From Minisyncoccia bacterium (GTDB lineage Bacteria; Patescibacteriota; Minisyncoccia; Phycocordibacterales; DATDWN01): a DNA stretch of 64,000 nt. Below, piece by piece: positions 1 to 64,000 of the stretch. The stretch spans positions 1,414 to 65,413 of the forward strand of contig JBAQUS010000015.1 in the NCBI GenBank assembly GCA_049297675.1. Direction: 5' to 3'. A program made the position numbers and the translations under genes. Numbering within the stretch: position 1 is the first letter of the stretch; the number at the start of each line of letters is the position of its first letter. The notes beneath the pieces are model-generated. The model had not been told where the DNA came from. It searched no databases and saw only the letters and a list, made by a program, of their open reading frames with translations.

Positions 1-128
1 AACTAAGCTAAGGGCCCCTCACATGAAAATTTTCAGAAACTTGCATGTGGGGAACTATCAACTCGATCTGAAAAAGATTATCAAATTTTCCTAATAAAGT
101 AAAACAAAATGTGGTAAATTATTGGTAC

Positions 129-201
129 GGGCCTGTAGCTCAATTGGTAGAGCGTACCCATGGCATGGGTAAGGCAGTCGGTTCAATCCCGATCAGGTCC
201 A
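129..201 (+). tRNA. tRNA-Ala (anticodon GGC)
   Basis: Manual cloverleaf. Acceptor gggcctg/caggtcc with the G3:U70 Ala identity pair. D-arm gctc...gagc. Anticodon stem taccc/gggta with loop atGGCat. T-arm gtcgg-ttcaatc-ccgat. Discriminator A. No encoded CCA (caa follows). Confidence 0.85.
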
Positions 202-212
202 CAAACTACAAT

Positions 213-234
213 GGGTCTGCAACTAGGCAGACCC
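213..234 (+). terminator. perfect 8-bp hairpin (gggtctgc-aactag-gcagaccc) immediately 3' of the tRNA
   Basis: Seen directly in the sequence. Could serve as a tRNA 3' processing or terminator structure. Confidence 0.4.
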
Positions 235-244
235 GTTGAGGGAG

Positions 245-980
245 GGTAAAGAGGGTCAGGTACCCTTTCTTGTGAAATATGATATATTTATTAAATGCCA
301 AGAGCTAATCGTATAGATATAAAGGATTATTGTTATCACATCATTAACCGTGCCAATGCTCGTTTACCCATTTTCTTTAAGGAAGAGGACTATGTATTAT
401 TTGAAAATATACTAGTGGAAGCTAAAAAGAAATATGATATGCGTATTCTTGCATATATAATGATGCCAAATCATTTCCATCTGGTAGTTTATCCAAAGAA
501 TGACGGAGATTTAGGAAAATTTATGCAATGGTTGACGCTAACACACACTCAACGCTGGCATCATGTAAAAAATACTAAAGGAACCGGGCATTTATATCAA
601 GGAAGGTATAAATCATTTATTATTGAAAAAGATAATCATCTACTTTCCGTTATTCGTTATGTTGAGCGTAATGCACTTCGTGCAAAACTAGTCAGAAAAG
701 CTGAGAATTGGAAATTTAGTAGTCTGTGGCGTAAACTATATGGAAGCTTAGAGCAAAAGAAATTATTGGGAAAGTGGCCAATAACTGAACCACAAGATTA
801 CCTTTCTTTTGTGAACAAACCTCAACCGAAGGAGGAAGAGGGGAGTGTCAGATTGTCAGTCATAAAAGGAAAACCATATGGGCAAGATAATTGGTCAATG
901 AAAATTATTAAAAAATTTGGGCTAGAGGCAACAATTCGTCCTCCTTGGAGACCCAGAAAGAGTACCTGACCCTCTTTACC
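245..980 (+). mobile_element. REPtron-like unit: RAYT gene flanked by inverted REP-like hairpin sequences
   Basis: The 25-nt ggtaaagagggtcaggtacCctttc (245-269) recurs in inverted orientation at 956-980 (gaaagAgtacctgaccctctttacc) with 1 mismatch. Each copy can also fold on itself (aagaggg..cctttctt). Confidence 0.6.
295..969 (+). CDS. REP-associated tyrosine transposase (RAYT; IS200/IS605-like Y1 HuH transposase)
   Basis: Motifs 'YIMMPNHFHLVV' (HuH), 'GHLYQGRYKSF' (catalytic Tyr) and 'RYVERNALRAKLV...ENWKFSSLW' match the RAYT consensus (LMPNHVHLL / GHLWQGRF / YIELNPVRAGLV..WSS). There is an ~80-aa C-terminal extension. Confidence 0.8.
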   Translation: MPRANRIDIKDYCYHIINRANARLPIFFKEEDYVLFENILVEAKKKYDMRILAYIMMPNHFHLVVYPKNDGDLGKFMQWLTLTHTQRWHHVKNTKGTGHLYQGRYKSFIIEKDNHLLSVIRYVERNALRAKLVRKAENWKFSSLWRKLYGSLEQKKLLGKWPITEPQDYLSFVNKPQPKEEEGSVRLSVIKGKPYGQDNWSMKIIKKFGLEATIRPPWRPRKST

Positions 981-1136
981 TTTACTGCCCCTCTTTACTG
1001 CACTGACTAGGTGACGTACTAACAATAGCAGGAGGGGGCTAGAAGGTCAGCGCGTGCGATTAGTCTGGGTTCTGCTGGAAATGAGTCCGAACTTTTTGGT
1101 ATAATGACCACAATTCTGAACCTAACCACATTTTTT

Positions 1137-1622
1137 TCATTCCTCATTTCCAAAATCTGATCTAGTATCATATTCAACATTTCCAGTTTTTGTATCAATA
1201 CTTAACACTGTTGAATCGGTAGAATTATGGTAATTAATCTTTAGATCTTGGAAGCCATTTTCAGCTAATTTATCTTCAACAAATCTTCTTATTTCTTTAT
1301 CATCCGTAAAATCGGGAGCGTCATCTGGATTGAAAGCGCCACCACCCACATAAACTTTTACTTTTTTTAAATCTCCAAAAAGTTTTTTTGCTTCAGTAAG
1401 CATGTCCTCAAAATACTTTATACGAGGGTCAATAAAATGTCCGACAAATGCCCTCTTAGTATCTGGATCATAAAGTATAACACCGACACAAGGTCCTAAT
1501 CCTGTTGTCGCTCCAAATTGTCCGCTTTCAATTAATTTCCACTTATCGGTCTGGTTTACCTCAATAATTTCTGGTTCTTCTTCGTTGAATTCAGGATATT
1601 CAAATACATTTTTTGGCGACAT
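1137..1622 (-). CDS. hypothetical protein, weakly CheD-like (GLGPCVGVILYDP...VGHF)
   Basis: ORF of 161 aa. The motif resembles the CheD deamidase 'LGSCVAV.YDP...G.AH' only loosely. Confidence 0.45.
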   Translation of the reverse strand: MSPKNVFEYPEFNEEEPEIIEVNQTDKWKLIESGQFGATTGLGPCVGVILYDPDTKRAFVGHFIDPRIKYFEDMLTEAKKLFGDLKKVKVYVGGGAFNPDDAPDFTDDKEIRRFVEDKLAENGFQDLKINYHNSTDSTVLSIDTKTGNVEYDTRSDFGNEE

Positions 1623-1839
1623 GTTAATTTGTAATTATTCTATCAATTTTTCAATCGTTGTCACAGTTTCAAAACTTAGATATCATTAAGCTGTATTTAT
1701 GTTTTCCAGGATTATGATATCAAAAATCGTAATTTTTTCAAGAAAATCCTGATTCTGGGTTTGAATTAATTCAAATCTGAGCTCTAGTGGAGCTCTAGTA
1801 CAGAAAGTAATATTAAAAATAAGTTGGAAAAAAATAATT

Positions 1840-2340
1840 ATGAACAAAGAAATTAGAATCTATAACCAAAAACAAACTTCGGGTGACAAGGAAACTTGTG
1901 ACCGACTTGCTACAATCATAGGGAAAGAACTGAAAGATGCGGAAAGTAAGATTTGGCACGCAAACCCTGTTTGGTTTTTGGATGGCAATCCGATTGTAGG
2001 TTACAGCAAGCAAAAAGCCGGCATTAGACTGATGTTTTGGAGTGGATCGGACTTCAAAGAGGCGGATTTAGCCGTAAGGGGTGAAAAATTCAAGGATGCA
2101 TCTATTTTCTATAATAATTCTTCAGAAATTGAAGTGGGCAATTTGAAACGCTGGCTGAAAAAATCAAAAACAATTCAGTGGGATTATAAAAACATAGTGA
2201 AAAGAAAAGGGGTTTTGGTAAGATTGAGAGACAAGCCAAAAATCTGCAGTCGGGGTCATAAATATCAAGAAAGTGGGCCATGCCCAATTTGTTGGCCAGG
2301 AAGATTCAAGAATATAGGGAAGAAAAAACAAACGAACTAG
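1840..2340 (+). CDS. DUF1801 (YdhG-like) domain protein
   Basis: 166 aa. Overall resemblance to the YdhG/DUF1801 family; C-terminal Cys pairs. Confidence 0.5.
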   Translation: MNKEIRIYNQKQTSGDKETCDRLATIIGKELKDAESKIWHANPVWFLDGNPIVGYSKQKAGIRLMFWSGSDFKEADLAVRGEKFKDASIFYNNSSEIEVGNLKRWLKKSKTIQWDYKNIVKRKGVLVRLRDKPKICSRGHKYQESGPCPICWPGRFKNIGKKKQTN

Positions 2341-2386
2341 TTGTACAAATGTTGATAATTTATAAATAATTTAATAAAATACAATT

Positions 2387-2788
2387 ATGAACAAAAACAA
2401 AATGAACCCAGTTGTCCACTTTGAAATGCCGTCGGAGAACAATGCGCGTACCAAGGAATTTTATGAGAGTGTTTTTGGCTGGCAGATGACCCAGCTAGGC
2501 ACTGAGATGGGTAATTATCTCTTAGCTTCCACTTCTCCCATGGATGAAAACAACATGCACAAGGAGAAGGGAGCAATCAACGGCGGGTTCTACCAAAAAG
2601 GCGAATACGGCACGATGCCACACGTAGTCATTGCCGTCGAGGATCTCACCAAGCACATAGAGATGGTCAAGAAAGGTGGCGGAGAGGTACAGGGAGAGCC
2701 AATGGACATCCCAGGCATCGGAAAATTCGTGATGTTCAAAGACACCGAGGGTAATCGTGTTGGCATGCTACAACCTTCCATAAGGTAG
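2387..2788 (+). CDS. VOC-family (glyoxalase/bleomycin-resistance fold) protein
   Basis: 'VVHFEMPSENNARTKEFYESVFGW' is the typical VOC N-terminus. 133 aa. Confidence 0.65.
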   Translation: MNKNKMNPVVHFEMPSENNARTKEFYESVFGWQMTQLGTEMGNYLLASTSPMDENNMHKEKGAINGGFYQKGEYGTMPHVVIAVEDLTKHIEMVKKGGGEVQGEPMDIPGIGKFVMFKDTEGNRVGMLQPSIR

Positions 2789-2827
2789 TACGGGGTTATA
2801 TGTATGTAACAATTTAATACTAAAATT

Positions 2828-3244
2828 ATGGCACTAATCAATCCTCACATTAACTTCAACGGCAATGCCGAAGAGGCATTCACATTTTACAAATCCGTAT
2901 TTGGTGGCGAGTTCGCAAAGATTATTCGTTTCAAAGATATATCAAGTGCTGAATTTCCAGTGGCAGAAAAAGAAGCTGAAAAAATAATGCACATTGCTTT
3001 GTCTATTGGCAAAAATTTCCTCATGGCCAATGACGTGCCCGAAAGTATGGGACGAACAAATGAAAACGAAAACAGAAGCAAAATTTCAATTAGTGCCGAA
3101 AGCAAAGAAGAGGCAGACAAATTGTTTAACGGACTTTCAGCAGGTGGACAAATAGAAATGCCAATGGCTGACAGTTCTTGGGGTTCATACTTTGGAATGT
3201 TTAGAGACAAGTATGGAATTGAGTGGATGGTAGAAAAAAATTGA
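2828..3244 (+). CDS. VOC-family protein (PhnB-like)
   Basis: 'INFNGNAEEAFTFYKSVFGGEF...MHIALSIG' is PhnB/glyoxalase-like. 138 aa. Confidence 0.65.
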   Translation: MALINPHINFNGNAEEAFTFYKSVFGGEFAKIIRFKDISSAEFPVAEKEAEKIMHIALSIGKNFLMANDVPESMGRTNENENRSKISISAESKEEADKLFNGLSAGGQIEMPMADSSWGSYFGMFRDKYGIEWMVEKN

Positions 3245-3339
3245 TGTTTAATCCAAAGTATGTACAATTGGTTACAGAATGATGTTTGCTAATCACTGTA
3301 AACATCAAGTAAAGTCTGTATCTTGGATGGGAGGCTGTC

Positions 3340-3843
3340 ATGATTAGAGCCACTTTGGTAATCGTGTGCGGTTTGTCTGTGGTGATCCCAAACGTATCTG
3401 GACAGTCATCCTCAAGTGTTCCAGATATCACGGGCTACTATAAGACTCTCGGTCAGAACCCAGATGGAAAGGAATACGAGGGGCTTGTCCATATCAGACA
3501 AGACGGTCAAGCTCACGTGATTACCTGGGCACCGAGTGCTGAATCTCAACAAGTTGGTATAGGCATCCTCAAGTCCAACGTGCTGTCAGTGAGCTTTTCT
3601 AATTTGACATCCAAGGGTATAGGACTAGGTGGTGTCATATCATATAGCCTCGACCCAAGTGGAAAACTCATCGGGGAGTGGACTGATTTCGGCAAGAAGT
3701 TAGAAGATTCGTACAGAGTGTATAAGGAGGTCCTGACTAAACTTCAAAATGTTCAGGTACTGCCAGTACCACCGAAGGAGACGCCCAAAGAAACACCACC
3801 ACAGCGACGACAGTTTGGAGTGGCAGCGAGGACTTTGATTTAG
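3340..3843 (+). CDS. secreted hypothetical protein
   Basis: N-terminal signal peptide (MIRATLVIVCGLSVVIPNVSGQ). Pro-rich C-terminus. Confidence 0.55.
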   Translation: MIRATLVIVCGLSVVIPNVSGQSSSSVPDITGYYKTLGQNPDGKEYEGLVHIRQDGQAHVITWAPSAESQQVGIGILKSNVLSVSFSNLTSKGIGLGGVISYSLDPSGKLIGEWTDFGKKLEDSYRVYKEVLTKLQNVQVLPVPPKETPKETPPQRRQFGVAARTLI

Positions 3844-3863
3844 GGTCTCCTCGCATTGACTTA

Positions 3864-3897
3864 GATGCCCGGCGTAAAGCGTCGGGCATCTTTCTAT
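3864..3897 (+). terminator. rho-independent terminator
   Basis: 11-bp GC-rich stem (gatgcccggcg/cgtcgggcatc) followed by tttctattgt. Confidence 0.6.
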
Positions 3898-3961
3898 TGT
3901 AATAAATCCAAAAAATATTAGTATAATACTTGTCTATTAAAAGTAATTAACAAAATAAAAT

Positions 3962-4300
3962 ATGAAAAAATACATTGTCTTATATCACGCACCTATAGGT
4001 GCGATGGAAGGAATGGCTAAAGTCAAACCAGAGGATGCCAAAAAGAACATGGAGCCTTGGATGACATGGGCGAAGAATTGTGGAGACGGATTAGTTGACT
4101 TGGGTCTTCCACTTGGGCAATCTAAAAGTGTTTCTAATTCTGGAGTTACAGATAATAGCACAACAGTTTGTGGTTATTCGATTTTACAAGCCGAAAACAT
4201 GGATGAAGCAGTTGCGATGCTAAAAGATCATCCTCATGCTAAATGGATGGACTCGTGCTCGGTCCAGGTTCACGAAGCTATGCCACTTCCTGGAATGTAA
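3962..4300 (+). CDS. hypothetical small protein (possible alpha+beta barrel, YciI/Dabb-like)
   Basis: 112-aa ORF. Confidence 0.45.
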   Translation: MKKYIVLYHAPIGAMEGMAKVKPEDAKKNMEPWMTWAKNCGDGLVDLGLPLGQSKSVSNSGVTDNSTTVCGYSILQAENMDEAVAMLKDHPHAKWMDSCSVQVHEAMPLPGM

Positions 4301-4329
4301 TTTTGATTTAAGTAGGATATACTTTGTGA

Positions 4330-5250
4330 ATGAAATCCAAGAAAGGATTCAAACTAAGCAAAAATCACAGAAATAAAGTTTTTTTACTTTTCCTTTCTGT
4401 GATTTTTGCTACCCTAATTGTATTATTTTTTCAAACAAAAACTTGGACAAAGGAAAATATAGCTAATTTGGAGGTCAAAGATACGGCACCACCTACGAAG
4501 TCTGAAGAAATAGACACAAAAAATTTGGATCTTTTGGGTAAAGCAGAATTAAGTTTTGCAGGTGGTACTGATGGTAGAAATAAAAATATTGAAATTGGTA
4601 TAGAAAAAATTAACGGCACGGTCATAAAGCCGGGAGAGGAGTTTTCATTTCATAAAGCCATCGGTAAAGTCATCCCTGAAGATGGCTGGAGTGTTGAGAA
4701 AATTTTTCTAAATGGGGAAGTGAAAAAAGGTTTAGGTGGGGGACTCTGTCAGCTTTCAAGTCTAATGTTTCAAACTGCACTGAAATCAGGTTTACCTGTA
4801 ACTGAGAGACAAAACCATAGCTACACTGTCTCCTACTACGATGTCGGACTGGATGCTACTTACTCAGATCCCGGTCCTAATCTAAAGTTTAGAAACGATA
4901 CAAAACACCCTATATCTATAAAAGGTAGTGTAGAAGGATTGACAGCCAAGTTTGAAATATATGGAAAAAGTGATGGCAGAGTAGCCAGTACCAGTGAGGC
5001 AGAAGTAATTGAGACAGTCGATTTTCCTCCAACAAGATATTTTTATGTTCCTGAACTTGAGGAAGGTCAATCAGAATGTGTGAATACTCCACAGATAGGC
5101 TACACAGCTAAAATAAAATACGGAGTGATGTATCCGGATGGTGTGTATAAAGAGAAAGATTTCGTATCAAAATATAAACCACTCCAAAGAGTTTGCTACA
5201 TTATCGGAGAAAAAATAAAAACGTTTGATATAACAAAGTTATCGTTTTGA
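4330..5250 (+). CDS. VanW-family protein
   Basis: N-terminal TM segment. 'GGGLCQLSSLMFQTALKSGLPVTERQNHS' is the conserved VanW core. Confidence 0.7.
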   Translation: MKSKKGFKLSKNHRNKVFLLFLSVIFATLIVLFFQTKTWTKENIANLEVKDTAPPTKSEEIDTKNLDLLGKAELSFAGGTDGRNKNIEIGIEKINGTVIKPGEEFSFHKAIGKVIPEDGWSVEKIFLNGEVKKGLGGGLCQLSSLMFQTALKSGLPVTERQNHSYTVSYYDVGLDATYSDPGPNLKFRNDTKHPISIKGSVEGLTAKFEIYGKSDGRVASTSEAEVIETVDFPPTRYFYVPELEEGQSECVNTPQIGYTAKIKYGVMYPDGVYKEKDFVSKYKPLQRVCYIIGEKIKTFDITKLSF

Positions 5251-5347
5251 AAGCAGTCACCCATCTTGTTGATCGAAAAACACACATTTGACAGAATTTT
5301 TGAGAGTAGTATAGTATAGTGGTAACAGTTCATATAGGAGGTAAAGA

Positions 5348-5572
5348 ATGCGAAACGCACAGGTTAGCGAAGATCAGAAATACTGGGAGGGAGTTCTCGT
5401 GAGTGCTGGTCTCGCTCCAATCACCGGCCGAAAAATGCCTGGAGAAAGAGAGGTTGGTGATCCAATCCTCAATTGCCCAGTCGGGCGACGTGCCTGCTCG
5501 TTCGTGGGAGGGTCCTGCGAGGGAAGCGATTCCTGTCCCATGCCAGTGACAATTCGATCGTCTCAGAGATAG
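5348..5572 (+). CDS. hypothetical Cys-rich small protein, or part of a structured RNA, inside a GC-rich islet
   Basis: Perfect SD (aggaggt) 7 nt upstream of the ATG. 74 codons. Local GC ~55% against ~38% around it. An antisense ORF of similar size overlaps it. A terminator hairpin lies downstream. Confidence 0.3.
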   Translation: MRNAQVSEDQKYWEGVLVSAGLAPITGRKMPGEREVGDPILNCPVGRRACSFVGGSCEGSDSCPMPVTIRSSQR

Positions 5573-5597
5573 AACTCCAGACAGTCCTGCCAAGTTC

Positions 5598-5630
5598 AGA
5601 GCCGTGATTCCCACACGGCTCTTCTTCTAC
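5598..5630 (+). terminator. rho-independent terminator (agagccgtg-attccca-cacggctct + ttcttct)
   Basis: Perfect 9-bp GC-rich stem followed by a T-rich tract. Confidence 0.6.
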
Positions 5631-5648
5631 CCAAAACTTGCTTGCTAA

Positions 5649-5664
5649 GTGAACGATAGTTCAC
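5649..5664. promoter_or_regulatory. Cheo-type LexA box (GTGAAC-N4-GTTCAC) upstream of dinB
   Basis: Perfect 16-bp palindrome that matches the Gram-positive SOS box consensus CGAACRNRYGTTYC. It lies ~155 bp upstream of a Y-family polymerase gene. Confidence 0.55.
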
Positions 5665-5675
5665 TTATAATACTT

Positions 5676-5812
5676 TAATTACGAAACTCGTCGAAAGCAC
5701 ATATTTTATGGCATATCTCGCAGGCCGAAGAGGCCGAGAGTTAAGGAAAATTTTTAGCAAAAAATTATTCCGGTGCCAGAAAATATGTGTTGAGTAAGAG
5801 TTTCGTAATTAA
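5676..5812. repeat. large interrupted inverted repeat in the dinB leader
   Basis: ttaattacgaaactc...cacatatttt pairs with aaaatatgtg...gagtttcgtaattaa. An inner ggcc-gaaga-ggcc hairpin sits between the arms. Confidence 0.5.
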
Positions 5813-5817
5813 AGATC

Positions 5818-7047
5818 ATGAAAGATAAAGTAATTTTTCACATGGATGGGGATGCTTTTTTTGTGGCTTGCGAGATAGCCAAGAACCCCTTGCTTAAGGG
5901 TTTGCCAGTTGTAACAGGCGAGGAGCGTGGCATCGTTTCCGCACTTTCATACGAAGCTAAAGCTCTTGGCATTAAGCGCGGTTTTCCAATTTTTAAGTTA
6001 AAAAAAGAATTTCCAAGTGTTTTGGTTTTAGCTGGAGATTACAAATCCTACGCGGAATATTCTCAAAAAATGTTCGATATTGTCAGGCGTTACGCAGATA
6101 TAGTCGAGGAATACAGTATTGACGAGTGTTTTGCAGATCTCACCGGCCTCAACAAACCTCTCTACATGACTTACAGGCAAATTGCGGAGAGGATAAAATT
6201 TGAGGTGACAGAGGAGCTTGGACTTTCTGTTTCTGTAGGCATAGCCCCGAGCAAAGTTTTGGCTAAAGTGGCTTCAAAGCATCATAAGCCCAATGGTTTT
6301 ACAGAGATTAACCTTCAAACAAAGGACAAGTATCTTTCGGAGACTCCTATAGAGAAAATATGGGGAATTGGTAGGCGAACTTCCGAATTTTTGAAAACTA
6401 AAAAAATAGAAACAGCCCTAGATTTTGTTAAAAAGGACTTGGAGTGGGTCAGGGGGAATTTGGCAAAACCTTATGAAGTTATTTGGCATGAGCTTTCGGG
6501 CACTTCTATAATGCAAGTTTCCGGAGAAGCCAAGTCTTCGTATCATTCAATCCAAAAAACTAGAACTTTCTACCCGCCAACTTCTGACGAAACTTTTCTT
6601 CTCTCCCAAATCTCAAAACATATTGAGGAAGCTTCCAGAAAAGCCAGACATTTTGGGTTGGTTCCACAAAAAATAAATTTTTTTCTTAAAACTCAAAATT
6701 TCAAATATTTCTCCTATGACTTGTCGCTTCCAGTCCCGACCAATGCTCCAGAAGTTTTGATCTACCTAGTTCGTAAATATTTCAAAAAAGTTTACTCACG
6801 TTTTTCTCTTTATAGAACAACGGGGGTGACTCTATATGAACTTACCCCCGAGAGTAAAAGACAACTCGATCTTTTTGGAGAAAATGAAGTCAATGACAGG
6901 TTCGAGATAATACACAAACAAATAGATGTCCTGGAAGAAAAATTTGGCAAAAAAATGGTTTATCTCGCTTCGACTCACAATGCTAGGTTACAAAAACAAA
7001 AAGGCACAGATAGTGATGATTTGGACAGAGATCTTTTGTTCTTGTAA
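5818..7047 (+). CDS. dinB: Y-family DNA polymerase (DNA polymerase IV-like)
   Basis: N-terminal 'HMDGDAFFVACE' and 'SIDECFADLTG' are the Y-family catalytic motifs. 409 aa. Confidence 0.8.
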   Translation: MKDKVIFHMDGDAFFVACEIAKNPLLKGLPVVTGEERGIVSALSYEAKALGIKRGFPIFKLKKEFPSVLVLAGDYKSYAEYSQKMFDIVRRYADIVEEYSIDECFADLTGLNKPLYMTYRQIAERIKFEVTEELGLSVSVGIAPSKVLAKVASKHHKPNGFTEINLQTKDKYLSETPIEKIWGIGRRTSEFLKTKKIETALDFVKKDLEWVRGNLAKPYEVIWHELSGTSIMQVSGEAKSSYHSIQKTRTFYPPTSDETFLLSQISKHIEEASRKARHFGLVPQKINFFLKTQNFKYFSYDLSLPVPTNAPEVLIYLVRKYFKKVYSRFSLYRTTGVTLYELTPESKRQLDLFGENEVNDRFEIIHKQIDVLEEKFGKKMVYLASTHNARLQKQKGTDSDDLDRDLLFL

Positions 7048-7254
7048 ATACATAACAGCGTATTGCATTATAAGTGTAAATGTAATATTATATGAGAGTA
7101 AGTTGTACTTTAACATTAACAAGTCGGAACCTCTTTTCTTCACTTTTGGTGAGTCACTTATTGTGCTTTCGTCAGAAGTGAAGAGGGGGGCAGCTGAATT
7201 AGTCAGGGTACGGTTCTAGTCAAGCCGTGCTTACAGCCATCCTTGAAAAAGAAC

Positions 7255-7431
7255 ATGAGGATACTCACAAACCTTATTGGCATCGGCATCCTAATTATAT
7301 TGCTGAAGTTCCTAACCCCGAATCTATATTCGGGTTTTGAAGGCACTATCCTCGCTTTTCTCAACTCCATAAAATCACTTATTACTTCTGCGGAATCTCC
7401 GATGACTGCAGGTTTTGTTAGAGGTTTGTAG
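7255..7431 (+). CDS. possible small hydrophobic protein
   Basis: The ORF has a TTG at 7243 and an ATG at 7255; a TM-like segment follows. Weak support. Confidence 0.2.
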   Translation: MRILTNLIGIGILIILLKFLTPNLYSGFEGTILAFLNSIKSLITSAESPMTAGFVRGL

Positions 7432-7527
7432 TTTTGACTTTTTAATAAATTTATACTCTTATGCAGAATCTCTTTGCTTTTTTATGGTAAATTTAAGAAC
7501 GACATGATAAAATGTTCCGCATATTAG

Positions 7528-8238
7528 TTGAGTAAATTAATAAAAAATATGGATAGACAAAAAGTAATTTCGATCGGAGCTGTTGTTTTGGTCGTAGCAG
7601 GTTTAGCTACATATAGTTTTTACGGTGGCAAACTTGGAAAAAGTTCTGAGCAGGCAGTAATGGAATCACCAAGTGTGGCAAAAGTCAATGGTGTTACAAT
7701 TACTAAGGCAAACTATGATACACAGCTAGCAAATGCCATGACGGCGTATAAGGCTCAAGGAATAGACGTTGATAAAGTTGAGAATTTAGCTCAAATTAAA
7801 ACTCAAGTTTTAAATGATTTGATAAGCAATGAACTTGTTATGCAAGGAATTGCTACAGAAGGCATAAAAGCTACTCCCGAGGATATAGAAAAACAGTATC
7901 AAGCCGTCATGGACCAGGCCGGTGGCATAGACAAATTGAAGACACAAATGGTTACTTCAAATGTCACAGAAGAACAACTTCGTGAAAATATAGCCAGACA
8001 AATCACTGTTCAAGCATATCTGCTAAAAAACATAGACATTTCTACTATAACTGTAACTGACGAGGAAATTACGAAATTCTATAACGAAGGAGTAGTTGGT
8101 CAGGAAAAACCACCAGCTCTGAAAGATATCAAAGAGCAGATTAGACAACAACTTTTGACAAACAAACAGCAAGTTCTAATAAACAGCTTTGTTCAAACTC
8201 TTAGAGAAAAGGCTCAAGTTGAAACTACACCTATGTAA
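7528..8238 (+). CDS. SurA N-terminal domain protein (periplasmic chaperone/PPIase-like)
   Basis: TM anchor followed by 'VAKVNGVTITKANYDTQL', which is the SurA/PrsA N-domain pattern. Confidence 0.55.
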   Translation: MSKLIKNMDRQKVISIGAVVLVVAGLATYSFYGGKLGKSSEQAVMESPSVAKVNGVTITKANYDTQLANAMTAYKAQGIDVDKVENLAQIKTQVLNDLISNELVMQGIATEGIKATPEDIEKQYQAVMDQAGGIDKLKTQMVTSNVTEEQLRENIARQITVQAYLLKNIDISTITVTDEEITKFYNEGVVGQEKPPALKDIKEQIRQQLLTNKQQVLINSFVQTLREKAQVETTPM

Positions 8239-8310
8239 AGTAATTAAGTTTTACTCAACTAACAAAAGAACGCTAGAAGGCGTTTTTTTGTTAGTTAATC
8301 AACGATTTTG

Positions 8311-9105
8311 CTAGTAATAGATTTCAATATTTCTTTTATGTCCATCGTAAGTTTTTGAGCAATGTATCTTACCCCGCTTATCGTGTAAGTAATAAATGCA
8401 GTTGGTTGCAATAGGGTTATATGCCGCCTCAATTGCGGCTAAACCTGGGTTGGCTATGGGTGATGGTGGAAGGCCTTTATTTGCATAGGTGTTATAAGGA
8501 GAATTTATACTTTTATCTTTTGGATCTACTCGTCCCCACCAACCATCCTCTTCACTACCTTTAGCGTATTGCAGAGTGGCATCCATCTGCAGTTTCATTC
8601 CGTTAAAGAGTCTATTCCAAATTATTCCTGAAATAAGTTTCATATCATTTTTTCCTCCTGACTCTCTTTGGATGATTGATGCGATTTTTAAGGCTGTGTC
8701 AGGGTTAGTAATTTTGCTTGATTTAGTTTTCTTTACCTTGGCGGTCTGTTTTGTAAATTCATTTATCATTGTAGACGTTACAGCTATAGGTTTCTCATCT
8801 TTGTGAATCATATAGGTGTTAGGAAAATATTGTCCCTCCAAATTTCCTGTGTTCAAGGCAAGATGGGCGTTTATGAAAGTACTTTTCTCAAATTTATCCC
8901 AGCCAAGTTTGCTACCTAAAATTTCGGCCAACTCCTCCTTTCTTAGACCCTCTTGGATTTTAATGATTTTAATGGAGGGGTTAGCTAAGTTCTCATAAAA
9001 AGAGAAAGATAAAAGAACTTTCGGATCAAAACCGTAGTAATAAACAGTTGTTAGGAGGAGAGAGATGGAAAGAAATATGACGGTCAAAGCATGCCTGATT
9101 TTCAT
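8311..9105 (-). CDS. mltG: endolytic murein transglycosylase MltG (YceG family)
   Basis: 'YNTYANKGLPPSPIANPGLAAIEAA' is the YceG signature. I set the start at the internal Met (MKIRHALTVIFL..., the TM segment). The track ORF extends to 9171. Confidence 0.75.
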   Translation of the reverse strand: MKIRHALTVIFLSISLLLTTVYYYGFDPKVLLSFSFYENLANPSIKIIKIQEGLRKEELAEILGSKLGWDKFEKSTFINAHLALNTGNLEGQYFPNTYMIHKDEKPIAVTSTMINEFTKQTAKVKKTKSSKITNPDTALKIASIIQRESGGKNDMKLISGIIWNRLFNGMKLQMDATLQYAKGSEEDGWWGRVDPKDKSINSPYNTYANKGLPPSPIANPGLAAIEAAYNPIATNCIYYLHDKRGKIHCSKTYDGHKRNIEIYY

Positions 9106-9139
9106 TGACCTAATTCTATCATTTTTTATGCTCGAAACA

Positions 9140-9168
9140 AACATTTGGCAACTTAGTTGCCAAATGTT
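9140..9168. repeat. 13-bp-stem palindrome aacatttggcaac-tta-gttgccaaatgtt
   Basis: The 19-nt core ttggcaacttagttgccaa recurs at 46429-46447. Confidence 0.6.
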
Positions 9169-9194
9169 CAAAGGGAAATTATAATGCCTTTACT

Positions 9195-9419
9195 ATGTCA
9201 ATGAAATCATTTTTTATGCGTAAGATGTTATCTAGTCAACTGAAAGGTGTTCCAGAAGCACAGCAAGAAAAGCTTGTTGGTATGGTAGAAAAAAATCCAG
9301 ATTTTTTTCAGAAAATTGCTATTGAAGTCCAAGAGGAGATGAAGAAGGGCAAAGATCAAATGTCTGCCACTATGGAGGTTGTCAAAAGGCACGAAAGTGA
9401 ACTAAAAAATATAATGTAA
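9195..9419 (+). CDS. hypothetical small protein
   Basis: 74-aa ORF. Charged and helical in character. Confidence 0.4.
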   Translation: MSMKSFFMRKMLSSQLKGVPEAQQEKLVGMVEKNPDFFQKIAIEVQEEMKKGKDQMSATMEVVKRHESELKNIM

Positions 9420-9427
9420 AAGTGAAA

Positions 9428-9450
9428 GGCCACAGGTTTACCCTGTGGCC
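9428..9450. terminator. bidirectional terminator hairpin ggccacagg-tttac-cctgtggcc
   Basis: Perfect 9-bp stem between convergent genes. The T-run is on the minus-strand side. Confidence 0.6.
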
Positions 9451-9453
9451 TGG

Positions 9454-10068
9454 TCAATTGGTACTAGAGTAGCTCGGCCAAACTGTGATATGAAAAACCG
9501 CCTGACCAAATTCCTCCGTAGCATCAATGAGACCTGCTTTCTCGAGAAGAAGAAATTTCCTTCGTAGCCATTTTACCTCAGGCTTGGATAGGTTCTTCTT
9601 CGCGATGTCTACAGTGGTACCAGCGAAGTGGAGTGATCTTCTTTCCCCATATGCTGGAGCAGCGTTTCGGTTTCTCTCAACTAGGATGATCTCTAGCTGT
9701 CTAGCAACTGTCCTGACAGATGAATTTACTTGCAAGCAGTGTCCAAACGTCTCATCGAACTCAGAGCCGAGATCACTTAGGAAATAAACAGTCCAAGGGA
9801 CTGCCCATCTCCACATACGGTCTAGTTTGTAATCAACACAAACTGCTTGGGGAAGGGGGAGAAGAAGCTTAAATATGATGAGTTGCTTTAGATGGTTGTT
9901 GTCAACAACTCTGACGATACCACTTTCATCAACTGTCTTATTCAGTCTTGTCTCTGTCTCTCTGCTTCCTGCAAGAGTTGGTGTTTCGGACCTTTTAGTC
10001 GGCGAAGTGCCGTGAGTCAGATTGGGCAAAAGAATGACCGAAATGAGCAACAGACAGGGGAGTCTCAC
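9454..10068 (-). CDS. secreted hypothetical protein (possible M15/VanY-like peptidase fold)
   Basis: Signal peptide. 'SLHFAGTTVD' resembles the VanY 'SxHxxGxAxD' motif. The gene is more GC-rich than its surroundings. Confidence 0.45.
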   Translation of the reverse strand: MRLPCLLLISVILLPNLTHGTSPTKRSETPTLAGSRETETRLNKTVDESGIVRVVDNNHLKQLIIFKLLLPLPQAVCVDYKLDRMWRWAVPWTVYFLSDLGSEFDETFGHCLQVNSSVRTVARQLEIILVERNRNAAPAYGERRSLHFAGTTVDIAKKNLSKPEVKWLRRKFLLLEKAGLIDATEEFGQAVFHITVWPSYSSTN

Positions 10069-10507
10069 TCACCCTCCTTTCTAAGTTCATTATATCACTT
10101 TTTGAAACTGAAGTTTTAATGTATAGTAGACAATTATGTCAAAGCTAGCAATCGGTATGGAGAGAACACAAGACAACACGGCAATACGGCCATCCCATTT
10201 GAATTTAAGGTAAAAATCCCTTCACCTATGAAGACAGGGGTGGATTATGGTTTTAAAAAGGGTGAAAAGTGGATTTTCAGAAAAGTCTCAGAATAATAAA
10301 AGAATATGTTAGTAAGAAATATCGTCAATACCGTCAGTATCGCTCCAAAAATAGCGGTATGACGATGATGACGATATTTCTTGTACACTTTTCTAGTGTA
10401 AAGTTGTGTGTTTTTAGAATACCGTTGAAAATAATAGAAAGTTGTGGATAAAGTATTTTGAATTTTATGTGAAGATTGTTATAATATCAAAGAACTTTTA
10501 TTTTCTA

Positions 10508-13500
10508 ATGAAAATTTCACCCACAAAAAGTGGTGGAAGTGAGAACGCTATTAAAAAAGCGACGATAAGTGTTTTACTTGCGTCGCTTATTTTATCTCCT
10601 GTAGTGCAAATATACGCACAAGAAATAAATTCAGATGTGTCCACAAGTACAGCGATTGTCGATGATACAGATTCATTAAATAGTGCTTCAACTACAACCC
10701 CTAATACAGATGTAATAATCACTGACCCTACACCACAAGTCGATACTCCCCCTGAACCTACAGGTGATGCTGTGATAGAAAATCATAGTTCCACGTCAAC
10801 TCCAGAAGAAGATTTAGAGCTAGTACCAGCTATCCCTATTGATGAATCTTTATCGACTACCAACATTTCGACTTCAACAGAAGTGGTCCAAGAGGAAACT
10901 TCTAAAAAAGAACCGAAAGAAAAAACACTATTTAAAAAAGATAATAGTAAATCTCAAGCAGAACAACTTAGTGCAGTTCGCCAACATTTAATAGATCAAG
11001 AATTGCCACAAAATATTATAGATCGTCTGGATGCATATGAAAAACGACAAGAAGAAGGTCCAAAAGAAGATGGAATTTTAAAAAAGGTATTCAATTTTTT
11101 TACAGGCAACACAGATTCAGACAAAGAACAGAAAAGAGTTGAGAAGTTAGCAAAAAAACAGCCATTTAAAGTAGAAGGATTTGATGGAAACATACGTACG
11201 GCAAATGAGTCAGCATTTGAAGAGTTATTTCCTAATCAAAAAGAGCAAAGTACAGGTTTGTTGAAAAGGATAAAAAACTTTATCAAGAATGGATCGACGG
11301 AAAACATAAATTTTGATGGAACTGAGGATGTAAAACCACTCTCATGGCTTATTGCTACAAAAGCAATAGCACAAGCAAGTTCTAATCCAAATGATTATCT
11401 TGCTGAAGGAGGTGAAATAACTTTCTCTCAAGCGATACAGGACCAAGCAGAAGATCTTAACAATGATCCACTTACAATTCTTAACTTTGTTCGTAATGAT
11501 ATAGAATACGTTCCATATTATGGTTCAAAGAAAGGTGCTGATGCAACGCTTATTGAACGTGCAGGAAACGATATGGATAAGGCGTCACTCCTTATTTCCA
11601 TGCTCCGTGATAGTAATATCCCAGCTCGATATCGTCATGTTGATATTCAGACTGACCTCAGTACAGTTATTGATTTATTAGGTGTTAATTCTGCCATTGC
11701 TGCAGCAGAAATGCTCTCACTTCATGATATTCCTTACATTCTTTTTACAGATGAGAATGGAGCCCCTCTATTTTTTGTCATTGAACATACTTATGTCGAA
11801 GCGTATATGCAGTATGGTTATAGTCGAGGTGCAAATCCAAATGATGGAGGACCATCACAATGGGTACCAATGGATCCAACTATCAATACATACTACTATG
11901 AACAGCCTATAGATATCATAGGTGGAATGAAAGATGAAGATTTTGATGCAGAAGATTTTTTCGATAACTATTTAGATGGAGATTATGGCACTACCACAGA
12001 ACCACTAGCTGCCTTTAAAGAAGAAGTTGAAGCCTATTTAGCTACTAGTTCACCAGAATATTATTCAGGACTAACATATAATGATGCGTTGATGCGTTCT
12101 TATCCTAGAAATCAAAACCTCTCCTTTGTTCCAGGAACGCTTCCGTATCATGTTGCTGCAGACCTAAATACCTATGACTATCTTCCGACTTCACTTCGTC
12201 ATACTATTGAATTTACCGTAAATGATGATGAGGAAACTCAAATACTTAATTACACAGCATACGTATCCGATCTCGCTGATAAAGAGATACTTGTTACTTT
12301 TGATGCTGCTACCGCGGGAGATCAAACCACAATCAATTCTTTTGGTAGTATTTATGATGTTGTGCCACTCTCACTTGTTGCTGTTTATACAAAAATAAAA
12401 ATAAACGGTACTAATTTTGCTACAAGTACTGCAACTACTACTTTAGGACAATTACAAAACTATACGATGGAATTTGGGGTACCGATTCGGGAAATAGGTG
12501 GTTCTATTAGTTCTAGCATCATTAATACTGTTGATAGAGATGTTATTGCAGGGAACACTGATGCTATTGCACTTGATACTGATCGAATACTGTCTCCTGA
12601 ATTTAGACCTGAAGAAGATACAGAAACTACAAGTTTTGTCGGGAATCAAGTTCTGTATAAAACTGCGTTAGACTACCTTCAACGTCTTGAAAACACGCAA
12701 GGAGAACTCGCTTCTATTGTGGGATCTGATTTTACTGATGTAGCTACAAGAGCAACTATTTTTAATGGCATCGAAGTCACATATAGTCTTGGAGAGCCGT
12801 ATTCTTTTGATTGGAATGGACTTCGTATAGATTCATCCTCATTTGTCAGGTATTTTAGTAGATTCAACGACAGTATTGATACATACAAAAAAGAATTTAC
12901 ATCAGTATTTGGACTTCAAGGTTCACAAGATGAATCAGATATTTTCGAGGATAATTTCAATGTTGAATCAGTAGCTACAGTAAAGGGTTTAAAACTCGTT
13001 GCTGACGGAGCTTTTGGAGGAGTTACGCTTCATAAGATTACACAAGCAAACGAAAATGATATAGACACACTTTCAGTTTCTACTAGCACAAGAAATATTT
13101 TTCATACTGCTGTAGATGATGGAAAAACTGTCTATACTCCTTCTGCACCATTTACTTATGAAGATTGGACTGGGCTCGTGTACATTACTATTGATTTTGA
13201 TGAGGGTGTAGCGGGATATATTATAGGGGAAGGACTTAACGGAGGATATACAGTTGAGCAATTTCCAGCAGGATGGTCAAACTTCTTTATTAATATAGGT
13301 GGGTCGTTTTCAACTCTAACAGCAAATATAATTACTCCGACCAACGACCAAAATTTCATTCAGAGTTCTGTGACCACAATACCTTGGAGAGTTCAGTACA
13401 CTGCTACTTTCAACGGTACACCGATCTCTGGATGGGAAGATAATTTGTCACTTCCAACTTATGCGTTTCCAACAGGTTCAGTTACACTTCGATCTGGATA

Positions 13501-14368
13501 TGGAACTGCTGATAGCGTGAATGTGCAAATTGTAACGAGATCTTTGGGGAGTAAGAACTCTGTGTTAGGCAACACCTATCCGGGATTTGACGACATTTTC
13601 TTCAATTACTCAGATACATATGACATTCCTGCTGATCTTCTAAAATCAATGGCATTCCAAGAGTCGTGTTGTGTGTATGATGATACTTTTAAACAGAAAA
13701 TCTTTGATCCTAATGCATATCGCTATGAAGCTCATAAAGATTATGATTGGTATTCGGGTCCATTTCAGGATGCCGAGGATCGTATTAAGAGACATCCCGA
13801 CTGGCACTTTGCGATAGGTGGTACTGCTCTTCATGGATCGGTCACGCAAGGTAATCAAGCACCTTCGGTTTCTGAATATCGGGAATGGGGTTTCCATATG
13901 GGCGGTCACTCGAAAACCGGGCTTGTTGTTCCTGGTACTGATAAGCCAACCGCTCAGCAACTTCTTGAGCGTTATCAAGATGGAAACTGGATCAAATATA
14001 AAGGGCCTAGTGAGGATTGGAACTTTACTGCACAGCTTCTTCTAGCTTCAAGCTACGGGATGTTGCAGGCGATGTATGAAACTGCACTTACCCGAATGGT
14101 GACGCTGGGGCTTGAAACGAAAGTTACGGGAGGTGGGGCACAGAGCGTTCCCGAAGCGAATGTTCCGATTCAACAGCTCTTTAATGCTGATTTCAGTGTG
14201 AAAATAGGGGCAGGATACTTAAAGCATCAATACGATAGTAACAACCAAAATTGGTTTGAGGCCTTAAAAGCCTACAACGGTGGTGGTCCAGCCGCAGAAC
14301 AATATGCAACAGAAGTTCTTGACCGCTGGAACAGTGGTAACGGTATGTTCAAGGAAATTATTGAATAA
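10508..14368 (+). CDS. large secreted protein with a transglutaminase-like (Cys to Asp pseudo-active site) domain and a C-terminal lytic transglycosylase (SLT) domain
   Basis: Signal peptide starts at the Met at 10508. 'ERAGNDMDKASLLISMLRDSNIPARY' is the TGase core with Cys replaced. 'MAFQES...GLLQAMYETA...AYNGG' carries the SLT motifs. Confidence 0.7.
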   Translation: MKISPTKSGGSENAIKKATISVLLASLILSPVVQIYAQEINSDVSTSTAIVDDTDSLNSASTTTPNTDVIITDPTPQVDTPPEPTGDAVIENHSSTSTPEEDLELVPAIPIDESLSTTNISTSTEVVQEETSKKEPKEKTLFKKDNSKSQAEQLSAVRQHLIDQELPQNIIDRLDAYEKRQEEGPKEDGILKKVFNFFTGNTDSDKEQKRVEKLAKKQPFKVEGFDGNIRTANESAFEELFPNQKEQSTGLLKRIKNFIKNGSTENINFDGTEDVKPLSWLIATKAIAQASSNPNDYLAEGGEITFSQAIQDQAEDLNNDPLTILNFVRNDIEYVPYYGSKKGADATLIERAGNDMDKASLLISMLRDSNIPARYRHVDIQTDLSTVIDLLGVNSAIAAAEMLSLHDIPYILFTDENGAPLFFVIEHTYVEAYMQYGYSRGANPNDGGPSQWVPMDPTINTYYYEQPIDIIGGMKDEDFDAEDFFDNYLDGDYGTTTEPLAAFKEEVEAYLATSSPEYYSGLTYNDALMRSYPRNQNLSFVPGTLPYHVAADLNTYDYLPTSLRHTIEFTVNDDEETQILNYTAYVSDLADKEILVTFDAATAGDQTTINSFGSIYDVVPLSLVAVYTKIKINGTNFATSTATTTLGQLQNYTMEFGVPIREIGGSISSSIINTVDRDVIAGNTDAIALDTDRILSPEFRPEEDTETTSFVGNQVLYKTALDYLQRLENTQGELASIVGSDFTDVATRATIFNGIEVTYSLGEPYSFDWNGLRIDSSSFVRYFSRFNDSIDTYKKEFTSVFGLQGSQDESDIFEDNFNVESVATVKGLKLVADGAFGGVTLHKITQANENDIDTLSVSTSTRNIFHTAVDDGKTVYTPSAPFTYEDWTGLVYITIDFDEGVAGYIIGEGLNGGYTVEQFPAGWSNFFINIGGSFSTLTANIITPTNDQNFIQSSVTTIPWRVQYTATFNGTPISGWEDNLSLPTYAFPTGSVTLRSGYGTADSVNVQIVTRSLGSKNSVLGNTYPGFDDIFFNYSDTYDIPADLLKSMAFQESCCVYDDTFKQKIFDPNAYRYEAHKDYDWYSGPFQDAEDRIKRHPDWHFAIGGTALHGSVTQGNQAPSVSEYREWGFHMGGHSKTGLVVPGTDKPTAQQLLERYQDGNWIKYKGPSEDWNFTAQLLLASSYGMLQAMYETALTRMVTLGLETKVTGGGAQSVPEANVPIQQLFNADFSVKIGAGYLKHQYDSNNQNWFEALKAYNGGGPAAEQYATEVLDRWNSGNGMFKEIIE

Positions 14369-14372
14369 ATAT

Positions 14373-15128
14373 ATGTTTAAGAATACTAAATTAACATTAA
14401 TTATATTAGGAATACTTATTCTGGGACTCCTTTTCCTTTGGTCAGCACAGAATGGCATTAATGATAACAACAATCAATCCGTTAGTGGAGGACACGATTA
14501 CACAAGAACTGGTTTGATTGAGTTTATTACTCAAACCGATGGAGAAGGATATCGTCGCTTTTCATTAACCGATGAAGGACATAAGAATTTAATTATTACC
14601 TTCTACCAAAATGAACGGGGCTCGACTGTGGCGGAAAGAGATCGTAGAGGAGTCTTAGTATTCCAGAACCAACCTTCAGGAGAAGTAAAATTGTTATGGG
14701 AGAGCAACGATAAGATCACGGCAGCTATACCTATTCTAGGCACCTTAGATTTAACTGGAGATGGGGTAAAAGAAATTCTAGCTTTGTGGCAAACAGGATA
14801 TAGCGAAGGTCTCTACATTTACAAGTACAATGGAGTCGGATTTGATATGATTACTCCATATTTAGATTCAAAGAGTCCGTACGGCAAAGGCAGCCACTAT
14901 CTTGGCTTTGGTGGAGAAGATAGTCTCACTAAAATAGTTGATGTTGATAAAGATGGTGTCCCAGAAATAACTTTCCCATTTCTTTTGAATCAAGGGGGTG
15001 GAATAACGTATCACGCATACAAATGGGATGGCTCAAAATATTTCCTCTGGAAAGAGCAAGAAACACCCTTCACCTCAGATGGTCGTGATGAGTTCTCTGT
15101 TGTTTACGTCATAGATCGTATTGAATAA
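14373..15128 (+). CDS. membrane-anchored hypothetical protein
   Basis: Start at the internal Met just before the TM segment. It shares a 'DLTGDGVKEIL' motif with the 20619 gene. Confidence 0.5.
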   Translation: MFKNTKLTLIILGILILGLLFLWSAQNGINDNNNQSVSGGHDYTRTGLIEFITQTDGEGYRRFSLTDEGHKNLIITFYQNERGSTVAERDRRGVLVFQNQPSGEVKLLWESNDKITAAIPILGTLDLTGDGVKEILALWQTGYSEGLYIYKYNGVGFDMITPYLDSKSPYGKGSHYLGFGGEDSLTKIVDVDKDGVPEITFPFLLNQGGGITYHAYKWDGSKYFLWKEQETPFTSDGRDEFSVVYVIDRIE

Positions 15129-18100
15129 TATGAAAAAAAATATCTTTTCAAAAATACTCACAGGATTTCTACTTATAAGTCTTTTGTTGTCTCCCATTGC
15201 TCCTGTTTTTGCACAGACCTCAAACAACGATCTTTTAAAGAAAACCCCTCTTGAAGAAGTAATAGATATACCAAAAGTTATTATTAGTAAAGATATTATT
15301 TCAGACTTGTCGCTTGTAGATTGGACCCAAAAGATAGAGGTGAAAGGTAAGGAAGTAGAACTCAGTTCAAAAGAAAGTCTTGAAGTACTCGATTTACCTT
15401 CAGAGATTAAAAATTTTGTTGAGATGTATAGAGGAGATATTGATGCAATCAATGGAACGATTTTTATGCTTCCGTCCACAAAAGCTGATAAGAAAAAGCA
15501 CATTACCGAGGCTCTTCAGTATAGTATTGCAAAAAATCTCATTGAAAAAGGCCAACTTCCTGCTAATTACTTTGAACTTAAAATAAAAGGCCTCGTACAA
15601 TCGACAGATCATATAATTAATATTGAAAAAGATTCTGGTAAACAACTAAATGCTGAAGATGCAGTGCCAATTGATGCAACTCCTAAAGCCGTAATTACGA
15701 ATGTGAGAAATATAGATGCTCAAACTAAGAAAAAAGAAAGTGAGACTTCTATTATTGGGTCTGCATGGAAAGCAGTTACTGGTGCTGTTTCAGATGTTAC
15801 GGGTTTTATCGGAGACCAGCTGTCTCATGTACAGGATGTATCTGAGAGTATCATAGCTAACGTGAGTTCGGCTACTTCTCCAAAGGGAGAATTTATCAAG
15901 AACGAACATGATGCAAAGGCGTGGAGAAAATATCTTGATGAACGAGTCGAGTATTTAAAGACGCAGAATAATTTACCTGCATATGTACTTGAAAAAGCTG
16001 TAGAAGGTCAAAACAAGTTTGAGAATTATCTAATACAAAAGGAATATATAACTGAACCGGGTGGAGAAGTAAGGTCACCCGGTATATCGTTTGGTGGTGT
16101 TTTCAAAAATACAATGAGATGGCTTTTTGCTTTAGTCTTGCCTGAAAAAGCATACGCATATATTTTTGGTAGTGAGGATTTTGAGACATGTAGCTCTCTG
16201 CCGTGTTCATTTGAAGATAATGGTGCATGGGGAAGCGTGACACCGTCACTTGATCACGGTAGCATAGTTTCTGGTGTTGATTCTCTGAAAGAAATAGTGA
16301 CTGGTGAAGGAGGAGGAAGTTTGGGCATGGATGGATTTTCAACGAATGATATACGAGTCCAATTTAAAGTATGGATACCTAATCCGACAACATGGGGTGT
16401 TTCCGGTTACTTTAGTGTCTTGATATTACAGGACAGTAGTAATGCAAACACCGTGTGGTTTAACGTGGAAGATTGGGGTACACCTCGTCTTACTGTTGCA
16501 GGTGATGTGCTTAGTTATACAAATACCGGCATTGATCTAGTTCCAGGTGCAGTTAATACAATTGAAGCTCGTATTAAAATTGGATCATCAACAGGTGATG
16601 TTGATATTTGGTTAAACAATACTACTGAGGGATCTCCTAACTATAATGGAAGCGGAACTATGAACACTGGTACAGATAATATTGACGCAGTGCTTGCCGG
16701 GCTCGTTTATGCTCCAGAAAATGGAATCTCAACGACTTACTTCGATGACATTATTGTAAACAACGCATTTATAGGTGCTGGTATAACTAATACTAGTCCT
16801 TCAGCTCCGACAAACATACTCACAGAAGGTCAGACTAACCCTACAAATGTTAATGACAGTACTCCAGAATTTTCAGCTATCTATGTTGATTCTGATACAG
16901 GAGACTTAGCAAATAAATATCGTCTTCAAGTTTCAACTTCAACTACTTTTTCTACTATAAAATGGGATTCAGGTACAACCACGATGGCGACAACTACTGC
17001 TGGATATAGAAGCCCAGACATTATTTACGGTGGTTCATCTCTTGCTACAAGCACTACCTACTACTCCCGCATTTTGTTTATAGATGATGGTAACGCCGCA
17101 GGCGCATGGAGTACAGCTACCTCCACTTTTATTCTTGGGACAGTAGAGGGTAACAGCACAAGTACACAAGCTGCACTTCAATATCTTATTAATAATCAAA
17201 ATGACGATGGATCATGGGGCAGTGCTACAACTACATTTACTACGACGGTTGCAGTAGTTGATGCTCTTGACGCGTATGGAGAAACTGGTACCTCATACCA
17301 GAACGGTATCGATTGGCTTGAAGATTATATTGTTGATAATAATGATTATCTTGCTCAACAAACCGAACTCTTGGCTAGAGCAGGTCAAGGTACGACTACT
17401 TCGACTACACTAGCTAATGCTCTCGATAAATCTACTGGAGGTTTTGTATTCGATCGCAGTTATCAAAGTGATCCAGCAACTACCGCAAAAGCCCTGCAAG
17501 CGCTTATTGAAGCGGAGTATGAAGATCCAGGAGCCAATCCCGATCTTACTGTTTTACTTGGACTGTATTATCTCACACAAACGCAGAGGTTCGATGAAGG
17601 GTGGAGTGCTTTTAATGGTGGTGTAAGTTCTATACCTATAACAAGTGAAGTCGTGGAGGCACTTCTCCCATATAAAGGTCAAACATTAACAGGTTTTGAA
17701 TCGTCCTCGATTGCCATTAATGACACCCTTAATCCTGCATTAGCATCTCTTAAAGCTACACAATTATCGAATGGCACATGGGATAATAACCTTCTTAATA
17801 CTGCAATTGCTTTTTATACTCTCAAAAAATCAAAAACAGCTGCAACATATGCTTATGAAACAGTTTCTTATTTGGAAGGTGCTCAAGCGGGAAATGGAAG
17901 TTTTGGTGGTGGTAATTTATATACAACCGCACTAGTTCTCAGGGCGCTTGTAATCCCTGAAGCTACACTCGGAAACCTTGTTATTGAAGATATAGTACCA
18001 CTTACTTCGCTACAAAATGCCTCATCATCTTCAATAAGGATTGATATAACAAACAATGGAGATGCGGTGGTTGATACTGGCATACTTAATATAGTGGCCG

Positions 18101-20550
18101 ATCACTACCTCATAGGCTCGTTTAACTTTGCAAGCAGTAGTATAAGCATTGATCCAGAAGAAACTGCACAAATTACGATAAATATTGCCAATACTGTTGG
18201 GTATGTAGGCAATGTTGTATTTGACGCTTTTGTTGAGGGAATCGGAAATACTGCTTATCCTGATTCCCGATATCAAGAGACATTAGCATTTACCGAAGAA
18301 CCATCAGATCTTCCAGGTCTTCCTATATATTTTATTGCGGAGAAACATGTAAATAGTGGACCAGCAATTGCGATTAATGTGCAGTGGGGGCAAAAGAGTG
18401 ATCCAAATCGGCTTAATTATAGAGTTATGGCCCGACATATGGGATCAACTACCTGGGAGTATTCAGATGTCAGTAACTCATTGAGTGGAGGATTTATTAC
18501 AGGTTCGTTGTTTACTGAAGACCAATTGTACGAGGTTACCGTTGGAGCTCTTGCTCAAGATGGAGTGAGAGTCGTTTATTACACATCTCCAGTTCAAGTT
18601 AAAACTAGTATAAATGAGAACGAATATGTTGCAGGAACTGTTTCCGGAACAATGAGAGATGTTAATGGGTTAGTTCCAAATCTTGCTTTTATAGCAGGTG
18701 GAAACAATGCAAGTAGTGATGAAGATGGAAATATATCTGTTTCAAATATTCCATATGGAAGAGGGTGGATTAGACCAGACAGTTTCCGTTATGAGAAATA
18801 TATAACGACATATACAACTGCTGATACTGCTGTTACAAACCATAAAGCATATACCAATTTGATACCGGATACAGAGGATCCAGAGATTACCTATTTTGTC
18901 ATAGCAAATGAAGGAGATTATGAGATGGAAAATTTGCAGACTAAGACTATCCATCTTGGTGTTGACGATGACATAGGTATTACTGGAACCGGTGTTGTTG
19001 AAAGTGCAACATTCTCATATTATGATCCGAATGATACCGAGTGGCATGTTATAGGAACAATGCAAGGTCCACTCTCTAGTACTGTTGCGTATAGCTGGAA
19101 TGTTGGAGGAGATCTTGTTGGAGATGGATATAAAATTAAAGCAACCATCCGTGATTATAGTGGAAAAGAATCTGATCCGGTGGAATGGGGTCCGTTTGAG
19201 TTTACTACCGGCAACGCTTCACCAGAATTTTCTTTTATAACTCCACTCCCAGCAACAACGACACCTATTGATTTAAGTCATACGATTGAATGGACCGATA
19301 GAGACGATGATAATAATGCATCTATATTATTATCATATGATCCAGACCAAATCTCAGGTAATGCAAATCACACTAATATTGTAACAGTATATGAGGATTC
19401 AGCTCTAAATCAGTATGTGTGGAACACGTCATCAGTCGCAACTGGCACTTACTATATCATGGCACTTATTAGCGACGGGGTTAACAGTAATCAAGTTATT
19501 TACTCAGATGAACCAGTTATTATAAGTCACAATGCTCCCACAGCTCCATCAAGTCTTCTTGCCGAAGGCCAGACTAATCCGACAAGTGTAACCGATAATA
19601 CCCCAGAGTTATCGGCAATATATAATGATCCAAATGATGGAAATAATGCCACTCATTATAGAATTCAATTATCTGCCACTTCTACTTTCTCGAGTATGCA
19701 ATGGGATAGTAACAAGACTGCACTTGCAAGTTCAACAGCTAAAGGGTCGCGTATAGCAGATGTGTCTTATAGTGGTTCATCTTTAGCTTCAAGTACTTCG
19801 TATTACTGGCGTATAAAGTTCTGGGATAACTCAAATAACGAAGGAGCATGGAGTACGACAACTTCAAGCTTCATTCTTGCCACAAGTACGGGAGGCGGAG
19901 GAGGAGTTTCCACATCAACCCCTGCATTTATAACTTCTATTGCAGCTGGTGGTACTCCAAGTAGTGTTACGACAGCTGGAGTTAATACAACTGGTGCCAA
20001 TTTCATAATTATTACTGCAGCCTACAACACAGGCTCAACTCCAACTATTTCAGATAATAAAAGTAATACTTGGACACCACTTACTGATAGTGTAGTTGTG
20101 GGAAGTGTGACTACTAGACTTTATTATTCACAAAATCCTACTGTTGGAAGTGGACACACATTCTCAAATACAGCTAGTAGTAACTATTCCTCAGTGTGTG
20201 TAGCTGCTTTCAGTGGAGTGGCCACAAGTTCTATGGATGTTCAAAATGGAGCAACAAATAGTTCAACCACCATTCAGCCTGGTAGTGTGACGCCTTCAGT
20301 AGATAAGGAACTATTGGTTACAGGTTTAGGATGGAATGTGGGCAGAACAACATATCCTCCTACTATCAATAGTAGTTTTACAGTAGCAACATCATCAAAC
20401 TTTTTATCTGGAAATCACTATGGATGTTCGATAGGTTACTATATTCAAGCAACTAGCAGTGCAGCAAATCCAACATGGAGTTTAGGAAGTTCACAGTCAA
20501 ACGCTGCTCGTATCTCAACATTCAAACCAGCAACAACCACAACTCCTTAA
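15121..20550 (+). CDS. giant secreted or surface repeat protein (1809 aa)
   Basis: Signal peptide. Two copies of a ~110-aa FN3-like module (roughly nt 16800-17130 and 19540-19880). Alpha/alpha-toroid 'DGSWG' repeats. Ser/Thr-rich tail. Confidence 0.75.
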   Translation: MNNMKKNIFSKILTGFLLISLLLSPIAPVFAQTSNNDLLKKTPLEEVIDIPKVIISKDIISDLSLVDWTQKIEVKGKEVELSSKESLEVLDLPSEIKNFVEMYRGDIDAINGTIFMLPSTKADKKKHITEALQYSIAKNLIEKGQLPANYFELKIKGLVQSTDHIINIEKDSGKQLNAEDAVPIDATPKAVITNVRNIDAQTKKKESETSIIGSAWKAVTGAVSDVTGFIGDQLSHVQDVSESIIANVSSATSPKGEFIKNEHDAKAWRKYLDERVEYLKTQNNLPAYVLEKAVEGQNKFENYLIQKEYITEPGGEVRSPGISFGGVFKNTMRWLFALVLPEKAYAYIFGSEDFETCSSLPCSFEDNGAWGSVTPSLDHGSIVSGVDSLKEIVTGEGGGSLGMDGFSTNDIRVQFKVWIPNPTTWGVSGYFSVLILQDSSNANTVWFNVEDWGTPRLTVAGDVLSYTNTGIDLVPGAVNTIEARIKIGSSTGDVDIWLNNTTEGSPNYNGSGTMNTGTDNIDAVLAGLVYAPENGISTTYFDDIIVNNAFIGAGITNTSPSAPTNILTEGQTNPTNVNDSTPEFSAIYVDSDTGDLANKYRLQVSTSTTFSTIKWDSGTTTMATTTAGYRSPDIIYGGSSLATSTTYYSRILFIDDGNAAGAWSTATSTFILGTVEGNSTSTQAALQYLINNQNDDGSWGSATTTFTTTVAVVDALDAYGETGTSYQNGIDWLEDYIVDNNDYLAQQTELLARAGQGTTTSTTLANALDKSTGGFVFDRSYQSDPATTAKALQALIEAEYEDPGANPDLTVLLGLYYLTQTQRFDEGWSAFNGGVSSIPITSEVVEALLPYKGQTLTGFESSSIAINDTLNPALASLKATQLSNGTWDNNLLNTAIAFYTLKKSKTAATYAYETVSYLEGAQAGNGSFGGGNLYTTALVLRALVIPEATLGNLVIEDIVPLTSLQNASSSSIRIDITNNGDAVVDTGILNIVADHYLIGSFNFASSSISIDPEETAQITINIANTVGYVGNVVFDAFVEGIGNTAYPDSRYQETLAFTEEPSDLPGLPIYFIAEKHVNSGPAIAINVQWGQKSDPNRLNYRVMARHMGSTTWEYSDVSNSLSGGFITGSLFTEDQLYEVTVGALAQDGVRVVYYTSPVQVKTSINENEYVAGTVSGTMRDVNGLVPNLAFIAGGNNASSDEDGNISVSNIPYGRGWIRPDSFRYEKYITTYTTADTAVTNHKAYTNLIPDTEDPEITYFVIANEGDYEMENLQTKTIHLGVDDDIGITGTGVVESATFSYYDPNDTEWHVIGTMQGPLSSTVAYSWNVGGDLVGDGYKIKATIRDYSGKESDPVEWGPFEFTTGNASPEFSFITPLPATTTPIDLSHTIEWTDRDDDNNASILLSYDPDQISGNANHTNIVTVYEDSALNQYVWNTSSVATGTYYIMALISDGVNSNQVIYSDEPVIISHNAPTAPSSLLAEGQTNPTSVTDNTPELSAIYNDPNDGNNATHYRIQLSATSTFSSMQWDSNKTALASSTAKGSRIADVSYSGSSLASSTSYYWRIKFWDNSNNEGAWSTTTSSFILATSTGGGGGVSTSTPAFITSIAAGGTPSSVTTAGVNTTGANFIIITAAYNTGSTPTISDNKSNTWTPLTDSVVVGSVTTRLYYSQNPTVGSGHTFSNTASSNYSSVCVAAFSGVATSSMDVQNGATNSSTTIQPGSVTPSVDKELLVTGLGWNVGRTTYPPTINSSFTVATSSNFLSGNHYGCSIGYYIQATSSAANPTWSLGSSQSNAARISTFKPATTTTP
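16800..17130 (+). repeat. intragenic domain repeat, copy 1
   Basis: PSAPTNILTEGQTNPTNVNDSTPEFSAIY...YYSRILFIDDGNAAGAWSTATSTFILGT. Confidence 0.6.
19540..19880 (+). repeat. intragenic domain repeat, copy 2
   Basis: PTAPSSLLAEGQTNPTSVTDNTPELSAIY...YYWRIKFWDNSNNEGAWSTTTSSFILAT. Both the amino-acid and nucleotide sequences are similar to copy 1. Confidence 0.6.
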
Positions 20551-20618
20551 ATTCTGTTTTGTAGGGGCATAGCTATTCTTTTCAATTTCAACTATTTGAT
20601 GTAGGGTTAAAACAATCT

Positions 20619-22127
20619 ATGAAAATCAAGAAAGAATTAATAGCATCCTCTCTACTCGTGGTTATTTTTTTAGTGACTGTATTTTACTTATCGCAAGGTT
20701 CATACGTAAAAAGTAATAATATTGATTCCTTTATATATAAGAAAGATATTCAGATAGGTAAGGACAAGCTTAATCTTATAGTTAAGGGGGTATCAGTTCC
20801 TCTACACAATGGCGATTTATTAGGTAGTGAATATTATTTTTATACATCTGGTACAGAACCTAATTTTTTGAAAAAAGTTGAATCACTTATTCCGCCTAAC
20901 TATAATAAAGAAACTGGTTTTGATCCCTATTTTTCCTTGAAAGATATTACTGGTGACGGTGTCCCCGAAATACTTATTTTAGTAGAACGAAGTGCAAGTA
21001 ATTTAAAGATATATGAAATACTAAGATTGGAGAATGGAGTTTTTAGTAATATTACTATAGAAGGACAAAGGGATAATCCTGCTTGGGTAGATTTTGATAA
21101 ACTTGAGTATAAAGACGAACATATATCATTAGATTGGCATGGTCTATCATCAGATTATCAAGTTGGTAGAAATTATTATCGCTTAACTGGCAATACTTTA
21201 GTATTTATTAAAGGAGTGGTTTTTGTTGTGACTAATGACTCAATAACCAAAGGAAATGGTGAAACGTGTGATGTGAAAGTTAGGTATAGTAGTGACAATG
21301 ATTATAGTTTTGTAGATAATGTTCCATGCGGATCAGGGGTTTTTGATTTTGAAAAGTATTTTTCATCTACATCTTATGATCTTTATAGAAGAGATGAAAA
21401 TAATATTTATTTTATGGATCAACCAGTTGAAGATGCGGACCTGAAGACTTTTAAGCTTATTGATGAAAATTATTCAAAGGATAAAAATTTTGTATATTAT
21501 GCATTTTCCAAAATTGAAAAAGCTGACCCTGAGACTTTTCAAATCCTGTCAAATTCTTATAGGTGGGCTAAAGACAAAAATAATGTTTATTACAGTGCTA
21601 GGTATGTAGAGTTTGCTGATGCTAGAACTTTTATTGCACTAAATTCTACTTTTGGTGCAGATAGTTTAAATCTCTTTTATGAAGGCAATGTAGTGAGCGG
21701 ATCAGATCCAGCTACACTTCAACTGATTAAATGGGATTATCCAAGTTATTTAAAGGATGCGAATCAAGTGTACTATGATGGTTATCAGATGGATTTTAAA
21801 CCTATTATTACAGGTGCAGACCCAGCTACTTTTATTATAGTTAAGGATCACTTTTCAAAAGATAAAAATCATGCCTATTACGGTACAATGACTATTACTA
21901 ATGCGGATCCTAAAACTTTCGAAGTTATAAAGGATTCAGTATATTCTAAAGATAGTAAACATGTTTTTTATGAAGATACCATAATATCTAAAGCTGATCC
22001 TGTAACTTTTGTACTCTTAAATGATCCACACAGCTATCCCACATATGCGAAGGATAAAAATCATGTATATATGCAAGCTAGTATTATTCTAGACGCAGAT
22101 CCTGCTACATTTGTGATTCCTGGGTAA
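20619..22127 (+). CDS. DKNYY-repeat membrane-anchored protein
   Basis: At least 6 repeats of DKN(H/F/N)VYY...ADP.TF. The N-terminal region contains 'DITGDGVPEILIL'. Confidence 0.65.
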   Translation: MKIKKELIASSLLVVIFLVTVFYLSQGSYVKSNNIDSFIYKKDIQIGKDKLNLIVKGVSVPLHNGDLLGSEYYFYTSGTEPNFLKKVESLIPPNYNKETGFDPYFSLKDITGDGVPEILILVERSASNLKIYEILRLENGVFSNITIEGQRDNPAWVDFDKLEYKDEHISLDWHGLSSDYQVGRNYYRLTGNTLVFIKGVVFVVTNDSITKGNGETCDVKVRYSSDNDYSFVDNVPCGSGVFDFEKYFSSTSYDLYRRDENNIYFMDQPVEDADLKTFKLIDENYSKDKNFVYYAFSKIEKADPETFQILSNSYRWAKDKNNVYYSARYVEFADARTFIALNSTFGADSLNLFYEGNVVSGSDPATLQLIKWDYPSYLKDANQVYYDGYQMDFKPIITGADPATFIIVKDHFSKDKNHAYYGTMTITNADPKTFEVIKDSVYSKDSKHVFYEDTIISKADPVTFVLLNDPHSYPTYAKDKNHVYMQASIILDADPATFVIPG

Positions 22128-22416
22128 ACTTTCCCGATCACAAAGTGTTGAGAACAGTCACCAAACGCAGGGTATTCAAAGGGGTAGAAAAGAATGACGT
22201 TAAAATGGAAACCATACAGTCATATCTAGGCCTTTTGAAACATGGAAATAGCAGGAAGTTAGAGAACCAATTGTTCCTACCAATTAGATAGAAATATCGC
22301 TATGTTATTGCTGGAGTGGTATTATTGAAACACAAACGGGTGGACCTCTTACATTAGTTATTGCCTAATGTAAAAAATATTGGACCGCAAGCCAAAAATC
22401 TATTAATATATATAGT

Positions 22417-23289
22417 ATGAAAAAGCCAACTGCCAATCTACTCCTAGGTGACTGTGAAAAGATTTTATCAAAAGTAAAAGATAACAGTATTAGTCTAATC
22501 GTAACTTCACCTCCATATACCGAACGACGTTCTGATACATACGGAGGAATAAAAACAGATAAATATGTTGAGTGGTTTTTACCTAAAAGTAAGGAATTTC
22601 TTAGAGTGCTGAAACCTACAGGTACATTTATTTTAAACATTAAGGAGGCAACTGAAAATAGAGAGAAGGAATTATATGTATTGCATTTAATTCTTGAACT
22701 TAAAAAACAAGGCTGGTATTGGACAGAAGAATTTATTTGGCACAAAAAGAACTCTTTTCCTGGAAAGTGGCCTAATCGATTTCGAGATTCTTGGGAAAGA
22801 CTCCTGCAGTTCAATAAAGACCCTAATTTTAATATGTATCAAGAAGCTGTCATGGTCCCTATAGGAAAATGGGGTGACGTGAGATTAAAAAATCTTAGTG
22901 AAGCGGATAAGACTAGGACCAAGTCGAAAGTTGGAAGTGGGTTTGGAAGAATGGTGGCTAATTGGACTAATCGTGAATTAGTTTATCCGACTAACGTCCT
23001 CCATATAGCAACAGAGACAGGTAATAAAAATCACAGTGCAGTTTTTCCTCAAGCCATACCTGAATGGTTTATAAAACTTTTTACTAAGAAAGGAGATTGG
23101 GTACTAGATCCTTTTGCTGGTTCTGCTACAACGCTCAGGGTGGCCAATAAATTGGGTAGAAACTCTATTGGTATCGAAGTCCAGAAAAAATATCATAAAA
23201 TATCAAAGTCTAATTTAAAGCTTGACAGAGCCACTTTAATAACTGATACTATATCACAACCTGTCAGGAGAAAGACTCGCTTAAAATGA
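22417..23289 (+). CDS. beta-class DNA methyltransferase (N4-cytosine or N6-adenine; SPPY motif IV before motif I)
   Basis: 'LIVTSPPYTE' is motif IV. C-terminal 'VLDPFAGSATT' is motif I (the AdoMet-binding site). Confidence 0.8.
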   Translation: MKKPTANLLLGDCEKILSKVKDNSISLIVTSPPYTERRSDTYGGIKTDKYVEWFLPKSKEFLRVLKPTGTFILNIKEATENREKELYVLHLILELKKQGWYWTEEFIWHKKNSFPGKWPNRFRDSWERLLQFNKDPNFNMYQEAVMVPIGKWGDVRLKNLSEADKTRTKSKVGSGFGRMVANWTNRELVYPTNVLHIATETGNKNHSAVFPQAIPEWFIKLFTKKGDWVLDPFAGSATTLRVANKLGRNSIGIEVQKKYHKISKSNLKLDRATLITDTISQPVRRKTRLK

Positions 23290-23304
23290 TAATTATCTCA
23301 ATAT

Positions 23305-24726
23305 ATGGCTCAAATAACCAAAGATGTAGCACGTGAGATTATAGAGGATTTTGCTAGTGATATTGCTAGAGCCAAAAGTGCAGATGGTCCAAAACCTCAA
23401 AAAGAAGTAATAGATTTTAGAAATGAAAAACGGGATGGTGTTGAAAGAGTAGTGTATACCGTTCCTATTTCTCTACTTAGATTTCGTAAAGAAAATGGTA
23501 GAATCGCCTCTGACGTTTTGGCATACGAAAAAGGACACGGGGTTCTTCGTGAAGATGTGAGTGAACATCAAAAAATACTTGCAGGTTTTCTCAGAGATAA
23601 GGACCCCGATACAACGGAAATTCTTAAGAAGTCAGTTCAACAAAAAGGGCAAGAAGACCCAGCTATAATTACCGCTGATGGTTTTTTAATCAATGGTAAT
23701 CGACGTAAGCTTGTACTTGAAATGTTGTGGGAAGGATCCAGTCACGACCCTCGTTTTGAGCGTATGAAAGTAGTTATCCTGCCAGGTAAGGATGATCCTG
23801 GAGGCACTCCAACTAATAGAGAGATAGAACAAATCGAAAACCGATATCAACTCTACAAAGATGGAAAATCTGAATATTCAAATTTTGACAGAGCCCTCTC
23901 TGTTCGTAGAAAAATAGACTCTGGTATGTCTTTGGAAGAACAATTGCGGGATGATCCTGCAACTTCAGGAATAAGTGATCGTGATTTTAAAAAAGAAGTG
24001 CAACGCTATCAGGATGAGTTTCTCGGACCTCTTACTTGTGCAGATCGTTATCTGGAAGCTATAGGTCGTGAAGGAATCTACACACTCATTTCTTCTGGGA
24101 AGGGAGACAGAGAAAATAGATGGCAAGCTTTTATTGATTATTACAAGTTCTACAAACGTCTCCAAGACCCTGCGGAACGAGTAAAAGTGGGAGTTGAAGA
24201 AAAAGAGGTGGGTAAACTTGAGGCAATGGCTTTTAGCCTCATTAGATTGAGAGATTTTTCCAATCTAGGCATAAAGCTACACATGCTCATACGCAAGCTT
24301 CCCAAATATGTTGCCCATCCTTATGCCAAAAAAGAGCTTTTACAAATCAGCTCTTTAGGACACGATGTGGAAGATACTTCTAAAAAAGGTGACAGTTCTT
24401 CCCCTGAAGAACTCGATAAACGTTGGGTTAATGCAAACCAGACCGACATCAAACGCCAAGTTCATAAGGCACAAGAGATCATTGAAAGAATAGAAGTCAT
24501 GGAAACCCCTATTACACTTTTACGACAAGCTCTCGACAAGCTTACAGATGATAACATGGACCCAGCTTCGATAAAATATAATGATGTACCTGAAGCACTG
24601 AGGTTGGCTCAAGGATTAAAAGATCGAGTGGAAGAGTTGCGTAAGGAGTTCTATCAACACCAAAAAGTTGGTGAGGATTACATATCTAAGAATAATAATA
24701 AAACTCCAAAACGCAATGGAAGTTAG
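23305..24726 (+). CDS. ParB/Sulfiredoxin-fold (ParB N-terminal nuclease-like) domain protein
   Basis: 'YTVPISLLRFRKENGR' together with 'ITADGFLINGNRRKLV' matches ParB box I/II-like motifs. The C-terminal ~300 aa are unassigned. Confidence 0.55.
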   Translation: MAQITKDVAREIIEDFASDIARAKSADGPKPQKEVIDFRNEKRDGVERVVYTVPISLLRFRKENGRIASDVLAYEKGHGVLREDVSEHQKILAGFLRDKDPDTTEILKKSVQQKGQEDPAIITADGFLINGNRRKLVLEMLWEGSSHDPRFERMKVVILPGKDDPGGTPTNREIEQIENRYQLYKDGKSEYSNFDRALSVRRKIDSGMSLEEQLRDDPATSGISDRDFKKEVQRYQDEFLGPLTCADRYLEAIGREGIYTLISSGKGDRENRWQAFIDYYKFYKRLQDPAERVKVGVEEKEVGKLEAMAFSLIRLRDFSNLGIKLHMLIRKLPKYVAHPYAKKELLQISSLGHDVEDTSKKGDSSSPEELDKRWVNANQTDIKRQVHKAQEIIERIEVMETPITLLRQALDKLTDDNMDPASIKYNDVPEALRLAQGLKDRVEELRKEFYQHQKVGEDYISKNNNKTPKRNGS

Positions 24727-26593
24727 AGTAACTGATAATAGTATTTCTATTCTCTCTGCTCAAAAAACAACGACAGGGCAGATTTCTTTTTGGGGATTTA
24801 CAAAAGACAGTGAAGGAGTCTACACACTTCAGACTAACGAAGTGGCTTCAATGCTGGAAAAGGTACTTGATTTTTTTGATACAGAAAATCTAACGTATAC
24901 TCTTTCTCTTGAAGCAGAAAATATAAAAAAAGATAGAACAAAAGTCATTGTTGATTTTTCTGAAAGAAAAAAAGTACTTGAAGATTTTAAACATGGAATT
25001 TTTGATAAACAAGCGTACCAGGACTTCACTGGTTTTCTTTCCAAAAATCTAGTACGTTCACTAAAGGAACATCAAAAGAAAAGTGCTTACCATCTATATC
25101 TTGCTAGAAATGGGGCAAATTTCTCTGTTCCTGGAAGTGGAAAAACTTCTGTGGTGTTGAGTGTATTTGAAAAACTACGAGCTGAAGGAATAGTTGATAC
25201 ATTGTTTGTCATTGGACCTCCTGCTTCTTTTGGCCCATGGAGAAAGGAATTTGAAGCTACCATCGGCAGAAAACCGACCTATAGAACTCTAGCTGGAGGA
25301 GACAGACAGACTCGTTCTATCGAGTATTACCCAGATGATAAAACAAAAGCAGAACTTTATCTCACTACTTTTCAGACTGTTCTAAAAGACCAGGATGAGG
25401 TTATCCGATTCCTTTCCTCACGACACATTAATGCTTTTCTTGTAGTGGATGAGGCCCATTACATGAAGCGTTTGATTGGAAACTGGGCAAATGCTGTCAT
25501 GCGTCTTGCCTCTTCCGCATCTGTTCGTTGTGTTCTTACAGGGACACCCCTACCCAGAAGTCATACTGATATTTTTAATCTCTTTGATTTTCTGTGGCCA
25601 AATAACAAGCCTATTAGCGAGTCTCAACAACACATGATTACAGTATATGAGAAAGACCAAAAATATGACCAAATAAAACAGATACTCGACACCACAGTTG
25701 GACCACTATTCTATAGAGTCAGAAAATCAGACCTCAATTTAACCAAACCTGTTTTTCATGACCCTATTAAAATTCGCATGAATAATTATGAAAGAAAAAT
25801 ATACGATGCTATTGAAAATAAGATACGAGAAGAAAACATGCATGACGAAATACATGATTTCGAGTTGGTACTACATCTAAGGCGAGGTAGACTCATGCGT
25901 TTAAGACAAGCGTCGTCGTATATCGGATTATTAAAGAGTTCAATTGTGGGATACGAAGAAGTTTTGTATGACCCTGCTTCTGATATAGGAAAGTATATAC
26001 ATGCGTACGATGAACACGAACGTCCAGCCAAACTAGAGTATCTTCTGAATTTTTTGAAGGAATTAAAAATAAAAGGAGAAAAAATAGTCATATGGTCAAA
26101 TTTTCTTGGAACAATCGATCTCATACAAAAAACGCTCATTGCAGATGGTCTAAAAGTTAAAATAATAACTGGAGCTACTCCCGTCGAACAAATGTCTATT
26201 AGTGAGGCAGATACTAGAGAAAAGATAAGAGATGAGTTCGTTGATCCAAATAGTGGACTCGATATTTTGATAGCAAACCCTGGAGCCTGTGCGGAATCTA
26301 TTTCACTACATACCACTTGTCACCACGCACTATATTACGATTTATCTTATAACTGTGCTCAGTATCTCCAGTCGCTAGATAGAATTCATCGTGTGGGAGG
26401 GTCTGAAAAAATTCTAGCTCATTACCATTTTTTGCAGTATGATGACACAATTGACGAAGACGTTAAGTCCAGCTTGGACAGGAAAGCTAGGCAGATGTAT
26501 CAGGTCATTGATCAGGATTACGCTATTTCTTCCCTAGACATAAGTAATGAAGACGAATTAGAGGCATATGAAAGAATATTCTCTCCAAAATAG
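24713..26593 (+). CDS. SNF2-family ATPase/helicase
   Basis: Walker A 'PGSGKTS', 'LVVDEAHYMK' (DEAH box), 'VLTGTPLPRSHTDIFNLFDFL' (SNF2 motif III) and C-terminal 'QSLDRIHRVGG' (motif VI). The start overlaps the upstream stop (ATGGAAGTTAG). Confidence 0.75.
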   Translation, partial: AMEVRVTDNSISILSAQKTTTGQISFWGFTKDSEGVYTLQTNEVASMLEKVLDFFDTENLTYTLSLEAENIKKDRTKVIVDFSERKKVLEDFKHGIFDKQAYQDFTGFLSKNLVRSLKEHQKKSAYHLYLARNGANFSVPGSGKTSVVLSVFEKLRAEGIVDTLFVIGPPASFGPWRKEFEATIGRKPTYRTLAGGDRQTRSIEYYPDDKTKAELYLTTFQTVLKDQDEVIRFLSSRHINAFLVVDEAHYMKRLIGNWANAVMRLASSASVRCVLTGTPLPRSHTDIFNLFDFLWPNNKPISESQQHMITVYEKDQKYDQIKQILDTTVGPLFYRVRKSDLNLTKPVFHDPIKIRMNNYERKIYDAIENKIREENMHDEIHDFELVLHLRRGRLMRLRQASSYIGLLKSSIVGYEEVLYDPASDIGKYIHAYDEHERPAKLEYLLNFLKELKIKGEKIVIWSNFLGTIDLIQKTLIADGLKVKIITGATPVEQMSISEADTREKIRDEFVDPNSGLDILIANPGACAESISLHTTCHHALYYDLSYNCAQYLQSLDRIHRVGGSEKILAHYHFLQYDDTIDEDVKSSLDRKARQMYQVIDQDYAISSLDISNEDELEAYERIFSPK

Positions 26594-27491
26594 TGATTTT
26601 AAAAAAATATCTCTAGCCCAAATAAAAGTCTTATTTGAGGTACTAATGAACAGTCATGGTCATGATATTTCTTATGTAAAGGAGAAATACCTGAGAGGAA
26701 GTGCTTTTTTTGATGAGACTTTTCGGTTTTTGTCTGTTTTAGGCATAGTAGAAAATATAGATAAACAACTCCAACTTTCTATTCCAGCAAATATGGAAGT
26801 AGAATCAATTCTTCTAAATTCTCTTTTTAGGAAAGCTAGTAAAATATCCGCTATTGTCGATTACTTCCATAACTTTTTATTAGTGGAGGATGTGTATACT
26901 TTTAAACCACCAGTACAGAAAAATTTACAGACCAGCGGAGTTCGCAATCTCCTATTGGAATTGGATATTATTGAACACGATATAAGTACTGGAAATTATA
27001 TTGTAAGTAAAAAGGGAACACCATATTTGAAATCTTTTTTATACCGCACTTCCGTTTTGGAGTTTGAAGAAATCCTTAGAAAACGAGATAAACTAGGACT
27101 TAAGGCAGAATTAGCTGTTCTTGCATATGAGCACAAGAAACTAAGTAAATATCCTGGATTGGCAAAACAAATTGTTCATGTTTCTCGCTCTGATGTCGGA
27201 GCCGGGTATGATATTCAGAGTTTTACTTATGCCGATGGAGCGCCAACACTAAAATATATTGAAGTTAAGGCTGTTTCAGCAAATGATTTTAGTTTCTTTT
27301 GGTCAATTAACGAGATCGAGGTTGCAAAATGGTATAGGCAACAATACTACTTATATTTGGTACCAATATCAAAGGGTGGAAAAATTAACATGCAGAAGTT
27401 GAAGATAATTTCAGACCCATATGATTATATTTATAAGGATGAAAAAAATAGAGATCTTGAGTCCGTACTTTTTCATGTTTCACCAAAATAG
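26568..27491 (+). CDS. hypothetical protein with a C-terminal PD-(D/E)xK nuclease-like (DUF3883-like) domain
   Basis: 'ELAVLAYEHKK...GAGYDIQSF...YIEVKAV...FWSINEIEVA' carries D...ExK catalytic-type motifs. The start is uncertain (an alternative Met lies at 26646). Confidence 0.5.
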   Translation: MKEYSLQNSDFKKISLAQIKVLFEVLMNSHGHDISYVKEKYLRGSAFFDETFRFLSVLGIVENIDKQLQLSIPANMEVESILLNSLFRKASKISAIVDYFHNFLLVEDVYTFKPPVQKNLQTSGVRNLLLELDIIEHDISTGNYIVSKKGTPYLKSFLYRTSVLEFEEILRKRDKLGLKAELAVLAYEHKKLSKYPGLAKQIVHVSRSDVGAGYDIQSFTYADGAPTLKYIEVKAVSANDFSFFWSINEIEVAKWYRQQYYLYLVPISKGGKINMQKLKIISDPYDYIYKDEKNRDLESVLFHVSPK

Positions 27492-27494
27492 TTT

Positions 27495-28247
27495 ATGTCC
27501 GAATATCACAACGCACAAAGAACACGAGGAATGTACGACTCAAAGTCGGAGGAGCCATTCAAACTATCTCGGTCCAAAATAGATCTCTTTTTGCAGTGTC
27601 CTCGTTGTTTCTACTACGACAGAAAGTTAGGTGTAGGTCGCCCTCCAGGATTCCCATTTGCTATCAACTCAGCAGTGGACCACTTACTAAAGCAGGAATT
27701 CGATATCCACCGTGCAAATGGAACTAAACATCCACTGATTGAAAAATACAATGTTGACGCTAAACCAATCGCACACGAGGATTTGGATAAGTGGCGTCAC
27801 AACTTCACAGGTATTCAGTACCTGCACGAATTAACCAACCTACTCATAACAGGAGCAATAGACGATCTTTGGCAGAATTCAAAAGGAGAATACATAATTG
27901 TTGATTATAAAGCCACGTCAAAAGACGAAGAAATAACGGAACTAAACAAAGACTGGCAGAAGGGCTACAAGCGACAGATGGAAATTTACCAATGGCTACT
28001 ACGTCAGAACGGCTACAAAGTATCTAACACTGGCTACTTCGTATATTGCAATGGCAAAACAGATAGAGAAGTCTTTGATGCAAAAATAGAATTCGACATT
28101 ACACTTATCCCATACGAAGGAGATGATTCATGGGTAGAGAAAACTATCATCCAAGCTCATAAGTGTCTCTGTGGTGACAAGATACCTGATGCTGACTCAG
28201 AATGTGATTATTGTAGCTATGTGACAGCTCTCTCAAAATATAAATAA
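27495..28247 (+). CDS. Cas4-like / RecB-family PD-(D/E)xK nuclease with Fe-S cluster cysteines
   Basis: N-terminal 'CPRCFYY'. 'D...IIVDYKATS'. C-terminal 'CLCGD...CDYCSY' gives a Cas4-type 4-Cys arrangement. Confidence 0.6.
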   Translation: MSEYHNAQRTRGMYDSKSEEPFKLSRSKIDLFLQCPRCFYYDRKLGVGRPPGFPFAINSAVDHLLKQEFDIHRANGTKHPLIEKYNVDAKPIAHEDLDKWRHNFTGIQYLHELTNLLITGAIDDLWQNSKGEYIIVDYKATSKDEEITELNKDWQKGYKRQMEIYQWLLRQNGYKVSNTGYFVYCNGKTDREVFDAKIEFDITLIPYEGDDSWVEKTIIQAHKCLCGDKIPDADSECDYCSYVTALSKYK

Positions 28248-28351
28248 CTGGAAGAAAATTCACAAGCACAACTTGATTCTTTTCCCGAGATCTCCGAAGA
28301 GCCATTTTTGTAACTAGAAAAATCTACTGAATTCGTATAAAACTACTGCTT

Positions 28352-28903
28352 TCAGCTATTCATGGCCTTCTTGAGCTTCTCTGCTTCCTCTAGTTCCTGG
28401 ATCAGCCCTAACTGAGCATATTGTCCCAGCCAGTGCATAAATCGCTTACTGTACTGGCCTTTATAGAAGATACGATTCATGCTTTCCCGAATGGCCATAA
28501 GCTTTATAATTCGACTTTGTTTATAGAGAAATTGCCCGTGCTTGCTATGACGGTTTATCCTAGTTGAAGCATATTGAAGTCTGTGACACTTACGACAGGC
28601 AAATACTCCGTTACTGAGATATAGAGCGTTCGTCCTACTCCCACAACCACAAGTTAGGTATGAACGGGTCCCAAAAGTCAGTTCTTGCTCCGATAATTCA
28701 AAACGTTGTGATTCTAGGGCAAAAGTAACAACAAGATACGCTTTTTCGTCTTCATGTTCTATGTAGTAGTCAGCAACGGACGGTTTGTTGTTATGTACTA
28801 TATTCAAATATCCTTCCACAGATTCCTTCTTGCGGGTTTTACGGAGATCTTTTTTGAGTAAATGTGTAGTCAGTGCAAACGAATTTTCTATCAATGCTCC
28901 CAT
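28352..28903 (-). CDS. hypothetical protein with a CxC...CxxC zinc ribbon
   Basis: 183 aa. 'TCGCGS...CRKCH'. Confidence 0.45.
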   Translation of the reverse strand: MGALIENSFALTTHLLKKDLRKTRKKESVEGYLNIVHNNKPSVADYYIEHEDEKAYLVVTFALESQRFELSEQELTFGTRSYLTCGCGSRTNALYLSNGVFACRKCHRLQYASTRINRHSKHGQFLYKQSRIIKLMAIRESMNRIFYKGQYSKRFMHWLGQYAQLGLIQELEEAEKLKKAMNS

Positions 28904-28929
28904 TACTACATTTTACTATAGTACTACAA

Positions 28930-29088
28930 TTACCCTTCCGTATTTATTGTGAGAGCTTTGTACCAACAATAAAGGAAAGCTATATAAAAAATCCATTCAA
29001 TTCCATCTCCACCGCCAACTCGATCTCTAACTGCAATTCCGCCTAGAACCAATATTATACCGAGAATAAATAAGACTGTTGATGACAT
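28930..29088 (-). CDS. possible small hydrophobic membrane protein (52 aa), not in the ORF track
   Basis: Manual translation of the minus strand: MSSTVLFILGIILVLGGIAVRDRVGGGDGIEWIFYIAFLYCWYKALTINTEG. It starts 12 nt after the stop of the upstream gene. Confidence 0.3.
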   Translation of the reverse strand: MSSTVLFILGIILVLGGIAVRDRVGGGDGIEWIFYIAFLYCWYKALTINTEG

Positions 29089-29099
29089 ATTTTTTTATA

Positions 29100-29939
29100 T
29101 TAAAACCAAAACCACGATTTAATTTTTGACCATAGGCTTTTAGGTTGAACTTGGGTTATAGGAACAGAGGAGGTAGCTGCTAGATTGTCTTCTGGAGGAA
29201 CTACATTTGATATTTCAGGATCATTTTTAACAGAAAGATTTTCTTTTACCTCTACTTCTTTCTTGATTACAGGAGCCACTACTTTCACCTGCTCTTTCTG
29301 TCTTGCTTCAACCGCATTTTGCCAAGTGGTGTAACACTCCTCCTCTGACATGACTCCAAAATATGTCATTTTCGAGAACACAGGTTTATTACACGCCACG
29401 TTTCCAGACTTATTACCGTTCGGAATTTCCTGTGTTTGTACTTTCGGTACAATTGCTGGGGGAGACACACCAACTTTTTGCGGCTTCCCAATACAACTGG
29501 TCCTATCGCTATTCCATTGATAGTTGGACGGACAATCACAAGTCAAACCGCCGTTAGAGTTATTCTGCCCCGCATATTTACTGTTAGGAAAAGAAAGATT
29601 ACATGACTGATCGTAGGTGTAACAATTATCTCCCTTTTGAACATAACCACTCTGACAAGTAACTGGATGGTTAGTACGAACGTTACTAGGATAACGAGCT
29701 TCTAGTTGTTGTTGTAATAGTTGTTGTTGAAGTTTTTGCTGTTGAAGAAATATTGCTTGCAGTTGAGTTTGTCTCTGTAACTCATCAATTCTGGCACCAG
29801 GTTCTGGGACAATTTCTATCTGTAATGGATTAAGTACGGAACCTGGATAAATGGTTCCATAGGCATGAACGAAAGCAATAGGAACAAACACTATCAAAAG
29901 AAATAACACAAAGAAACTCTTTGGAGTTTTATATTTCAT
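29100..29939 (-). CDS. secreted Cys-rich, Gln-rich hypothetical protein
   Basis: Signal peptide from the internal Met (MKYKTPKSFFVLFLLIVFVPIAFVHA). A QQQKLQQQLLQQQ tract. 12+ Cys residues. Confidence 0.5.
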   Translation of the reverse strand: MKYKTPKSFFVLFLLIVFVPIAFVHAYGTIYPGSVLNPLQIEIVPEPGARIDELQRQTQLQAIFLQQQKLQQQLLQQQLEARYPSNVRTNHPVTCQSGYVQKGDNCYTYDQSCNLSFPNSKYAGQNNSNGGLTCDCPSNYQWNSDRTSCIGKPQKVGVSPPAIVPKVQTQEIPNGNKSGNVACNKPVFSKMTYFGVMSEEECYTTWQNAVEARQKEQVKVVAPVIKKEVEVKENLSVKNDPEISNVVPPEDNLAATSSVPITQVQPKSLWSKIKSWFWF

Positions 29940-30452
29940 GTTTCGCGTGGGTTTTAACCTGATAATAAGTCTCGTGTACCAAAAATGGCCACACAAGACC
30001 AGCGATAACTTCTTTCGAAATTACCCCATATCCTTTCGGATATGGACCCACGCGAGTAAGTGCGGCTTATGTGGCCGTTTTTAATCGCGTGGGATTTCTT
30101 ATGATCCATGCTAGAAACTGCTTATCAGCTTCTAGTTTAGGTATGTACAGATATAATACACCTTGAAACAGATATCGTAAATCACCGAAAAAGCCTTAGA
30201 ATTTTTAGAAATTTTTTAATCATTTCATTTTTCAAATCCAAAACTTTTCCAATACAACCCTCCAGATCTAGGAGGTTACGTTTCCTCCACAAGCCACATA
30301 TTCTGGGTCCTGTGATCCCGACCACTGCCCGGGTACTCATCCAGATACATCCAGTAACAAACATTAGCACTATATAGGTAGCAGAATAATTTAATAACTT
30401 CTGCCAAGCACGAGCTAGTCTCTCGTGTTTTTATTTTATTCACAAACTAAAC

Positions 30453-30764
30453 ATGAAACATATCAAGGAGATCGTAACTAACCCAGTCATATCGCCCTAT
30501 CGTGGCTCTGAAGCTACATATGAGATGGTACGTGAGCAACTGCGTGAGAAATATGGTGATGAGTGTGCAGATGAGTTTAACCCGCATACTGACGCAATGC
30601 CCTTCGTATCATGGGCTTCTTTCGGTTATCGAATTAAACCCCAAGAACGTGCATTCAAATCGGTAACATACGTGGAAGTCAAAAATGACAAAGGTGAGGT
30701 TGAGAGAAAAATCCGTCGTGTCGTCAATCTCTTCCACAAAAACCAAGTAACGAAAGTCAGGTGA
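30453..30764 (+). CDS. hypothetical protein (element-associated)
   Basis: 103-aa ORF. Confidence 0.4.
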   Translation: MKHIKEIVTNPVISPYRGSEATYEMVREQLREKYGDECADEFNPHTDAMPFVSWASFGYRIKPQERAFKSVTYVEVKNDKGEVERKIRRVVNLFHKNQVTKVR

Positions 30765-30789
30765 TTTATTCAACTAAATAACTAACATT

Positions 30790-31359
30790 ATGAACACAAC
30801 ATATAAACAACACATAGTCTCACCATTCCAAGTGAAGAAAAAAACTTACGATATAAGTGGCAAGGATCACCCAGTCCAAGAGGAAATCAGAAAGAACCTT
30901 GGCGAACTTCACTTAACAGCTGTGTTTGAAGAAGACACACAGACATTACAGGCATTCAGACATGTGAGTGGTGTCATAGCTTTTCTTTGTACACTGAAGA
31001 AGGATGATCAGATTATAGGATTTGGCAGAGGTGTGTCTGTCGTTACCAAGCTCAATCGGTATGTAGAGAGAACTGTTAGCTTTGCTCAAAACTCAGCTTT
31101 GATTGATTCTGTGGTAAGAGCAACCAAGATGCTTGATGCCTTGCATTTGAGCTCAAGTGGGCAACAAAACACTGTCATAACCAAAGACAATGAAGACTTC
31201 TCTCCCATAACAACTAAGCAGAAGAACTATTTGCTGAAATTACTTCAAACGACAAACATTATTAACCAGAACAGCCGTGATCAAATGGAAGACGAGATTG
31301 ACGGAATGAGCAAGGAGGAAGCGGCAGAGAAAATCAGTTTTCTCATAGAGTCGAGATAG
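30790..31359 (+). CDS. hypothetical protein (element-associated)
   Basis: 189-aa ORF. Confidence 0.4.
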   Translation: MNTTYKQHIVSPFQVKKKTYDISGKDHPVQEEIRKNLGELHLTAVFEEDTQTLQAFRHVSGVIAFLCTLKKDDQIIGFGRGVSVVTKLNRYVERTVSFAQNSALIDSVVRATKMLDALHLSSSGQQNTVITKDNEDFSPITTKQKNYLLKLLQTTNIINQNSRDQMEDEIDGMSKEEAAEKISFLIESR

Positions 31360-31382
31360 ATTACTAAAAATAATACAAAAAC

Positions 31383-31625
31383 ATGATTAACACAGTAGCA
31401 ATCGGTGAGTACGAAAGCCCAAAAGGAAACTATGGCTATCCTTTAGACTATGTGGGAGAGGAGAAAATGATAGACGAACGTCAGAGACTTATCCTAACAA
31501 ATCTCATATTTGAAAAGATACATGACGAGGGCGAGAGAGAATCTTGGCTATCTCAAGTGAGTTGTATGACGTCTGATGATGCAGAGAGTGCAATCTTTTC
31601 ATTCCTGACTTCACAGTGGCAGTAA
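31383..31625 (+). CDS. hypothetical small protein
   Basis: 80-aa ORF with a terminator downstream. Confidence 0.4.
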   Translation: MINTVAIGEYESPKGNYGYPLDYVGEEKMIDERQRLILTNLIFEKIHDEGERESWLSQVSCMTSDDAESAIFSFLTSQWQ

Positions 31626-31636
31626 TAGATACACAA

Positions 31637-31667
31637 GAAGCGTATTCCTCGGAGTACGCTTTTTTTG
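31637..31667 (+). terminator. rho-independent terminator (aagcgtattcctcggagtacgct + T7)
   Basis: Long stem followed by 7 T. Confidence 0.65.
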
Positions 31668-32113
31668 TGATATTTCTTTTCTATCCCGTAATTCAACATA
31701 ATTATCAAGAGAACTCCATTTACAATTTATATTTTTTGTTATCTGGTGGTGTAATTATCCCCAAACCACTTGTTTTAAAACTTTTTCCATGCCTATTGTA
31801 AGCTCTTTTTTACATTCTACGTTCAAGAATAAGGATTTTTTATAAATACAAATCTATGGAACTAATCAGATAGTGCTAAAAATAGGCCTAAGAATATGAG
31901 AATCAAATAATTGGTACTGGAATAAGCTAAGTACTAGGTTAGCTGATAGGTCTTTTTGATCAGATAACAAAATATGAAATAGAAAAAACAAAATTATAAG
32001 GGGGAATCTACTAGAAAAAGTCCGTTTATAGCTGTGCAAGGTCCCTATTCTAGTAGAACCTTCATAGCTCTAAGTGGATTTTTTATTTATCAAAATTAAA
32101 CACGAACACTATT

Positions 32114-34363
32114 ATGGAAAACATAAAAACGAATTTGGAATGGGCACTGTACTACCGAAGTATAGGATGGAGTCCATTTCCTGTAGTAAAAGGCGGAAAG
32201 GTACCGTCGATCGAATGGAAAAAATATCAAAATGAAATTGCGTCTGAGGAAGAAATTAACAACTGGTGGAAACAAAATCCTGAAGCAAACATAGGCATAG
32301 CAACAGGGCTGGTATCGGGTGTAATTGTTCTTGATATAGATTCAAAGCACAATAGAACGTCAAAGGAATTTCAAATTCCTCCTACCATTTGTGCTAAAAC
32401 GGGAGGACTTGGCGAACACATCCTATTTAAACACCCAGGCGGACATGTAAAAAGCACAAACGGTCAACTTTTCGGTTCCGGAGTTGATTTAAAGGCAGAC
32501 GGTGGGTATGTCGTACTCACTCCCTCATTGCACGAAAGTGGTAATCGATATGAGTGGATTATTGGACCTGATGAGACAGAACTAGCAGAGGTTCCTATAT
32601 GGCTACGCGCCGCTTTAGAGGGGCAGGATAAAAATGCAGATGCAAAACTCTGGCAAAAAGGAGCAAGCGGAGTCTCAGAAGGTAATAGGAATGAAACTGC
32701 TGCATCAGTCGCTGGTAAACTCCGCAGCTCTCTTCCTAAGGAATTAGTAGAAGACGGATGGGAAAATCTGATTGCGTGGAATAAAAAGAATCCCGAGCCA
32801 TTACCCGAAGAAGAACTTAAAAGAGTTTGGGATAGTGTCAAAAAATATGATTCAGAGGAAGAGGCACCAGCAAAAGAGTCACCCGCAACCAAATTGTTGA
32901 AACTTATTCGGGAAAGGAAGGATGTAACAATTTTTCGTGACTTTCACGGTGATGCTTTTATTGCACTTGAAATAGAAGGAGTACGTCAAGTATGGTCCTG
33001 TAAAAGTGATCAGTTCCAACATTGGCTTTCACTCTTATACTTTCATACTTACAAGACTGTCCTACCGTCAGATGCGAAAACGGGTGTAGTAGGTACTATC
33101 AAGGGTTTCGCGACGTTTGAAAAGGAGGTCATACATCTCCAGTCTAGAAACGCTTACTTTGGCGATGAGCTTTGGTACGACATGACAAATGATAAGTGGC
33201 AGGCAATCAAAGTGACTCAAGCAGGATGGGAGTTAGTGGATAAGCCACCTATACTATTTCGTCGTTATTCTCACAACAAAGCGCAAGTAATGCCTCTCGC
33301 GGGAGGTGATGCGAGGTTACTTCTAAAATACTTCAACATTTCTGACCCACAGCAACAACTTCTTATACTCATTCACATCATCTCTGCCTTTATTCCGGGG
33401 TTCGCACATCCAATATTAGTAATAAACGGTCCTCAAGGATCAGCAAAATCAACTTTTTCTCGTATTTTACGTCTCATAATTGATCCATCCATTATGGAAG
33501 TTGCTTCCATGCCAGATACTCATAGGGAGCTGGTCCAGACACTAGCGCACAACTCATTTATCTTTTTTGATAATGTTTCGTGGATTTCAGAGACCGTCTC
33601 AGATATTTTATGTAAAGCTGTAACCGGAAGTAGTTTTCCAAAAAGAGAACTCTACAGCGATGATGACGATGTTATCTACACTTTTATGAGAACTATCGGC
33701 ATTAACGGTATCAGTATGTTCCTGGCTAGACCTGATCTTTTGGAACGAAGTATTATCCTAAAACTCGATAGGATTGATTCTAAAAATAGAAAACTAGAAA
33801 AAAGTCTTATGACAGAATTTGAACATGATTTACCAAGTATACTCGGAGGCATTTTCGATGTATTGGTAAAAACACTCGCACTTAAACCTACTATAGAGCA
33901 GGAAAATCTCCCCCGCATGGCAGATTTTGCTTTGTGGGGATGTGCAGTAGCAGAAGCTTTAGGTGTAACACAGAAAGAGTTTATGGATTCGTACAATACA
34001 AATATTGCTCTCCAGACCGACATCGTAATTAACGAAAATCTTATTGCTTCTACTATCATTTCGTTCATGCAAGACCAAGAAAGGGATGAATGGGTTGGAA
34101 CTGCTACTGGTCTACTTCACAGCTTAGGAGAATTCGCGAAGAGTCATTCTGTTGATGTTCACGATAAGCAGTGGCCAAAAGCACACAATGTATTATCCCG
34201 TAGGTTAAATGAACTCAAAATCAACTTTTTGGAAGCTGGATGGGACATCTCGATTGACGGAGGTCAAGTGCGAAAAATCACTATTCGCTGGATTGGAAAG
34301 AAGCCGAATGTTCCAATTCCAAACACTTTAACAAGGTCAGAAGAAGATTTTAAAAATTTCTAA
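32114..34363 (+). CDS. bifunctional primase-polymerase (Prim-Pol N-domain) with a C-terminal P4-type primase/helicase-like P-loop domain
   Basis: 'GWSPFPVVKGGKVPSIEWKKYQ...ANIGIATGLVSGVIVLDIDS' is the Prim-Pol motif. 'VINGPQGSAKSTFSRIL' is the Walker A. Confidence 0.7.
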   Translation: MENIKTNLEWALYYRSIGWSPFPVVKGGKVPSIEWKKYQNEIASEEEINNWWKQNPEANIGIATGLVSGVIVLDIDSKHNRTSKEFQIPPTICAKTGGLGEHILFKHPGGHVKSTNGQLFGSGVDLKADGGYVVLTPSLHESGNRYEWIIGPDETELAEVPIWLRAALEGQDKNADAKLWQKGASGVSEGNRNETAASVAGKLRSSLPKELVEDGWENLIAWNKKNPEPLPEEELKRVWDSVKKYDSEEEAPAKESPATKLLKLIRERKDVTIFRDFHGDAFIALEIEGVRQVWSCKSDQFQHWLSLLYFHTYKTVLPSDAKTGVVGTIKGFATFEKEVIHLQSRNAYFGDELWYDMTNDKWQAIKVTQAGWELVDKPPILFRRYSHNKAQVMPLAGGDARLLLKYFNISDPQQQLLILIHIISAFIPGFAHPILVINGPQGSAKSTFSRILRLIIDPSIMEVASMPDTHRELVQTLAHNSFIFFDNVSWISETVSDILCKAVTGSSFPKRELYSDDDDVIYTFMRTIGINGISMFLARPDLLERSIILKLDRIDSKNRKLEKSLMTEFEHDLPSILGGIFDVLVKTLALKPTIEQENLPRMADFALWGCAVAEALGVTQKEFMDSYNTNIALQTDIVINENLIASTIISFMQDQERDEWVGTATGLLHSLGEFAKSHSVDVHDKQWPKAHNVLSRRLNELKINFLEAGWDISIDGGQVRKITIRWIGKKPNVPIPNTLTRSEEDFKNF

Positions 34364-34369
34364 AACAAT

Positions 34370-34639
34370 ATGAAAGAAGAAAATAAAAACTATATGGACG
34401 GTTCGGATAGAGGAGTGTTGCACGTCCTTTGTGTTGACACAATGGATATCAAAGCAAGGGTGACTTTTAACTCAGAGGTGGTCCAAGGAGTTTATGTGAC
34501 CTACTGGGCAGAAGATACTGAAGTTGCCGAAAAACAATTAGATAAAATCTTTAGCATTTTTTTTGAAGAAGTACTTAAAACTAGAGGTATGAATGAGAAC
34601 AGCAGGGAAAAAAGCCAAATTATTATCAATAATATATAA
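34370..34639 (+). CDS. hypothetical small protein
   Basis: 89-aa ORF tightly packed between the primase and the recombinase. Confidence 0.4.
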   Translation: MKEENKNYMDGSDRGVLHVLCVDTMDIKARVTFNSEVVQGVYVTYWAEDTEVAEKQLDKIFSIFFEEVLKTRGMNENSREKSQIIINNI

Positions 34640-34647
34640 TTAAAAAC

Positions 34648-36312
34648 ATGGAAGACAAACCACAAAAAGAAATCAAATTCATAGCGGTATACGCTCGAGT
34701 TTCAACTTCAAATCAGGAGGATCAAAAAACGATTGATGCCCAACTTTCAGAGGTAAGGGAATTTGCTGAAAAAAATAAATACATTATTGTCAAAACTTAC
34801 AAGGATGAGGGCTGGAGTGGGGATATTTTAGCTCGACCTGAGCTTGATCAGTTACGTCATGATGCACGAAGTAAAATGTGGGACGCTGTGCTTGTATATG
34901 ACCCCGATAGACTTGGTCGTCAGCTTCTTTTCCAACAAATAGTCATTGATGAATTAAAGAAACTAGAAATTGAAATTCTATTTGTAACTATGCCTCCAGT
35001 AAAAAATGCGAGTGACAAACTCTTGTTTGGTGTTCGTGGGTTATTTGCTGAATATGAAAAAGCAAAGATAACTGAACGTTTTAGAATTGGAAAAGTAAAT
35101 CGTGTGAAGAATGGTTACGTTTTAACCTCAGAAGCACCATATGGCTATACCTATGTTCTCAACAAAGGAAAACGTGGTAGTGCAGACTACATCGTTGGAC
35201 ATTACGAAATAAATGAACGTGAAGCTAAAATTATAAAACAAATATTTTCTTGGGTTGGCGATGAAGGGATGACACTCCGTGGTGTTGTCAGGAGATTACA
35301 AGGACTTGGTATTCAACCACGAAAAAGCAAAAGGGGTGTTTGGAATACAAGTACACTCAGCACACTTCTAAAACACGAGGTGTTTATCGGTACTGCATAT
35401 TGGGGAGTATCATACGCAGTCATTCCTGACAGACAATCTACTACAACTCGATATAAAAATACAGAAAAGACAAGTAGAAGGATAAGGCCAAAAAAAGAAT
35501 GGTATCCAATATCAGTTTCCGCTATTATAGAAAAAGATCTATTTGAACGTACTACACTTCGGCTACAGAAGAACTTTCAGACACTAGGCAGAAACACGGT
35601 AAATGAATATCTTTTGGCAGGTAGAATTTGGTGTGTTTGTGGTGGAAGAAGGGCTGGTGAAGGCGTACAGAAAGGTAAACATCTATATTATCGTTGTACT
35701 AATCGGGTTCACACATTTCCATTACCTCCTACATGTGCAGAAGGTAGTATTAACGCAAGGATTGCAGATGATATCGTATGGCAAAGGGTCAAGGAAACCC
35801 TGAGTTCACCAAAATTACTACGAGAACAAATTGAACGATGGCGCAAGGATGAAAATAGAAGCATCAAACAAGGAGTAACGATTGAGATCAATAGTACCAA
35901 GAGAGAAATTGCTAAATTACAAACTCAAGAAGATCGTTTCGCCAGCGCCTATTCAAAAGAGATTATTACTCTTGAAAAATTTGAAGAGTACGCAACTCCT
36001 ATTCGAACAAAAATCCGTGAACTTGAAAATCAGATATACCTAGCTGGTCTAGAAGAGACACCGAAAAATGATGTACCATTACCAAATGAAGATGAGGTTG
36101 AAGCTTTTGCTGAAGAATCCTTAAAAAAGCTCCAAAACTTGAATTTTCCGACAAAACAAGCCATTATTAGGCAGTCAATCGATAAAGTACTCGTTACTAC
36201 GAATGAATTACAAGTCTACGGTCTCATTAATCTAAATATAATCCATGTCGTCTTCCGCTCTGAGCATAGGTATTGTCGGTCTGCCGAACGTCGGGAAGTC
36301 GACGCTTTTTAA
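34648..36312 (+). CDS. large serine recombinase (integrase)
   Basis: Resolvase N-domain 'IAVYARVSTSNQ...DEGWSG...VLVYDPDRLGR', followed by the recombinase domain, a Cys-rich zinc ribbon (CVCGGRR...CTNRVH...C) and a coiled coil. The 3' end overlaps ychF by 68 nt. Confidence 0.8.
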   Translation: MEDKPQKEIKFIAVYARVSTSNQEDQKTIDAQLSEVREFAEKNKYIIVKTYKDEGWSGDILARPELDQLRHDARSKMWDAVLVYDPDRLGRQLLFQQIVIDELKKLEIEILFVTMPPVKNASDKLLFGVRGLFAEYEKAKITERFRIGKVNRVKNGYVLTSEAPYGYTYVLNKGKRGSADYIVGHYEINEREAKIIKQIFSWVGDEGMTLRGVVRRLQGLGIQPRKSKRGVWNTSTLSTLLKHEVFIGTAYWGVSYAVIPDRQSTTTRYKNTEKTSRRIRPKKEWYPISVSAIIEKDLFERTTLRLQKNFQTLGRNTVNEYLLAGRIWCVCGGRRAGEGVQKGKHLYYRCTNRVHTFPLPPTCAEGSINARIADDIVWQRVKETLSSPKLLREQIERWRKDENRSIKQGVTIEINSTKREIAKLQTQEDRFASAYSKEIITLEKFEEYATPIRTKIRELENQIYLAGLEETPKNDVPLPNEDEVEAFAEESLKKLQNLNFPTKQAIIRQSIDKVLVTTNELQVYGLINLNIIHVVFRSEHRYCRSAERREVDAF

Positions 36313-37294
36313 TGCACTGACAAAAAAATCAGTACCGGCGGAGAATTATCCTTTTTGTACTATTGACCCATCGGTTGGGATTGTTCCTGTACCAGATGAA
36401 AGATTGTGGAAACTTTCAGAACTTAGTAAATCGAAAAAGACTATACCGGCCGTTGTAGAGTTTGTTGATATAGCCGGGCTTGTAAAGGGTGCCTCTTTAG
36501 GTGAGGGATTGGGCAACAAATTTCTCTCAAACATTCGCGAGGTAGATGCAATTCTGGAGATGGTCAGAGTTTTCAAAGACGACGATATAATCCACGTTCA
36601 CGGAAAGATTGACCCTCTTGGAGACATTGGGGTGATAAATCTTGAACTTGTTTTAGCTGATGAAGAAACTGTTACTAAGCGTTTACAAAATTTACAAAAG
36701 GATGTTAAAGCTGGTAGGAAGGAAGCTGTTTTGGAGGAGAGTGTGTTGAAAAAAGTTTTAGAAGTTTTGAAACGCGGAGAGTTAGTCAACACCATTAACC
36801 TAAACGAAGATGAGAGAAAGGTTGTAAAAGGAATGCATTTACTAACAGCAAAACCGATTTTGTATTGTCTTAACTCATCAGAAGCAAGTTCTGAAAATGT
36901 TTTGGAGATTAAAGATAGAATTCCAGGAAACTACGTTGAAGTAGATCCAGTATTCGGCTATTTTAATTGGTCTGACCGATTGGATGATCGTCGAGACCGG
37001 GGCTTTGACGCTCTAATAAAAAAAAGTTACGAGACTCTTAACCTTATTACTTATTTTACAACTGGCGAGGATGAAACTCGGGCTTGGACTATAGGAAAAG
37101 GTTGGAATGCACCCACGGCTGGGACAGCCATACACAACGATTTCAAAGATAAGTTCATCCGTGCAGAAGTTGTTCACTGTGACGATCTTTTAGTTTCTGG
37201 TTCATATGCTGTGGCTCGGGAGAAAGGATTAGTCAGAACAGAAGGGAAGGAGTATTTAGTCAAAGATGGTGATGTGGTTGAATTCAGGATTTAA
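36245..37294 (+). CDS. ychF: ribosome-binding ATPase YchF (Obg-like)
   Basis: 'IGIVGLPNVGKSTLFNALT', a G4 motif and a C-terminal TGS domain ('DFIRAEVV...'). 349 aa. Confidence 0.85.
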   Translation: MSSSALSIGIVGLPNVGKSTLFNALTKKSVPAENYPFCTIDPSVGIVPVPDERLWKLSELSKSKKTIPAVVEFVDIAGLVKGASLGEGLGNKFLSNIREVDAILEMVRVFKDDDIIHVHGKIDPLGDIGVINLELVLADEETVTKRLQNLQKDVKAGRKEAVLEESVLKKVLEVLKRGELVNTINLNEDERKVVKGMHLLTAKPILYCLNSSEASSENVLEIKDRIPGNYVEVDPVFGYFNWSDRLDDRRDRGFDALIKKSYETLNLITYFTTGEDETRAWTIGKGWNAPTAGTAIHNDFKDKFIRAEVVHCDDLLVSGSYAVAREKGLVRTEGKEYLVKDGDVVEFRI

Positions 37295-37353
37295 GGCAAG
37301 ATTACTTGACAAAAGTCAAATAATTTGCTAGAAAAATGCGCAGGAGGAGTTCT

Positions 37354-37623
37354 ATGGAGATTCAGGTTCGTGTTAGAGAAGGAGTCTTTGTTGCCACATT
37401 CACTGGAAGGACAGACATCATGTCCGAGGTAACAGGCCATGGGCGTGATCCTAACTCAGCAGTTGGCGATCTTTGCCGGCTGTCGGGGCTTGTAGTGGTG
37501 GAAGTCATCGAAGACAACACTCCGCTCGGAGATAATATTCCCGGACTTCAAGATATTCGCAGGCGAGAGGAGGAGGAATCGAGACAACAAAAATTGGAGG
37601 AACTAGAGCTGACAACAGCCTAG
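37354..37623 (+). CDS. hypothetical small protein in a GC-rich islet
   Basis: AGGAGG sits 6 nt upstream of the ATG at 37354. A strong hairpin lies downstream at 37626-37667. GC ~50%. Confidence 0.4.
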   Translation: MEIQVRVREGVFVATFTGRTDIMSEVTGHGRDPNSAVGDLCRLSGLVVVEVIEDNTPLGDNIPGLQDIRRREEEESRQQKLEELELTTA

Positions 37624-37689
37624 TACGAAACGACCCCGTGCCTTGCAGATGCAAGGGCGGGGTTTCGATATATATGATATAATGGTCGC

Positions 37690-38091
37690 ATGAAAAAAGG
37701 ATACAAAGACAACATTGAAAAATTAACACAGGAAAATACAAATTTTAGAAAAGTTCTTTATACAGGAGAGCAAAGTCAGCTTGTCCTCATGTCTCTTCTT
37801 CCTGGGGAAGATATTGGAAGTGAAGTTCATCCTGATAATGACCAGTTTTTCAGGTTTGAAAAGGGGATGGGTAAAGTTATAATAAATGAAACAGAGTATG
37901 AAGTTTCTGACGGTGATGCGGTAGTTGTGCCAAAGGGAGCGAAGCACAACGTAATAAATACAGGGAATGTACGTCTGCAGTTCTACACCATATACAGTCC
38001 AGCTCACCACAAAGACGGCATTGTGCGATCCACAAAAGCAGAAGCAGTTACACAAGAGGCAGAGTTTGATGGAGTGACGACTGAGAAATAA
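37690..38091 (+). CDS. cupin-domain protein
   Basis: 'GSEVHPDNDQFFRFEKGMGKV...GDAVVVPKGAKHNVINTG' are the cupin motifs. Confidence 0.65.
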   Translation: MKKGYKDNIEKLTQENTNFRKVLYTGEQSQLVLMSLLPGEDIGSEVHPDNDQFFRFEKGMGKVIINETEYEVSDGDAVVVPKGAKHNVINTGNVRLQFYTIYSPAHHKDGIVRSTKAEAVTQEAEFDGVTTEK

Positions 38092-38123
38092 TTTCTAATT
38101 ACTAATTTTTAATTTCTAAAGGT

Positions 38124-39098
38124 ATGGACTCAAATCAAAATAAACCAAGCGATAATATGAACCCTAGCAAAGCCAGGGTTAGTGCTAAAGATTTGTTTTT
38201 AAATCTGGGGGCTTTTGTGGCCTTATATACAGTTGTTATCAGTCTTATAAACCTGCTTTTTACTGTCATAAACAAGGCATATCCTCAGGTTACAAATAAT
38301 TATTATGGTTACAATTCATTCTCCAACATTTCCTGGCCAGTTTCAGTTATTATTATTTTCTTTCCGATACTCATAGCCCTTATGTGGCTTTTGGAAAAGC
38401 AATATGTTCTTGAGCCGGAGAGGCAGAGAACAGGAGTTCACAAATGGCTTTCTTTTGTAACTCTTTTTGTTTCTGGTCTGGCTTTTGCAGGGGATCTTAT
38501 TACAGTATTGTATTATTTTCTAAATGGTGAGGAACTTACAGTCGGTTTTCTTCTAAAGGTACTTGTTGTTCTGGTTATATCTGCATCTCTGTTTGTTTAT
38601 TATATAACTGATATAAGAGGTAAGCTGACTTCCTCATCAAGAAAGGTCTGGAGAATTCTTTCGGCTGTCATTATCATAGGCTCAATCGTTTGGGGCTTCT
38701 CTGTTTTGGGTTCACCTAGAACACAAAGACTCTACAAATACGATGAGGCTAAAATTAATGACCTCTTAAATATTACTTCTTCAATTGAAAACTACTATTA
38801 TCAGAATCCGAAAAATGCTCTTCCAAACACCCTAGCAGACTTGTCTTCAGTAAACTATGTTGTTGTGACTGTTGACTCTCAAACACAAAAACCATACGAA
38901 TACACAAAGACTGGTCCGATGTCGTACAAAATTTGTGCTGACTTCAACACTGACTCAAAAGGAGAGAATTTTGATGGTACAAGACCAACGGTAGTAGGGC
39001 TCTCGCCTGACCAAAGCAATTGGTCACATCCAAAAGGTAATCATTGTTTTGATAGATCTGTAACACCTCAATACGGCAAACCTGTCCCAATCTACTAG
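38124..39098 (+). CDS. polytopic membrane protein, hypothetical
   Basis: At least 5 TM segments. C-terminal soluble domain. Confidence 0.5.
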   Translation: MDSNQNKPSDNMNPSKARVSAKDLFLNLGAFVALYTVVISLINLLFTVINKAYPQVTNNYYGYNSFSNISWPVSVIIIFFPILIALMWLLEKQYVLEPERQRTGVHKWLSFVTLFVSGLAFAGDLITVLYYFLNGEELTVGFLLKVLVVLVISASLFVYYITDIRGKLTSSSRKVWRILSAVIIIGSIVWGFSVLGSPRTQRLYKYDEAKINDLLNITSSIENYYYQNPKNALPNTLADLSSVNYVVVTVDSQTQKPYEYTKTGPMSYKICADFNTDSKGENFDGTRPTVVGLSPDQSNWSHPKGNHCFDRSVTPQYGKPVPIY

Positions 39099-39177
39099 TT
39101 TCTAGTTTTTCCCAAAGGTCCGATCTAGGGGAAACTATGTTTTGCATACTGAAGAAATTTTGGGTAGGATAGGAGGT

Positions 39178-41649
39178 ATGAAAAACGAGTATAACCATCT
39201 GAAGATTGAAAAGAAATGGCAGAAGGAGTGGGGAAGAAAGAGAGTTTTTAGAACTGAGGATCAATCTAAAAAAAAGAAGTATTACATCTTGGACATGTTT
39301 CCTTATCCGTCTGGAGAAGGTCTTCATGTCGGTCATCCAAAGGGCTACATTGCAACTGATATAATTTCAAGGATGAAAAGGATGCAAGGGTTTAATGTTT
39401 TGCATCCAATGGGTTTTGATGCCTTCGGATTACCTGCAGAAAATTATGCAATTAAAACTAAGACGAATCCTGAAATTGCAGTTAGGAAAAATGTTCAAAG
39501 ATACAAAAAACAACTTGAAGCCATAGGGCTTGATTACGATTGGTCGAGAGAGGTTAATACAACAGATCCAGCTTTTTATAAATGGACACAGTGGATATTT
39601 TTGAAACTATTTGAGAAAGGTTTGGCATATGAATCAAATGAGCCGGTGAATTGGTGTCCCTTCGACAAGACGATTTTGGCAAATGAAGATGTTGAAAATG
39701 GAAAGTGCGAGAGGTGCGGAACGGCGGTGGAGAAAAGACCGATTCGCCAGTGGGTTTTAAGAATCACTAAATACGCTGATAGGCTTCTGTCGGACTTAGA
39801 TTCTCTTGATTGGCCGGAGTCTATAAAGGAGAGCCAGAGAAAATGGATAGGCAGAAGCGAAGGGGCAGAGATTGATTTTGAAGTCTGGCGAAGCAGTGAA
39901 AAAATAAAAGTTTTTACAACAAGGCCGGATACCATTTTTGGAGCAACATACATGGTTCTCTCACCGGAACATCCTTTGATTTCAAAATTAAGTGATCAAA
40001 TTTCTAATTGGGAAGAAGTATATAAATATATTGAAGAGACAAAAACTAAAACAGAGATAGATCGCACCAGTGAAGGAAAAGAAAAGACAGGAGTGAGGTT
40101 GGTTGGAGTAAGTGCAGTTAATCCAGCGAACAAGGAAATCATACCAGTTTTTATTGCAGATTATGTCCTTTCGACGTATGGAACTGGGGCTATCATGGCT
40201 GTACCTGCACACGACGAGAGGGATTTTTCATTTGCAAAAAAATACAATTTATCGATTAAGGAAGTTATTACAGGAGGGTCTGGTGTTGGGGCACACATCG
40301 GAATCGGTGAGCTAATAAACTCAGACAACTTTTCTGGTCTGGATATTGAAAAGGCCAAGAAAGAAATCACTAAATATGTTGGAGGGAAAATTGTTACAAA
40401 ATACAAACTCCGCGACTGGGTTTTTTCTCGTCAGAGATACTGGGGAGAACCCATTCCTGTTCTTTTTGAGAAAGAACAGGAAATTTCTAATGAAAAATTT
40501 CTAATTTCTAATGAAAGAAAAATTGTACCACTTTCGGAGAAAGAACTTCCACTCAAGCTTCCAAAGGTAAAATCGTATGAACCAACAGGCGAAGCTGAGT
40601 CACCACTAGCCAAAATTCCTAGTTGGGTAAACGTTAAAAGGGGAGGAAAGTTGTATAGGAGGGAGACGAATACAATGCCACAGTGGGCTGGGTCGTCTTG
40701 GTACTATCTTCGCTACATGGATCCGAAAAATAAAAAGGCACTAGTGGACAAAAAAAAGGAAAAATACTGGAACATGGTAGACCTTTATGTTGGTGGGGCA
40801 GAGCATGCAACAAGACACCTTATATATGCCAGATTTTGGCATAAGTTTTTGTATGATATTGGGGTGGTCAAAACAAAAGAACCATTTAAAAAACTTCAAA
40901 ATGTTGGACTGATCATCGCTTCAGATGGTAGAAAAATGTCAAAAAGATTTGGCAATATAATAAATCCTGACTCAATAATCAAAGACTATGGAGCTGACAC
41001 TCTTCGTATGTATGAAATGTTTATGGGTCCGTTTGAACAATCAGTTAGTTGGAGTGAGGATAATATTTTCGGAGTCAGGAGGTTTTTGGAAAGGTTGTGG
41101 AGAATTGGGGAGAGGGTCAAACACGACACCAATACACGAATGAAGACGAATGACACGAATAAGAAATCCACTACTAAAATAGAGGAAAAGAAATTTGAAA
41201 TATTGCTAAACAGGACAGTGAAAAAAGTTTCTGAGGATATTGAGTCGATGTCATTTAACACAGCAGTTTCTTCTATGATGATTCTTCTAAATGAAATGGA
41301 GAGTATGGCTGAAGTTAAGAAATCAGACTTTGAGACTTTTCTGAAAATTCTTTCTCCATTTGCACCACATATTACTGAAGAGTTATGGCACACTCTCGGT
41401 CACAAGACTTTATTAGCAAAAGAGAGGTGGACAAAGTGGAATCCGAAGAAACTTATAGATAACGAAGTGAAAATTGCTGTTCAAATAAACAGCAAGGTTA
41501 GAGCAGAAGTAGTAATACCTCACGGTGCCACAGAAGGAGAAGCAGTTCGGCTTGCCAAACTCAATCCTGACGTTTTAAAGTGGCTATTAGGTAAAGAGAT
41601 AAGGAAGGTTATTTATGTTTCAAATAGAATTTTGAATTTTGTAATTTAA
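39178..41649 (+). CDS. leuS: leucyl-tRNA synthetase
   Basis: 'KIEKKWQKEW', HIGH-type 'HVGHPKGY', 'KMSKR' (KMSKS), the CP1 editing domain, and a Cys cluster (CPFDK...CERCG). I use the ATG at 39178; the track ORF begins at the TTG at 39142. Confidence 0.9.
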   Translation: MKNEYNHLKIEKKWQKEWGRKRVFRTEDQSKKKKYYILDMFPYPSGEGLHVGHPKGYIATDIISRMKRMQGFNVLHPMGFDAFGLPAENYAIKTKTNPEIAVRKNVQRYKKQLEAIGLDYDWSREVNTTDPAFYKWTQWIFLKLFEKGLAYESNEPVNWCPFDKTILANEDVENGKCERCGTAVEKRPIRQWVLRITKYADRLLSDLDSLDWPESIKESQRKWIGRSEGAEIDFEVWRSSEKIKVFTTRPDTIFGATYMVLSPEHPLISKLSDQISNWEEVYKYIEETKTKTEIDRTSEGKEKTGVRLVGVSAVNPANKEIIPVFIADYVLSTYGTGAIMAVPAHDERDFSFAKKYNLSIKEVITGGSGVGAHIGIGELINSDNFSGLDIEKAKKEITKYVGGKIVTKYKLRDWVFSRQRYWGEPIPVLFEKEQEISNEKFLISNERKIVPLSEKELPLKLPKVKSYEPTGEAESPLAKIPSWVNVKRGGKLYRRETNTMPQWAGSSWYYLRYMDPKNKKALVDKKKEKYWNMVDLYVGGAEHATRHLIYARFWHKFLYDIGVVKTKEPFKKLQNVGLIIASDGRKMSKRFGNIINPDSIIKDYGADTLRMYEMFMGPFEQSVSWSEDNIFGVRRFLERLWRIGERVKHDTNTRMKTNDTNKKSTTKIEEKKFEILLNRTVKKVSEDIESMSFNTAVSSMMILLNEMESMAEVKKSDFETFLKILSPFAPHITEELWHTLGHKTLLAKERWTKWNPKKLIDNEVKIAVQINSKVRAEVVIPHGATEGEAVRLAKLNPDVLKWLLGKEIRKVIYVSNRILNFVI

Positions 41650-41680
41650 GGGCCATATATGTTGTAGATATAGTCAAGGC

Positions 41681-41755
41681 TTGACCCCCGAACTAATTCT
41701 TGTTCTTAATATCAACTATTGACAAAATTAGTTCGGGGGTTGACTTATTTTTGTC
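41681..41755 (+). terminator. long hairpin (15-18-bp arms ttgacccccgaactaatt / aattagttcgggggttga, 27-nt loop) followed by ttattttt
   Basis: Seen in the sequence. Probably the terminator of leuS. Confidence 0.5.
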
Positions 41756-41833
41756 ATAATGCTACAAATAAGCGTACGTTTGTTGACACAAGACCTCAAA
41801 CATAACTTAATTATCTATATTAACTATTGGAAA

Positions 41834-42868
41834 ATGGAAAAGTCACTAATATCATTTAAACCGAAACAGAGTGTCAAAAGGTTACTCTCTGTCTTGGGAG
41901 ACAGATCTAAAGATGTCATAGTTTCAAGGTTTGGTCTTGGTTCTGAGACAAAGAGAATGACTCTTGAAGCAATAGGCAAGAAGTATAAGATCACTCGTGA
42001 AAGAGTCAGACAGATTGAGAACTATTCACTCGTAAATATTAGAAAATCAAAGGAATATGCAAAGGAGAAGCCAGCTTTTGATGAACTCCGAAAGGCAATT
42101 GCTGATATGGGATCAGTAATCTCGGAGGAGTCACTACTTAGACATTTGTCTAAGGATAAGTCCACTCAAAACCAAATACATTTTCTCCTAGTAGTAGGTG
42201 AGGATTTTTCCAAGGATAAAGAGGATGAGGAATTTAAACATAGGTGGTCAATAGATAAGGAACTTTCAAAAAAAATCCATTCTGCACTTAGAGAACTATA
42301 TACAAAGCTATCTGATGACGAAATAATGCTAGAGTCTGACATGATTGAGAAATTCCTAGAGCATTTGAGGGATGTTTCAGAAAAATACAAAAATCAAGAA
42401 ATTGCCAAGAGGTGGCTGGAACTTTCAAAATTAATCGACAAAAACCCTCTTGGTGAATGGGGTAAAACAGGTTCACCAAATATAAACGCTAAAGGTATGA
42501 GGGATTATGCTTACCTAGTAATAAGAAGACATGGGTCTCCGATACACTTTAGAGAAGTAGCCAAACTTATTACTGAACTCTTTAAGAAAAAGGCTCATGT
42601 GGCTACTACTCACAACGAACTAATAAAAGATCCAAGATTTGTCCTAGTAGGCAGGGGTCTTTATGCTCTCTCTGAATGGGGATATATGTCTGGGGTAGTT
42701 AAAGACGTTATAAAAAATATAATAGATAAAAATGGACCTTTGACCAAAGACGATATAATAAAAAAAGTCTTGAAGGAAAGATATGTAAAAGAAAATACCA
42801 TAATGGTTAATCTACAGAACCCGAAATATTTTAAGAAACAAAAAGAGGGAACATACGCAAACGCTTAG
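41834..42868 (+). CDS. sigma-70 region-4-like HTH domain protein
   Basis: 'VIVSRFGLGSETKRMTLEAIGKKYKITRERVRQIENYSLVNIRK' matches sigma region 4. The rest is unassigned. Confidence 0.5.
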   Translation: MEKSLISFKPKQSVKRLLSVLGDRSKDVIVSRFGLGSETKRMTLEAIGKKYKITRERVRQIENYSLVNIRKSKEYAKEKPAFDELRKAIADMGSVISEESLLRHLSKDKSTQNQIHFLLVVGEDFSKDKEDEEFKHRWSIDKELSKKIHSALRELYTKLSDDEIMLESDMIEKFLEHLRDVSEKYKNQEIAKRWLELSKLIDKNPLGEWGKTGSPNINAKGMRDYAYLVIRRHGSPIHFREVAKLITELFKKKAHVATTHNELIKDPRFVLVGRGLYALSEWGYMSGVVKDVIKNIIDKNGPLTKDDIIKKVLKERYVKENTIMVNLQNPKYFKKQKEGTYANA

Positions 42869-42881
42869 TAAAAAACAAAAA

Positions 42882-42917
42882 AACCATCCTGAGCAAGTCT
42901 GAGGGTGGTTTTTTTGT
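42882..42917. terminator. bidirectional rho-independent terminator (A7-stem-T7)
   Basis: aaaaaaaccatcctgag-caagt-ctgagggtggttttttt. Confidence 0.7.
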
Positions 42918-42939
42918 CTGGAATTGTTATAATTCATTC

Positions 42940-44250
42940 ATGGTATCAGAGAGTGGATCACTTTTTTCTATAAGCGACTTTTTTTTGGTTTTGAAGGTCG
43001 TCTACTATGCCTCATGGGTACTTGTGCCACTTGCACTTATTATTATTGTTATCGAAATGTGGGTTGACTATAGGAGAGCTCAGTTTATGGCCAAACAGAA
43101 TTTCCTTTTGCTTGAGGTTAGAGTACCAAGAGATGTTTTTAAATCTCCAAAAGCAGCTGAGTTTTTTATCAATTCTCTCTTTCAAACTGTCGGAGAAAAA
43201 AACTGGTTTGAAAGAATTTGGCAAGGAAAAGTCAGAGCATGGTTCTCACTAGAAATAGTTTCGGTTGGTGGTTCTGTACATTTTTTTGTTTGGACTAGAA
43301 AGGGTTTCAAAAGTATTATTGAAGCCAATCTTTACTCTCAATATCCAGGGATTGAAGTGACAGAGGTCAAGGACTATACACTGCCAGTTTATTACGATCC
43401 AGAAAGGATCACTCTTTGGGCATCAGAATTTGAACTAACAAAAAGAGATGCTTTCCCGATTAAAACCTATATTGACTATGGAATGGATAAGGATCCGAAG
43501 GAGGAGTATAAAATTGATCCGATGACCCCACTTTTGGAATTTCTCGGTGGCATGCCGAGAGAACACCAAGTTTGGATACAAATCATTGTAAGGGCTCATA
43601 AAGCAGAGGAAAAAGATCCAAGTAAAAAATGGAAAGATGCTAAGATTTTTTTAACCCTAAAACCGAGTGATATTTGGGACAGATGGGAGAAAAAGGACAT
43701 GCGTTGGAAGGAAGCAGCTAAGGATGAAATTCAAAAAATTGTCGATGGAGCAAAAGGAGAAAAAGGTCCAGATGGAAAATACATTCCTGGTACAGGTAGA
43801 CAGTTGACTGAGATTGAGAAAGATACAATCTCAGCTTTAGGAAGAAGTGTTTCAAAGAGCGGGTTTGACGTAGGCATAAGAGCCTTATATTTTGCTCCAA
43901 CCGAGCTTTTTAACGTAGCTAATTTAGGAGGAATAATAGGTGGCATAACACACTTCAATTCTCACCTAAATGGTTTCAGGCCTGTTAGAGGATCAGAGGA
44001 GAGATATAAAAATGTTTTTCTAGCTTGGAAGAAAAGAAGTGATAAGACGAGAAACAAAGAAAAGCAAAAATTACTTGATGCCTACAAAAGAAGATCATAC
44101 TACTATAAGCCTTTTAAAAGTCCTCATTTTATTTTAAATTCAGAAGAACTTGCCACAATTTACCACTTTCCGGGTGGTGTTGCTCCAACCCCAACTCTTT
44201 CTAGAATTGATTCTAGAAAAGGAGAGGCCCCACCAAACATTCCTGTTTAA
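42940..44250 (+). CDS. hypothetical membrane protein
   Basis: 436 aa. Two N-terminal TM segments. Confidence 0.45.
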   Translation: MVSESGSLFSISDFFLVLKVVYYASWVLVPLALIIIVIEMWVDYRRAQFMAKQNFLLLEVRVPRDVFKSPKAAEFFINSLFQTVGEKNWFERIWQGKVRAWFSLEIVSVGGSVHFFVWTRKGFKSIIEANLYSQYPGIEVTEVKDYTLPVYYDPERITLWASEFELTKRDAFPIKTYIDYGMDKDPKEEYKIDPMTPLLEFLGGMPREHQVWIQIIVRAHKAEEKDPSKKWKDAKIFLTLKPSDIWDRWEKKDMRWKEAAKDEIQKIVDGAKGEKGPDGKYIPGTGRQLTEIEKDTISALGRSVSKSGFDVGIRALYFAPTELFNVANLGGIIGGITHFNSHLNGFRPVRGSEERYKNVFLAWKKRSDKTRNKEKQKLLDAYKRRSYYYKPFKSPHFILNSEELATIYHFPGGVAPTPTLSRIDSRKGEAPPNIPV

Positions 44251-44261
44251 ATGGATAGGTA

Positions 44262-45296
44262 ATGAAAGATCATATGGAAGAAAAAAAAGAAGAACGAAGA
44301 ACATTTCTTCATGAGCAGTACCTTAGATCTAGACTTTTTCTGTCCACTCTTACTGACAGTCAAAGAAAATCTGTGATATTTTTTTTAATTATTATTATAT
44401 TTGGAATTACTTATTTATATCTTTACTCACCGCCTAGTAATTTTCCGGTCGGAAAAGTCTTTTCAATACATTCAGGTGAGTCATTAGGTAACATTGCCAA
44501 AAGTCTTTCAGAAAAAAAGGTCATTAAATCTTCCTTTGTTTTTCAAAGTCATGTTATTTCGCTCGGTGGAGAAAAAAGAGTTATTGCGGGGGACTATTTA
44601 CTTGATGTGGTGGAGGGACCAGTAGATCTTGCCTTCAGAATGGTCAATGGAGATTTCCATTTAAATCCAAAACGAATTACTGTACCAGAAGGTTGGAGTA
44701 TATTTGAAATTTCAGATTATTTAGAAAAAAATCTTATTGATTTCAATGAGAAAAGTTTTCTTCTACTATCCAACTCGCGTGAGGGTTATCTTTTTCCAGA
44801 TACTTATTTTGTATTGCCGACTGCCAAACCGGAGGAAATAATTGAGAAAATGACAGAAACTTTTTTTGAAAAAGTACCAACTGTTTCTGGTTTCTCAACC
44901 ACTACGTATAAGATAAAGGATGTGATAATAATGGCATCTATTCTTGAGAGAGAGGCAATTACCATGGAATCAAGAAGAATCATAAGTGGAATACTCTGGA
45001 GGAGAATTAAGCTCGGCATGCCCCTTCAAGTTGATGCAAGTTTCTCATATGTTAATGGTAAAAACACTTATGAGTTGACTTTGGATGATTTGAAAATTGA
45101 TTCTCCTTACAATACTTATTTATACAAAGGCCTTCCACCTGGACCAATAGGTAACCCAGGTCTTAATTCTATTTTTGCTGCCATTCATCCAACTCCTACA
45201 AAGTATCTTTATTTTCTAACAGGCAAGAACGGAGAAATGTACTACGCTAAAACGTTTGAAGAGCACAAAAAAAATAAGGAAAAGTATCTAAGATAA
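44262..45296 (+). CDS. mltG: MltG/YceG-family endolytic transglycosylase (second paralog)
   Basis: 'YNTYLYKGLPPGPIGNPGLNSIFAAIHP' is the YceG signature. N-terminal TM segment. Confidence 0.75.
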   Translation: MKDHMEEKKEERRTFLHEQYLRSRLFLSTLTDSQRKSVIFFLIIIIFGITYLYLYSPPSNFPVGKVFSIHSGESLGNIAKSLSEKKVIKSSFVFQSHVISLGGEKRVIAGDYLLDVVEGPVDLAFRMVNGDFHLNPKRITVPEGWSIFEISDYLEKNLIDFNEKSFLLLSNSREGYLFPDTYFVLPTAKPEEIIEKMTETFFEKVPTVSGFSTTTYKIKDVIIMASILEREAITMESRRIISGILWRRIKLGMPLQVDASFSYVNGKNTYELTLDDLKIDSPYNTYLYKGLPPGPIGNPGLNSIFAAIHPTPTKYLYFLTGKNGEMYYAKTFEEHKKNKEKYLR

Positions 45297-45337
45297 GGAC
45301 TTTACATATATCGGAAGGTGTGTTAGGGTATGAGTCT

Positions 45338-46324
45338 ATGAAAAAATACAATGAATTTAAGGTGGCAAAAATTGCCATAATACTGCTAGTATTAACGGTT
45401 TTTGGAGCATTCTACTCCGAAGCTTCCGCACAAGTTTCCTGTCTATATCTTCCAAAAACACTGAAGTTTGGATTAAAACAGAATAAAGGAGAAGTTATTA
45501 AACTTCAGGACTTCCTATACAAAAAAGGTTACTTGAGTATTCCTCCAACTGGATATTTCGGTAAGATGACCGAGTCTGCAGTCAAGAAATTTCAAATAGA
45601 AAACGGCCTCGAACAGGTTGGCGTAGTTGGTCCACTGACAAGAGCAAGGATCAATCAGATTTCATGCCTACCACAAACTATTTCTCTGCCTACATCTTCT
45701 CTGCCAGAGTCACAAGTAGCTCAGACTGCTAGTCCAGTTCCTTCACAGACTCCTGTAGTTGGACAAATAATTTCAAACCAAAATAAAGACATCGCTTTAC
45801 CATACACTTCTAGCAATTTCTCAGACTGGAAGAAAAGTTGGGGAAAGGTTTCCACAAGCTCGACTTCTGTGTTAGTTGAAGCCAATACAGATACATATGG
45901 AGCGCAAACAATATTCCCATCATCGAATTCTTTGACCGATTACAGATTGAATGCAAATATTTTTGTGAGAAGGGGGAGTTTTATACTAATGGCAAGATAT
46001 GTAGATGACGACAATTTCCTTGCTTGTAGTTTCGGTGGAAGAACTGTAGAAATAATTCAAAGAATAAAAGGTCTTTCGAAAACAGTTGCAAGTGCTTATG
46101 TTTCTGAAATGCCGAACCCTACATTTTTCTTTAGTGATATTAACGTCTCGATGAGTGTAATAGGCAAAAAAGTTGGTTGTACAGTTCTAGGCAATCAAGA
46201 AAATGTTCAATACTCCAATATAGACGATTCTCTACTTAAAGGCGGTATTGGTATCCAAAATTGGAACGAAGCCCTCGGTGTTGCTAGTTTGGAGTTAAAA
46301 AAAGTCACTCTTGAATCTATATAG
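45338..46324 (+). CDS. secreted protein with a peptidoglycan-binding domain (PG_binding_1)
   Basis: 'LQDFLYKKGYLS.PPTGYFGKMTESAVKKFQIENGLEQVGVVGPLT' is the PG-binding motif. Confidence 0.6.
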   Translation: MKKYNEFKVAKIAIILLVLTVFGAFYSEASAQVSCLYLPKTLKFGLKQNKGEVIKLQDFLYKKGYLSIPPTGYFGKMTESAVKKFQIENGLEQVGVVGPLTRARINQISCLPQTISLPTSSLPESQVAQTASPVPSQTPVVGQIISNQNKDIALPYTSSNFSDWKKSWGKVSTSSTSVLVEANTDTYGAQTIFPSSNSLTDYRLNANIFVRRGSFILMARYVDDDNFLACSFGGRTVEIIQRIKGLSKTVASAYVSEMPNPTFFFSDINVSMSVIGKKVGCTVLGNQENVQYSNIDDSLLKGGIGIQNWNEALGVASLELKKVTLESI

Positions 46325-46394
46325 TTTCTCATAATTGCAGTTTTCAGAGCACGTATAATCGTTTACTAACGATTTGCTCTCGCTCGGCAATGAA

Positions 46395-46447
46395 TCGACT
46401 AGCAAGGACCGTCCTTGCTAGTCGAACTTGGCAACTTAGTTGCCAAG
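46395..46447. repeat. two adjacent palindromes: tcgactagcaaggac-c-gtccttgctagtcga and cttggcaac-tta-gttgccaag
   Basis: The second shares a 19-nt core with 9140-9168. Confidence 0.6.
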
Positions 46448-46473
46448 CTGAAGAAATTTACTCATGATGTTTT

Positions 46474-47247
46474 TTGTGTTATTTTAATGAGATGAAATCA
46501 GAACTAAAACAAAACGAATTTTTTGATATAAACAAACTTCCACCCGAAAAAGGATTGCTTTTGTTCGGACTCTCAATGAATAAACTTTCAAATCGACAAA
46601 ATGCTGAGAATTGCATTAAAGATATTCGTCACTTCACACCTTCTAAAGTTAGCAAACCTCTTATTGGTCTTAACTTTATATATTCAGATTTTCTCTATCT
46701 ATATAGTGATAAACCAGCTCCAGAATTAAAACATACTTTTATGAATCAAGTAATTGATCATAGAAATAGTATCCAAAATTTGGTTGAAAAAAACTTTATT
46801 GAATTTCAAATTCAGCATGCATTTGGTTATATGGTATGGAACCAACTTTATGTGGGAACGAGAGGTTTTAACAAACTTTTTGATCAGTTAAAGAAAATCT
46901 ACAACGAAGACAATTTGTTTCAGAAATACCTTGAAGAAGATTGCCTAGTCTTTGGTAGAGAAATGGGAGAAAATCAAATCAAATTCTTCTTGGAAGAAGC
47001 TCTTATGATTTATCTACTAAACAAAAATCAAATTAAGCTTCCAAATGAGTATATCGAGAATAACCAAAAATGGATTTTATTTTGTTATCCAGGAAAACCG
47101 TTGAAAAGTACTATATATTTTTTTCGACTAAATCCTTTTAAGTTAGACTGGTCAGAGAGCCCATATCAAAATTCCTTCTATGATCTTGAGTCAAAGCAAC
47201 TTATCGATTTCACCAGAGTAGATCTTGAAACATATCAAGTCAGATAA
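46474..47247 (+). CDS. hypothetical protein
   Basis: 257-aa ORF with a TTG start. An alternative ATG lies 6 codons in. Confidence 0.45.
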   Translation: MCYFNEMKSELKQNEFFDINKLPPEKGLLLFGLSMNKLSNRQNAENCIKDIRHFTPSKVSKPLIGLNFIYSDFLYLYSDKPAPELKHTFMNQVIDHRNSIQNLVEKNFIEFQIQHAFGYMVWNQLYVGTRGFNKLFDQLKKIYNEDNLFQKYLEEDCLVFGREMGENQIKFFLEEALMIYLLNKNQIKLPNEYIENNQKWILFCYPGKPLKSTIYFFRLNPFKLDWSESPYQNSFYDLESKQLIDFTRVDLETYQVR

Positions 47248-48345
47248 ATGAGTGATACTAAAAAAGTTTTTGTGGGGGTTTCGGGGGGAGTGGATAGCTC
47301 TGTGGCTTTGGCACTTCTTAAAAAACAAAATTATGATGTTACAGGAGTATTTCTGAAAGTCTGGTCGCCGGATTTTTTAGAGTGTGATTGGAGAGAGGAG
47401 AGGAGAAGTGCTATGCGGGTGTGCGCTACTTTGGGTGTGCCTTTCCTAACACTTGACTGTGAAGCGGAGTATAAAAAGGAAGTTGTGGACTATATGATAA
47501 GAGGGTACAGCGAGGGAAGAGTTCCTAATCCAGATGTTTTTTGTAACAAGTATGTGAAGTTCGGAGTGTTTTTGAAGAAGGCACTTGAGATGGGAGCAGA
47601 CTTCGTGGCCACAGGACACTATGCTACGCGATACGAATATACGAATCATGCGAATAATACGAATGGATTCGAATTGAGAGAATCCAAAGACAAGGAAAAG
47701 GATCAGAGTTATTTTTTACACACATTAAATCAGGAACAATTAAGCAGATCACTTTTTCCGATTGGAGGATATACAAAGCCAGAAGTCAGAGAAATGGCTA
47801 GAAAATTTGGACTTCCAACTGCTGAGAAAAAAGACAGCCAGGGTCTATGTTTCATAGGTAAAATCGACATAAAGGATTTTCTCTCGCACTACATAAAAAC
47901 AGAGAAGGGAAATGTTTTAAATGTTCAAAGCGAGATTATTGGCGAGCATCCTGGGGCACTATTCTTTGCTATCGGGCAAAGGCACGGTTTTACAATTACG
48001 AAAAAGAATTCAGATGACTCTAGATATTTTGTAATTAGTAAAAGTATGAAAGAAAATACTATTACAGTGGCAAATAAAGAAAAAGAAAACGTTGAGGTTT
48101 ATACTACAAAGGAAATTTTTCTGAGGAGTATTCATTTTATTAGTAGTAAAGTGACAGAATTCCCATTGAAGACTGAAGTCAGAATACGTTACAGACAAAA
48201 TAAGCAAGACTGTATGATACAAGAAGAAAGTGGAGGATACAGAATTTATTTCAAAAATCCACAAGAAGGAGTCTCGATCGGGCAATCAGCCGTTTTTTAC
48301 GATGGGGAAGTATGTCTGGGAGGTGGAATAATTGAGAATTATTGA
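47248..48345 (+). CDS. mnmA: tRNA-specific 2-thiouridylase MnmA
   Basis: PP-loop 'VGVSGGVDSSV', 'CNKYVKFG', and C-terminal domains. Confidence 0.85.
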   Translation: MSDTKKVFVGVSGGVDSSVALALLKKQNYDVTGVFLKVWSPDFLECDWREERRSAMRVCATLGVPFLTLDCEAEYKKEVVDYMIRGYSEGRVPNPDVFCNKYVKFGVFLKKALEMGADFVATGHYATRYEYTNHANNTNGFELRESKDKEKDQSYFLHTLNQEQLSRSLFPIGGYTKPEVREMARKFGLPTAEKKDSQGLCFIGKIDIKDFLSHYIKTEKGNVLNVQSEIIGEHPGALFFAIGQRHGFTITKKNSDDSRYFVISKSMKENTITVANKEKENVEVYTTKEIFLRSIHFISSKVTEFPLKTEVRIRYRQNKQDCMIQEESGGYRIYFKNPQEGVSIGQSAVFYDGEVCLGGGIIENY

Positions 48346-48416
48346 AAGAACTAAACAATTTATAAATTATTTATCTGAATAATAATTTATAATTAGTAAT
48401 TTATAAATTTATACCA

Positions 48417-48464
48417 AAGAAGTATACCATATCTTTGCGATCGCAAAGATATGGTATACTTCTT
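48417..48464. repeat. 48-bp perfect palindrome aagaagtataccatatctttgcga|tcgcaaagatatggtatacttctt
   Basis: Its central 20 bp are identical to those of the 61816-61863 palindrome. Confidence 0.8.
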
Positions 48465-48700
48465 ATTGACACAATAACTAGCATTGTTTTATCATCGTTT
48501 AGTTAAACAACTAAGATAAGTATTATTATCAATACGCGATCAATATGGGTCAGTTAGACTTTTGCGGTTTAATTTTTTTATGCAATAATGACGGGATGAA
48601 TCCCGTTAGAGGTCTAATGTAATTTGCCTCTGGGAGACAGAAATGGTTATTAATTAATTTTTTTAACATTGACTATGGAGTTACTGTTACCTCTAAAGGG

Positions 48701-49534
48701 ATGAATCCAGAAGGAATATATGTTGTAAAAGCAGACGGAACACGCCAGCTGTTTGACCAGTCAAAACTAGAGCACTCGCTAAAAAAAGCCGGGGCAGGAA
48801 GCAAAGCTGTTACTGAAATAATAAATCATGTAGCGTCTCATCTTTCTCAAGATATTACTACTCACGAAATTTATAAGCATGCTTTTGAGCTACTCCAAAA
48901 AGAAGATCAACCTATTGCAATAAAGTATTCTCTAAGACGAGCTATTATGGAGCTTGGTCCTACAGGTTTTGCCTTTGAGGATTTTATTGCAGAAATTTTT
49001 AAGCAAGATGGATATCAGGCTGAAACCGGGAAAATTGTTAAAGGATTTTGTGTTGAGCATGAAATAGATGTGGTGGCTTGGAACAAAGAAAAGCTCATCA
49101 TGGTTGAGGCTAAGTTTCATAACGAACTTGGAACCAAGTCCGATCTTAAAGTGGCACTATATGTCAAAGCCAGATTTGAAGATTTGATGAAGATGAAATT
49201 TGATTATGGGGGTGAAAGGAATCTTGACGAAGGATGGTTGGTAACGAACACAAAATTTACATCAACGGCAATAGAGTATGGATCGTGTCAGGGCGGAATA
49301 AGAATGGTTGGTTGGAACTATCCTCCGGTTGGTAACCTGCATGACATGATACTCGAAGCCAAACTTCACCCTCTGACATGTTTGGTAAGTCTAAATGGTC
49401 GTGAGAAGAGAGAACTGCTTTCTCAAGGTTTTGTTTTGTGCAAAACGCTTTTTGAAAAGCCAGAATTACTCCAATCGGTAGGTATCACAGGAGACAGGAA
49501 GAAGGAAGTCCTGGATGAAATTGATTCGCTATAA
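48701..49534 (+). CDS. ATP-cone domain + Mrr-like restriction endonuclease domain protein
   Basis: 'VVKADGTRQLFDQSKLEHSLKKAG' is the ATP-cone. 'FEDFIAEIF...VEHEIDVVAW...MVEAKF' is Mrr_cat-like. Confidence 0.55.
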   Translation: MNPEGIYVVKADGTRQLFDQSKLEHSLKKAGAGSKAVTEIINHVASHLSQDITTHEIYKHAFELLQKEDQPIAIKYSLRRAIMELGPTGFAFEDFIAEIFKQDGYQAETGKIVKGFCVEHEIDVVAWNKEKLIMVEAKFHNELGTKSDLKVALYVKARFEDLMKMKFDYGGERNLDEGWLVTNTKFTSTAIEYGSCQGGIRMVGWNYPPVGNLHDMILEAKLHPLTCLVSLNGREKRELLSQGFVLCKTLFEKPELLQSVGITGDRKKEVLDEIDSL

Positions 49535-50099
49535 TATGAAAAATAAAAATAAATCATTCATTGGCATCACAAATTTTTTCTTTGAAGTTGGGATTTTGTC
49601 TAAAACACCAAGAAGTGGCTTCCATTTTCTTGGCACAGGTGAACAGTCTGTAGCAGAACATGTAAATAGAGCCTGTTACATTGGATATAGCTTGGCAATG
49701 ATGGATGGAAAGGTTGATGTTTCAAAAGTTTTAAGAATGTGTCTTTTGCACGACATATCAGAGACTAGGATATCGGACTTAAACCATGTTCACCAAAGAT
49801 ATGTCGAGAGAAAGGAACACGATGCTGTTAAAGATATTACAGATTCAGTTCCTTTTGGCAGTGATATGTTTAAGATAATTAAGGAATATGAAGAAAGAAA
49901 ATCGGCAGAGTCAATATTGGCAAAAGATGCTGATAATCTGGAGTGGATAGTATCACTCAAGGAAGAATATGATTCTGGCAATACTAGAGCTCTTGTATGG
50001 GCTCAGTCAGCTATAAAGAGACTAAAGACGAAATATGCTAAGATATTGGTCAAGGAAATTATGACAACAAACTCAAACAAATGGTGGGGTTGGAAGTGA
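49515..50099 (+). CDS. HD-domain phosphohydrolase (YfbR-like)
   Basis: 'SVAEH...LLHDISE...D' are the HD motifs. An alternative start at 49536 abuts the upstream stop. Confidence 0.65.
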   Translation: MKLIRYNMKNKNKSFIGITNFFFEVGILSKTPRSGFHFLGTGEQSVAEHVNRACYIGYSLAMMDGKVDVSKVLRMCLLHDISETRISDLNHVHQRYVERKEHDAVKDITDSVPFGSDMFKIIKEYEERKSAESILAKDADNLEWIVSLKEEYDSGNTRALVWAQSAIKRLKTKYAKILVKEIMTTNSNKWWGWK

Positions 50100-50119
50100 T
50101 TTTATTATAACTATTTATC

Positions 50120-50725
50120 ATGTCTCTCGAAGAAAGATTTGAAAAAATGAAGGAAATAAGAGATGAAGTATTACATCTCAAAGATTCACCTTTATATCAA
50201 TACAGAATTGATAATAAGTTTTTTCCTGTGGTTGGAGAGGGAAGTCATGTAGCTCATATTATGTTTGTGGGTGAGGCACCTGGTAAAAACGAAGCTGAGA
50301 CGGCCCGACCTTTTTGTGGAAGAAGCGGAAAAATACTTGACGAAATGTTGGAGTCAATAAAGCTCAATAGAAGCGATGTCTATATAACAAATATAGTCAA
50401 AGATCGACCACCAGAGAATAGAGATCCATCTGAAGAAGAAATAAAAATTTATGCACCGTTTCTGGACAGGCAAATAGATATTATACGCCCGCAAGTCATT
50501 GCAACTCTAGGCAGATTTTCAATGAAATACATTATGGAAAAATTTGGTCTGAACGATAAAGTAGGTCAGATAAGTGACTTGCATGGAAAGGAGTTTCCAG
50601 CTACGAGTAGCTATGGTCCAGTAAGTATAATTCCTCTTTATCATCCAGCAGTTGCCCTGTATGATGGTTCAAATAAACAAACTTTACTAAATGATTTCAA
50701 AGTTCTGGAGAAATACATAAAATAG
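50120..50725 (+). CDS. uracil-DNA glycosylase, family 4
   Basis: 'GEAPGKNEAETARPFCGRSGKILD' together with 'HPA' is the family-4 UDG signature. Confidence 0.75.
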   Translation: MSLEERFEKMKEIRDEVLHLKDSPLYQYRIDNKFFPVVGEGSHVAHIMFVGEAPGKNEAETARPFCGRSGKILDEMLESIKLNRSDVYITNIVKDRPPENRDPSEEEIKIYAPFLDRQIDIIRPQVIATLGRFSMKYIMEKFGLNDKVGQISDLHGKEFPATSSYGPVSIIPLYHPAVALYDGSNKQTLLNDFKVLEKYIK

Positions 50726-50773
50726 TTAAAAGTTAAAAGTATAAAGTTATAAAGTAGTATAGAGAATAATAGA

Positions 50774-52588
50774 ATGTCTGAAGCGAAAAAGTATATAGAT
50801 TTTTTAAATAAGACATATTTTCAACTTCACAAAAAATATGAAGAGTTGTTTTGGCTTTCCTACATGGGAGATCATGGTGTAAATAAAGCAAAAGATAAAG
50901 CATTAGGTCAGAGGGATCTTTTTCGATCAGATAGAGAACATTCCGAAAAAATTAAAACATTAATTAAGAGTGCGACAAAAAATGAAAGGGCAAGTTTAAA
51001 TCATTGGCTGGGTTTTTTTAAGAGTTATCAAACTCCACCAGAGGCAGTTTTACTAAAGGAAGAAATTGACACACTTGAATCTAAAATAGAAAAATTTAGG
51101 TCAACCAGAAAAGAGGGTTATATCAACCTTAAGACAAATAAATTTGTTGAAGCGTCTATAAATAAAATTTGGACTATTATCAGAACTGAGGAAAATGAAT
51201 CAACAAGAAAAGCCTGTTTTAGTGCCAGTGAAAAAATGGCAAGTGAATTAATTTCTGATTATATAAAGTTAGTAAAACTCAGAAACCAATTTGCAAAAAA
51301 ACTTGGTTACATGGATTTCTATGACTACAAGTCATTAATTGAAGAGGGAATGACTAAGAAGGAACTATTCGATATATTTGATAAAATATATAAGAAAACA
51401 AAATATTCGTTTAAAAATGTAAGAAAGCTTGAGAAGTCAAAACCAGGACTCAGAAAACCATGGAATTTTGGGTACATGATGGCGGGAGACTTCACAAAAG
51501 AAGAGGATAAGTTTTTTCAGTTTGATGATGCACTTTTACGATGGGGAAGGTCATTCTCAGCTTTAGGCATCGATTTTAAGAAGAGTAATTTGAAGTTAGA
51601 TTTATTGGATAGAAAAGGAAAGTACAATAATGGCTTTTGTCACTGGCCTGAAGTTATTAGGTACGAGAATGGTAAGAGAATTCCTGGGACGTCAAACTTC
51701 ACATGCAATGTTATTTTTGGTCAGGTTGGTTCAGGAGTCCAAGGAATGAGAACACTTTTTCATGAGGGAGGACATTCTGCACATCTTATGAACTCTGATC
51801 AGAGAGAGGTTTGTCTAAATCATGAGTATCCTCCCATGTCTACTGCATGGGCTGAAACACAGAGTATGTTTTTGGATACACTCTATGCTGGCATAGATTG
51901 GAAAGTTCGATACGCAAAGGATAAAGAAGGAAATCCATATCCGTTTGATTTGTTTATGAGAAAAGTTAAAAAACTTCACATTACTTATCCGCAGGATTTG
52001 TACGGAATAATGTTTGTTATGAATTTTGAAAGGGAAATTTATGAGTCAAAGAATTTAGATAAAAGTGAAGTTATAGAAATAGCCAAAAGAAATTACCGTA
52101 AATTTTTTGATAGATCAGAAGATTCTATTTACGCCCTACAAATACCGCACATATATGCCTGGGAAAGTGCTTGTTCATATCAGGGTTATGGACTAGCAAC
52201 CTTGGCTTTGGATCAATGGAGGCTGTATTTCTACAAAAAATACGGCTATATTGTCGACAACCCTAATATTGGCAGAGAAATGACTAGGGTTTGGAAGCTT
52301 GGAGCATCAAGTGGTTTTAATGAATTAGTCAAAATTGCAACTGGTAGAAAGTTATCTCCTGATGCACATATTGAGAATATTACTATGCCTATTGAGAAAA
52401 TAATTTCAAAAGCTAAAGAAAAAATCAATCGTTTAAGTAAAATTAAACTATATACTGGAGAAGTAAAATTAAATGTACGAATTAAAATGATGCACGGTAA
52501 GAAAGAAATATCAAACAATAGTAGAAGTTTTGAGGATATGACTGAAAAGTATGGTCACTGGTTAAAGTCACAGATAAATAAAAAATAA
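50774..52588 (+). CDS. HExxH zinc metallopeptidase (M3/M32-like oligo- or carboxypeptidase)
   Basis: '[10 protein letters not shown]' with a downstream Glu. 604 aa. Confidence 0.55.
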
Positions 52589-52589
52589 T

Positions 52590-53012
52590 ATGTGGATTGT
52601 ATACGCACTAGTCTCTGCTTCGTTTGCTGGACTTACAGCAATATTTGCTAAAATTGGGCTCAATGGGGTTGATTCAACACTAGCCACAACTGTTCGTTCC
52701 TTCATAATGGCGGGATTTTTGGGAGCAACTGCACTTGCTTTAAAAAAATTTCAAGGATTTACTCTCAACTCTTTTTCAAACAATGAGTGGCTTTTCGTTT
52801 TTCTCTCTGGAATAGCTGGTGCCCTATCATGGCTCTTTTATTTTTACGCTCTAAAAAACGGTGATACAACTGTGGTGTCAGCAATAGATAGATTGAGTAT
52901 AGTTTTTGTTATGGTTTTCGCTGGCTTTATTTTGGGTGAGGGTTTTACGGTCTATAAAATAGCCGGGGTAGTACTTATCACCCTTGGTGCATTTTTGACA
53001 ACAATAAAGTAG
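52590..53012 (+). CDS. EamA/DMT-superfamily small transporter
   Basis: Four TM segments. EamA-like half-size unit. Confidence 0.6.
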   Translation: MWIVYALVSASFAGLTAIFAKIGLNGVDSTLATTVRSFIMAGFLGATALALKKFQGFTLNSFSNNEWLFVFLSGIAGALSWLFYFYALKNGDTTVVSAIDRLSIVFVMVFAGFILGEGFTVYKIAGVVLITLGAFLTTIK

Positions 53013-53023
53013 TATTAACATGT

Positions 53024-54895
53024 ATGACTTCTAATGAAATTCGGGAGAGATTTTTGAGATTTTTTGAAAAGAGGGGACATAAAATAATTCCTTCGGCTTC
53101 TTTGGTGCCAGAAAATGACTCGTCTGTACTGTTTAACACAGCAGGCATGCAACCACTAGTCCCTTATCTTTTAGGAGAGGAACATCCAGAAGGCAGGAGG
53201 TTAGCGAATATACAAAAATGTGTTCGGACAAATGACATAGATGAAGTTGGTGACAATACTCATCTGACTTTTTTTGAAATGCTTGGAAACTGGTCACTTG
53301 GAGCTCCCGAAAGAAGCGACGGATCAGTAGCCCCTGCTTCTGACGGGACAGGCTACTGGAAAGAAGAATCTATAAATTGGAGTTATGAACTTTTGACTTC
53401 CAAAGATGAGGGCTTTGGGCTTGATCCACAAAGACTTTACGTAACTTGTTTTGAAGGAGACTTAAATGCTCCTAGGGATGAGGAGTCAGCAGAAATCTGG
53501 AGAAAAATTTTTGAAAAAAACGTAGTAATTGGCGAGAGAATATATTTTAGACCAAAGGAGAAAAACTGGTGGCCTCAACCAAAAGAAAAAGATGATTACA
53601 GTGGACCTTGTGGACCTGACACTGAAATGTTTTACGATTTGACTGGTGAACTAAACAAGGGTATGACCTTGGCAGAATATATTAAAGCGGATGATGAACA
53701 GATAGTTGTGGAAATTTGGAATAATGTTTTTATGCAGTATTTAAAGAAGGATGGAAAAGTTGTAGGTGAATTAGATAAGAAAAATGTAGATACAGGTGCC
53801 GGATTTGAGAGAATTGTAACTGTGGTTCAGGGTAAGAAAAGTGTTTTTGACACCGATATATTTGATTATTTACTTTTACCACTTAAACCCAAGGATTTGA
53901 GTAATAAGAAATCTGGAAGAATCGCAGTTGATCACATTAGATCCGCAGTCTTTATAATAAATGATGGGACAGTTCCCTCCAATACCGATAGAGGTTATAT
54001 CTTAAGAAGACTATTAAGGAGGGCTTACGTACATATAAAAAAAATTGGGGCAAGTTTATATGATATGATATCCATTGCAAATCTGGTTGCTGGAAGTTCT
54101 TTGTATAAAAAATACAGTTTTAATTCTGATTTAACTAAAAAAATTATTAAGGATGAAATGAGTAAATTTGAAAAGACTCTTGATGAAGGTTTAAAAAAAT
54201 TTGATAAGAATGAAGACCCTTTTGTATTATTTACAACATATGGTTTTCCTATTGAGCTAACAATGGAGCTGGCAAAGGAGAAAGGAATTGAGATCAACAG
54301 AACAGATTTTGATGAGAAGTTTAGAAAACACCAGGAAATTTCTCGGGCTGGTTCTGAGCAAAAGTTTAAAGGAGGACTATCTGGCACAGGTGAGATGGAA
54401 ACAAAATATCATACTTGTGCTCATCTTCTCCATCAGGCACTTCGAGATGTATTTAATCCAGAACTACTCTGTAAGGGTAGCAATATAACACCTGAGAGGC
54501 TTCGTTTTGATTTCCCTTTCGACAGAAAATTGACCGATGAGGAGAAGAACAGAATCGAGGGTATTGTTAATCAAAAAATCTCCGAAAAAATACCAGTGAA
54601 CAAGGTGGTCATGAAAAAAGAAGATGCTCTAAAAACCGGAGCTCTTCACGTTTTTGACACAAGATATCCTAATGAAGTAAATGTTTACTATATAGGAAAT
54701 ACTATAGAAACAGCCTATTCAAAAGAATTCTGTGGTGGACCGCATGTCGAGAACACTGGCGATCTAGCCATTGTTCGAGATCCCGAGGAGTATTCGACGA
54801 GGGATAAGGCGGGTTCCAACAAGAAAGTTTTTAGAATCATAAAAGAGGAAGCAGTATCAGCAAACGTCAGGAGGATAAAGGCAGTATTGGAATAG
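53024..54895 (+). CDS. alaS: alanyl-tRNA synthetase (short form; catalytic + editing domains, no C-Ala domain)
   Basis: 'RFLRFFEKRGHKIIPSASLVPENDSSVLFNTAGM', 'QKCVRTNDIDEVG..THLTFFEMLGNWS', and the editing domain 'HTCAHLLHQAL...CGGPHV'. Confidence 0.85.
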   Translation: MTSNEIRERFLRFFEKRGHKIIPSASLVPENDSSVLFNTAGMQPLVPYLLGEEHPEGRRLANIQKCVRTNDIDEVGDNTHLTFFEMLGNWSLGAPERSDGSVAPASDGTGYWKEESINWSYELLTSKDEGFGLDPQRLYVTCFEGDLNAPRDEESAEIWRKIFEKNVVIGERIYFRPKEKNWWPQPKEKDDYSGPCGPDTEMFYDLTGELNKGMTLAEYIKADDEQIVVEIWNNVFMQYLKKDGKVVGELDKKNVDTGAGFERIVTVVQGKKSVFDTDIFDYLLLPLKPKDLSNKKSGRIAVDHIRSAVFIINDGTVPSNTDRGYILRRLLRRAYVHIKKIGASLYDMISIANLVAGSSLYKKYSFNSDLTKKIIKDEMSKFEKTLDEGLKKFDKNEDPFVLFTTYGFPIELTMELAKEKGIEINRTDFDEKFRKHQEISRAGSEQKFKGGLSGTGEMETKYHTCAHLLHQALRDVFNPELLCKGSNITPERLRFDFPFDRKLTDEEKNRIEGIVNQKISEKIPVNKVVMKKEDALKTGALHVFDTRYPNEVNVYYIGNTIETAYSKEFCGGPHVENTGDLAIVRDPEEYSTRDKAGSNKKVFRIIKEEAVSANVRRIKAVLE

Positions 54896-54922
54896 GACGT
54901 TTTTTCTGCTAAAATATTATCA

Positions 54923-56128
54923 ATGTTTAGTTTTTTAAAAAAGGATAAGGATCAAACTGCACTGCTAATAAACATTGGCAACGGAAGTATTGCTGTGGCC
55001 TCGGCTCTTTTCAACGAGGAAAAACCAAGATTTCTTTATACTGCTAGACACTCATTCGTTATGCTGGATAAGCCTGATGCTAAGGTTTTGTCTGAATCGG
55101 TTATTAGAACATTAGATGAGGCATTATCAGCATTTTCAACTAAGGGTTATGACAATAAATATTGGGACTATAAGGAAAAAAGAGTTTCTAAAATTTTAGT
55201 TGTCTTTTCATCACCGTGGTTTATTCCTAAAATCAAACATATCGAGATTAGAAAAGATAATCCTTTTGTTATAACCGAAAAATTTCTTAACGATATTTTG
55301 GAGAAGGAAGAGGTAGTTTTTAGAGATGAGCTTAAAGTGGACCTTGAGGAGAAAGTGGGCTCTTATGATGTGGTGGAAAGAAGTATTGTGAATGTCAAAA
55401 TAAACGGTTATATACTGAAAAAAAACATCGGTAAAACAACTAAAAATTTTGAGGCATATCTCCGAATGTCGGTTGTTTCGACCGACTATGTAAAGAAAGT
55501 CAGGGATATAATTGAAAAGTATACTCACTCATTGGAAAACGAAGTAATTTTCCACACTTTTCCGTTTGTATCTTTTACAATCGCTAGGGACGTATTTTCC
55601 AACAGTTCAAGTTTCATATTGCTTGATGTTACAGGTGAGGTTACTGATCTAACATTAGTTCAAAATGAATCAATAGTAGCAGTTGCATCGTTTCCGTGCG
55701 GTAGAAATTATATAATAAGACAAATTGCCAAGTCCTTTAACACAACTTTTGAACTAGCTGAATCAACACTGAGATTATTTATTTCAAAAAAGCTTGATGA
55801 TCTTGGAATAAAGAAGATTGAAGAAGTTTTAGTGAATATTGAAAGAGAGTGGGCTATATACTTTGAGAATTCTCTTTTAGAATTGTCTCCACAGATGGTT
55901 TTGCCATACAAGTTCTTTATGACGGCTGACAGCGATGTTTCTGTGGTCTATAAGAATTTTTTATCTCTGTCCAAAACTGACACGACTTCTCTCATAAGAA
56001 GAAATATTGAGTTAATTCATATAAGTTCTGAGACACTGTCCAATTATTATCAAAATGATTCAACATCTCAAGTTAGTGAGTTTATTGCTATACTGGCACT
56101 TTTCTACAACAGAATAAGTAGATATTAA
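54923..56128 (+). CDS. hypothetical protein, possibly an actin-like ATPase fold (FtsA/PilM-like)
   Basis: 'LLINIGNGSIAVA' and 'LLDVTGEVTDLTLV' resemble phosphate-1/2-like motifs. Weak support. Confidence 0.4.
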   Translation: MFSFLKKDKDQTALLINIGNGSIAVASALFNEEKPRFLYTARHSFVMLDKPDAKVLSESVIRTLDEALSAFSTKGYDNKYWDYKEKRVSKILVVFSSPWFIPKIKHIEIRKDNPFVITEKFLNDILEKEEVVFRDELKVDLEEKVGSYDVVERSIVNVKINGYILKKNIGKTTKNFEAYLRMSVVSTDYVKKVRDIIEKYTHSLENEVIFHTFPFVSFTIARDVFSNSSSFILLDVTGEVTDLTLVQNESIVAVASFPCGRNYIIRQIAKSFNTTFELAESTLRLFISKKLDDLGIKKIEEVLVNIEREWAIYFENSLLELSPQMVLPYKFFMTADSDVSVVYKNFLSLSKTDTTSLIRRNIELIHISSETLSNYYQNDSTSQVSEFIAILALFYNRISRY

Positions 56129-56176
56129 CATTATATCTTTGCAAACTTTAGAAATTTATATAAAATTAGTCCATAA

Positions 56177-57574
56177 ATGAAAAAAAATATTATACAAGAT
56201 GTGCTTCCACCAAAGAGAACTATTAGAAATGTGGAGTTACATGGACGAAGTAAGGATCATAACACTGAGTTAGGTGACGAGTTTGCAAGTAAGGTTAATA
56301 TTAACAGATCAAATAGTAAGCTGAAGCCTGAAGAAGAGACTCCAATTAAAATAGAGACAAGTGTTCCCAAAGAGAAAAATATTGGCCAGCCTGTTGTGTA
56401 TGACTATGACTACGAGACTCCAAATAAAAGAATAAGGTGGGGATTGTACTTTTCTGTTGGTTTCCTAGTTCTTGCTCTGGCTTTTGCTATCTCAGCATTT
56501 TTTAGAAGTGCACAGGTGAAGATTACTCCGCAAGAAACCACAAAATCTCTCAGTGAGACTTTTACCGCAAAGAAAGATGTCTTGCCAAACAATTTATCTT
56601 TCCAAGTAGTTTCTATTTCTAAGGAAACAGAGAAAATAGTCGATCAAACCGATACTGTTGGAGAGGAAAAAGTTGAGAGGAAAGCTGGTGGCAAAATTGT
56701 TATCTACAACAACTATAGTGCTGAGACTCAAAAACTTGTAGCAACCACAAGATTTCAAACTCCTGAAGGTCTTATTTTTAGAATTAAGGATCCAGTTGTT
56801 GTTCCAGGCAGGACAACTAAGGACGGTAAAATTGTCCCAGGAAGTATAGAGGCATATGTTGAGGCGGATAAGTCAGGTCCATCTTATAACACTGGACTCA
56901 AGGATTTTACAATTCCGGGTTTTAAAGGTGATCCTAGATTTAAGGATGTCTATGCCAGATCTAAAACTGAGATGATCGGTGGTTTCTCTGGAATGCAAAG
57001 GACAGTTTCCAAGGAGGTTCTTACACGAGTTGAGGATGAGATGAAGTCACTTCTTATGGAATCAGCAAAAGTTGATCTAGTTAATCAAATTCCCGCTGAT
57101 TTTATACTTTTTCCAAACACCATTTCTTATAAGTTTGATCCAGCAGTTCAGTCTATTTTATCTTCTGGTCAAGTTGTTATTAAAAAGAAGGGCACTGCCA
57201 GTGCAGTTATTTTTGACAGGGCTAATTTGACCAAAATTATACAAGCTAGAATTCTGCCAGAGTCAGGAACTGACATTGTTAGGATATCGAATATGGATAA
57301 GTTCGAGTTTTCTTATCTCGCCACCACCACTCCAATATCAAGTTCAATCTCATCCATTACTTTTAGTCTTAATGGTGAACCGAATTTCGTCTGGACCTTT
57401 GATGAAAGTAAGCTGAAATCTGATCTGCTTGGACTATCAAAGAAGAGTGCAAAAGCAGTTATATCTACTTATCCTTCAATAAAAGAGGCATGGATTTTGA
57501 CCAGACCATTCTGGAATCAAAAAATACCTAAAAGTCTTGATGATGTTAGTTTAGTAAATACATCAATAAACTAA
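56177..57574 (+). CDS. membrane-anchored hypothetical protein
   Basis: 465 aa with a single TM segment near residue 95. Confidence 0.45.
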   Translation: MKKNIIQDVLPPKRTIRNVELHGRSKDHNTELGDEFASKVNINRSNSKLKPEEETPIKIETSVPKEKNIGQPVVYDYDYETPNKRIRWGLYFSVGFLVLALAFAISAFFRSAQVKITPQETTKSLSETFTAKKDVLPNNLSFQVVSISKETEKIVDQTDTVGEEKVERKAGGKIVIYNNYSAETQKLVATTRFQTPEGLIFRIKDPVVVPGRTTKDGKIVPGSIEAYVEADKSGPSYNTGLKDFTIPGFKGDPRFKDVYARSKTEMIGGFSGMQRTVSKEVLTRVEDEMKSLLMESAKVDLVNQIPADFILFPNTISYKFDPAVQSILSSGQVVIKKKGTASAVIFDRANLTKIIQARILPESGTDIVRISNMDKFEFSYLATTTPISSSISSITFSLNGEPNFVWTFDESKLKSDLLGLSKKSAKAVISTYPSIKEAWILTRPFWNQKIPKSLDDVSLVNTSIN

Positions 57575-57631
57575 CATTGCATGAGTTCGTTGACTGACAC
57601 GTGAACTTTTGCTAATATTTAAGCCTCAATA

Positions 57632-57853
57632 ATGCAAGATAAAAGAACAAAGAATGAGACCATAACCGCACAAGTGGTTGAATCTTTACCAAACACTTTT
57701 TTTAAAGTCATCAGAGAAGACAATGGTGAGGAAATTTTGACATATTTATCGGGTAAAATGAGACTAAACAGAATTAGGGTACTGATTGGAGATAGAGTTA
57801 TTGTCGAGCTTGATCCCTATGGTGGAAAGGGTAGGGTAGTAAAGAGAGTATAG
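57632..57853 (+). CDS. infA: translation initiation factor IF-1
   Basis: S1-like fold. '[33 protein letters not shown]'. Confidence 0.9.
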
Positions 57854-57915
57854 TAAGGGTTAAAATTAACAGGTAACTTGCGTTTTTTTGAATAAAATGC
57901 TATAAAAGCATGTGC

Positions 57916-58032
57916 ACTAGGGCTTTTTAATGGGATGAAAGTAAAGGCTTCAGTCAAAAAAATATGTTCACAATGTCAAGTAGTCCGAAGAAAGGGCTAT
58001 GTTTATGTTATTTGTAAGGCAAATGTGAGACA
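57916..58032 (+). CDS. rpmJ: 50S ribosomal protein L36
   Basis: Manual translation: [38 protein letters not shown]. Missed by the ORF track because it is under 60 aa. Confidence 0.85.
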
Positions 58033-58072
58033 TAAGCAGAGGCAAGGATAAAAAAGAACTCTATAACTATAT

Positions 58073-58450
58073 ATGAGAATTTTAGGAATAACATTACCGG
58101 ATAACAAGAGAATTGAAATAGGTCTGACAGTCCTTTATGGTATTGGTAGACCTCGAGCTCACACAATACTGGATAAGGCTGGAGTTTCATATGGATTGAA
58201 ACCTAAGGACGTGACTATTGACCAGGAGAACGCAATTAGAAAAGTAATTGATGGTATTAAAATTGAAGGAGACTTAAAAAGAGAAGTTACAGGAAACATA
58301 AAAAGACTAAAAGACATTAAATCCTACAGAGGTTCTAGACACACTAGGAATTTACCAGCTAGGGGACAGAGAACTAAAACTAATGCTAGAACCAAAAGGG
58401 GTGCTAAGAAAACTATGGGTACTGGGAGGAAGTTAGCAGATAAGAAGTAG
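58073..58450 (+). CDS. rpsM: 30S ribosomal protein S13
   Basis: '[29 protein letters not shown]'. Confidence 0.9.
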
Positions 58451-58469
58451 GAATAAGTTATAAAGTAAA

Positions 58470-58898
58470 ATGGGAAAAAAAAGAATAGTTACAACTGAGG
58501 GCGAAGATTCACAGAAAAAGGCTGTGGTAGCTTCAAGTGTTTCAAAAAAGAAAGTTGAAGTTGGAATCCTTTTTATACAATCTACATACAACAACACTAA
58601 ACTAGTTTTAACAGACAGCAAAGGTGCGGTTTTGGGGACATCCTCGAGTGGAGCAATAGGCTTTAAGGGTGCAAAAAAGGGAACTCCATTTGCAGCTGCT
58701 AAAGTTGGTGAGATTTTAGGAGCAAAAGCCACTGCAATAGGTATGAAGGAGGTCTCGGTTGTAGTTAGGGGTGTTGGATCTGGTCGGGAGAGTTCTATTA
58801 GAGGTTTCATATCCAAAGGAATAAATATTATTTCTATCAAAGATGTCACCCCAGTGCCATTTAATGGTCCCAAACCGAAGAAACCAAGGAGAGTCTAA
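58470..58898 (+). CDS. rpsK: 30S ribosomal protein S11
   Basis: 'VEVGILFIQSTYNNTKLVLTDSKGAVLGTSSSG...KGAKKGTPFAA'. Confidence 0.9.
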   Translation: MGKKRIVTTEGEDSQKKAVVASSVSKKKVEVGILFIQSTYNNTKLVLTDSKGAVLGTSSSGAIGFKGAKKGTPFAAAKVGEILGAKATAIGMKEVSVVVRGVGSGRESSIRGFISKGINIISIKDVTPVPFNGPKPKKPRRV

Positions 58899-58918
58899 GA
58901 AGTTATAAAGTTAATAAA

Positions 58919-59530
58919 ATGAAAATTGGACCAAAATACAAAATTGCAAGGAGGCTAGGTGCCCCAATATTTGAGAAAACTCAGACTCAGAAGTATGCTA
59001 TAAGTGCTGAGAAAAAATCCAAAAGTAAAGGATTTTCAAGGGGTCGAACTGAGTATGGAAATCAGTTGAATGAAAAACAGAAGGCGAGATTCACATACAA
59101 TATGTCAGAGCGACAGTTTTCTAACTATATAAAGGAGGCTATTTCTAAGAAAAGTGTCAATGTTTCTCAGACTATTTTTGAGTTTCTTGAGTTAAGACTC
59201 GACAATGTAGTTTATAGGTTGGGACTTTCACAGACAAGAAGTGGTGCAAAGCAAATGGTATCTCACGGACATATAAAAGTTAATAACAGAAAAGTCAGTA
59301 TTCCGTCAATGCGAGTTAGGGTTGGAGATAAAATTGAAATAAATGATAGGTCAAAAGATAAACCATTATTTAAAAATTTTGATGAAAGGTTTAGTAGTGT
59401 CACCGTTCCAGTTTGGCTTAAGTTTGAAGTTGATAAAAAAATTGGGGTAGTTATGGGATTACCGCATTATTTAAAGACAGAAAACATGTTTGATTTGAAC
59501 ACGGTTGTCGAATTGTACAGCAGATCGTAA
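58919..59530 (+). CDS. rpsD: 30S ribosomal protein S4
   Basis: 'LELRLDNVVYRLGLSQTRSGAKQMVSHGHIKVN'. Confidence 0.9.
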   Translation: MKIGPKYKIARRLGAPIFEKTQTQKYAISAEKKSKSKGFSRGRTEYGNQLNEKQKARFTYNMSERQFSNYIKEAISKKSVNVSQTIFEFLELRLDNVVYRLGLSQTRSGAKQMVSHGHIKVNNRKVSIPSMRVRVGDKIEINDRSKDKPLFKNFDERFSSVTVPVWLKFEVDKKIGVVMGLPHYLKTENMFDLNTVVELYSRS

Positions 59531-59596
59531 TTAATATTTATTGCAATTAAGCAATAAATAGTGTATAATTTATCAGTTAATTTTAACAAAAAAATA

Positions 59597-60553
59597 ATGT
59601 CAGATTTCACAATAGTTTTGCCATCAAAACCTAAAATAGTCTCAGAGTCGGGTTTTACTGGATCATACGAAATTGACGGTTTATATCCTGGTTATGGACA
59701 CACACTCGGAAACTCTTTGAGGAGGATAATATTATCGTCTCTTCCTGGATCTGCTATTACAGCTGTTAAAATAACTGGAGCCTCACACGAGTTTTCAGTA
59801 CTTCCTGGGGTCAAAGAAGATGTAATAACTATTCTGCTTAACTTAAAGCGTGTTAGGTTTGGAATGGTTTCTGATGAGCCTCAAACTGCCACACTAAAGT
59901 TAAAAGGTTCAAAAGAGGTTAGGGCAGAAGATATAAAAGTTTCAGGTGGAGTGTCGATTCTGAATCCTGAACAACCAATTGCAACTATGACAGATAAGAA
60001 TGCAGAGTTGGACATGGAGATCAAAATTGAAAAAGGACTCGGCTTTGTATCAAAAGAAAATCTGGAAAAAAATAGAGTTGATATTGGGCAAATCACACTT
60101 GATGCTATTTTTACTCCAATCCGAAGAGTCAGTTATGAAGTTGAAAACATGAGAATAGGTGACAGAACAGATTTTAATAGACTTAAGGTTTTTATTGAAA
60201 CTGATGGAACAATTACACCAAAGGAGGCTTTAGAGAAATCAATAGAGACTATGATTAGTCAGCTTAAGGCTATAGTTGGTTTCAAGGAGGAGGAAATTAT
60301 GCTTCCACAGGCCTTGATTCAGGACGAGTCAGTCCAAAAGTCGGGACCAGATGATGATTCATTAAAAACTAGAATTGAAACGCTTGATCTCTCTGCAAGA
60401 ACACTTAATGCCCTTTCAAACGCAAATATTAGAACTCTCGGGGGCCTTGCAAGAAAAAAGGAGAAGGACATTCTTGAAATTGAGGGTCTGGGAACAAAGG
60501 GACTCTCAGAAATAAAGGATGTATTGGCTACGTTTGGGATAAATTTAAGGTAA
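59597..60553 (+). CDS. rpoA: DNA-directed RNA polymerase alpha subunit
   Basis: '[24 protein letters not shown]' and the C-terminal CTD '[20 protein letters not shown]'. I use the Met at 59597; the track ORF starts 12 codons upstream. Confidence 0.85.
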   Translation: [318 protein letters not shown]

Positions 60554-60554
60554 A

Positions 60555-60902
60555 ATGAGACATCATAATTCAAAAAGAAAGTTTGGGCGAGTAAGAAAAG
60601 TAAGAAGTGGACTGATGAAGTCATTAGCTTTATCTTTGGTAAAGGAAGGAAAGATCAGAACAACAGACGCTAAGGCTCGTGAACTCAGGCCATTTGTGGA
60701 GAAAATGATTACAAAAGGCAAATTAGCCACTTTGGCTAGCAGGAGAAATCTAATTTCAGAAATTGGGATAGTTGGCGCCGAGAAAATAGTAAAGGAAATT
60801 TCTCCTAAGTATGAAAAAAGAGCTGGAGGCTATACTAGAATAACAAAGTTGCCTGAAAGGCTTTCAGATGGTAGTCTTATGGCCGTAATTGAGTTCGTTT
60901 AA
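60555..60902 (+). CDS. rplQ: 50S ribosomal protein L17
   Basis: 'MRHHNSKRKFGRVRKVRSGLMKSLA'. Confidence 0.9.
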   Translation: MRHHNSKRKFGRVRKVRSGLMKSLALSLVKEGKIRTTDAKARELRPFVEKMITKGKLATLASRRNLISEIGIVGAEKIVKEISPKYEKRAGGYTRITKLPERLSDGSLMAVIEFV

Positions 60903-60912
60903 CTTTCACTCT

Positions 60913-61260
60913 ATGAATAAATATATTATAGATGCGGAGAATAAGAGTATGGGGAGAGTCGCAACTGAGGCTGCAGTTTTTCTTATGGGCAAAGGTTTAA
61001 AAGATTTTAAGAAAAACACTGTCTCGGATGTAGAGGTTCTTGTAAAAAACGCTTCAAAAGCCAAAATTGATGAAAAAAAGAGGCTGTCAAAGACTTATTC
61101 AGTATATTCTGGATATCCTGGTGGATTGAGGCAACCTTCCATGGACGATGTAATATCTAAAAAGGGTTATGCTGAAGTTTTTAGACAAGCTGTATCAGGC
61201 ATGCTTCCAAAGAACAAACTTAGAGTCAAAATGCTAAAAAGACTGATTGTTAAAGAGTAA
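60913..61260 (+). CDS. rplM: 50S ribosomal protein L13
   Basis: 'IIDAENKSMGRVATEAAVFLMGK'. Start taken at an internal Met consistent with the L13 N-terminus. Confidence 0.8.
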   Translation: MNKYIIDAENKSMGRVATEAAVFLMGKGLKDFKKNTVSDVEVLVKNASKAKIDEKKRLSKTYSVYSGYPGGLRQPSMDDVISKKGYAEVFRQAVSGMLPKNKLRVKMLKRLIVKE

Positions 61261-61271
61261 AGTTATAGAAC

Positions 61272-61709
61272 ATGGAAAAAACAACTACGAAAAAAGATGT
61301 TGGAGTAAAAAACAAAGTCATGACTGATAGATATACTGAGGCTGTTGGTAGGAGAAAGACTGCAATTGCCAGGGTTAGAATTACTCCGGCCAGCAAAGTT
61401 TCTGTTTTAATTAACGAAAAAGAACTCGAAAAGTATTTTCCAGTAATGGAAATGCAAGACACAGTACTCGAACCCTTCTCTGAGTCCCCAGAGAAGTTTA
61501 GTGTTACTGTAAAAGTATCTGGTGGTGGAGCTCATTCACAATCTGAGGCTATTAGACACGGTATTGCTAGAGCTATAGTAGAGAAAGACTCAAATCTAAG
61601 GCGTGCTATAAAAAAAGCTGGTTATCTCAAACGAGATCCTCGTGCAAAAGAGAGAAGAAAGTTCGGTCTAAAGAAAGCAAGGAAGGCTCCAAAATGGAGC
61701 AAGAGGTAA
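61272..61709 (+). CDS. rpsI: 30S ribosomal protein S9
   Basis: 'GRRKTAIARVRI...GGGAHSQSEAIRHGIARA...KRDPRAKERRKFGLKKARKAPKWSKR'. The start may instead be the Met at 61320. Confidence 0.85.
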   Translation: MEKTTTKKDVGVKNKVMTDRYTEAVGRRKTAIARVRITPASKVSVLINEKELEKYFPVMEMQDTVLEPFSESPEKFSVTVKVSGGGAHSQSEAIRHGIARAIVEKDSNLRRAIKKAGYLKRDPRAKERRKFGLKKARKAPKWSKR

Positions 61710-61815
61710 AACACTTTTTTCGGTTTTATTACTCAATGTAGTTAACTCACTGTAAATTACAAAACTCTTATTCAACACATATTTTCTGTCACCAGAATAA
61801 TTTTCTGAGCCCATT

Positions 61816-61863
61816 TAAAACTACACACGATCTTTGCGATCGCAAAGATCGTGTGTAGTTTTA
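61816..61863. repeat. 48-bp perfect palindrome aaaactacacacgatctttgcga|tcgcaaagatcgtgtgtagtttt
   Basis: Same 20-bp core (atctttgcgatcgcaaagat) as 48417-48464, with different arms. Confidence 0.8.
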
Positions 61864-61966
61864 TGCGAGATATCTGGCTACTTATATAAGATAACTGTCA
61901 GTAAAATTAATAAAAAAACCACCATCGTATTGACTGGCGGGATCTTCCCGCCGTCACGATGACGGA

Positions 61967-62149
61967 TTATCTCTCAGGATGGATCAGTTTTCTTGTACGG
62001 ACATATACCTCAAGAAGCCGTCCATTACTAACTGACTGTACCAATCCACGAATTATTGAGAGTGCGGTATCATCAGATGAGTTAATGATAATACCCACTT
62101 CCACATTCCTGTCTCCAGGATGGTCCCAGACGTAAATGTATGTGTTCAC
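61967..62149 (-). CDS. hypothetical small protein
   Basis: GTG start with GGAGGT 5 nt upstream. 60 aa. Locally GC-rich. Confidence 0.4.
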   Translation of the reverse strand: MNTYIYVWDHPGDRNVEVGIIINSSDDTALSIIRGLVQSVSNGRLLEVYVRTRKLIHPER

Positions 62150-62230
62150 TTGCCACCTCCATTTTTAGGATAGCAGTTAAAATTGACTTTGTCAATTATA
62201 CAATGAAACATGTTTTGATATAATGCAAAT

Positions 62231-62818
62231 ATGCAAAATGATGACAATAAAACTGATTTGGAGGAAGAAGTGGATACTGACCCGGGAGATGATGTAGTGT
62301 ATGAGGAAAACTCGGAGGTCACTTCAGTTGACTGGGCACAAAAGGTTGCCAAACTCAAAGCCAGAGTAAAAGAGCTGGAGAAGAAAAACTCTGAGCTTCT
62401 TGATTCGTGGCAGAGGGACAAGGCAGATTTTATAAATGCTAGAAAGTCTGATGAGAACTCGAAGTCAGAATTTCTGAAATTCGCTAAGGTAGATATTATA
62501 TCTGAAATTATCCCAGCACTTGATTCCTTTGATAATGCAATGAAAAATAAGGAAGCTTGGGAAAAAGTTGATAAAAATTGGCGGACAGGTATCGAGTACA
62601 TTCGCACCCAGCTTTTAAGTAGCCTTACAAGTCATGGTCTTAAAGTAATAAACCCAATAGGGGAAGTGTATGACCATGCAAGAGACGAAGCTATTGAGCA
62701 AGTGAAGGTTTATGAAAAGGAGAAAGATAATATTGTACTCGAAGTTTTGCAAGTCGGTTACGAGCTGAACAACAAAGAAATTCGAGCCCCAAAAGTCAAA
62801 GTTGGACATTTTACATAA
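62231..62818 (+). CDS. grpE: nucleotide exchange factor GrpE
   Basis: Coiled-coil N-terminus. 'EVYDHARDEAI...VLQVGYELNNKEIRAPKVKVG' is the GrpE C-terminal motif. Confidence 0.8.
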   Translation: MQNDDNKTDLEEEVDTDPGDDVVYEENSEVTSVDWAQKVAKLKARVKELEKKNSELLDSWQRDKADFINARKSDENSKSEFLKFAKVDIISEIIPALDSFDNAMKNKEAWEKVDKNWRTGIEYIRTQLLSSLTSHGLKVINPIGEVYDHARDEAIEQVKVYEKEKDNIVLEVLQVGYELNNKEIRAPKVKVGHFT

Positions 62819-62836
62819 GTCCTTGCTGTGTCTAAT

Positions 62837-62861
62837 CTTGTGGAAGACCGTCTTCCACAAG
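62837..62861 (+). other. perfect 11-bp hairpin cttgtggaaga-ccg-tcttccacaag after grpE (no T-run)
   Basis: Seen in the sequence. Confidence 0.4.
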
Positions 62862-63074
62862 TGGCTTAAAATATAGTTATTTGGCTAGTGTTAACGTATA
62901 GACATATTTAAAATTAGGAGTAAAATGCAGTAAGTATTTAAAAATATTGAAGTATTGAAGTAATGTCAAAAGTAATAGAAAAAATAATAACGAGAGTTCA
63001 GGAGGAATCAGACAAGCGCTTAGAAAAAATGTTGAAACGCCATATTAACGCCCTATTATTGAAAATAAGAAAAA

Positions 63075-63395
63075 TTGCTTAGTATGAAAATAGTTCAATC
63101 CAATAATCAATATTTCGATAAAATACTTCGAGACAAGGAAGGTAAACTTGTCCGTGCAACATTTTGTGTGTATGAAAGTAGTGGAAGAATAAAAGCCCGT
63201 CTGATTAGCCTTTCCTACCTTGAAGAAAAGGCTATTACAGGGAAAATTTCTGGTCTAGTCTCCCTTATGTCAAGGGTACCCCTTGACACTAAACTTGGAC
63301 ATCCAATGTCCAAGTTGCGGGTTGCTTCACCATATTTCAATAAACTAACTTTGTATTTTAACGCCTCTAAACCCCGCGCACCCACAGCCCACTAA
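63075..63395 (+). CDS. hypothetical protein
   Basis: 106-aa ORF. Confidence 0.35.
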   Translation: MLSMKIVQSNNQYFDKILRDKEGKLVRATFCVYESSGRIKARLISLSYLEEKAITGKISGLVSLMSRVPLDTKLGHPMSKLRVASPYFNKLTLYFNASKPRAPTAH

Positions 63396-63460
63396 TATGG
63401 GTTCACCACGAATCTTACGAATTTATGAAAGTCGGACCTTCATAAATCAAGAGAAAAGCG

Positions 63461-63497
63461 AAACCCCGTAGGTGAGCAGAAGCTCCCCACGGGGTCA
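63461..63497 (-). terminator. terminator for the minus-strand small gene (compound hairpin followed by a T-rich tract on the minus strand)
   Basis: ccccgt...acgggg with an inner gagc-agaa-gctc hairpin. The minus strand continues tttcgcttttctc. Confidence 0.5.
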
Positions 63498-63527
63498 GAA
63501 AAACATCAGTTGTGACTCTTGACGGTT

Positions 63528-63716
63528 TCAGGTCGTAGGTCTCTGAGTGACAATTTTCCTGAAACCCTCTGTCAGACGCTTTGGCTTTGCCAACCTTTCC
63601 GCCTCAAGTTTGAGCTCAGGAAACACCCTGATCACTACCTCGAGACCTTCAAGATCCAGATGATTCTGGATGGCCGACCAGAGAAAGTACATACGTGGCT
63701 CAACCTGTTCAGACAT
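63528..63716 (-). CDS. hypothetical small protein in a GC-rich islet
   Basis: GAGGGGG sits 6 nt upstream of the ATG (MSEQVEPRMYF...). 62 aa. A terminator lies downstream. Confidence 0.45.
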   Translation of the reverse strand: MSEQVEPRMYFLWSAIQNHLDLEGLEVVIRVFPELKLEAERLAKPKRLTEGFRKIVTQRPTT

Positions 63717-64000
63717 GTAAAACCCCCTCAATAACTATATAGATTATTAATGAGTTTGTCAAATTATCAATTACTATCTTACTTTATACTTTACGAACTT
63801 TATAAACTTTATAACTTACTAACTTAACATTAAGAATCGGTTTCAAATTTGAGTGAAATCCGAGGCATCGAAGAAAAAGGCGAGGAAATGTATCGAGTAT
63901 ACATTGACGAGCATTTTTCAAAGATAACGAAGGAGTTCACCAAATTTGGGACCGCTGTAACATTAACTACAAACATATGTCAAAAATTATAGGAATAGAT

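What the first reader, a model, noticed from the sequence alone, without database searches (positions are those of the whole stretch)
22417..28247. Five-gene methyltransferase / ParB-fold / SNF2 ATPase / two PD-(D/E)xK nuclease cluster: candidate novel defense system or mobile-element anti-restriction and replication module
Five co-oriented, tightly packed genes, with overlapping stops and starts among the last four. They encode: (1) a beta-class DNA methyltransferase with SPPY (motif IV) preceding DPFAGSATT (motif I); (2) a 473-aa protein with a ParB/Srx-like N-domain (ISLLRFRKENGR / DGFLINGNRR) and ~300 unassigned residues; (3) a compact SNF2-family ATPase (GSGKT, DEAH, TGTPL..N.F.FL, QSLDRIHRVGG); (4) a 307-aa protein whose C-terminus carries D...ExK nuclease-type motifs (GYDI / IEVK, DUF3883-like); (5) a Cas4-like nuclease with 4 Cys (CPRCFYY; IVDYK; CLCGD..CDYCSY). 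A methyltransferase combined with an SNF2 helicase and nucleases recalls DISARM or type ISP/III restriction-modification logic, and ParB-like domains recur in Dnd/Ssp/Dpd/BREX-associated systems. This exact five-gene architecture does not match any named system I know. The alternative reading is that it is the replication or anti-restriction module of the adjacent integrative element: phages often carry ParB-nuclease + methyltransferase + SNF2 helicase + Cas4-like exonuclease + primase.
Basis: partly seen in the sequence, partly recalled or inferred. Interest (0 to 1): 0.8.

Follow-up and report, generated by a model that had tools for sequence, protein, structure and literature searches.

The report
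Unnamed methylase–ParB–SNF2–nuclease defence cassette
Four of the five genes form a compact cassette (DNA methylase, ParB-fold protein, SNF2 motor, nuclease) that recurs in over 20 bacterial phyla with swappable methylases and effectors; it looks like an undescribed restriction-type immune system, while the fifth gene is only a neighbour.

Summary
All five genes are real and the claimed motifs are present.

**The unit is four genes, not five.** The ParB-fold protein (g2), SNF2 ATPase (g3) and winged-helix + DUF3883/NOV_C nuclease (g4) keep one order in essentially all 80 related loci examined, from more than 20 phyla. A DNA methyltransferase is always adjacent.

**The methylase and effector are interchangeable.**
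- Methylase: D12 (DPPY), beta-class with TSPPY (as here), or C5.
- Effector: NOV_C nuclease, a PNP_UDP_1 phosphorylase gene in its place, or a Cap5-type HNH domain fused to g2.
- No other neighbour is conserved.

**The Cas4-like gene g5 is not a component.** It belongs to a very large family found across Patescibacteria. None of 91 other g5 loci carries close g2/g3 relatives.

**Context.** Here, and in a related Parcubacteria genome, the cassette is cargo of a PrimPol + serine-recombinase integrative element. It is absent from that context elsewhere.

**Best reading (confidence about 0.7):** an unnamed methylation-linked restriction or abortive-infection system. The closest described relatives are Hma/type-1 BR (SNF2–NOV_C fusion + methylase + DUF499) and DISARM in logic, but it fails their membership tests.

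No paper or PADLOC model covers g2. A true relative sits in Streptococcus phage Javan191, which gives a culturable test case. Everything here is computational.

The parts
22417..23289 (+). g1: beta-class (motif IV before motif I) DNA methyltransferase with TSPPY. Probable N4-cytosine methylase and the self-marking component.
   Evidence: N6_N4_Mtase E 1e-42. Best solved relative is M.PvuII, an N4-cytosine methylase, at 7e-25. All 26 g1-type methylases next to the triad carry TSPPY. 81-83% identical in the related CPR cassettes L183 and L182.
23305..24726 (+). g2: 473-aa ParB/Srx (ParB-CTPase fold) protein with a helical middle and a coiled-coil C-terminus. It is the signature core component, proposed here as an NTP-gated DNA sensor or clamp.
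24716..26593 (+). g3: compact SNF2-family ATPase (625 aa counted from ATG 24716; the mechanical ORF starts at TTG 24668). Proposed dsDNA translocase.
   Evidence: SNF2-rel_dom 9e-19, Helicase_C 1e-7. PADLOC ZorD 1e-29, DpdE 2e-22, DrmD 1e-12, HmaA 1.5e-5. ISWI-type remodellers are the best PDB hits. Walker A, DEAH and motif VI invariant in 66 sequences. Always directly downstream of g2.
26568..27491 (+). g4: two winged-helix units plus an Hjc-like PD-(D/E)xK nuclease (NOV_C/DUF3883). This is the effector in this variant.
27495..28247 (+). g5: Cas4-like four-cysteine PD-(D/E)xK nuclease. Adjacent and probably co-transcribed, but NOT a component of the conserved system.
   Evidence: PDDEXK_1 7e-15. 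More than 8000 homologues at about 80% identity across Patescibacteria. None of 91 other g5 loci has close g2/g3 relatives. Absent after g4 in L183-L185. Its upstream neighbours are highly variable.
28352..36312 (.). Remainder of the probable integrative element that carries the cassette. It holds two unannotatable minus-strand ORFs (28352-28903, 29100-29996), small ORFs, PrimPol (32114-34363) and a large serine recombinase (34648-36312) that abuts host ychF.
   Evidence: Prim-Pol 1.5e-32; Resolvase/Recombinase/Zn_ribbon_recom. The same layout (system, small ORFs, PrimPol, serine recombinases) occurs in Parcubacteria GW2011 locus L183. There the backbone is only 29-36% identical while the system is 52-81% identical. 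No flanking direct repeats and no empty site were found, so the borders are inferred.

Best explanation
g1-g4 form a self-contained, horizontally mobile, methylation-linked defence cassette. It is an R-M-like system whose conserved core is a ParB-CTPase-fold protein plus an SNF2 ATPase.

Proposed mechanism. Only component identities and conservation are shown; every step below is inferred.
1. The methylase marks host DNA. In this variant the mark is probably m4C.
2. g2 has ParB-like architecture: an NTP-binding N-domain, a helical DNA-binding middle and a coiled-coil C-terminus. It loads on or senses DNA that lacks the mark, acting as an NTP-gated switch or clamp.
3. g2 then engages the SNF2 motor g3, which translocates on double-stranded DNA.
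4. g3 delivers or activates the effector. Here that is g4, whose winged-helix domains bind DNA and whose Hjc-like nuclease nicks or cleaves it.

In sister variants the effector is instead a PNP-family nucleosidase or phosphorylase, which would probably give abortive infection through nucleotide depletion, or a Cap5-type HNH nuclease fused to g2.

In this genome the cassette is cargo of a PrimPol/serine-recombinase integrative element. g5 is a neighbour, not a part.
For: **Conserved order.** g2>g3>g4 appear in the same order, abutting or overlapping, in virtually all 80 loci drawn from 148 tblastn-confirmed species genomes spanning more than 20 phyla.

**A methylase is always adjacent, but of unrelated families.**
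- D12/DPPY in about 45 loci.
- TSPPY beta-class in about 26 loci.
- A C5 methylase in the divergent branches L177 and Javan191.
- There are at least 4 switches within one clade. Cores whose SNF2 proteins are 81% identical pair with different methylase classes.

**The effector is exchangeable.**
- NOV_C is replaced by PNP_UDP_1 in a monophyletic group of 5 Bacteroidota loci.
- In L178/L179 it is replaced by an N-terminal HNH domain on g2. A profile of that domain hits PDB HNH entry 9om4 at 1.8e-15 and Cap5 at 1e-8.

**Catalytic residues are invariant** in g2, g3 and g4.

**No further conserved partner.** 129 flanking ORFs hit 156 Pfam families. These include AbiEii x4, Fic, RhuM and HNH alongside housekeeping genes.

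**Carried by diverse mobile elements:** a conjugative element, a prophage end, a plasmid and serine-recombinase elements.

**Experimental precedent.** An SNF2+NOV_C protein (HmaA) was shown to defend against T4 through NOV_C nickase activity (PMC11232893).
Against: - No experiment exists; defence is inferred from architecture and context only.
- It is unclear how one conserved triad could read m6A, m4C and m5C marks. The methylase may instead supply target recognition, or it may serve another purpose.
- Enrichment next to known defence genes was not tested against a background, and many neighbours are housekeeping genes.
- ParB, methylase and SNF2 domains also co-occur in anti-restriction 'polyvalent' proteins of phages and plasmids (PMC5512222).
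- Nearly all loci are MAGs, and ORFs were called with a simple script.
- NTP binding and clamp behaviour of g2 are inferred from fold and motifs only.
Confidence: 0.7

Rival explanations
1. The cassette is an establishment or anti-restriction module of mobile elements. On this view the methylase plus SNF2, like DarB of phage P1, together with a ParB-like nuclease, protect or prime the element's own incoming DNA rather than defend the host.
For: ParB, adenine-methylase and SNF2 domains are recurrent partners in polyvalent proteins of phages and conjugative elements (PMC5512222). The cassette sits on mobile elements in several loci. In the window it lies beside PrimPol and a serine recombinase.
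Against: - The genes are separate and chromosomal in most loci, many of them flanked by housekeeping genes.
- The close g2 family has 0 hits in 2.9 million IMG/VR contigs and no orthologue in 50,697 phage or 72,556 plasmid records.
- An intact nuclease that can be swapped for a PNP or a Cap5-type HNH effector has no role in anti-restriction.
- PrimPol is absent from the 80 census loci. It was found only in the window and in the separately fetched Parcubacteria GW2011 locus.
Confidence: 0.12
2. It is a selfish addiction module that behaves like a restriction-modification system. Its main effect would be post-segregational killing that stabilises the carrier element, with little antiviral benefit.
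For: The methylase-plus-nuclease logic fits, as does frequent carriage on integrative and conjugative elements. The distribution is patchy and rare, 148 of 185,579 species genomes.
Against: This reading is not mutually exclusive with defence. Classical R-M systems do both. The elaborate ParB + SNF2 machinery and the abortive-type PNP effector are more typical of invader sensing.
Confidence: 0.1
3. It is a five-gene system in which the Cas4-like g5 is a functional component, for example processing DNA ends made by g4.
For: g5 starts 3 nt after the g4 stop. A distant paralogous cluster, L084, has the order C5 methylase, ParB-like protein, SNF2, a 407-aa protein, then a 60%-identical g5 homologue. 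g5 homologues often end co-directional restriction-type operons.
Against: - g5 is missing from the 80 other system loci, including close CPR relatives.
- None of 91 other g5 loci has close g2/g3 relatives.
- Upstream partners of g5 include SDR, cyclophilin, Lnt, MazG and GyrB genes.
Confidence: 0.06

Closest known systems
Hma system (HmaABC), also called 'type-1 BREX-related (BR)' systems
   Same: An SNF2 ATPase works with a NOV_C/DUF3883 Hjc-like nuclease alongside a DNA methylase and an extra NTPase. The HmaA NOV_C nickase was shown to be required for anti-T4 defence (PMC11232893; PMC12839542).
   Different: - In Hma the SNF2 and NOV_C parts are one polypeptide of about 1180 aa. Here they are two genes, and g4 adds two winged-helix domains.
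- The methylase is DUF1156-type in Hma, but a small D12, beta-class or C5 enzyme here.
- The third component is a DUF499 AAA+ ATPase in Hma and a ParB-CTPase-fold protein here.
- The PADLOC HmaA model matches g3 only at 1.5e-5, over the Helicase_C region.
DISARM (classes 1 and 2)
   Same: The logic is shared: a conserved helicase/nuclease core is combined with interchangeable methylases of different base specificity. Class 1 includes an SNF2 protein (DrmD).
   Different: There are no equivalents of DrmA, DrmB (DUF1998) or DrmC (PLD). g3 hits DrmD models only weakly, 1e-12, in the C-terminal lobe. DISARM has no ParB-fold protein.
GmrSD / SspE / BrxU-type enzymes (ParB-like DUF262 NTPase + HNH/DUF1524)
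   Same: A ParB-superfamily NTPase is coupled to a nuclease that senses DNA modification status. The HNH-g2 fusion variant (L178) mirrors the ParB+HNH architecture.
   Different: Those are single-protein type IV or PT-sensing enzymes that attack modified DNA and carry no cognate methylase or SNF2 partner. g2 does not match the DUF262/GmrSD_N models.
Type III / type ISP restriction-modification
   Same: A methylase is combined with an SF2 ATPase and a PD-(D/E)xK nuclease, and the ATP-driven motor couples site recognition to cleavage.
   Different: In Res and ISP enzymes the motor and nuclease are fused and bind the Mod/TRD subunit. Here they are separate proteins, an obligatory ParB-fold protein is added, the methylases are small stand-alone type-II-like enzymes, and a non-nuclease (PNP) effector can substitute.
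Dpd (7-deazaguanine) system
   Same: It contains both a ParB-like protein (DpdB) and an SNF2-like helicase (DpdE). DpdE models hit g3 at 2e-22.
   Different: There are no DpdA/TGT or DpdC modification genes. The modification here comes from ordinary methylases, and in Dpd the ParB-like DpdB belongs to the modification module.

Membership tests
Hma / type-1 BR | SNF2 helicase fused to a C-terminal NOV_C nuclease (HmaA) | tested here: not met
   SNF2 (g3) and NOV_C (g4) are separate genes in all loci. The HmaA model hits g3 only at 1.5e-5.
Hma / type-1 BR | DUF499 ATPase (HmaC) and DUF1156 methylase (HmaB) | tested here: not met
   Neither domain appears in g1-g5 or among flanking genes. The methylase is N6_N4, D12 or C5.
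DISARM | DrmA helicase, DrmB (DUF1998) and DrmC (PLD) core | tested here: not met
   PADLOC and NCBIfam give only weak DrmD/DrmA hits to the Helicase_C region of g3. No DUF1998 or PLD protein is present.
Zorya | ZorA/ZorB membrane motor together with ZorD | tested here: not met
   ZorD is the best PADLOC hit for g3 (1e-29), but there are no ZorA/B/C homologues in the window region.
Dpd | DpdA (TGT) and DpdC with DpdB | tested here: not met
   No TGT-family gene is present, and g2 has no DpdB hit in PADLOC.
Type III / ISP R-M | Res subunit with motor and nuclease in one chain, assembled on Mod | tested here: not met
   The ResIII Pfam hit covers only the ATPase core of g3 (2.7e-9), and the nuclease is a separate gene. 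Complex formation with the methylase cannot be tested here.
GmrSD-type type IV enzymes | DUF262 (GmrSD_N) + DUF1524 in one protein, with no methylase | tested here: not met
   g2 has no GmrSD_N hit, and a methylase is always linked.
ParABS partition / canonical ParB | ParB-CTPase N-domain with boxes I-III | tested here: met
ParABS partition / canonical ParB | Adjacent ParA ATPase and a partition context | tested here: not met
   No ParA-type gene was listed among the commonest Pfam families hit by the 129 flanking ORFs or found in the window.
Phage/MGE replication module (SNF2 helicase + PrimPol + Cas4/VRR-NUC exonuclease) | Consistent co-occurrence with primase/replication genes inside phages | tested here: not met
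   A PrimPol homologue was found only in the window and in L183. There is none in the 80 census loci. The close g2 family is absent from IMG/VR.
Polyvalent / DarB-like anti-restriction proteins | Methylase-SNF2 (and ParB) fused in one giant virion- or T4SS-delivered protein | tested here: not met
   The genes are separate and of ordinary size, and no fusion was seen in 80 loci. Delivery cannot be tested.
Generic R-M-like defence system | Obligatory linkage of a DNA methylase with a nuclease or toxic effector, with horizontal mobility | tested here: met
   A methylase is present in essentially every complete locus. Effectors are NOV_C, PNP or HNH. The distribution across phyla is patchy.
Generic R-M-like defence system | Demonstrated restriction of phage or plasmid and protection by methylation | not testable with these tools
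   This requires plaque and transformation assays and methylome sequencing.

The most novel reading that the evidence does not exclude
A previously unrecognised class of immune system in which a ParB-CTPase-fold protein acts as an NTP-gated clamp or switch. It would read the absence of any of three kinds of DNA methylation and license an SNF2 translocase to fire interchangeable effectors: a DNA nuclease, an HNH nuclease, or a nucleotide-degrading PNP enzyme. That would repurpose the chromosome-segregation ParB switch for telling self DNA from foreign DNA.
Probability: 0.3. Interest if true: 0.85.

Novelty: new variant of a known kind. Interest (0 to 1): 0.7.

Why it matters
If confirmed, this adds a widely dispersed but overlooked system to the prokaryotic immune repertoire. 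It is carried almost entirely by uncultured lineages, including CPR/Patescibacteria and one DPANN archaeon.

It would give the ParB-CTPase fold a new job as the core of an immune sensor working with a chromatin-remodeller-type SNF2 motor.

The natural swaps make the family a ready-made comparative experiment on two questions. One is how helicase-based systems couple epigenetic self-marking to effector firing. The other is how direct restriction converts into abortive infection. The swaps in question are m6A/m4C/m5C methylases and nuclease/HNH/PNP effectors.

The Streptococcus equi prophage Javan191 copy and the Lactiplantibacillus plasmid relative offer tractable entry points.

Tried and rejected
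- **Promoter/terminator scan of 22000-30500.** Counts did not exceed shuffles, so it says nothing about operon structure.
- **Direct repeats flanking the element.** Only short chance matches were found and no att site was identified. This is expected for serine recombinases.
- **Empty-site search through exact YchF look-up.** Only contigs carrying the same element were returned.
- **PADLOC, NCBIfam and Pfam on g2.** No hits; only a weak PHROG ParB match at 2e-3. The fold had to be established by structure prediction.
- **PDB sequence searches.** The g2 profile and g4 returned nothing.
- **The third gene of the L. plantarum plasmid cluster (247 aa) and the 407-aa protein of L084.** Neither matches the g4 profile. 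Their nuclease nature is unproven, and the 'D...EIK' seen by eye in L084 is only a lead.
- **g5 as a housekeeping hotspot anchor versus a mobile accessory gene.** The evidence does not decide between them.
- **Literature.** Seven full-text searches and eight papers were inspected, and none describes ParB-fold + SNF2 + NOV_C + methylase. [quoted passage not shown] L009 has a weak HEPN_MAE_28990 gene upstream. This could not be verified.

Full report
**1. Observation**

The window carries five co-oriented + strand ORFs at 22417-28247. Profile searches confirm four of them directly.
- g1 is an N6_N4_Mtase (E 1e-42).
- g3 has SNF2-rel_dom (9e-19) and Helicase_C.
- g4 has a C-terminal NOV_C/DUF3883 domain (2e-14).
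- g5 is a PDDEXK_1 protein (7e-15). Cas4 models score below their cut-offs.

g2 has no Pfam, NCBIfam or PADLOC hit. Its ParB/Srx N-domain is nevertheless real.
- tblastn links residues 50-204 to plasmid genes annotated ParB/RepB/Spo0J (2e-16).
- The equivalents of ParB boxes I-III (GQxxPAII, NGNRR, IENRYQ) are invariant in the family.

There are three corrections.
- g3 probably starts at ATG 24716, because residues before it are unconserved.
- g4 and g5 are separated by 3 nt rather than overlapping.
- The TSPPY motif of g1, with M.PvuII as its best solved relative (7e-25), points to N4-cytosine methylation. The SPPY-equals-m4C rule is established knowledge and was not tested here.

**2. What recurs elsewhere**

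g2 has more than 1383 homologues at about 50% identity over its full length in unrelated phyla. A profile search of 1.84 billion cluster representatives finds 1619/734/128 at E 1e-3/1e-10/1e-30.

A scan of one genome per species found 148 confirmed relatives among 185,579 genomes. The best 80 come from:
- Patescibacteria, Nitrospirota, Omnitrophota, Bacteroidota and Ignavibacteriota;
- Planctomycetota, Chloroflexota, Desulfobacterota and several proteobacterial classes;
- Acidobacteriota, Gemmatimonadota, Verrucomicrobiota, Thermotogae and Actinomycetota;
- one Pacearchaeota archaeon.

All of these are MAGs.

Mapping the window proteins onto those loci shows g2>g3>g4 in the same order, abutting or overlapping, virtually everywhere the contig allows. 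A DNA methylase is always attached, but its family and position vary.

| Architecture | Loci |
|---|---|
| g2>g3>g4>D12 methylase (PF02086, DPPY) | 35 |
| g2>g3>g4>g1-type methylase (TSPPY) | 21 |
| Methylase upstream of g2, as in the window (mostly Patescibacteria) | a handful |

A distant branch uses a C5 methylase in the window's gene order (L177).

A neighbour-joining tree of g2+g3 shows two D12-only clades. A third clade is mixed, with at least four switches between methylase classes. L025 (D12) and L026 (TSPPY) have SNF2 proteins that are 81% identical.

**3. The effector is also exchangeable**

- Five Bacteroidota loci form one clade that lacks NOV_C. They carry a PNP_UDP_1 phosphorylase gene directly upstream of g2 (E 1e-23 to 1e-27).
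- In L178/L179 there is neither NOV_C nor PNP. There g2 carries an N-terminal extension of about 170 aa with invariant CxxxxC…CH…N…CxxxH. A profile of this extension hits a PDB HNH endonuclease (9om4, 1.8e-15) and the HNH domain of CBASS Cap5 (1e-8).
- In the NOV_C version, D215 and E232-x-K234 are invariant.
- The g4 model (pLDDT 87.8) consists of two winged-helix units followed by an Hjc-like nuclease core.

A census of the 129 nearest flanking ORFs gave 156 different Pfam families and no further conserved partner. The neighbours mix defence, toxin-antitoxin and mobile-element genes (AbiEii x4, Fic, RhuM, HNH, DUF2924) with housekeeping genes.

The unit is therefore a portable four-function cassette: methylase + ParB-fold protein + SNF2 + effector.

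**4. g5 is not part of it**

- Across the other 80 system loci, g5 gave one hit, 3.5 kb away in L015.
- In L183-L185 (g2 70% identical) NOV_C is followed by other small ORFs. In L182 (g2 85% identical) the contig ends right after g4, so that locus is uninformative.
- g5 belongs to a very large family: more than 8000 hits at about 80% identity across Patescibacterial classes.
- Of 91 further g5 loci, none has close g2/g3 relatives.
- Its neighbours fall into 295 clusters out of 377 ORFs.
- The upstream gene is co-directional in 66 of 78 cases, and within 30 bp in about half of those.
- That upstream gene ranges from restriction and defence genes (ResIII, RVT_1, GmrSD_N, HerA, AAA_21, MmeI-like) to SDR, cyclophilin, Lnt, MazG and GyrB.

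There is one intriguing exception, the IMG/VR contig L084. A 60%-identical g5 homologue follows a distant paralogous cluster made of a C5 methylase, a ParB-like protein (DGKLLDGNRR; hhalign E 4e-5), an SNF2 protein (25% identical to g3) and a 407-aa protein. I treat this as a lead. g5 may be a promiscuous accessory of restriction cassettes in CPR. It is not evidence of membership.

**5. Genomic context here**

The host is a Minisyncoccia (CPR) bacterium.

Downstream of g5 lie two unannotatable minus-strand ORFs, several small ORFs, a PrimPol and a large serine recombinase that abuts ychF.

A Parcubacteria GW2011 contig has the same layout next to rpsT, without g5: system, small ORFs, PrimPol-AAA_25, serine recombinases. 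There the system proteins are 52-81% identical to the window's, while PrimPol and the recombinase are only 36% and 29% identical. The cassette is therefore exchangeable cargo of such elements rather than their backbone.

Elsewhere the cassette sits in other settings:
- on a conjugative element with TrwC/T4CP;
- at the end of Streptococcus equi prophage Javan191;
- in plain chromosomal contexts.

In Javan191 the ParB-like and NOV_C proteins are true relatives (hhalign 3.6e-19 and 5.5e-28). A C5 methylase lies next to them.

A looser relative is on a conjugative L. plantarum plasmid: dcm, ParB-like, SNF2, an unknown 247-aa protein, and vsr.

The close g2 family has no hit in 2.9 million IMG/VR contigs and no orthologue in the phage or plasmid collections.

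**6. Interpretation**

Four features together are the signature of a restriction-modification-like immune system:
- obligatory linkage to a methylase;
- intact catalytic residues in all components;
- modular exchange of both methylase and toxic effector;
- patchy horizontal distribution on mobile elements.

None of them fits a replication or partition module.

My working model has four steps.
1. The methylase marks self DNA.
2. The ParB-fold protein acts as an NTP-gated DNA sensor or clamp on unmarked DNA. It has ParB-like architecture: an NTPase domain, a helical middle that aligns with the HTH region of Spo0J/KorB, and a coiled-coil tail.
3. The SNF2 motor translocates.
4. The effector (winged-helix + Hjc-like nuclease, HNH, or PNP) executes.

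Only the identities and conservation of the parts are shown. Every step of the model is inferred.

The main puzzle is how such similar cores cope with m6A, m4C and m5C marks. Either the methylase itself supplies recognition, as in type I/III systems and BREX, or g2/g4 co-evolve with it. g4 is the fastest-evolving part. In the L025/L026 pair g2 diverges more than g3. Neither observation is conclusive.

**7. Comparison with known systems**

The closest described system is Hma, also called type-1 BR. It comprises an SNF2-NOV_C fusion, a DUF1156 methylase and a DUF499 ATPase. The NOV_C nickase of HmaA was shown to be needed against T4 (PMC11232893; PMC12839542).

The present cassette splits the SNF2 and nuclease parts, uses small methylases, and replaces DUF499 with a ParB-fold protein. 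The HmaA, DrmD, ZorD and DpdE models hit only the generic SNF2 core of g3.

It shares DISARM's logic of a fixed core with interchangeable methylases. The HNH-fusion variant shares the ParB+HNH theme of GmrSD. It fails the defining features of each family; see the membership table.

Searches of the paper library found no description of this combination. Surveys of ParB-CTPase fusions (10.1101/2025.10.10.680097) and of polyvalent proteins (PMC5512222) do not cover it.

**8. Verdict**

- Novelty: a new variant of the known kind 'methylation-linked helicase-nuclease defence systems', distinguished by an obligatory ParB-fold core.
- Confidence that it is a defence/restriction cassette is about 0.7. 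Confidence in the specific clamp-translocase mechanism is about 0.3.
- Interest is 0.7.

Noticed in passing
window 27495-28247; loci L085-L176: The Cas4-like g5 family is found across Patescibacteria at about 80% identity. It is typically the last gene of a co-directional run whose upstream genes vary widely, from type III and MmeI-like R-M, RT, GmrSD, HerA and SLATT to housekeeping genes. It could be a hotspot anchor or a promiscuous accessory of restriction cassettes; the evidence does not decide.
   Followed up: partly
L084 1813-9423 (IMG/VR UViG_3300028800_002444): A distant paralogous cluster: C5 methylase, a 275-aa protein, a ParB-like 373-aa protein (DGNRR), SNF2 (565 aa), a 407-aa protein, a Cas4-like protein (60% identical to g5), and then a SET-domain protein. 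This is a second, unexplored branch of ParB+SNF2+methylase systems.
   Followed up: partly
window 30453-36312 and L183 14404-19019: An integrative element backbone of small ORFs, PrimPol and large serine recombinase(s). In the window the recombinase ORF overlaps the start of host ychF. A distantly related backbone (29-36% identity) in Parcubacteria GW2011 carries the same cassette next to rpsT.
   Followed up: partly
window 10442-22127: Three large genes lie upstream: a 1308-aa protein with a transglutaminase core and an SLT domain, an 1809-aa protein with Rha78A-like Ig domains, and a 502-aa DKNYY-repeat protein. They may be CPR surface or host-interaction proteins.
   Followed up: no
L180 (Streptococcus phage Javan191, MK448700 1-6607) and L181 (L. 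plantarum plasmid CP096858): Relatives of the system exist in cultured hosts. Javan191 genes 0002-0004 are ParB-like, SNF2 and NOV_C, with a C5 methylase on the opposite strand. The plasmid version pairs dcm and vsr with a ParB-like protein, an 862-aa SNF2 protein and an unrelated 247-aa protein.
   Followed up: partly
L009 8579-9961: The gene directly upstream of g2 in this Nitrospirae locus has a weak HEPN_MAE_28990 match (E 0.007). A 2013 survey (PMC3710099) noted that this HEPN family occurs in operons with a ParB nuclease and a DNA methylase, so it may be an optional extra effector.
   Followed up: no
window 28352-28903 and 29100-29996 (minus strand): Two ORFs of 183 and 298 aa lie between g5 and the PrimPol module. 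Neither has a Pfam or PHROG hit, and neither has a homologue in any system locus.
   Followed up: no

Follow-up and report, generated by a model that had tools for sequence, protein, structure and literature searches.

A probable 26.1-kb integrative element at the 5′ end of ychF in a Minisyncoccia bacterium, with a large serine recombinase that overlaps its target gene

Introduction

In Patescibacteria (CPR), mobile elements have received little characterization and genetic tools are few. In a 64,000-nucleotide stretch of a Minisyncoccia genome (GCA_049297675.1, contig JBAQUS010000015.1; hereafter the window), the reading frame of a large serine recombinase runs into the start of ychF, which encodes a GTPase of the essential type. 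How did two unrelated genes come to share DNA, where does the element that joined them begin, and what does insertion do to each gene? A preliminary description of the locus attributed the overlap to integration of an element into the 5′ end of ychF, with an attR junction and a substitute N-terminus, and left the other end of the element undefined. The analysis presented here indicates that window positions 10156–36270 are very probably a 26.1-kb integrative plasmid-like element of Minisyncoccia (Patescibacteria/CPR) that was placed in the 5′ end of ychF by its own large serine recombinase.

Junctions and extent of the element

The overlap is real: the recombinase ORF (34648–36312, forward strand) and ychF (start at 36245) share 68 nt in different frames. 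The shared DNA begins with the attR P arm (36245–36268, forward strand; ATG TCG TCT TCC GCT CTG AGC ATA, encoding MSSSALSI), which is followed by the attR central dinucleotide GG at 36269–36270 (forward strand), with which the codon for the initial glycine of the P-loop motif GIVGLPNVGKS begins. The P arm has three roles on the same DNA: it supplies recombinase codons, it is the putative binding arm of the recombinase as judged from its sequence, and it provides the substitute start of ychF. With the crossover at the first P-loop glycine codon, the host half-site B′ consists of highly constrained GIVGLPNVGKS-coding DNA.

The overlap is an attR junction, as the preliminary description had it, and its attL counterpart lies 26,115 bp to the left, at 10154–10155. 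A native ychF 5′ remnant is read directly at 10136–10155 on the forward strand (ATG TCA AAG CTA GCA ATC GG, encoding MSKLAI-G) and forms the attL B arm; fused to the DNA on the right side of attR, it yields MSKLAIGIVGLPNVGKST, an N-terminus normal for CPR YchF. Immediately to its right lies the 3′ end of the recombinase gene, now orphaned (P′ arm; 10156–10296, forward strand), with 46 codons (YGENTRQHGNTAIPFEFKVKIPSPMKTGVDYGFKKGEKWIFRKVSE; 10156–10293) and a stop; it is matched in tblastn by the tails of homologs P0027, P0056, and P0117 with E-values of 3e-9 to 8e-9. When every GG in the window (3,113 positions) was scored in an unbiased scan for dyad symmetry with the attR P arm, the one at 10154 ranked first (18/26; mean 6.6, sd 2.2, z about 5). 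attL and attR have GGTAT (10154–10158) in common, which sets the resolution of the crossover; the choice of the forward-strand GG at 10154–10155 within GGTAT comes from dyad symmetry.

Reversing the exchange in silico restores a normal ychF at the reconstructed attB (predicted junction ..GCTAGCAATCGGTATTGTCGGTCTGCC..) and yields an attP (predicted junction ..GCTCTGAGCATAGGTATGGAGAGAACAC..) with 18/26 dyad matches around GG, compared to a random expectation of about 6.5. This attP is an imperfect 24–26-nt palindrome, ATGTC...GG...GACAT, within the 3′ part of the recombinase ORF. In almost every integrated locus, an ATGTC motif lies 24 nt to the left of the core; it mirrors GACAT on the P′ arm of attP-form loci. 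The exact attP junction of the window copy had 0 matches in viral contigs.

Both left ends that had been proposed, at ~30.0–30.1 kb and in the 22.13–22.42 kb gap, are replaced by attL at 10154–10155, so that the element is 26.1 kb rather than 6–14 kb long, and the interval at 30.0–30.14 kb is an RNA gene with no junction. Serine-integrase junctions have only a few bases in common. Direct and inverted repeats sought as att candidates between 20 and 37.5 kb gave only chance-level matches, and no second ychF fragment with a P-loop turned up, because the remnant ends before the P-loop. GC and k-mer profiling, which had been suggested for locating the boundaries, would miss both ends; the element (GC 0.379) has no compositional contrast to the host (0.388 and 0.366 in the flanks). 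The repeat-rich non-coding DNA ascribed to the region did not materialize, with Tandem Repeats Finder giving two trivial 2-copy arrays inside ORFs and repeat pairs at chance level.

The empty site and the hybrid ychF

A relative lacking the insertion has the same flanking genes on both sides. In this genome (L013, GCA_049298975.1; YchF 83% identical), the order VanW-IMS-SurA_N-YceG-DUF5715 ... ychF-Cupin-DUF5671-leuS is shared with the window. DNA homology ends at 9395 and resumes at 36263, which places the synteny break at about 9.4–10.1 kb and not at 22 or 30 kb. A sequence from Logan (L012) is the same integrated sequence as that of the window. The preliminary description would have abandoned the insertion if relatives had the same overlap and no empty site; the overlap is indeed common in related genomes, since ychF is the target of the recombinase family as a whole, and the empty site is present in L013.

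In the integrated state ychF is a hybrid gene (36245–37294, forward strand; 349 aa, MMR_HSR1 and YchF-GTPase_C domains) with eight element codons followed by host codons from the P-loop on. The expectation that the element supplies the N-terminus thus proved correct, with MSSSALSI in place of the native MSKLAI. A stop in the ychF frame lies two codons upstream of the ATG at 36245, which makes this ATG the only start that retains the P-loop. The second frame of the P arm encodes the new Met-Ser-... start, so ychF stays intact after insertion. A promoter scan of the recombinase 3′ end gave no convincing sigma-70-like promoter for the hybrid gene.

The recombinase and its exchanged tail

The integrated hybrid recombinase (554 aa; Resolvase, Recombinase, and Zn_ribbon_recom domains) is itself a product of the insertion. 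Residues 1–541 come from the element, and the last 13 (YCRSAERREVDAF) are ychF P-loop codons read out of frame, compared to 587 aa in the reconstructed free form. Since attP lies inside the recombinase ORF, insertion exchanges a conserved 46-aa tail for 13 out-of-frame ychF residues. The native tail has the consensus IPFxFxIKxPxPxKxGVDYGF. A natural C-terminus ending before 36245, which would have reduced the overlap to an ORF-calling artefact, was not found: the native protein runs on for 46 codons, which now lie at attL.

The catalytic domain (PF00239) spans residues 12–156 (E 4.7e-31), with Y15, R17, V18, and S19 invariant in 30 and in 40 homologs. PF07508 and PF13408 are present, and C329, C331, C350, and C363 are invariant. 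The full-length fold predicted for a native-form homolog (P0027) matches the SPbeta, phiC31, Bxb1, and LI integrases (9dxd, 9rah, 9iu2, 4kis) at only 15–18% identity. Among NCBIfam families the recombinase comes nearest to CcrB, far under the cut-off. The AlphaFold2 model of P0027 has long helices at 370–472, corresponding to the inserted coiled coil, and a β-strand at 550–559 (pLDDT about 82) past the crossover residue R538. The tail that is swapped out is thus predicted to be the last β-strand of the recombinase. The orphan tails of the window and of a second complete element (L025) have 18/26 residues in common, 11 of them with different codons; conservation of residues through different codons points to selection on the tail protein.

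A family of ychF-targeting elements

The overlap is far beyond chance. Among the closest 120 homolog clusters of the recombinase (52–68% identity), the out-of-frame P-loop tail recurs in 113 and the remaining 7 end in the native tail. The recombinase ORF runs into ychF in 32 loci, with recombinase identity down to 33–38%. Eight other loci have the native tail, an uninterrupted ORF, no downstream ychF, and a palindromic attP centered on GG with 9–18/26 dyad matches (13–18 in seven of the eight). In one attP-form relative (L042), the two ends of the 7,419-bp contig overlap by 105 bp, which indicates a circular contig of 7.3 kb. Native-tail copies also occur in very long contigs (L038, 1.53 Mb; L018, 64 kb), and a simple free-circle picture does not account for these two copies.

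In L025, a ychF remnant and an orphan tail (HMM E 5.6e-16) are likewise present, and attR is 10.7 kb away. Family members range from 7.3 to >10 kb and have very different cargo. Genes conserved among related elements (a 183-aa ORF, the LOOT RNA, small ORFs, Prim-Pol, an 89-aa ORF, and the recombinase) all lie within 28.3–36.3 kb of the window. A scan of genome contigs with a single recombinase gave eight loci, with flanks that stop short of attL in L002 and L004. The recombinase copies of L034 and L045 are decayed, with early stops.

Gene content

The element's leftmost genes (10442–22127, forward strand) encode a 1308-aa protein with a transglutaminase core and an SLT lytic transglycosylase domain, a 282-aa FG-GAP-like protein, a 1809-aa Ig-domain protein, and a 502-aa DKNYY protein, as assigned by Pfam; two of the cargo products are giant surface proteins. 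The SLT-domain wall hydrolase does not by itself define an ICE. Homologs of this cargo were found in none of the other elements sampled, and the 10.4–22.1 kb segment may have entered the element at a later time. A defence-like module follows (22417–28247, forward strand; Pfam and PADLOC), with an N6/N4 DNA methylase, a 473-aa protein of unknown function, a SNF2 helicase (ZorD/DpdE-like), a NOV_C nuclease-like protein, and a Cas4-like PD-(D/E)XK nuclease; elements L017 and L019 also encode homologs of the 473-aa protein, the helicase, and the PD-(D/E)XK nuclease. With attL at 10154–10155, this methyltransferase/nuclease module is cargo, as had been considered, together with both giant surface-protein genes.

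The leftward part of the conserved core (28352–29996, reverse strand), identified by homology, contains the 183-aa ORF (homologs in L004, L023, and L036) and a 298-aa secreted Cys-rich ORF. Rightward, three small conserved ORFs of 103, 189, and 80 aa (30453–31625, forward strand; homologs in L002, L004, L017, and L023) precede the primase-polymerase (32114–34363, forward strand; Pfam Prim-Pol and PriCT_1, with a C-terminal Walker-A NTPase), which has homologs in L015, L019, L026, L035, L045, and L049. The preliminary assignment of this protein was right in its Prim-Pol and Walker A parts (GPQGSAKST, residue 439), and its P4-type (satellite) label is not supported: the 749-aa protein has no NCBIfam match and only the Pfam Prim-Pol and PriCT_1 domains. 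It is presumed to be the replicase of the excised circle. Directly upstream of the recombinase is the 89-aa ORF (34370–34639, forward strand; conserved in L002, L003, L004, L014, and L015), which by position is a candidate accessory or directionality factor. A full HMMER search of a 1.84-billion-protein library places it with 37 small-protein clusters, compared to a word-index search that matched only itself. Its AlphaFold2 model is a β-hairpin with helices (pLDDT 71) and has no Foldseek match in the PDB under E = 1. This ORF and those at 30453–31625 lack Pfam, PHROG, and NCBIfam matches, in agreement with the small orphan genes described earlier.

To our knowledge, the LOOT RNA motif was described from metagenomic sequence with neither an organism nor a function attached to it. 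Rfam lists it (RF03000) as an sRNA gene only. A LOOT RNA occupies 30004–30143 on the reverse strand, where the leftward and rightward gene sets diverge, and scores 59.8 bits (gathering score 46.4) over model positions 1–121 of 121. Seven other elements have LOOT RNAs in the same place and orientation at 70–86 bits; the window copy and the seven others are all above the gathering score, as the family requires. A MAFFT alignment of the eight copies was too poor around an insertion in the window copy for covariation counts, and we relied on the Rfam scores. This orphan RNA family thereby gains a genomic context, with a defined home in ychF-targeting CPR recombinase elements, always at the divergent gene-set junction. 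The start of a contig from another assembly, at window 30134, was considered as a left end and falls inside the LOOT gene; it is probably an assembly break at sequence common to co-occurring elements.

Alternative explanations

The extent of the element could be read differently. An element of ~6.3 kb starting at 30.0 kb, or of ~14 kb starting at 22.1–22.4 kb, with its left end near the orphan genes or the methylase module, would fit the confinement of family-conserved genes to 28.3–36.3 kb and the contig that begins at 30134. Nothing att-like occurs at 30.0–30.1 kb, where the LOOT RNA lies (30004–30143), or at 22.1–22.4 kb. By contrast, 10.15 kb is where the ychF remnant and the orphan tail lie and where the P arm has its best dyad partner, and the gene order shared with the empty-site genome is lost at about 9.4–10.1 kb; a small element is therefore extremely unlikely. 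A composite origin, with a recombinase element of ~8 kb (28.3–36.3 kb) and an unrelated later island (10.4–28.2 kb) in or beside it that do not constitute one functional element despite the att sites at either end, is improbable to a lesser degree. The giant-protein genes have no counterpart in other elements and the lowest tetranucleotide correlation to the rest of the window (0.865), and cargo varies greatly among family members of 7.3 to >10 kb. Homologs of the 473-aa ORF, SNF2 helicase, and PD-(D/E)XK nuclease in L017 and L019 argue against this composite, as does the lack of a second integrase, transposase, or repeat pair inside. Moreover, all cargo lies to the right of attL and of the recombinase tail found there, so any excision by this recombinase would remove the whole 26 kb.

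The nature of the element is the other point of contention. Its description as plasmid-like and integrative, rather than a recognizable prophage, with no capsid or terminase gene, holds: PHROGs find no terminase, portal, capsid, or tail gene among 10 element ORFs, and Pfam agrees. ICE genes (relaxase, coupling protein, mating-pore ATPase) are absent from the element in Pfam searches and in tblastn with the coupling proteins of relatives; TrwB/TraG-like genes occur only in some attP-form relatives. A temperate CPR phage with structural genes too divergent to recognize has some appeal because large serine recombinases are typical phage integrases, the SLT domain of the 1308-aa protein is lysin-like with weak PHROG endolysin similarity (E 2.8e-4), and profile libraries cover CPR phage proteins poorly. 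We consider a phage unlikely given the PHROG result, a nearest IMG/VR relative of just 35% identity among 2.9 million contigs, family members down to 7.3 kb, and several free forms that carry TrwB/TraG-like coupling proteins and ArdC, which are plasmid/conjugative traits. It is very unlikely that the locus is a fixed, domesticated recombinase-ychF pair that is no longer mobile, or an ORF-calling artefact: the same overlap in dozens of genomes and the decayed copies in L034 and L045 could be so explained, whereas an empty site exists in a relative with an 83% identical YchF, free or circular forms with intact attP exist, cargo differs wholly between copies, the orphan tail is intact despite synonymous turnover, and recombinase ORFs are full length in 113 clusters.

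Discussion

The recombinase has the domain order of phiC31, Bxb1, A118/LI, TP901-1, SPbeta SprA, and SCCmec CcrB (Resolvase with invariant Ser, Recombinase, four-Cys zinc ribbon, and inserted coiled coil). As in known serine integrases, a non-palindromic dinucleotide sits at the center of a short palindromic attP, and attB is less symmetric and located in a conserved gene. Unlike them, attP here is inside the recombinase ORF, ~46 codons from its end, integration alters the protein, the host belongs to Patescibacteria, and the target is the ychF P-loop. SSV1-type archaeal integrases have attP in the integrase coding sequence, and integration produces a recombinant gene. The attP of myxophage Mx8 likewise lies within the integrase coding sequence, and the recombinant gene (IntP/IntX) has a new 3′ end that reportedly modifies rather than inactivates the integrase (PMC6070905). 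Both are tyrosine recombinases of unrelated fold and chemistry, whereas here a serine recombinase loses a predicted terminal β-strand. We found no report of attP within a serine integrase ORF in the literature searched, where absence is no proof.

Elements in Proteobacteria are documented to insert into a conserved housekeeping gene within its first codons and to restore the frame with an N-terminus that they encode (PMC8409611). Those elements use tyrosine integrases, whereas here the substitute start is part of the putative recombinase-binding arm and overlaps the recombinase ORF. In the pneumococcal prophage group PPH005, ychF is immediately downstream of the integrase and a defective prophage is reported to influence ychF expression (PMC8637289). 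That case is unrelated to the ychF-overlap family: PPH005 is a real prophage, listed with tyrosine integrases, with an intergenic attB (DUF951/ychF) and no gene overlap (PMC8637289).

A mechanism can be sketched from these features. The 587-aa recombinase made from the circle would carry out attP x attB integration. The truncated 554-aa resident form may then be altered in activity, which would stabilize the insertion or change directionality. Excision would restore the gene, the Prim-Pol replicase could maintain the excised circle, and the small upstream ORF and/or the LOOT RNA may control the switch. We suggest, tentatively and as a speculative reading, that the integration-coupled exchange of C-termini could be a directionality or commitment switch, in which the circle-only 587-aa form integrates, the 554-aa form without the terminal β-strand differs in att-site preference or activity, and the LOOT RNA and small upstream ORF regulate exit. 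If true, a serine integrase would here be under a self-encoded control that depends on DNA topology.

This work gives a base-by-base definition of an integrative-element family that is widespread in Patescibacteria (CPR). Each integration rewrites the recombinase, for which the Mx8 tyrosine integrase is the precedent. Placement of a compact and well-defined attB in one of the most conserved coding motifs, the YchF P-loop, explains how one recombinase family can colonize very divergent hosts, and the family offers candidate integrases and landing sites for engineering CPR organisms.

Recombinase–ychF overlap at the right junction

The window has a low GC content (about 0.38), and NCBI protein names within it place it in Minisyncoccia, phylum Minisyncoccota (= Patescibacteria/CPR). 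A 554-aa recombinase (34648-36312, +) with Resolvase, Recombinase and Zn_ribbon_recom domains has every feature of large serine recombinases that can be tested by sequence. Its ORF overlaps ychF (36245-37294, +; MMR_HSR1 and YchF-GTPase_C domains) by 68 nt in a different frame, as the preliminary description reported. That description interpreted the overlap as an attR junction at which an inserted element had replaced the ychF N-terminus, and both claims are borne out: the final 13 recombinase residues, YCRSAERREVDAF, are the ychF codons for GIVGLPNVGKSTLFN read in another frame, and the recombinase stop codon in the integrated form is supplied by TTT-AAT. The P-loop coding DNA at 36289-36304 also forms a short, GC-rich hairpin with CTTTTT after it (CGTCGGGAAGTCGACG), which a scanner scored as terminator-like; it lies at the extreme end of the integrated recombinase ORF, within ychF.

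Left junction and element size

A search of 5.8 billion proteins returned 1,236 relatives of the recombinase, and the best 120 (52-68% identical) were inspected. Among these 120, 113 have a ychF-type tail, e.g., ..YRNCRSAKCGEVHAF, which is shorter in some cases where host codons chance to yield an earlier stop, and the other seven share a conserved tail of another kind (..RHGxNTxRH...IPFxFxIKLPPPLKxGVDYGF). Used as tblastn queries, these seven native tails match window positions 10123-10257 (+; E 3e-9 to 8e-9). The sequence there, ATG TCA AAG CTA GCA ATC GG|T ATG GAG AGA ACA ..., has a ychF start remnant (MSKLAI-G) on its left and an orphan recombinase tail in the recombinase frame, YGENTRQHGNTAIPFEFKVKIPSPMKTGVDYGFKKGEKWIFRKVSE and then a stop, at 10156-10296. 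When the left part of this attL site is joined to what follows 36269/70, the product reads MSKLAIGIVGLPNVGKST.., as a YchF N-terminus normally does in CPR; continuing the recombinase from 10156 restores the native tail and a length of 587 aa. GGTAT is common to both junctions; the predicted attB is ATGTCAAAGCTAGCAATCGGTATTGTCGGTCTGCCGAACG and the predicted attP is CCGCTCTGAGCATAGGTATGGAGAGAACACAAGACAAC, with arms that mirror each other about GG (CATGTCGTCTTCCGCTCTGAGCATA-GG-TATGGAGAGAACACAAGACAACACGG). When every one of the window's 3,113 GG positions was scored without bias for dyad symmetry with the attR arm, 10154 came first, with 18/26 matches (mean 6.6, sd 2.2).

In the related Minisyncoccia genome L013 (GCA_049298975.1; YchF identity 83%) the site is empty, gene order is VanW-IMS-SurA_N-YceG-DUF5715-(three genes)-ychF-Cupin-DUF5671-leuS, and DNA homology with the window ends at 9395 and restarts at 36263. 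Because the attL remnants, the dyad match and the empty site agree, the element is 26,115 bp long (10156-36270). The size given in the preliminary description was thus wrong, and neither of its candidate left boundaries (30.0-30.1 or 22.1-22.4 kb) is the boundary, given the attL evidence at ~10.15 kb. The GC and k-mer profiling that it suggested would miss the ends, with only slight GC and tetranucleotide contrast. The same sequence has also been assembled in another public record, whose contig JBAQRY010000034.1 begins exactly at window position 30134. This position was rejected as an element end, since it falls within the LOOT gene, 10 nt inside its 5′ end; it is probably an assembly break in sequence common to co-occurring elements.

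YceG-like (MltG) genes flank the locus (8311-9171, -; 44262-45296, +), and both occur in L013. Elsewhere in the window, an IS200-like Y1 transposase gene (295-969, +) lies beside the sole tRNA, tRNA-Ala (129-202). In L013 a Y1 transposase (11069-11728) separates ychF from the cupin gene; the window has a 95-aa orphan ORF (37336-37623) at that position. One ORF outside the element, amid housekeeping genes, combines an ATP-cone with the catalytic domain of an Mrr-type restriction endonuclease (48701-49534, +).

Integrated and free forms of the family

The recombinase ORF enters ychF in 32 loci (the window, L002-L006 and 26 metagenome contigs), among which recombinase identity is as low as 33-38%. 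Nearly all have ATGTC exactly 24 nt left of GG; this motif gives ychF its replacement Met-Ser start and at the same time mirrors the GACAT of the opposite attP arm. In eight further loci (L010, L011, L018, L021, L029, L030, L038 and L042) the recombinase gene is uninterrupted. None of these eight has ychF downstream of the recombinase, and all have a GG-centred palindromic attP within the ORF, with matches at 9-18 of 26 positions (13-18 in seven). The 7,419-bp contig L042 has a 105-bp terminal overlap and is therefore circular, with a unit length of about 7.3 kb. L025 is another complete integrated element; it is 10.7 kb long, carries Type III restriction-modification cargo and has its own ychF remnant (MSLSIGIVG) and an orphan tail that a profile built without L025 recognises at E 5.6e-16.

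Two of the uninterrupted genes lie on longer contigs: L038 (10010-11785; Ga0209935_1000008, 1.53 Mb) and L018 (10001-11692; 64 kb, with a group II intron also present). Both have the native tail and an intact palindromic attP, and their neighbours are TrwB/TraG-like genes and giant (about 1,710-aa) ORFs; they could be large plasmids, misassemblies or elements that integrated in some other way. Two ychF-adjacent recombinase genes with early stops or truncation (L034, 4154-4510; L045, 4168-5412) are apparently decayed, immobilised copies.

The recombinase C-terminal tail

The orphan tails of the window and L025 are identical at 18/26 residues. Because 11 of those 18 residues use different codons, the tail looks to be conserved as protein, not merely as a DNA-binding site, as far as a single pair can indicate. 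The conserved portion lies 40-100 bp past the core, beyond a typical half-site. An AlphaFold2 model of the native-form homolog P0027 (mean pLDDT 77.9), which as a whole matches the structures of the full-length integrases of SPbeta, phiC31, Bxb1 and LI, places crossover residue R538 in a disordered linker (537-548), followed by a β-strand at 550-559 (pLDDT about 82) that comes after two strands at 509-527. A ..KFEIxVxV strand also ends more distant recombinases among the loci. Since the conserved tail and predicted strand sit beyond the crossover residue, integration is predicted to swap a conserved terminal structural element for unconstrained residues.

Element content and nature

Cargo includes giant secreted proteins of 1308 aa (transglutaminase core and SLT lytic transglycosylase domain) and 1809 aa (Ig domains), an FG-GAP protein, a DKNYY protein and a module of methylase, unknown, SNF2 (ZorD/DpdE-like), NOV_C and Cas4-like nuclease genes. 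To the right of this cargo come, in order, two ORFs that point leftward, a LOOT RNA, three small ORFs that point rightward, a Prim-Pol replicase, an 89-aa ORF and the recombinase. What recurs in other elements is limited to the 28.3-36.3 kb part and, in two of them (L017 and L019), homologs of three defence-module genes: the 473-aa ORF, the SNF2 helicase and the PD-(D/E)XK nuclease. The Prim-Pol/PriCT_1 protein with a Walker A motif (residue 439) noticed earlier is present at 32114-34363, and the small ORFs called orphans have no family match; repeat-rich non-coding DNA is the only observational detail left unconfirmed.

The non-phage nature suggested earlier holds: no phage structural genes were found in the element, and IMG/VR has no relatives closer than 35% identity. 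Nor does the window element have a relaxase or coupling protein; several attP-form relatives carry TrwB/TraG-like coupling proteins or ArdC. These results argue against both a prophage and a conjugative element. The element is best described as integrative and plasmid-like, with defence and surface cargo. TrwB/TraG-like genes (about 400 aa) occur in five of the eight attP-form loci (L011, 5764-6936; L029, 7776-8975; L030, 2495-3703; L018, ~5600-6760; L038, ~8540-9680) and in no integrated locus, where the DNA covered was all 26 kb of the window element and, for the others, no more than 10 kb to each side of the recombinase match.

LOOT RNA and the small upstream ORF

LOOT, an orphan RNA family (Rfam RF03000), is encoded at 30004-30143 (-) and recurs in ychF-targeting recombinase elements, always 1.6-5.2 kb upstream of the recombinase and on the minus strand relative to it (L002, 7646-7767; L004, 7983-8110; L017, 5491-5613; L019, 5440-5556; L024, 4660-4772; L026, 5750-5875; L033, 4214-4335). 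It lies at the junction of divergent gene sets, directly 5′ of the first leftward ORF, and these first ORFs have no homology to one another. None of the attP-form loci examined yielded a LOOT copy.

A small ORF always lies directly upstream of the recombinase (about 35 loci), where a directionality factor is expected, and is a candidate for that role by position (a further example is L025 9802-9978). Two mutually exclusive types occur: an 89-aa family with C-terminal motif AFDxLFEEVxK (e.g., window 34370-34639), for which no fold similarity backing such a role was found, and an HTH_17 excisionase-like protein (Pfam E 1e-12 to 1e-15).

Proposed mechanism and significance

Sequence demonstrates where the element inserts, that ychF is a hybrid, that the recombinase gene is divided in two and that some relatives exist as free circles. 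In the proposed cycle, the 587-aa enzyme encoded by the circle would integrate at the ychF P-loop codons, leaving an altered 554-aa resident enzyme; excision would rebuild the recombinase gene, and Prim-Pol would replicate the circle. A further reading, which we consider less likely than not, is that the tail swap itself acts as the switch for directionality or commitment, with efficient integration reserved for the 587-aa form.

Parallels exist among tyrosine integrase systems. SXT/prfC and dusA elements likewise rebuild the 5′ end of their target gene, but with tyrosine integrases (PMC8409611), whereas the window element has a serine recombinase. The same difference separates it from Mx8, in which attP also lies within the integrase ORF and integration alters the C-terminus (PMC6070905), and from a pneumococcal prophage group that shares the ychF neighbourhood but is classed among tyrosine-integrase groups (PMC8637289). 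A large survey of serine recombinases and att sites drew on isolate genomes (10.1101/2021.11.05.467528) and would largely miss uncultured CPR bacteria. In the literature, which was covered incompletely, we found no report of a serine integrase with attP in its own ORF or of ychF P-loop targeting in CPR. The interest of the system lies not in the integrated element as such but in the family-wide self-splitting recombinase gene, its P-loop target and its association with LOOT.

Follow-up and report, generated by a model that had tools for sequence, protein, structure and literature searches.

The two 48-bp palindromes W1 and W2, found in a window of 64,000 bp (the whole stretch of DNA that was analysed), are, judging from sequence comparison, members of a small, lineage-restricted family of dispersed extragenic perfect palindromes in Parcubacteria of the Zambryskibacteria/Minisyncoccia type. 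Position and structure suggest that they are factor-independent bidirectional terminators or 3'-end hairpins, a reading to which we give a probability of about one half. On present evidence the family is a variant of REP-like repeats and bidirectional terminators rather than a system of a categorically new kind. In the CPR/Patescibacteria, uncultured organisms with minimal genomes, next to nothing is known of dispersed palindromic repeats or of terminator architecture, and our literature search found no paper describing such palindromes in this group.

The palindromes of the window

The window derives from a Parcubacteria/Minisyncoccia-type MAG with 37.5% G+C, and its host is a tiny-genome bacterium of groundwater type. 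Direct reading of the sequence bears out the description of W1 and W2 given by the sequence-only reading, namely perfect palindromes of 24+24 bp around an identical 20-bp centre (Table 1), and the symmetry of neither can be extended by even one base. No residual pairing was found outside the perfect arms, and the ends are sharp. A larger imperfect palindrome at either site is ruled out, since pairing stops at the arm ends; likewise, no larger element common to the surroundings of W1 and W2 was found outside the core, and neither site matches an Rfam family. The arms had been said to differ completely, but 7 of 14 positions (50%) agree between W1 and W2, and both sets of arms have homologues among the copies of other genomes. 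The weight placed on the identical length of the two copies was also overstated, as family members range from 42 to 62 bp.

Table 1. Features of the window and further loci carrying the 20-bp core
Feature	Position	Strand	Remarks
W1 palindrome	48417..48464	.	24+24, perfect; AAGAAGTATACCATATCTTTGCGATCGCAAAGATATGGTATACTTCTT; equals its own reverse complement
W1 core, invariant 20 bp, ATCTTTGCGATCGCAAAGAT	48431..48450	.	Same 20-mer in all family members
W2 palindrome	61816..61863	.	24+24, perfect; TAAAACTACACACGATCTTTGCGATCGCAAAGATCGTGTGTAGTTTTA; core as in W1, arms different
W2 core, invariant 20 bp, ATCTTTGCGATCGCAAAGAT	61830..61849	.	
mnmA	47248..48345	+	Assigned by Pfam families; upstream of W1, which would end its transcript
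Sigma-70-like promoter TTGACA-18-TATCAT	48466..48495	+	11/12 consensus matches; starts 2 bp past W1; putative function
rpsI	61272..61709	+	Last gene of the rpsM-rpsK-rpsD-rpoA-rplQ-rplM-rpsI cluster; upstream of W2
Candidate 60-aa ORF	61967..62149	-	GGAGGTG ribosome-binding site; TTGACA-17-TATCCT promoter at 62195-62167; putative gene
Locus A			Left arm AAATGTTACCAG; Parcubacteria GW2011_GWA2_40_14; between convergent genes
Locus B			Left arm AAATCATACCAG; Parcubacteria GW2011_GWA2_40_14; after mraY
Locus B2			Left arm TTAAAATCATACCAG; Zambryskibacteria MAG; after malic-enzyme gene
Locus C			Left arm AAAATTAGACATG; Parcubacteria GW2011_GWA2_40_14; between convergent genes
Locus D			Left arm TGAATAATAAAATTAGACCAC; Parcubacteria GW2011_GWA2_40_14
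Locus E			Left arm ATACAAAGGGC; Yanofskybacteria MAG

The number of perfect palindromes of 24 pairs expected per window from base composition (0.266^24 x 64000) is about 1e-9, and the runner-up in the window has a length of 16 bp. When up to three mismatches to the 20-mer core are allowed, the window still holds two matches against none in 100 shuffles. The half-site TCGCAAAGAT, a 10-mer, occurs once outside the palindromes in the 64 kb, at position 2913. Another pair of palindromes in the window has a common core of its own, TTGGCAACTTAGTTGCCAA, and at least one of these lies near a gene start.

The central octamer of the core, GCGATCGC, is identical to the cyanobacterial HIP1 element. HIP1 occurs about once per kb in cyanobacterial genomes, whereas the window has only two sites, one inside each of W1 and W2. 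These two sites, the unremarkable frequencies of GATC and CGATCG, which show no skew, and the Parcubacteria gene content rule out HIP1.

W1 and W2 are real sequence and not assembly chimeras. Five short-read contigs, from four Logan runs and the MAG GCA_049296155.1, terminate inside W1, 101-117 nt past the mnmA stop codon, and encode an identical MnmA. De Bruijn assemblers stop at true perfect palindromes, which accounts for these breaks, and one of the contigs ends at the exact position expected of a k=31 graph at such a site. A second assembly of the organism, GCA_049296155.1, reads through W2 and gives the identical sequence. The gene order that spans each palindrome is kept in a relative, as mnmA > ATP-cone/Mrr_cat > HD > UDG for W1 and as ...rplQ-rplM-rpsI > grpE for W2.

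An assembly or library artefact, such as chimeric inverted reads or adapter sequence, or else chance, therefore has a next to negligible probability, even though fold-back chimeras are known to yield perfect palindromes and contigs do end at W1. The palindromy halts after 24 bp and gives way on both sides to unique sequence with conserved gene order, W1 is present in four separate runs, W2 recurs in the second assembly, and the family recurs across data sets of different projects and years; chance would also have to overcome the very low expectation and the empty shuffles. The sequence-only reading had named an assembly artefact as grounds for abandoning its view, and the independent assemblies that carry W1 and W2, along with their flanks of conserved gene order, speak against one. 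All short-read contigs recovered for this mnmA allele end in W1. Since assemblies break at the palindromes, such sites add to the fragmentation of CPR MAGs and will be under-counted in them.

Family members in other Parcubacteria and paired changes in their arms

The family was searched for with the exact 20-mer ATCTTTGCGATCGCAAAGAT in GTDB species genomes and JGI metagenomes. The scans returned 31 loci, which collapse to six further distinct Parcubacteria loci (A, B, B2, C, D and E; Table 1) in three other lineages. All eight loci, W1 and W2 included, are perfect palindromes of 42-62 bp with sharp ends, and the arms of the six further loci measure 21-31 bp. The sequence-only reading had argued for a hairpin family rather than chance and had proposed a search for the core in other genomes, and the further copies with the same core and perfect arms uphold its argument. 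At least four lineages bear the core: the window organism, GW2011_GWA2_40_14, the Zambryskibacteria MAG and the Yanofskybacteria MAG. Copies number two in the 64 kb window, four in the GW2011_GWA2_40_14 assembly and one in 22 kb of the Zambryskibacteria MAG, counts that come from assemblies that break at these sites.

Outside the Parcubacteria, the core was matched in proteobacteria, a cyanobacterium and a low-GC contig, where the arms reach no more than 10-13 bp. These are likely chance matches, given the short arms and the position of the GC-rich proteobacterial ones amid overlapping ORFs. The 20-mer is absent from IMG/VR, which rules out a phage origin of the core, and the 16-mer matches in that collection are unrelated short hairpins. 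No degenerate or half copies were found, either in the window or among about 0.5 Mb of locus sequence. Because the exact core was the query in all searches, its invariance is in part due to ascertainment. At each locus, metagenomic copies are near-identical throughout and come from near-identical strains, which makes them uninformative on strain polymorphism. One diverged metagenomic copy is a mosaic and possibly chimeric.

The window organism and GW2011_GWA2_40_14 have local gene order in common, and their proteins are considerably diverged, with YchF about 61-75% identical (two aligned segments) and LeuRS about 46-54%. This divergence argues against simple vertical inheritance of one site as the origin of the common core. 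B and B2 consist of the same 44-bp unit (AAATCATACCAG-core-CTGGTATGATTT) at two unrelated loci, and C and D have the outer arm AAAATTAGAC in common.

A centred alignment of the eight loci shows how the arms vary. The ten core pairs have zero variation, while 11 of the 12 variable arm pairs have changed on both sides, giving 25 double-change cells. There are no one-sided (G-U) states within the arms, and unpaired cells are confined to the three outermost columns, where the shorter members end. None of 500 shuffles matched the observed compensation, and slid registers are also far off. The arm consensus is TAAAATTATACCAG, with E as the outlier, and its conserved positions indicate that the arms are homologous between loci. 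In seven of the eight copies the outer part of the left arm is rich in A and that of the right arm rich in T (TAAAAC/GTTTTA and AAAATT/AATTTT are examples), with the T residues lying within the stem. The U-tract of W1 is weak, consisting only of CTTCTT (CUUCUU as RNA). GTAG occurs in W2 only and GTGG in D only.

Position, fold and predicted termination

Each of the eight loci lies between genes, with its start 0-107 nt past a stop codon. W1 and W2 lie 72 and 107 nt after the stops of mnmA and of rpsI in rplM-rpsI, in the places just downstream of these genes where they had been noted. Three copies (W2, A and C) are found between convergent genes and the other five between co-directional ones, and in each of those five the stop of the preceding gene is closer than the start of the next. 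The adjoining genes have no common function and there is no consistent neighbour. Perfect hairpins are generally concentrated between genes: intergenic sequence makes up 14% of the window and holds 12 of the 18 whose stems reach 9 bp or more (p = 5e-7).

W1 folds from either strand, as RNA or single-stranded DNA, into a 22-bp stem with a GAUC loop. The RNA has a dG of -33.6 kcal/mol on the plus strand and -34.7 kcal/mol on the minus strand, with z-scores of about -10 to -11. W2 RNA has the same 22-bp stem and GAUC loop, with -34.3 and -36.4 kcal/mol on the two strands, and over both palindromes the z-scores range from -8 to -11. Folding, which had been suggested as a check, thus predicts a stable stem on both strands of each. 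A simple terminator scan flagged W1 on the minus strand only and W2 only as a sub-hairpin, and terminator-like sites in that region are not significantly enriched (17 vs 11 +/- 3.5).

Among the candidates put forward by the sequence-only reading, a bidirectional terminator class fits best with the position of the copies, all eight of which follow a stop codon and three of which lie between convergent genes. RNA from either strand would form a hairpin of 20-30 bp that has GAUC as its loop and is rich in U on its 3' side. Such a hairpin would separate the upstream gene or operon (mnmA, or the rpsM...rpsI cluster) from the next or converging transcription unit. The candidate minus-strand ORF of 60 aa has no Pfam match; it converges on W2 and has its own hairpin and T-run nearer than W2.

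Bidirectional intrinsic terminators consist of a symmetric A-tract, hairpin and U-tract that serve convergent genes. The family resembles them in its placement after stops or between convergent genes, in its strong hairpin on both strands, and in an A-rich 5' side that pairs with a T-rich 3' side by Watson-Crick pairs only, as would be expected if both strands must fold. It differs in a stem two to four times the usual length, with no unpaired loop at the DNA level, in a 20-bp apex that is identical at unrelated loci and in different lineages, in the flawlessness of every copy and in the weak U-tract of W1. Bidirectional intrinsic (Rho-independent) terminators as such are well established (see also PMC5381666, PMC1852404). 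A plain terminator needs no identical 20-bp centre across lineages whose housekeeping proteins are about 50-70% identical, which suggests that a sequence-specific factor is also involved or that the element is mobile.

The sigma-70-like site that follows W1 would drive the ATP-cone/Mrr_cat, HD and UDG genes. It is very improbable that the palindromes themselves are bidirectional promoter modules, in which the arms would act as an extended -10 element of consensus TGGTATAAT. The consensus of the eight arms does read C-TGGTATAAT-TTTA, with TGGTATACT in W1 and TGGTATGAT in B and B2, but the critical -11 A is present in only four of the eight (it is replaced by C in loci C and D, by G in W2 and by T in E). 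Additionally, a promoter would give only antisense RNA at the three copies with convergent neighbours, a far better separate promoter follows W1, and every copy hugs the upstream stop codon.

Shared core, gain in this lineage and perfection of the arms

GCA_021733565.1 and a Logan contig come from relatives whose MnmA and RpsI are 78-79% identical. They have the gene order but neither palindrome, so W1 and W2 arose or were acquired after the split. The mnmA-ATP-cone spacer has 68 and 36 bp in the relatives vs 355 bp in the window, and the rpsI-grpE spacer has 207 bp in a relative vs 521 bp. These palindrome-less spacers are too diverged and short to align for a comparison of the arms with native flanks. 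The window spacers that hold W1 and W2 also contain other duplicated material. W1 and W2 were rejected as the ends of a mobile 13-kb segment, as the genes between them have housekeeping functions and an order that relatives share.

An identical 20-bp centre at non-orthologous loci of several lineages points to either mobility or a sequence-specific factor. The first would make the palindromes selfish miniature mobile elements of a REP/REPIN- or MITE-like kind, spread by an enzyme that recognises the core hairpin in trans, for example a single-strand transposase of the HUH/RAYT type. Terminator activity would then be a by-product, and the two readings overlap and do not exclude each other. The core at non-orthologous sites in four lineages, the 44-bp unit common to B and B2, the outer arm shared by C and D, the sharp ends and the close relatives without either window copy are all in line with mobility. 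The window also encodes a RAYT-like Y1 HUH protein (295-969) with HUH and Tyr motifs and a match to PF01797, although its score against NF047646 is 73 bits over the full model, with the cut-off at 80. This gene is flanked by a 26-nt inverted repeat, GGTAAAGAGGGTCAGGTACCCTTTCT and its complement (245-270 and 955-980), which has no similarity to W1 or W2 and no further copy in the window.

Mobility of this kind is nevertheless unlikely on balance. There is no RAYT-like gene near any family member in the examined loci, the copy number in these assemblies is very low, decayed copies were not found, and the palindrome halves are not hairpins themselves, unlike the halves of REPINs. No direct repeats that would represent target-site duplications are visible beside any copy and no flank motif is shared; a related IS element or linked transposase was not seen in the examined locus sequence. 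The sequence-only reading had also considered a hairpin-generating transposition footprint, which agrees poorly with arms that are homologous between loci rather than copied from local flanks, and with the lack of target duplications and of a linked transposase at these loci. The family does not qualify as a MITE, having no target-site duplications and no matching IS element in the examined loci.

REP/BIME repeats, and the REPINs associated with RAYT transposases, are imperfect palindromes of 20-40 nt with a conserved 5' GTAG (GT(A/G)G), present in tens to hundreds of copies, and the same REP flanks the RAYT gene inversely (PMC3116915, PMC3337134). The family is similar to these in consisting of short, dispersed, extragenic palindromes that form hairpins at gene 3' ends, with possible roles in 3'-end stability or termination and with a RAYT-like gene in the window. 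Its members differ in being perfect, 42-62 bp long and few in these assemblies, in having no conserved GTAG, and in being unlike the repeats that flank the RAYT-like gene. On this last ground in particular they do not belong to a REP/RAYT system.

The second possibility is that the core is the binding site of a clade-conserved dimeric DNA-binding protein, such as a regulator, a ParB/Noc-like organiser or a recombinase, and that the hairpin arms are secondary. A perfect 20-bp dyad that is identical across lineages with 50-70% identical housekeeping proteins and has few copies per genome would suit such a protein. W1 also abuts the -35 element of a promoter, and the second palindrome pair of the window (core TTGGCAACTTAGTTGCCAA) has at least one member near a gene start. 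This role for the core is decidedly unlikely, since it leaves unexplained the 11-21 further bp per side that are perfectly symmetric and variable between loci. Moreover, the adjoining genes are functionally unrelated, the copies are placed after stops or between convergent genes and not at promoters, and the invariance of the core is inflated by the search method.

A fixed sequence inside otherwise different terminator stems is known from the uptake signals of Neisseria (DUS) and Haemophilus (USS), which occur as inverted pairs inside terminator hairpins (PMC1852404). In these, too, a second, sequence-specific function offers an explanation for the constant part. However, uptake signals occur about once per kb and are mostly single, whereas the half-site of the present core is found just once outside the palindromes in 64 kb. 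Integron attC sites have the opposite architecture and were rejected: they have conserved outer R/L boxes, a variable centre and extrahelical bases and follow mobile gene cassettes, while the palindromes have a conserved centre, variable ends, no unpaired bases and housekeeping neighbours. The PstI palindromes of Neurospora mitochondria have a constant GC-rich double PstI core and variable palindromic extensions. They are likewise an intergenic family with constant core and variable arms, but in another kingdom and with another sequence and a GC-rich core, and there is no evidence that the two are related.

The perfection of the arms is most likely maintained at the DNA level by template switching, which we infer for W1 and W2 from the pattern of changes in the family. 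Neither G-U pairs nor mismatches are seen, although selection on the RNA alone would let G-U pairs and the odd mismatch persist. Use of both strands would also forbid G-U pairs, each of which turns into an A-C mismatch in the opposite strand. Two-strand use and template switching both fit the perfect pairing and are not mutually exclusive. During replication the nascent strand would switch template between the two arms, and the switch would copy a new mutation onto the other arm or erase it, and could lengthen the palindrome into its flank. This would produce perfectly paired arms with sharp ends, whose length and sequence vary from copy to copy.

Inverted repeats become homogenised and expand through template switching between their arms (PMC8794818, PMC13100816), and template-switch (quasipalindrome-correcting) mutations create, perfect and expand them (PMC8794818, PMC10710096, PMC13100816). 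The family shares with the products of such mutations its perfect arms, sharp ends, multi-base compensated differences and variable arm length. Template switching accounts for perfection and growth, but not for the same 20-bp centre at unrelated loci. As the hairpins are perfect despite their diverging arms, arm-to-arm switching could be tested by population metagenomics.

Long perfect palindromes are normally destroyed by SbcCD in model bacteria. Their persistence here hints at a different processing of hairpins in these lineages.

It is also possible, though improbable, that the family is a previously undescribed hairpin element of the CPR that makes itself symmetric and spreads horizontally. 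The 20-bp apex centred on GCGATCGC would be recognised by a dedicated trans-acting protein, for example an HUH/RAYT-like or hairpin-specific enzyme, and deposited as copies at further 3'-UTR sites, where fold-back or template-switch synthesis would rebuild the arms from local sequence or homogenise them with it. The CTATAG-centred, TTGGCAAC... and GACCGTC families of perfect palindromes seen in these genomes, as well as their in-frame hairpin insertions, would have the same origin.

Direct evidence that template switching takes place in these genomes comes from recG of the Zambryskibacteria host of B2, which has gained 18 nt in frame. Together with the next native GCC codon, the insertion is an inverted copy of the native GGCAACTTGCAAACTT, with which it forms a perfect 16-bp hairpin. 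The encoded protein reads GNLQT-FGSLQV-AYM vs GNLQTAYM in six close homologues. The recG hairpin is a clear template-switch event in one host genome. A hairpin within secF, compared with solved SecDF structures by alignment, is at most a candidate second case. Downstream of recG in a host genome lies AAAAAATCTCCAgcagTGGAGATTTTTT, an ordinary-looking terminator that is a perfect A6-stem-T6 palindrome.

Palindromes with a common centre and different arms

Further perfect palindromes of odd length in the window are paired, with a common centre within each pair and different arms. The centre TTGGCAACTTAGTTGCCAA is common to the palindromes at 9140 and 46427, and GACCGTC to those at 46395 and 62837, the last of which lies 19 nt past the grpE stop. 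These pairs share the 'constant apex, variable base' pattern of the family that includes W1 and W2, the 48-bp perfect palindromes after mnmA and rpsI. A second palindrome family is found in L007 and L034, which are contigs of the Parcubacteria GW2011_GWA2_40_14 type. Its members have CTATAG at the centre and an ACATAC motif in the outer part, and one of them is 38 bp away from C, a member of the W1/W2 family. A DnaA-box-like sequence, TATCCATT, occurs just beyond the left end of two CTATAG-centred palindromes and of B2, the W1/W2 family member in a Zambryskibacteria MAG. The repeats of the viral contig L041 are unrelated to the W1/W2 family, since only their inner 16 bp are in common with the family and their arms are 8 bp.

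Location of repeats, palindromes and genes in the window and in retrieved contigs (L numbers)
Feature	Location	Strand	Description
tRNA-Ala gene	window 129-202		neighbour of RAYT-like gene
Inverted repeat around RAYT-like gene	window 245-270 and 955-980		26 nt, 96% complementary, GGTAAAGAGGGTCAGGTACCCTTTCT
RAYT-like Y1 HUH transposase gene	window 295-969	+	NF047646 and PF01797 matches
53-bp repeat	window 61755-61807 and 5758-5810		two copies, inverted orientation, 90.6% identity
Other odd-length palindromes	window 9140-9168, 46427-46447, 46395-46425, 62837-62861		perfect
LOOT RNA (RF03000) match	window 30004-30143	-	59.8 bits, exceeds gathering score
Large serine recombinase gene	window 34648-36312		in probable mobile element
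ATP-cone and Mrr_cat fusion gene	window 48701-49534	+	Mrr_cat domain restriction-endonuclease-like
CTATAG-centred palindromes	L007 2940-2987, L007 4924-4966, L034 1763-1815		second family, perfect, 42-52 bp
recG hairpin, Zambryskibacteria MAG	L016 4255-4290 = L044 11003-11038		perfect, 16 bp
secF hairpin	L008 4354-4394 (about L024 6957-6997)		perfect, 19-bp stem, 3-nt loop, AAAACCTCCACTTGGAGGCaagGCCTCCAAGTGGAGGTTTT
Viral repeat (IMG/VR)	L041 = IMGVR_UViG_3300005861_000020, 4545-7883		about 45 nt, four copies in 3.3 kb, ATCTCTCCGTTATAGCTTTGCGATCGCAAAGACTTTTTCGAGTT

Hairpins in coding genes and palindromes at contig ends

The recG hairpin arose when 18 nt of native coding sequence were duplicated in frame and in inverted orientation; RecG of the Zambryskibacteria MAG reads GNLQT-FGSLQV-AYM where its homologues read GNLQTAYM. 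The duplication is a textbook template-switch mutation. The same recG holds a second perfect palindrome of 25 bp (L044 10558-10582). The secF hairpin also lies within a coding region, in a variable linker, and comparison with solved SecDF structures gave no sign either way of an insertion.

Short-read assemblies of the window organism break at W1. Five contigs (L009-L013) end 101-117 nt past the mnmA stop, and by coordinate arithmetic two contigs of GCA_049296155.1, a second assembly of this organism, meet at W1. Perfect palindromes are therefore one cause of MAG fragmentation. The metagenome contig L021, which carries palindrome C, was compared with L007. On the PAP2-gene side of C the two are 97-100% identical over about 220 bp and then about 65-70% identical further in, and the opposite side has no homology. 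The pattern reflects either recombination, with a tract that stops at C, or chimeric assembly of the L021 contig.

Other repeats and genes of the window

The product of the RAYT-like gene contains HFH and RYVERN motifs and matches PF01797; against the NF047646 'REP-associated tyrosine transposase' model it scores 73 bits, with a cut-off of 80. As judged by eye, either arm of the flanking inverted repeat could apparently adopt a small, imperfect hairpin, and no further copies of this repeat were found across the window. The 53-bp repeat could represent a promoter or operator that was duplicated. Its copy at 5758 lies directly 5' of a Pol IV (dinB-like) gene starting at 5818, and the copy at 61755 is just upstream of W2, with no gene after it.

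A probable integrated mobile element adjoins ychF (about 22400-36300). In addition to the recombinase, it encodes an N6/N4 DNA methylase, a SNF2-family helicase, a NOV_C protein, a PD-(D/E)XK nuclease and a Prim-Pol/PriCT primase.

The ATP-cone/Mrr_cat gene is the one predicted to be driven by the promoter-like site abutting W1. An HD-phosphohydrolase gene and then a uracil-DNA-glycosylase gene follow it, and this operon is also present in a relative without the palindrome.
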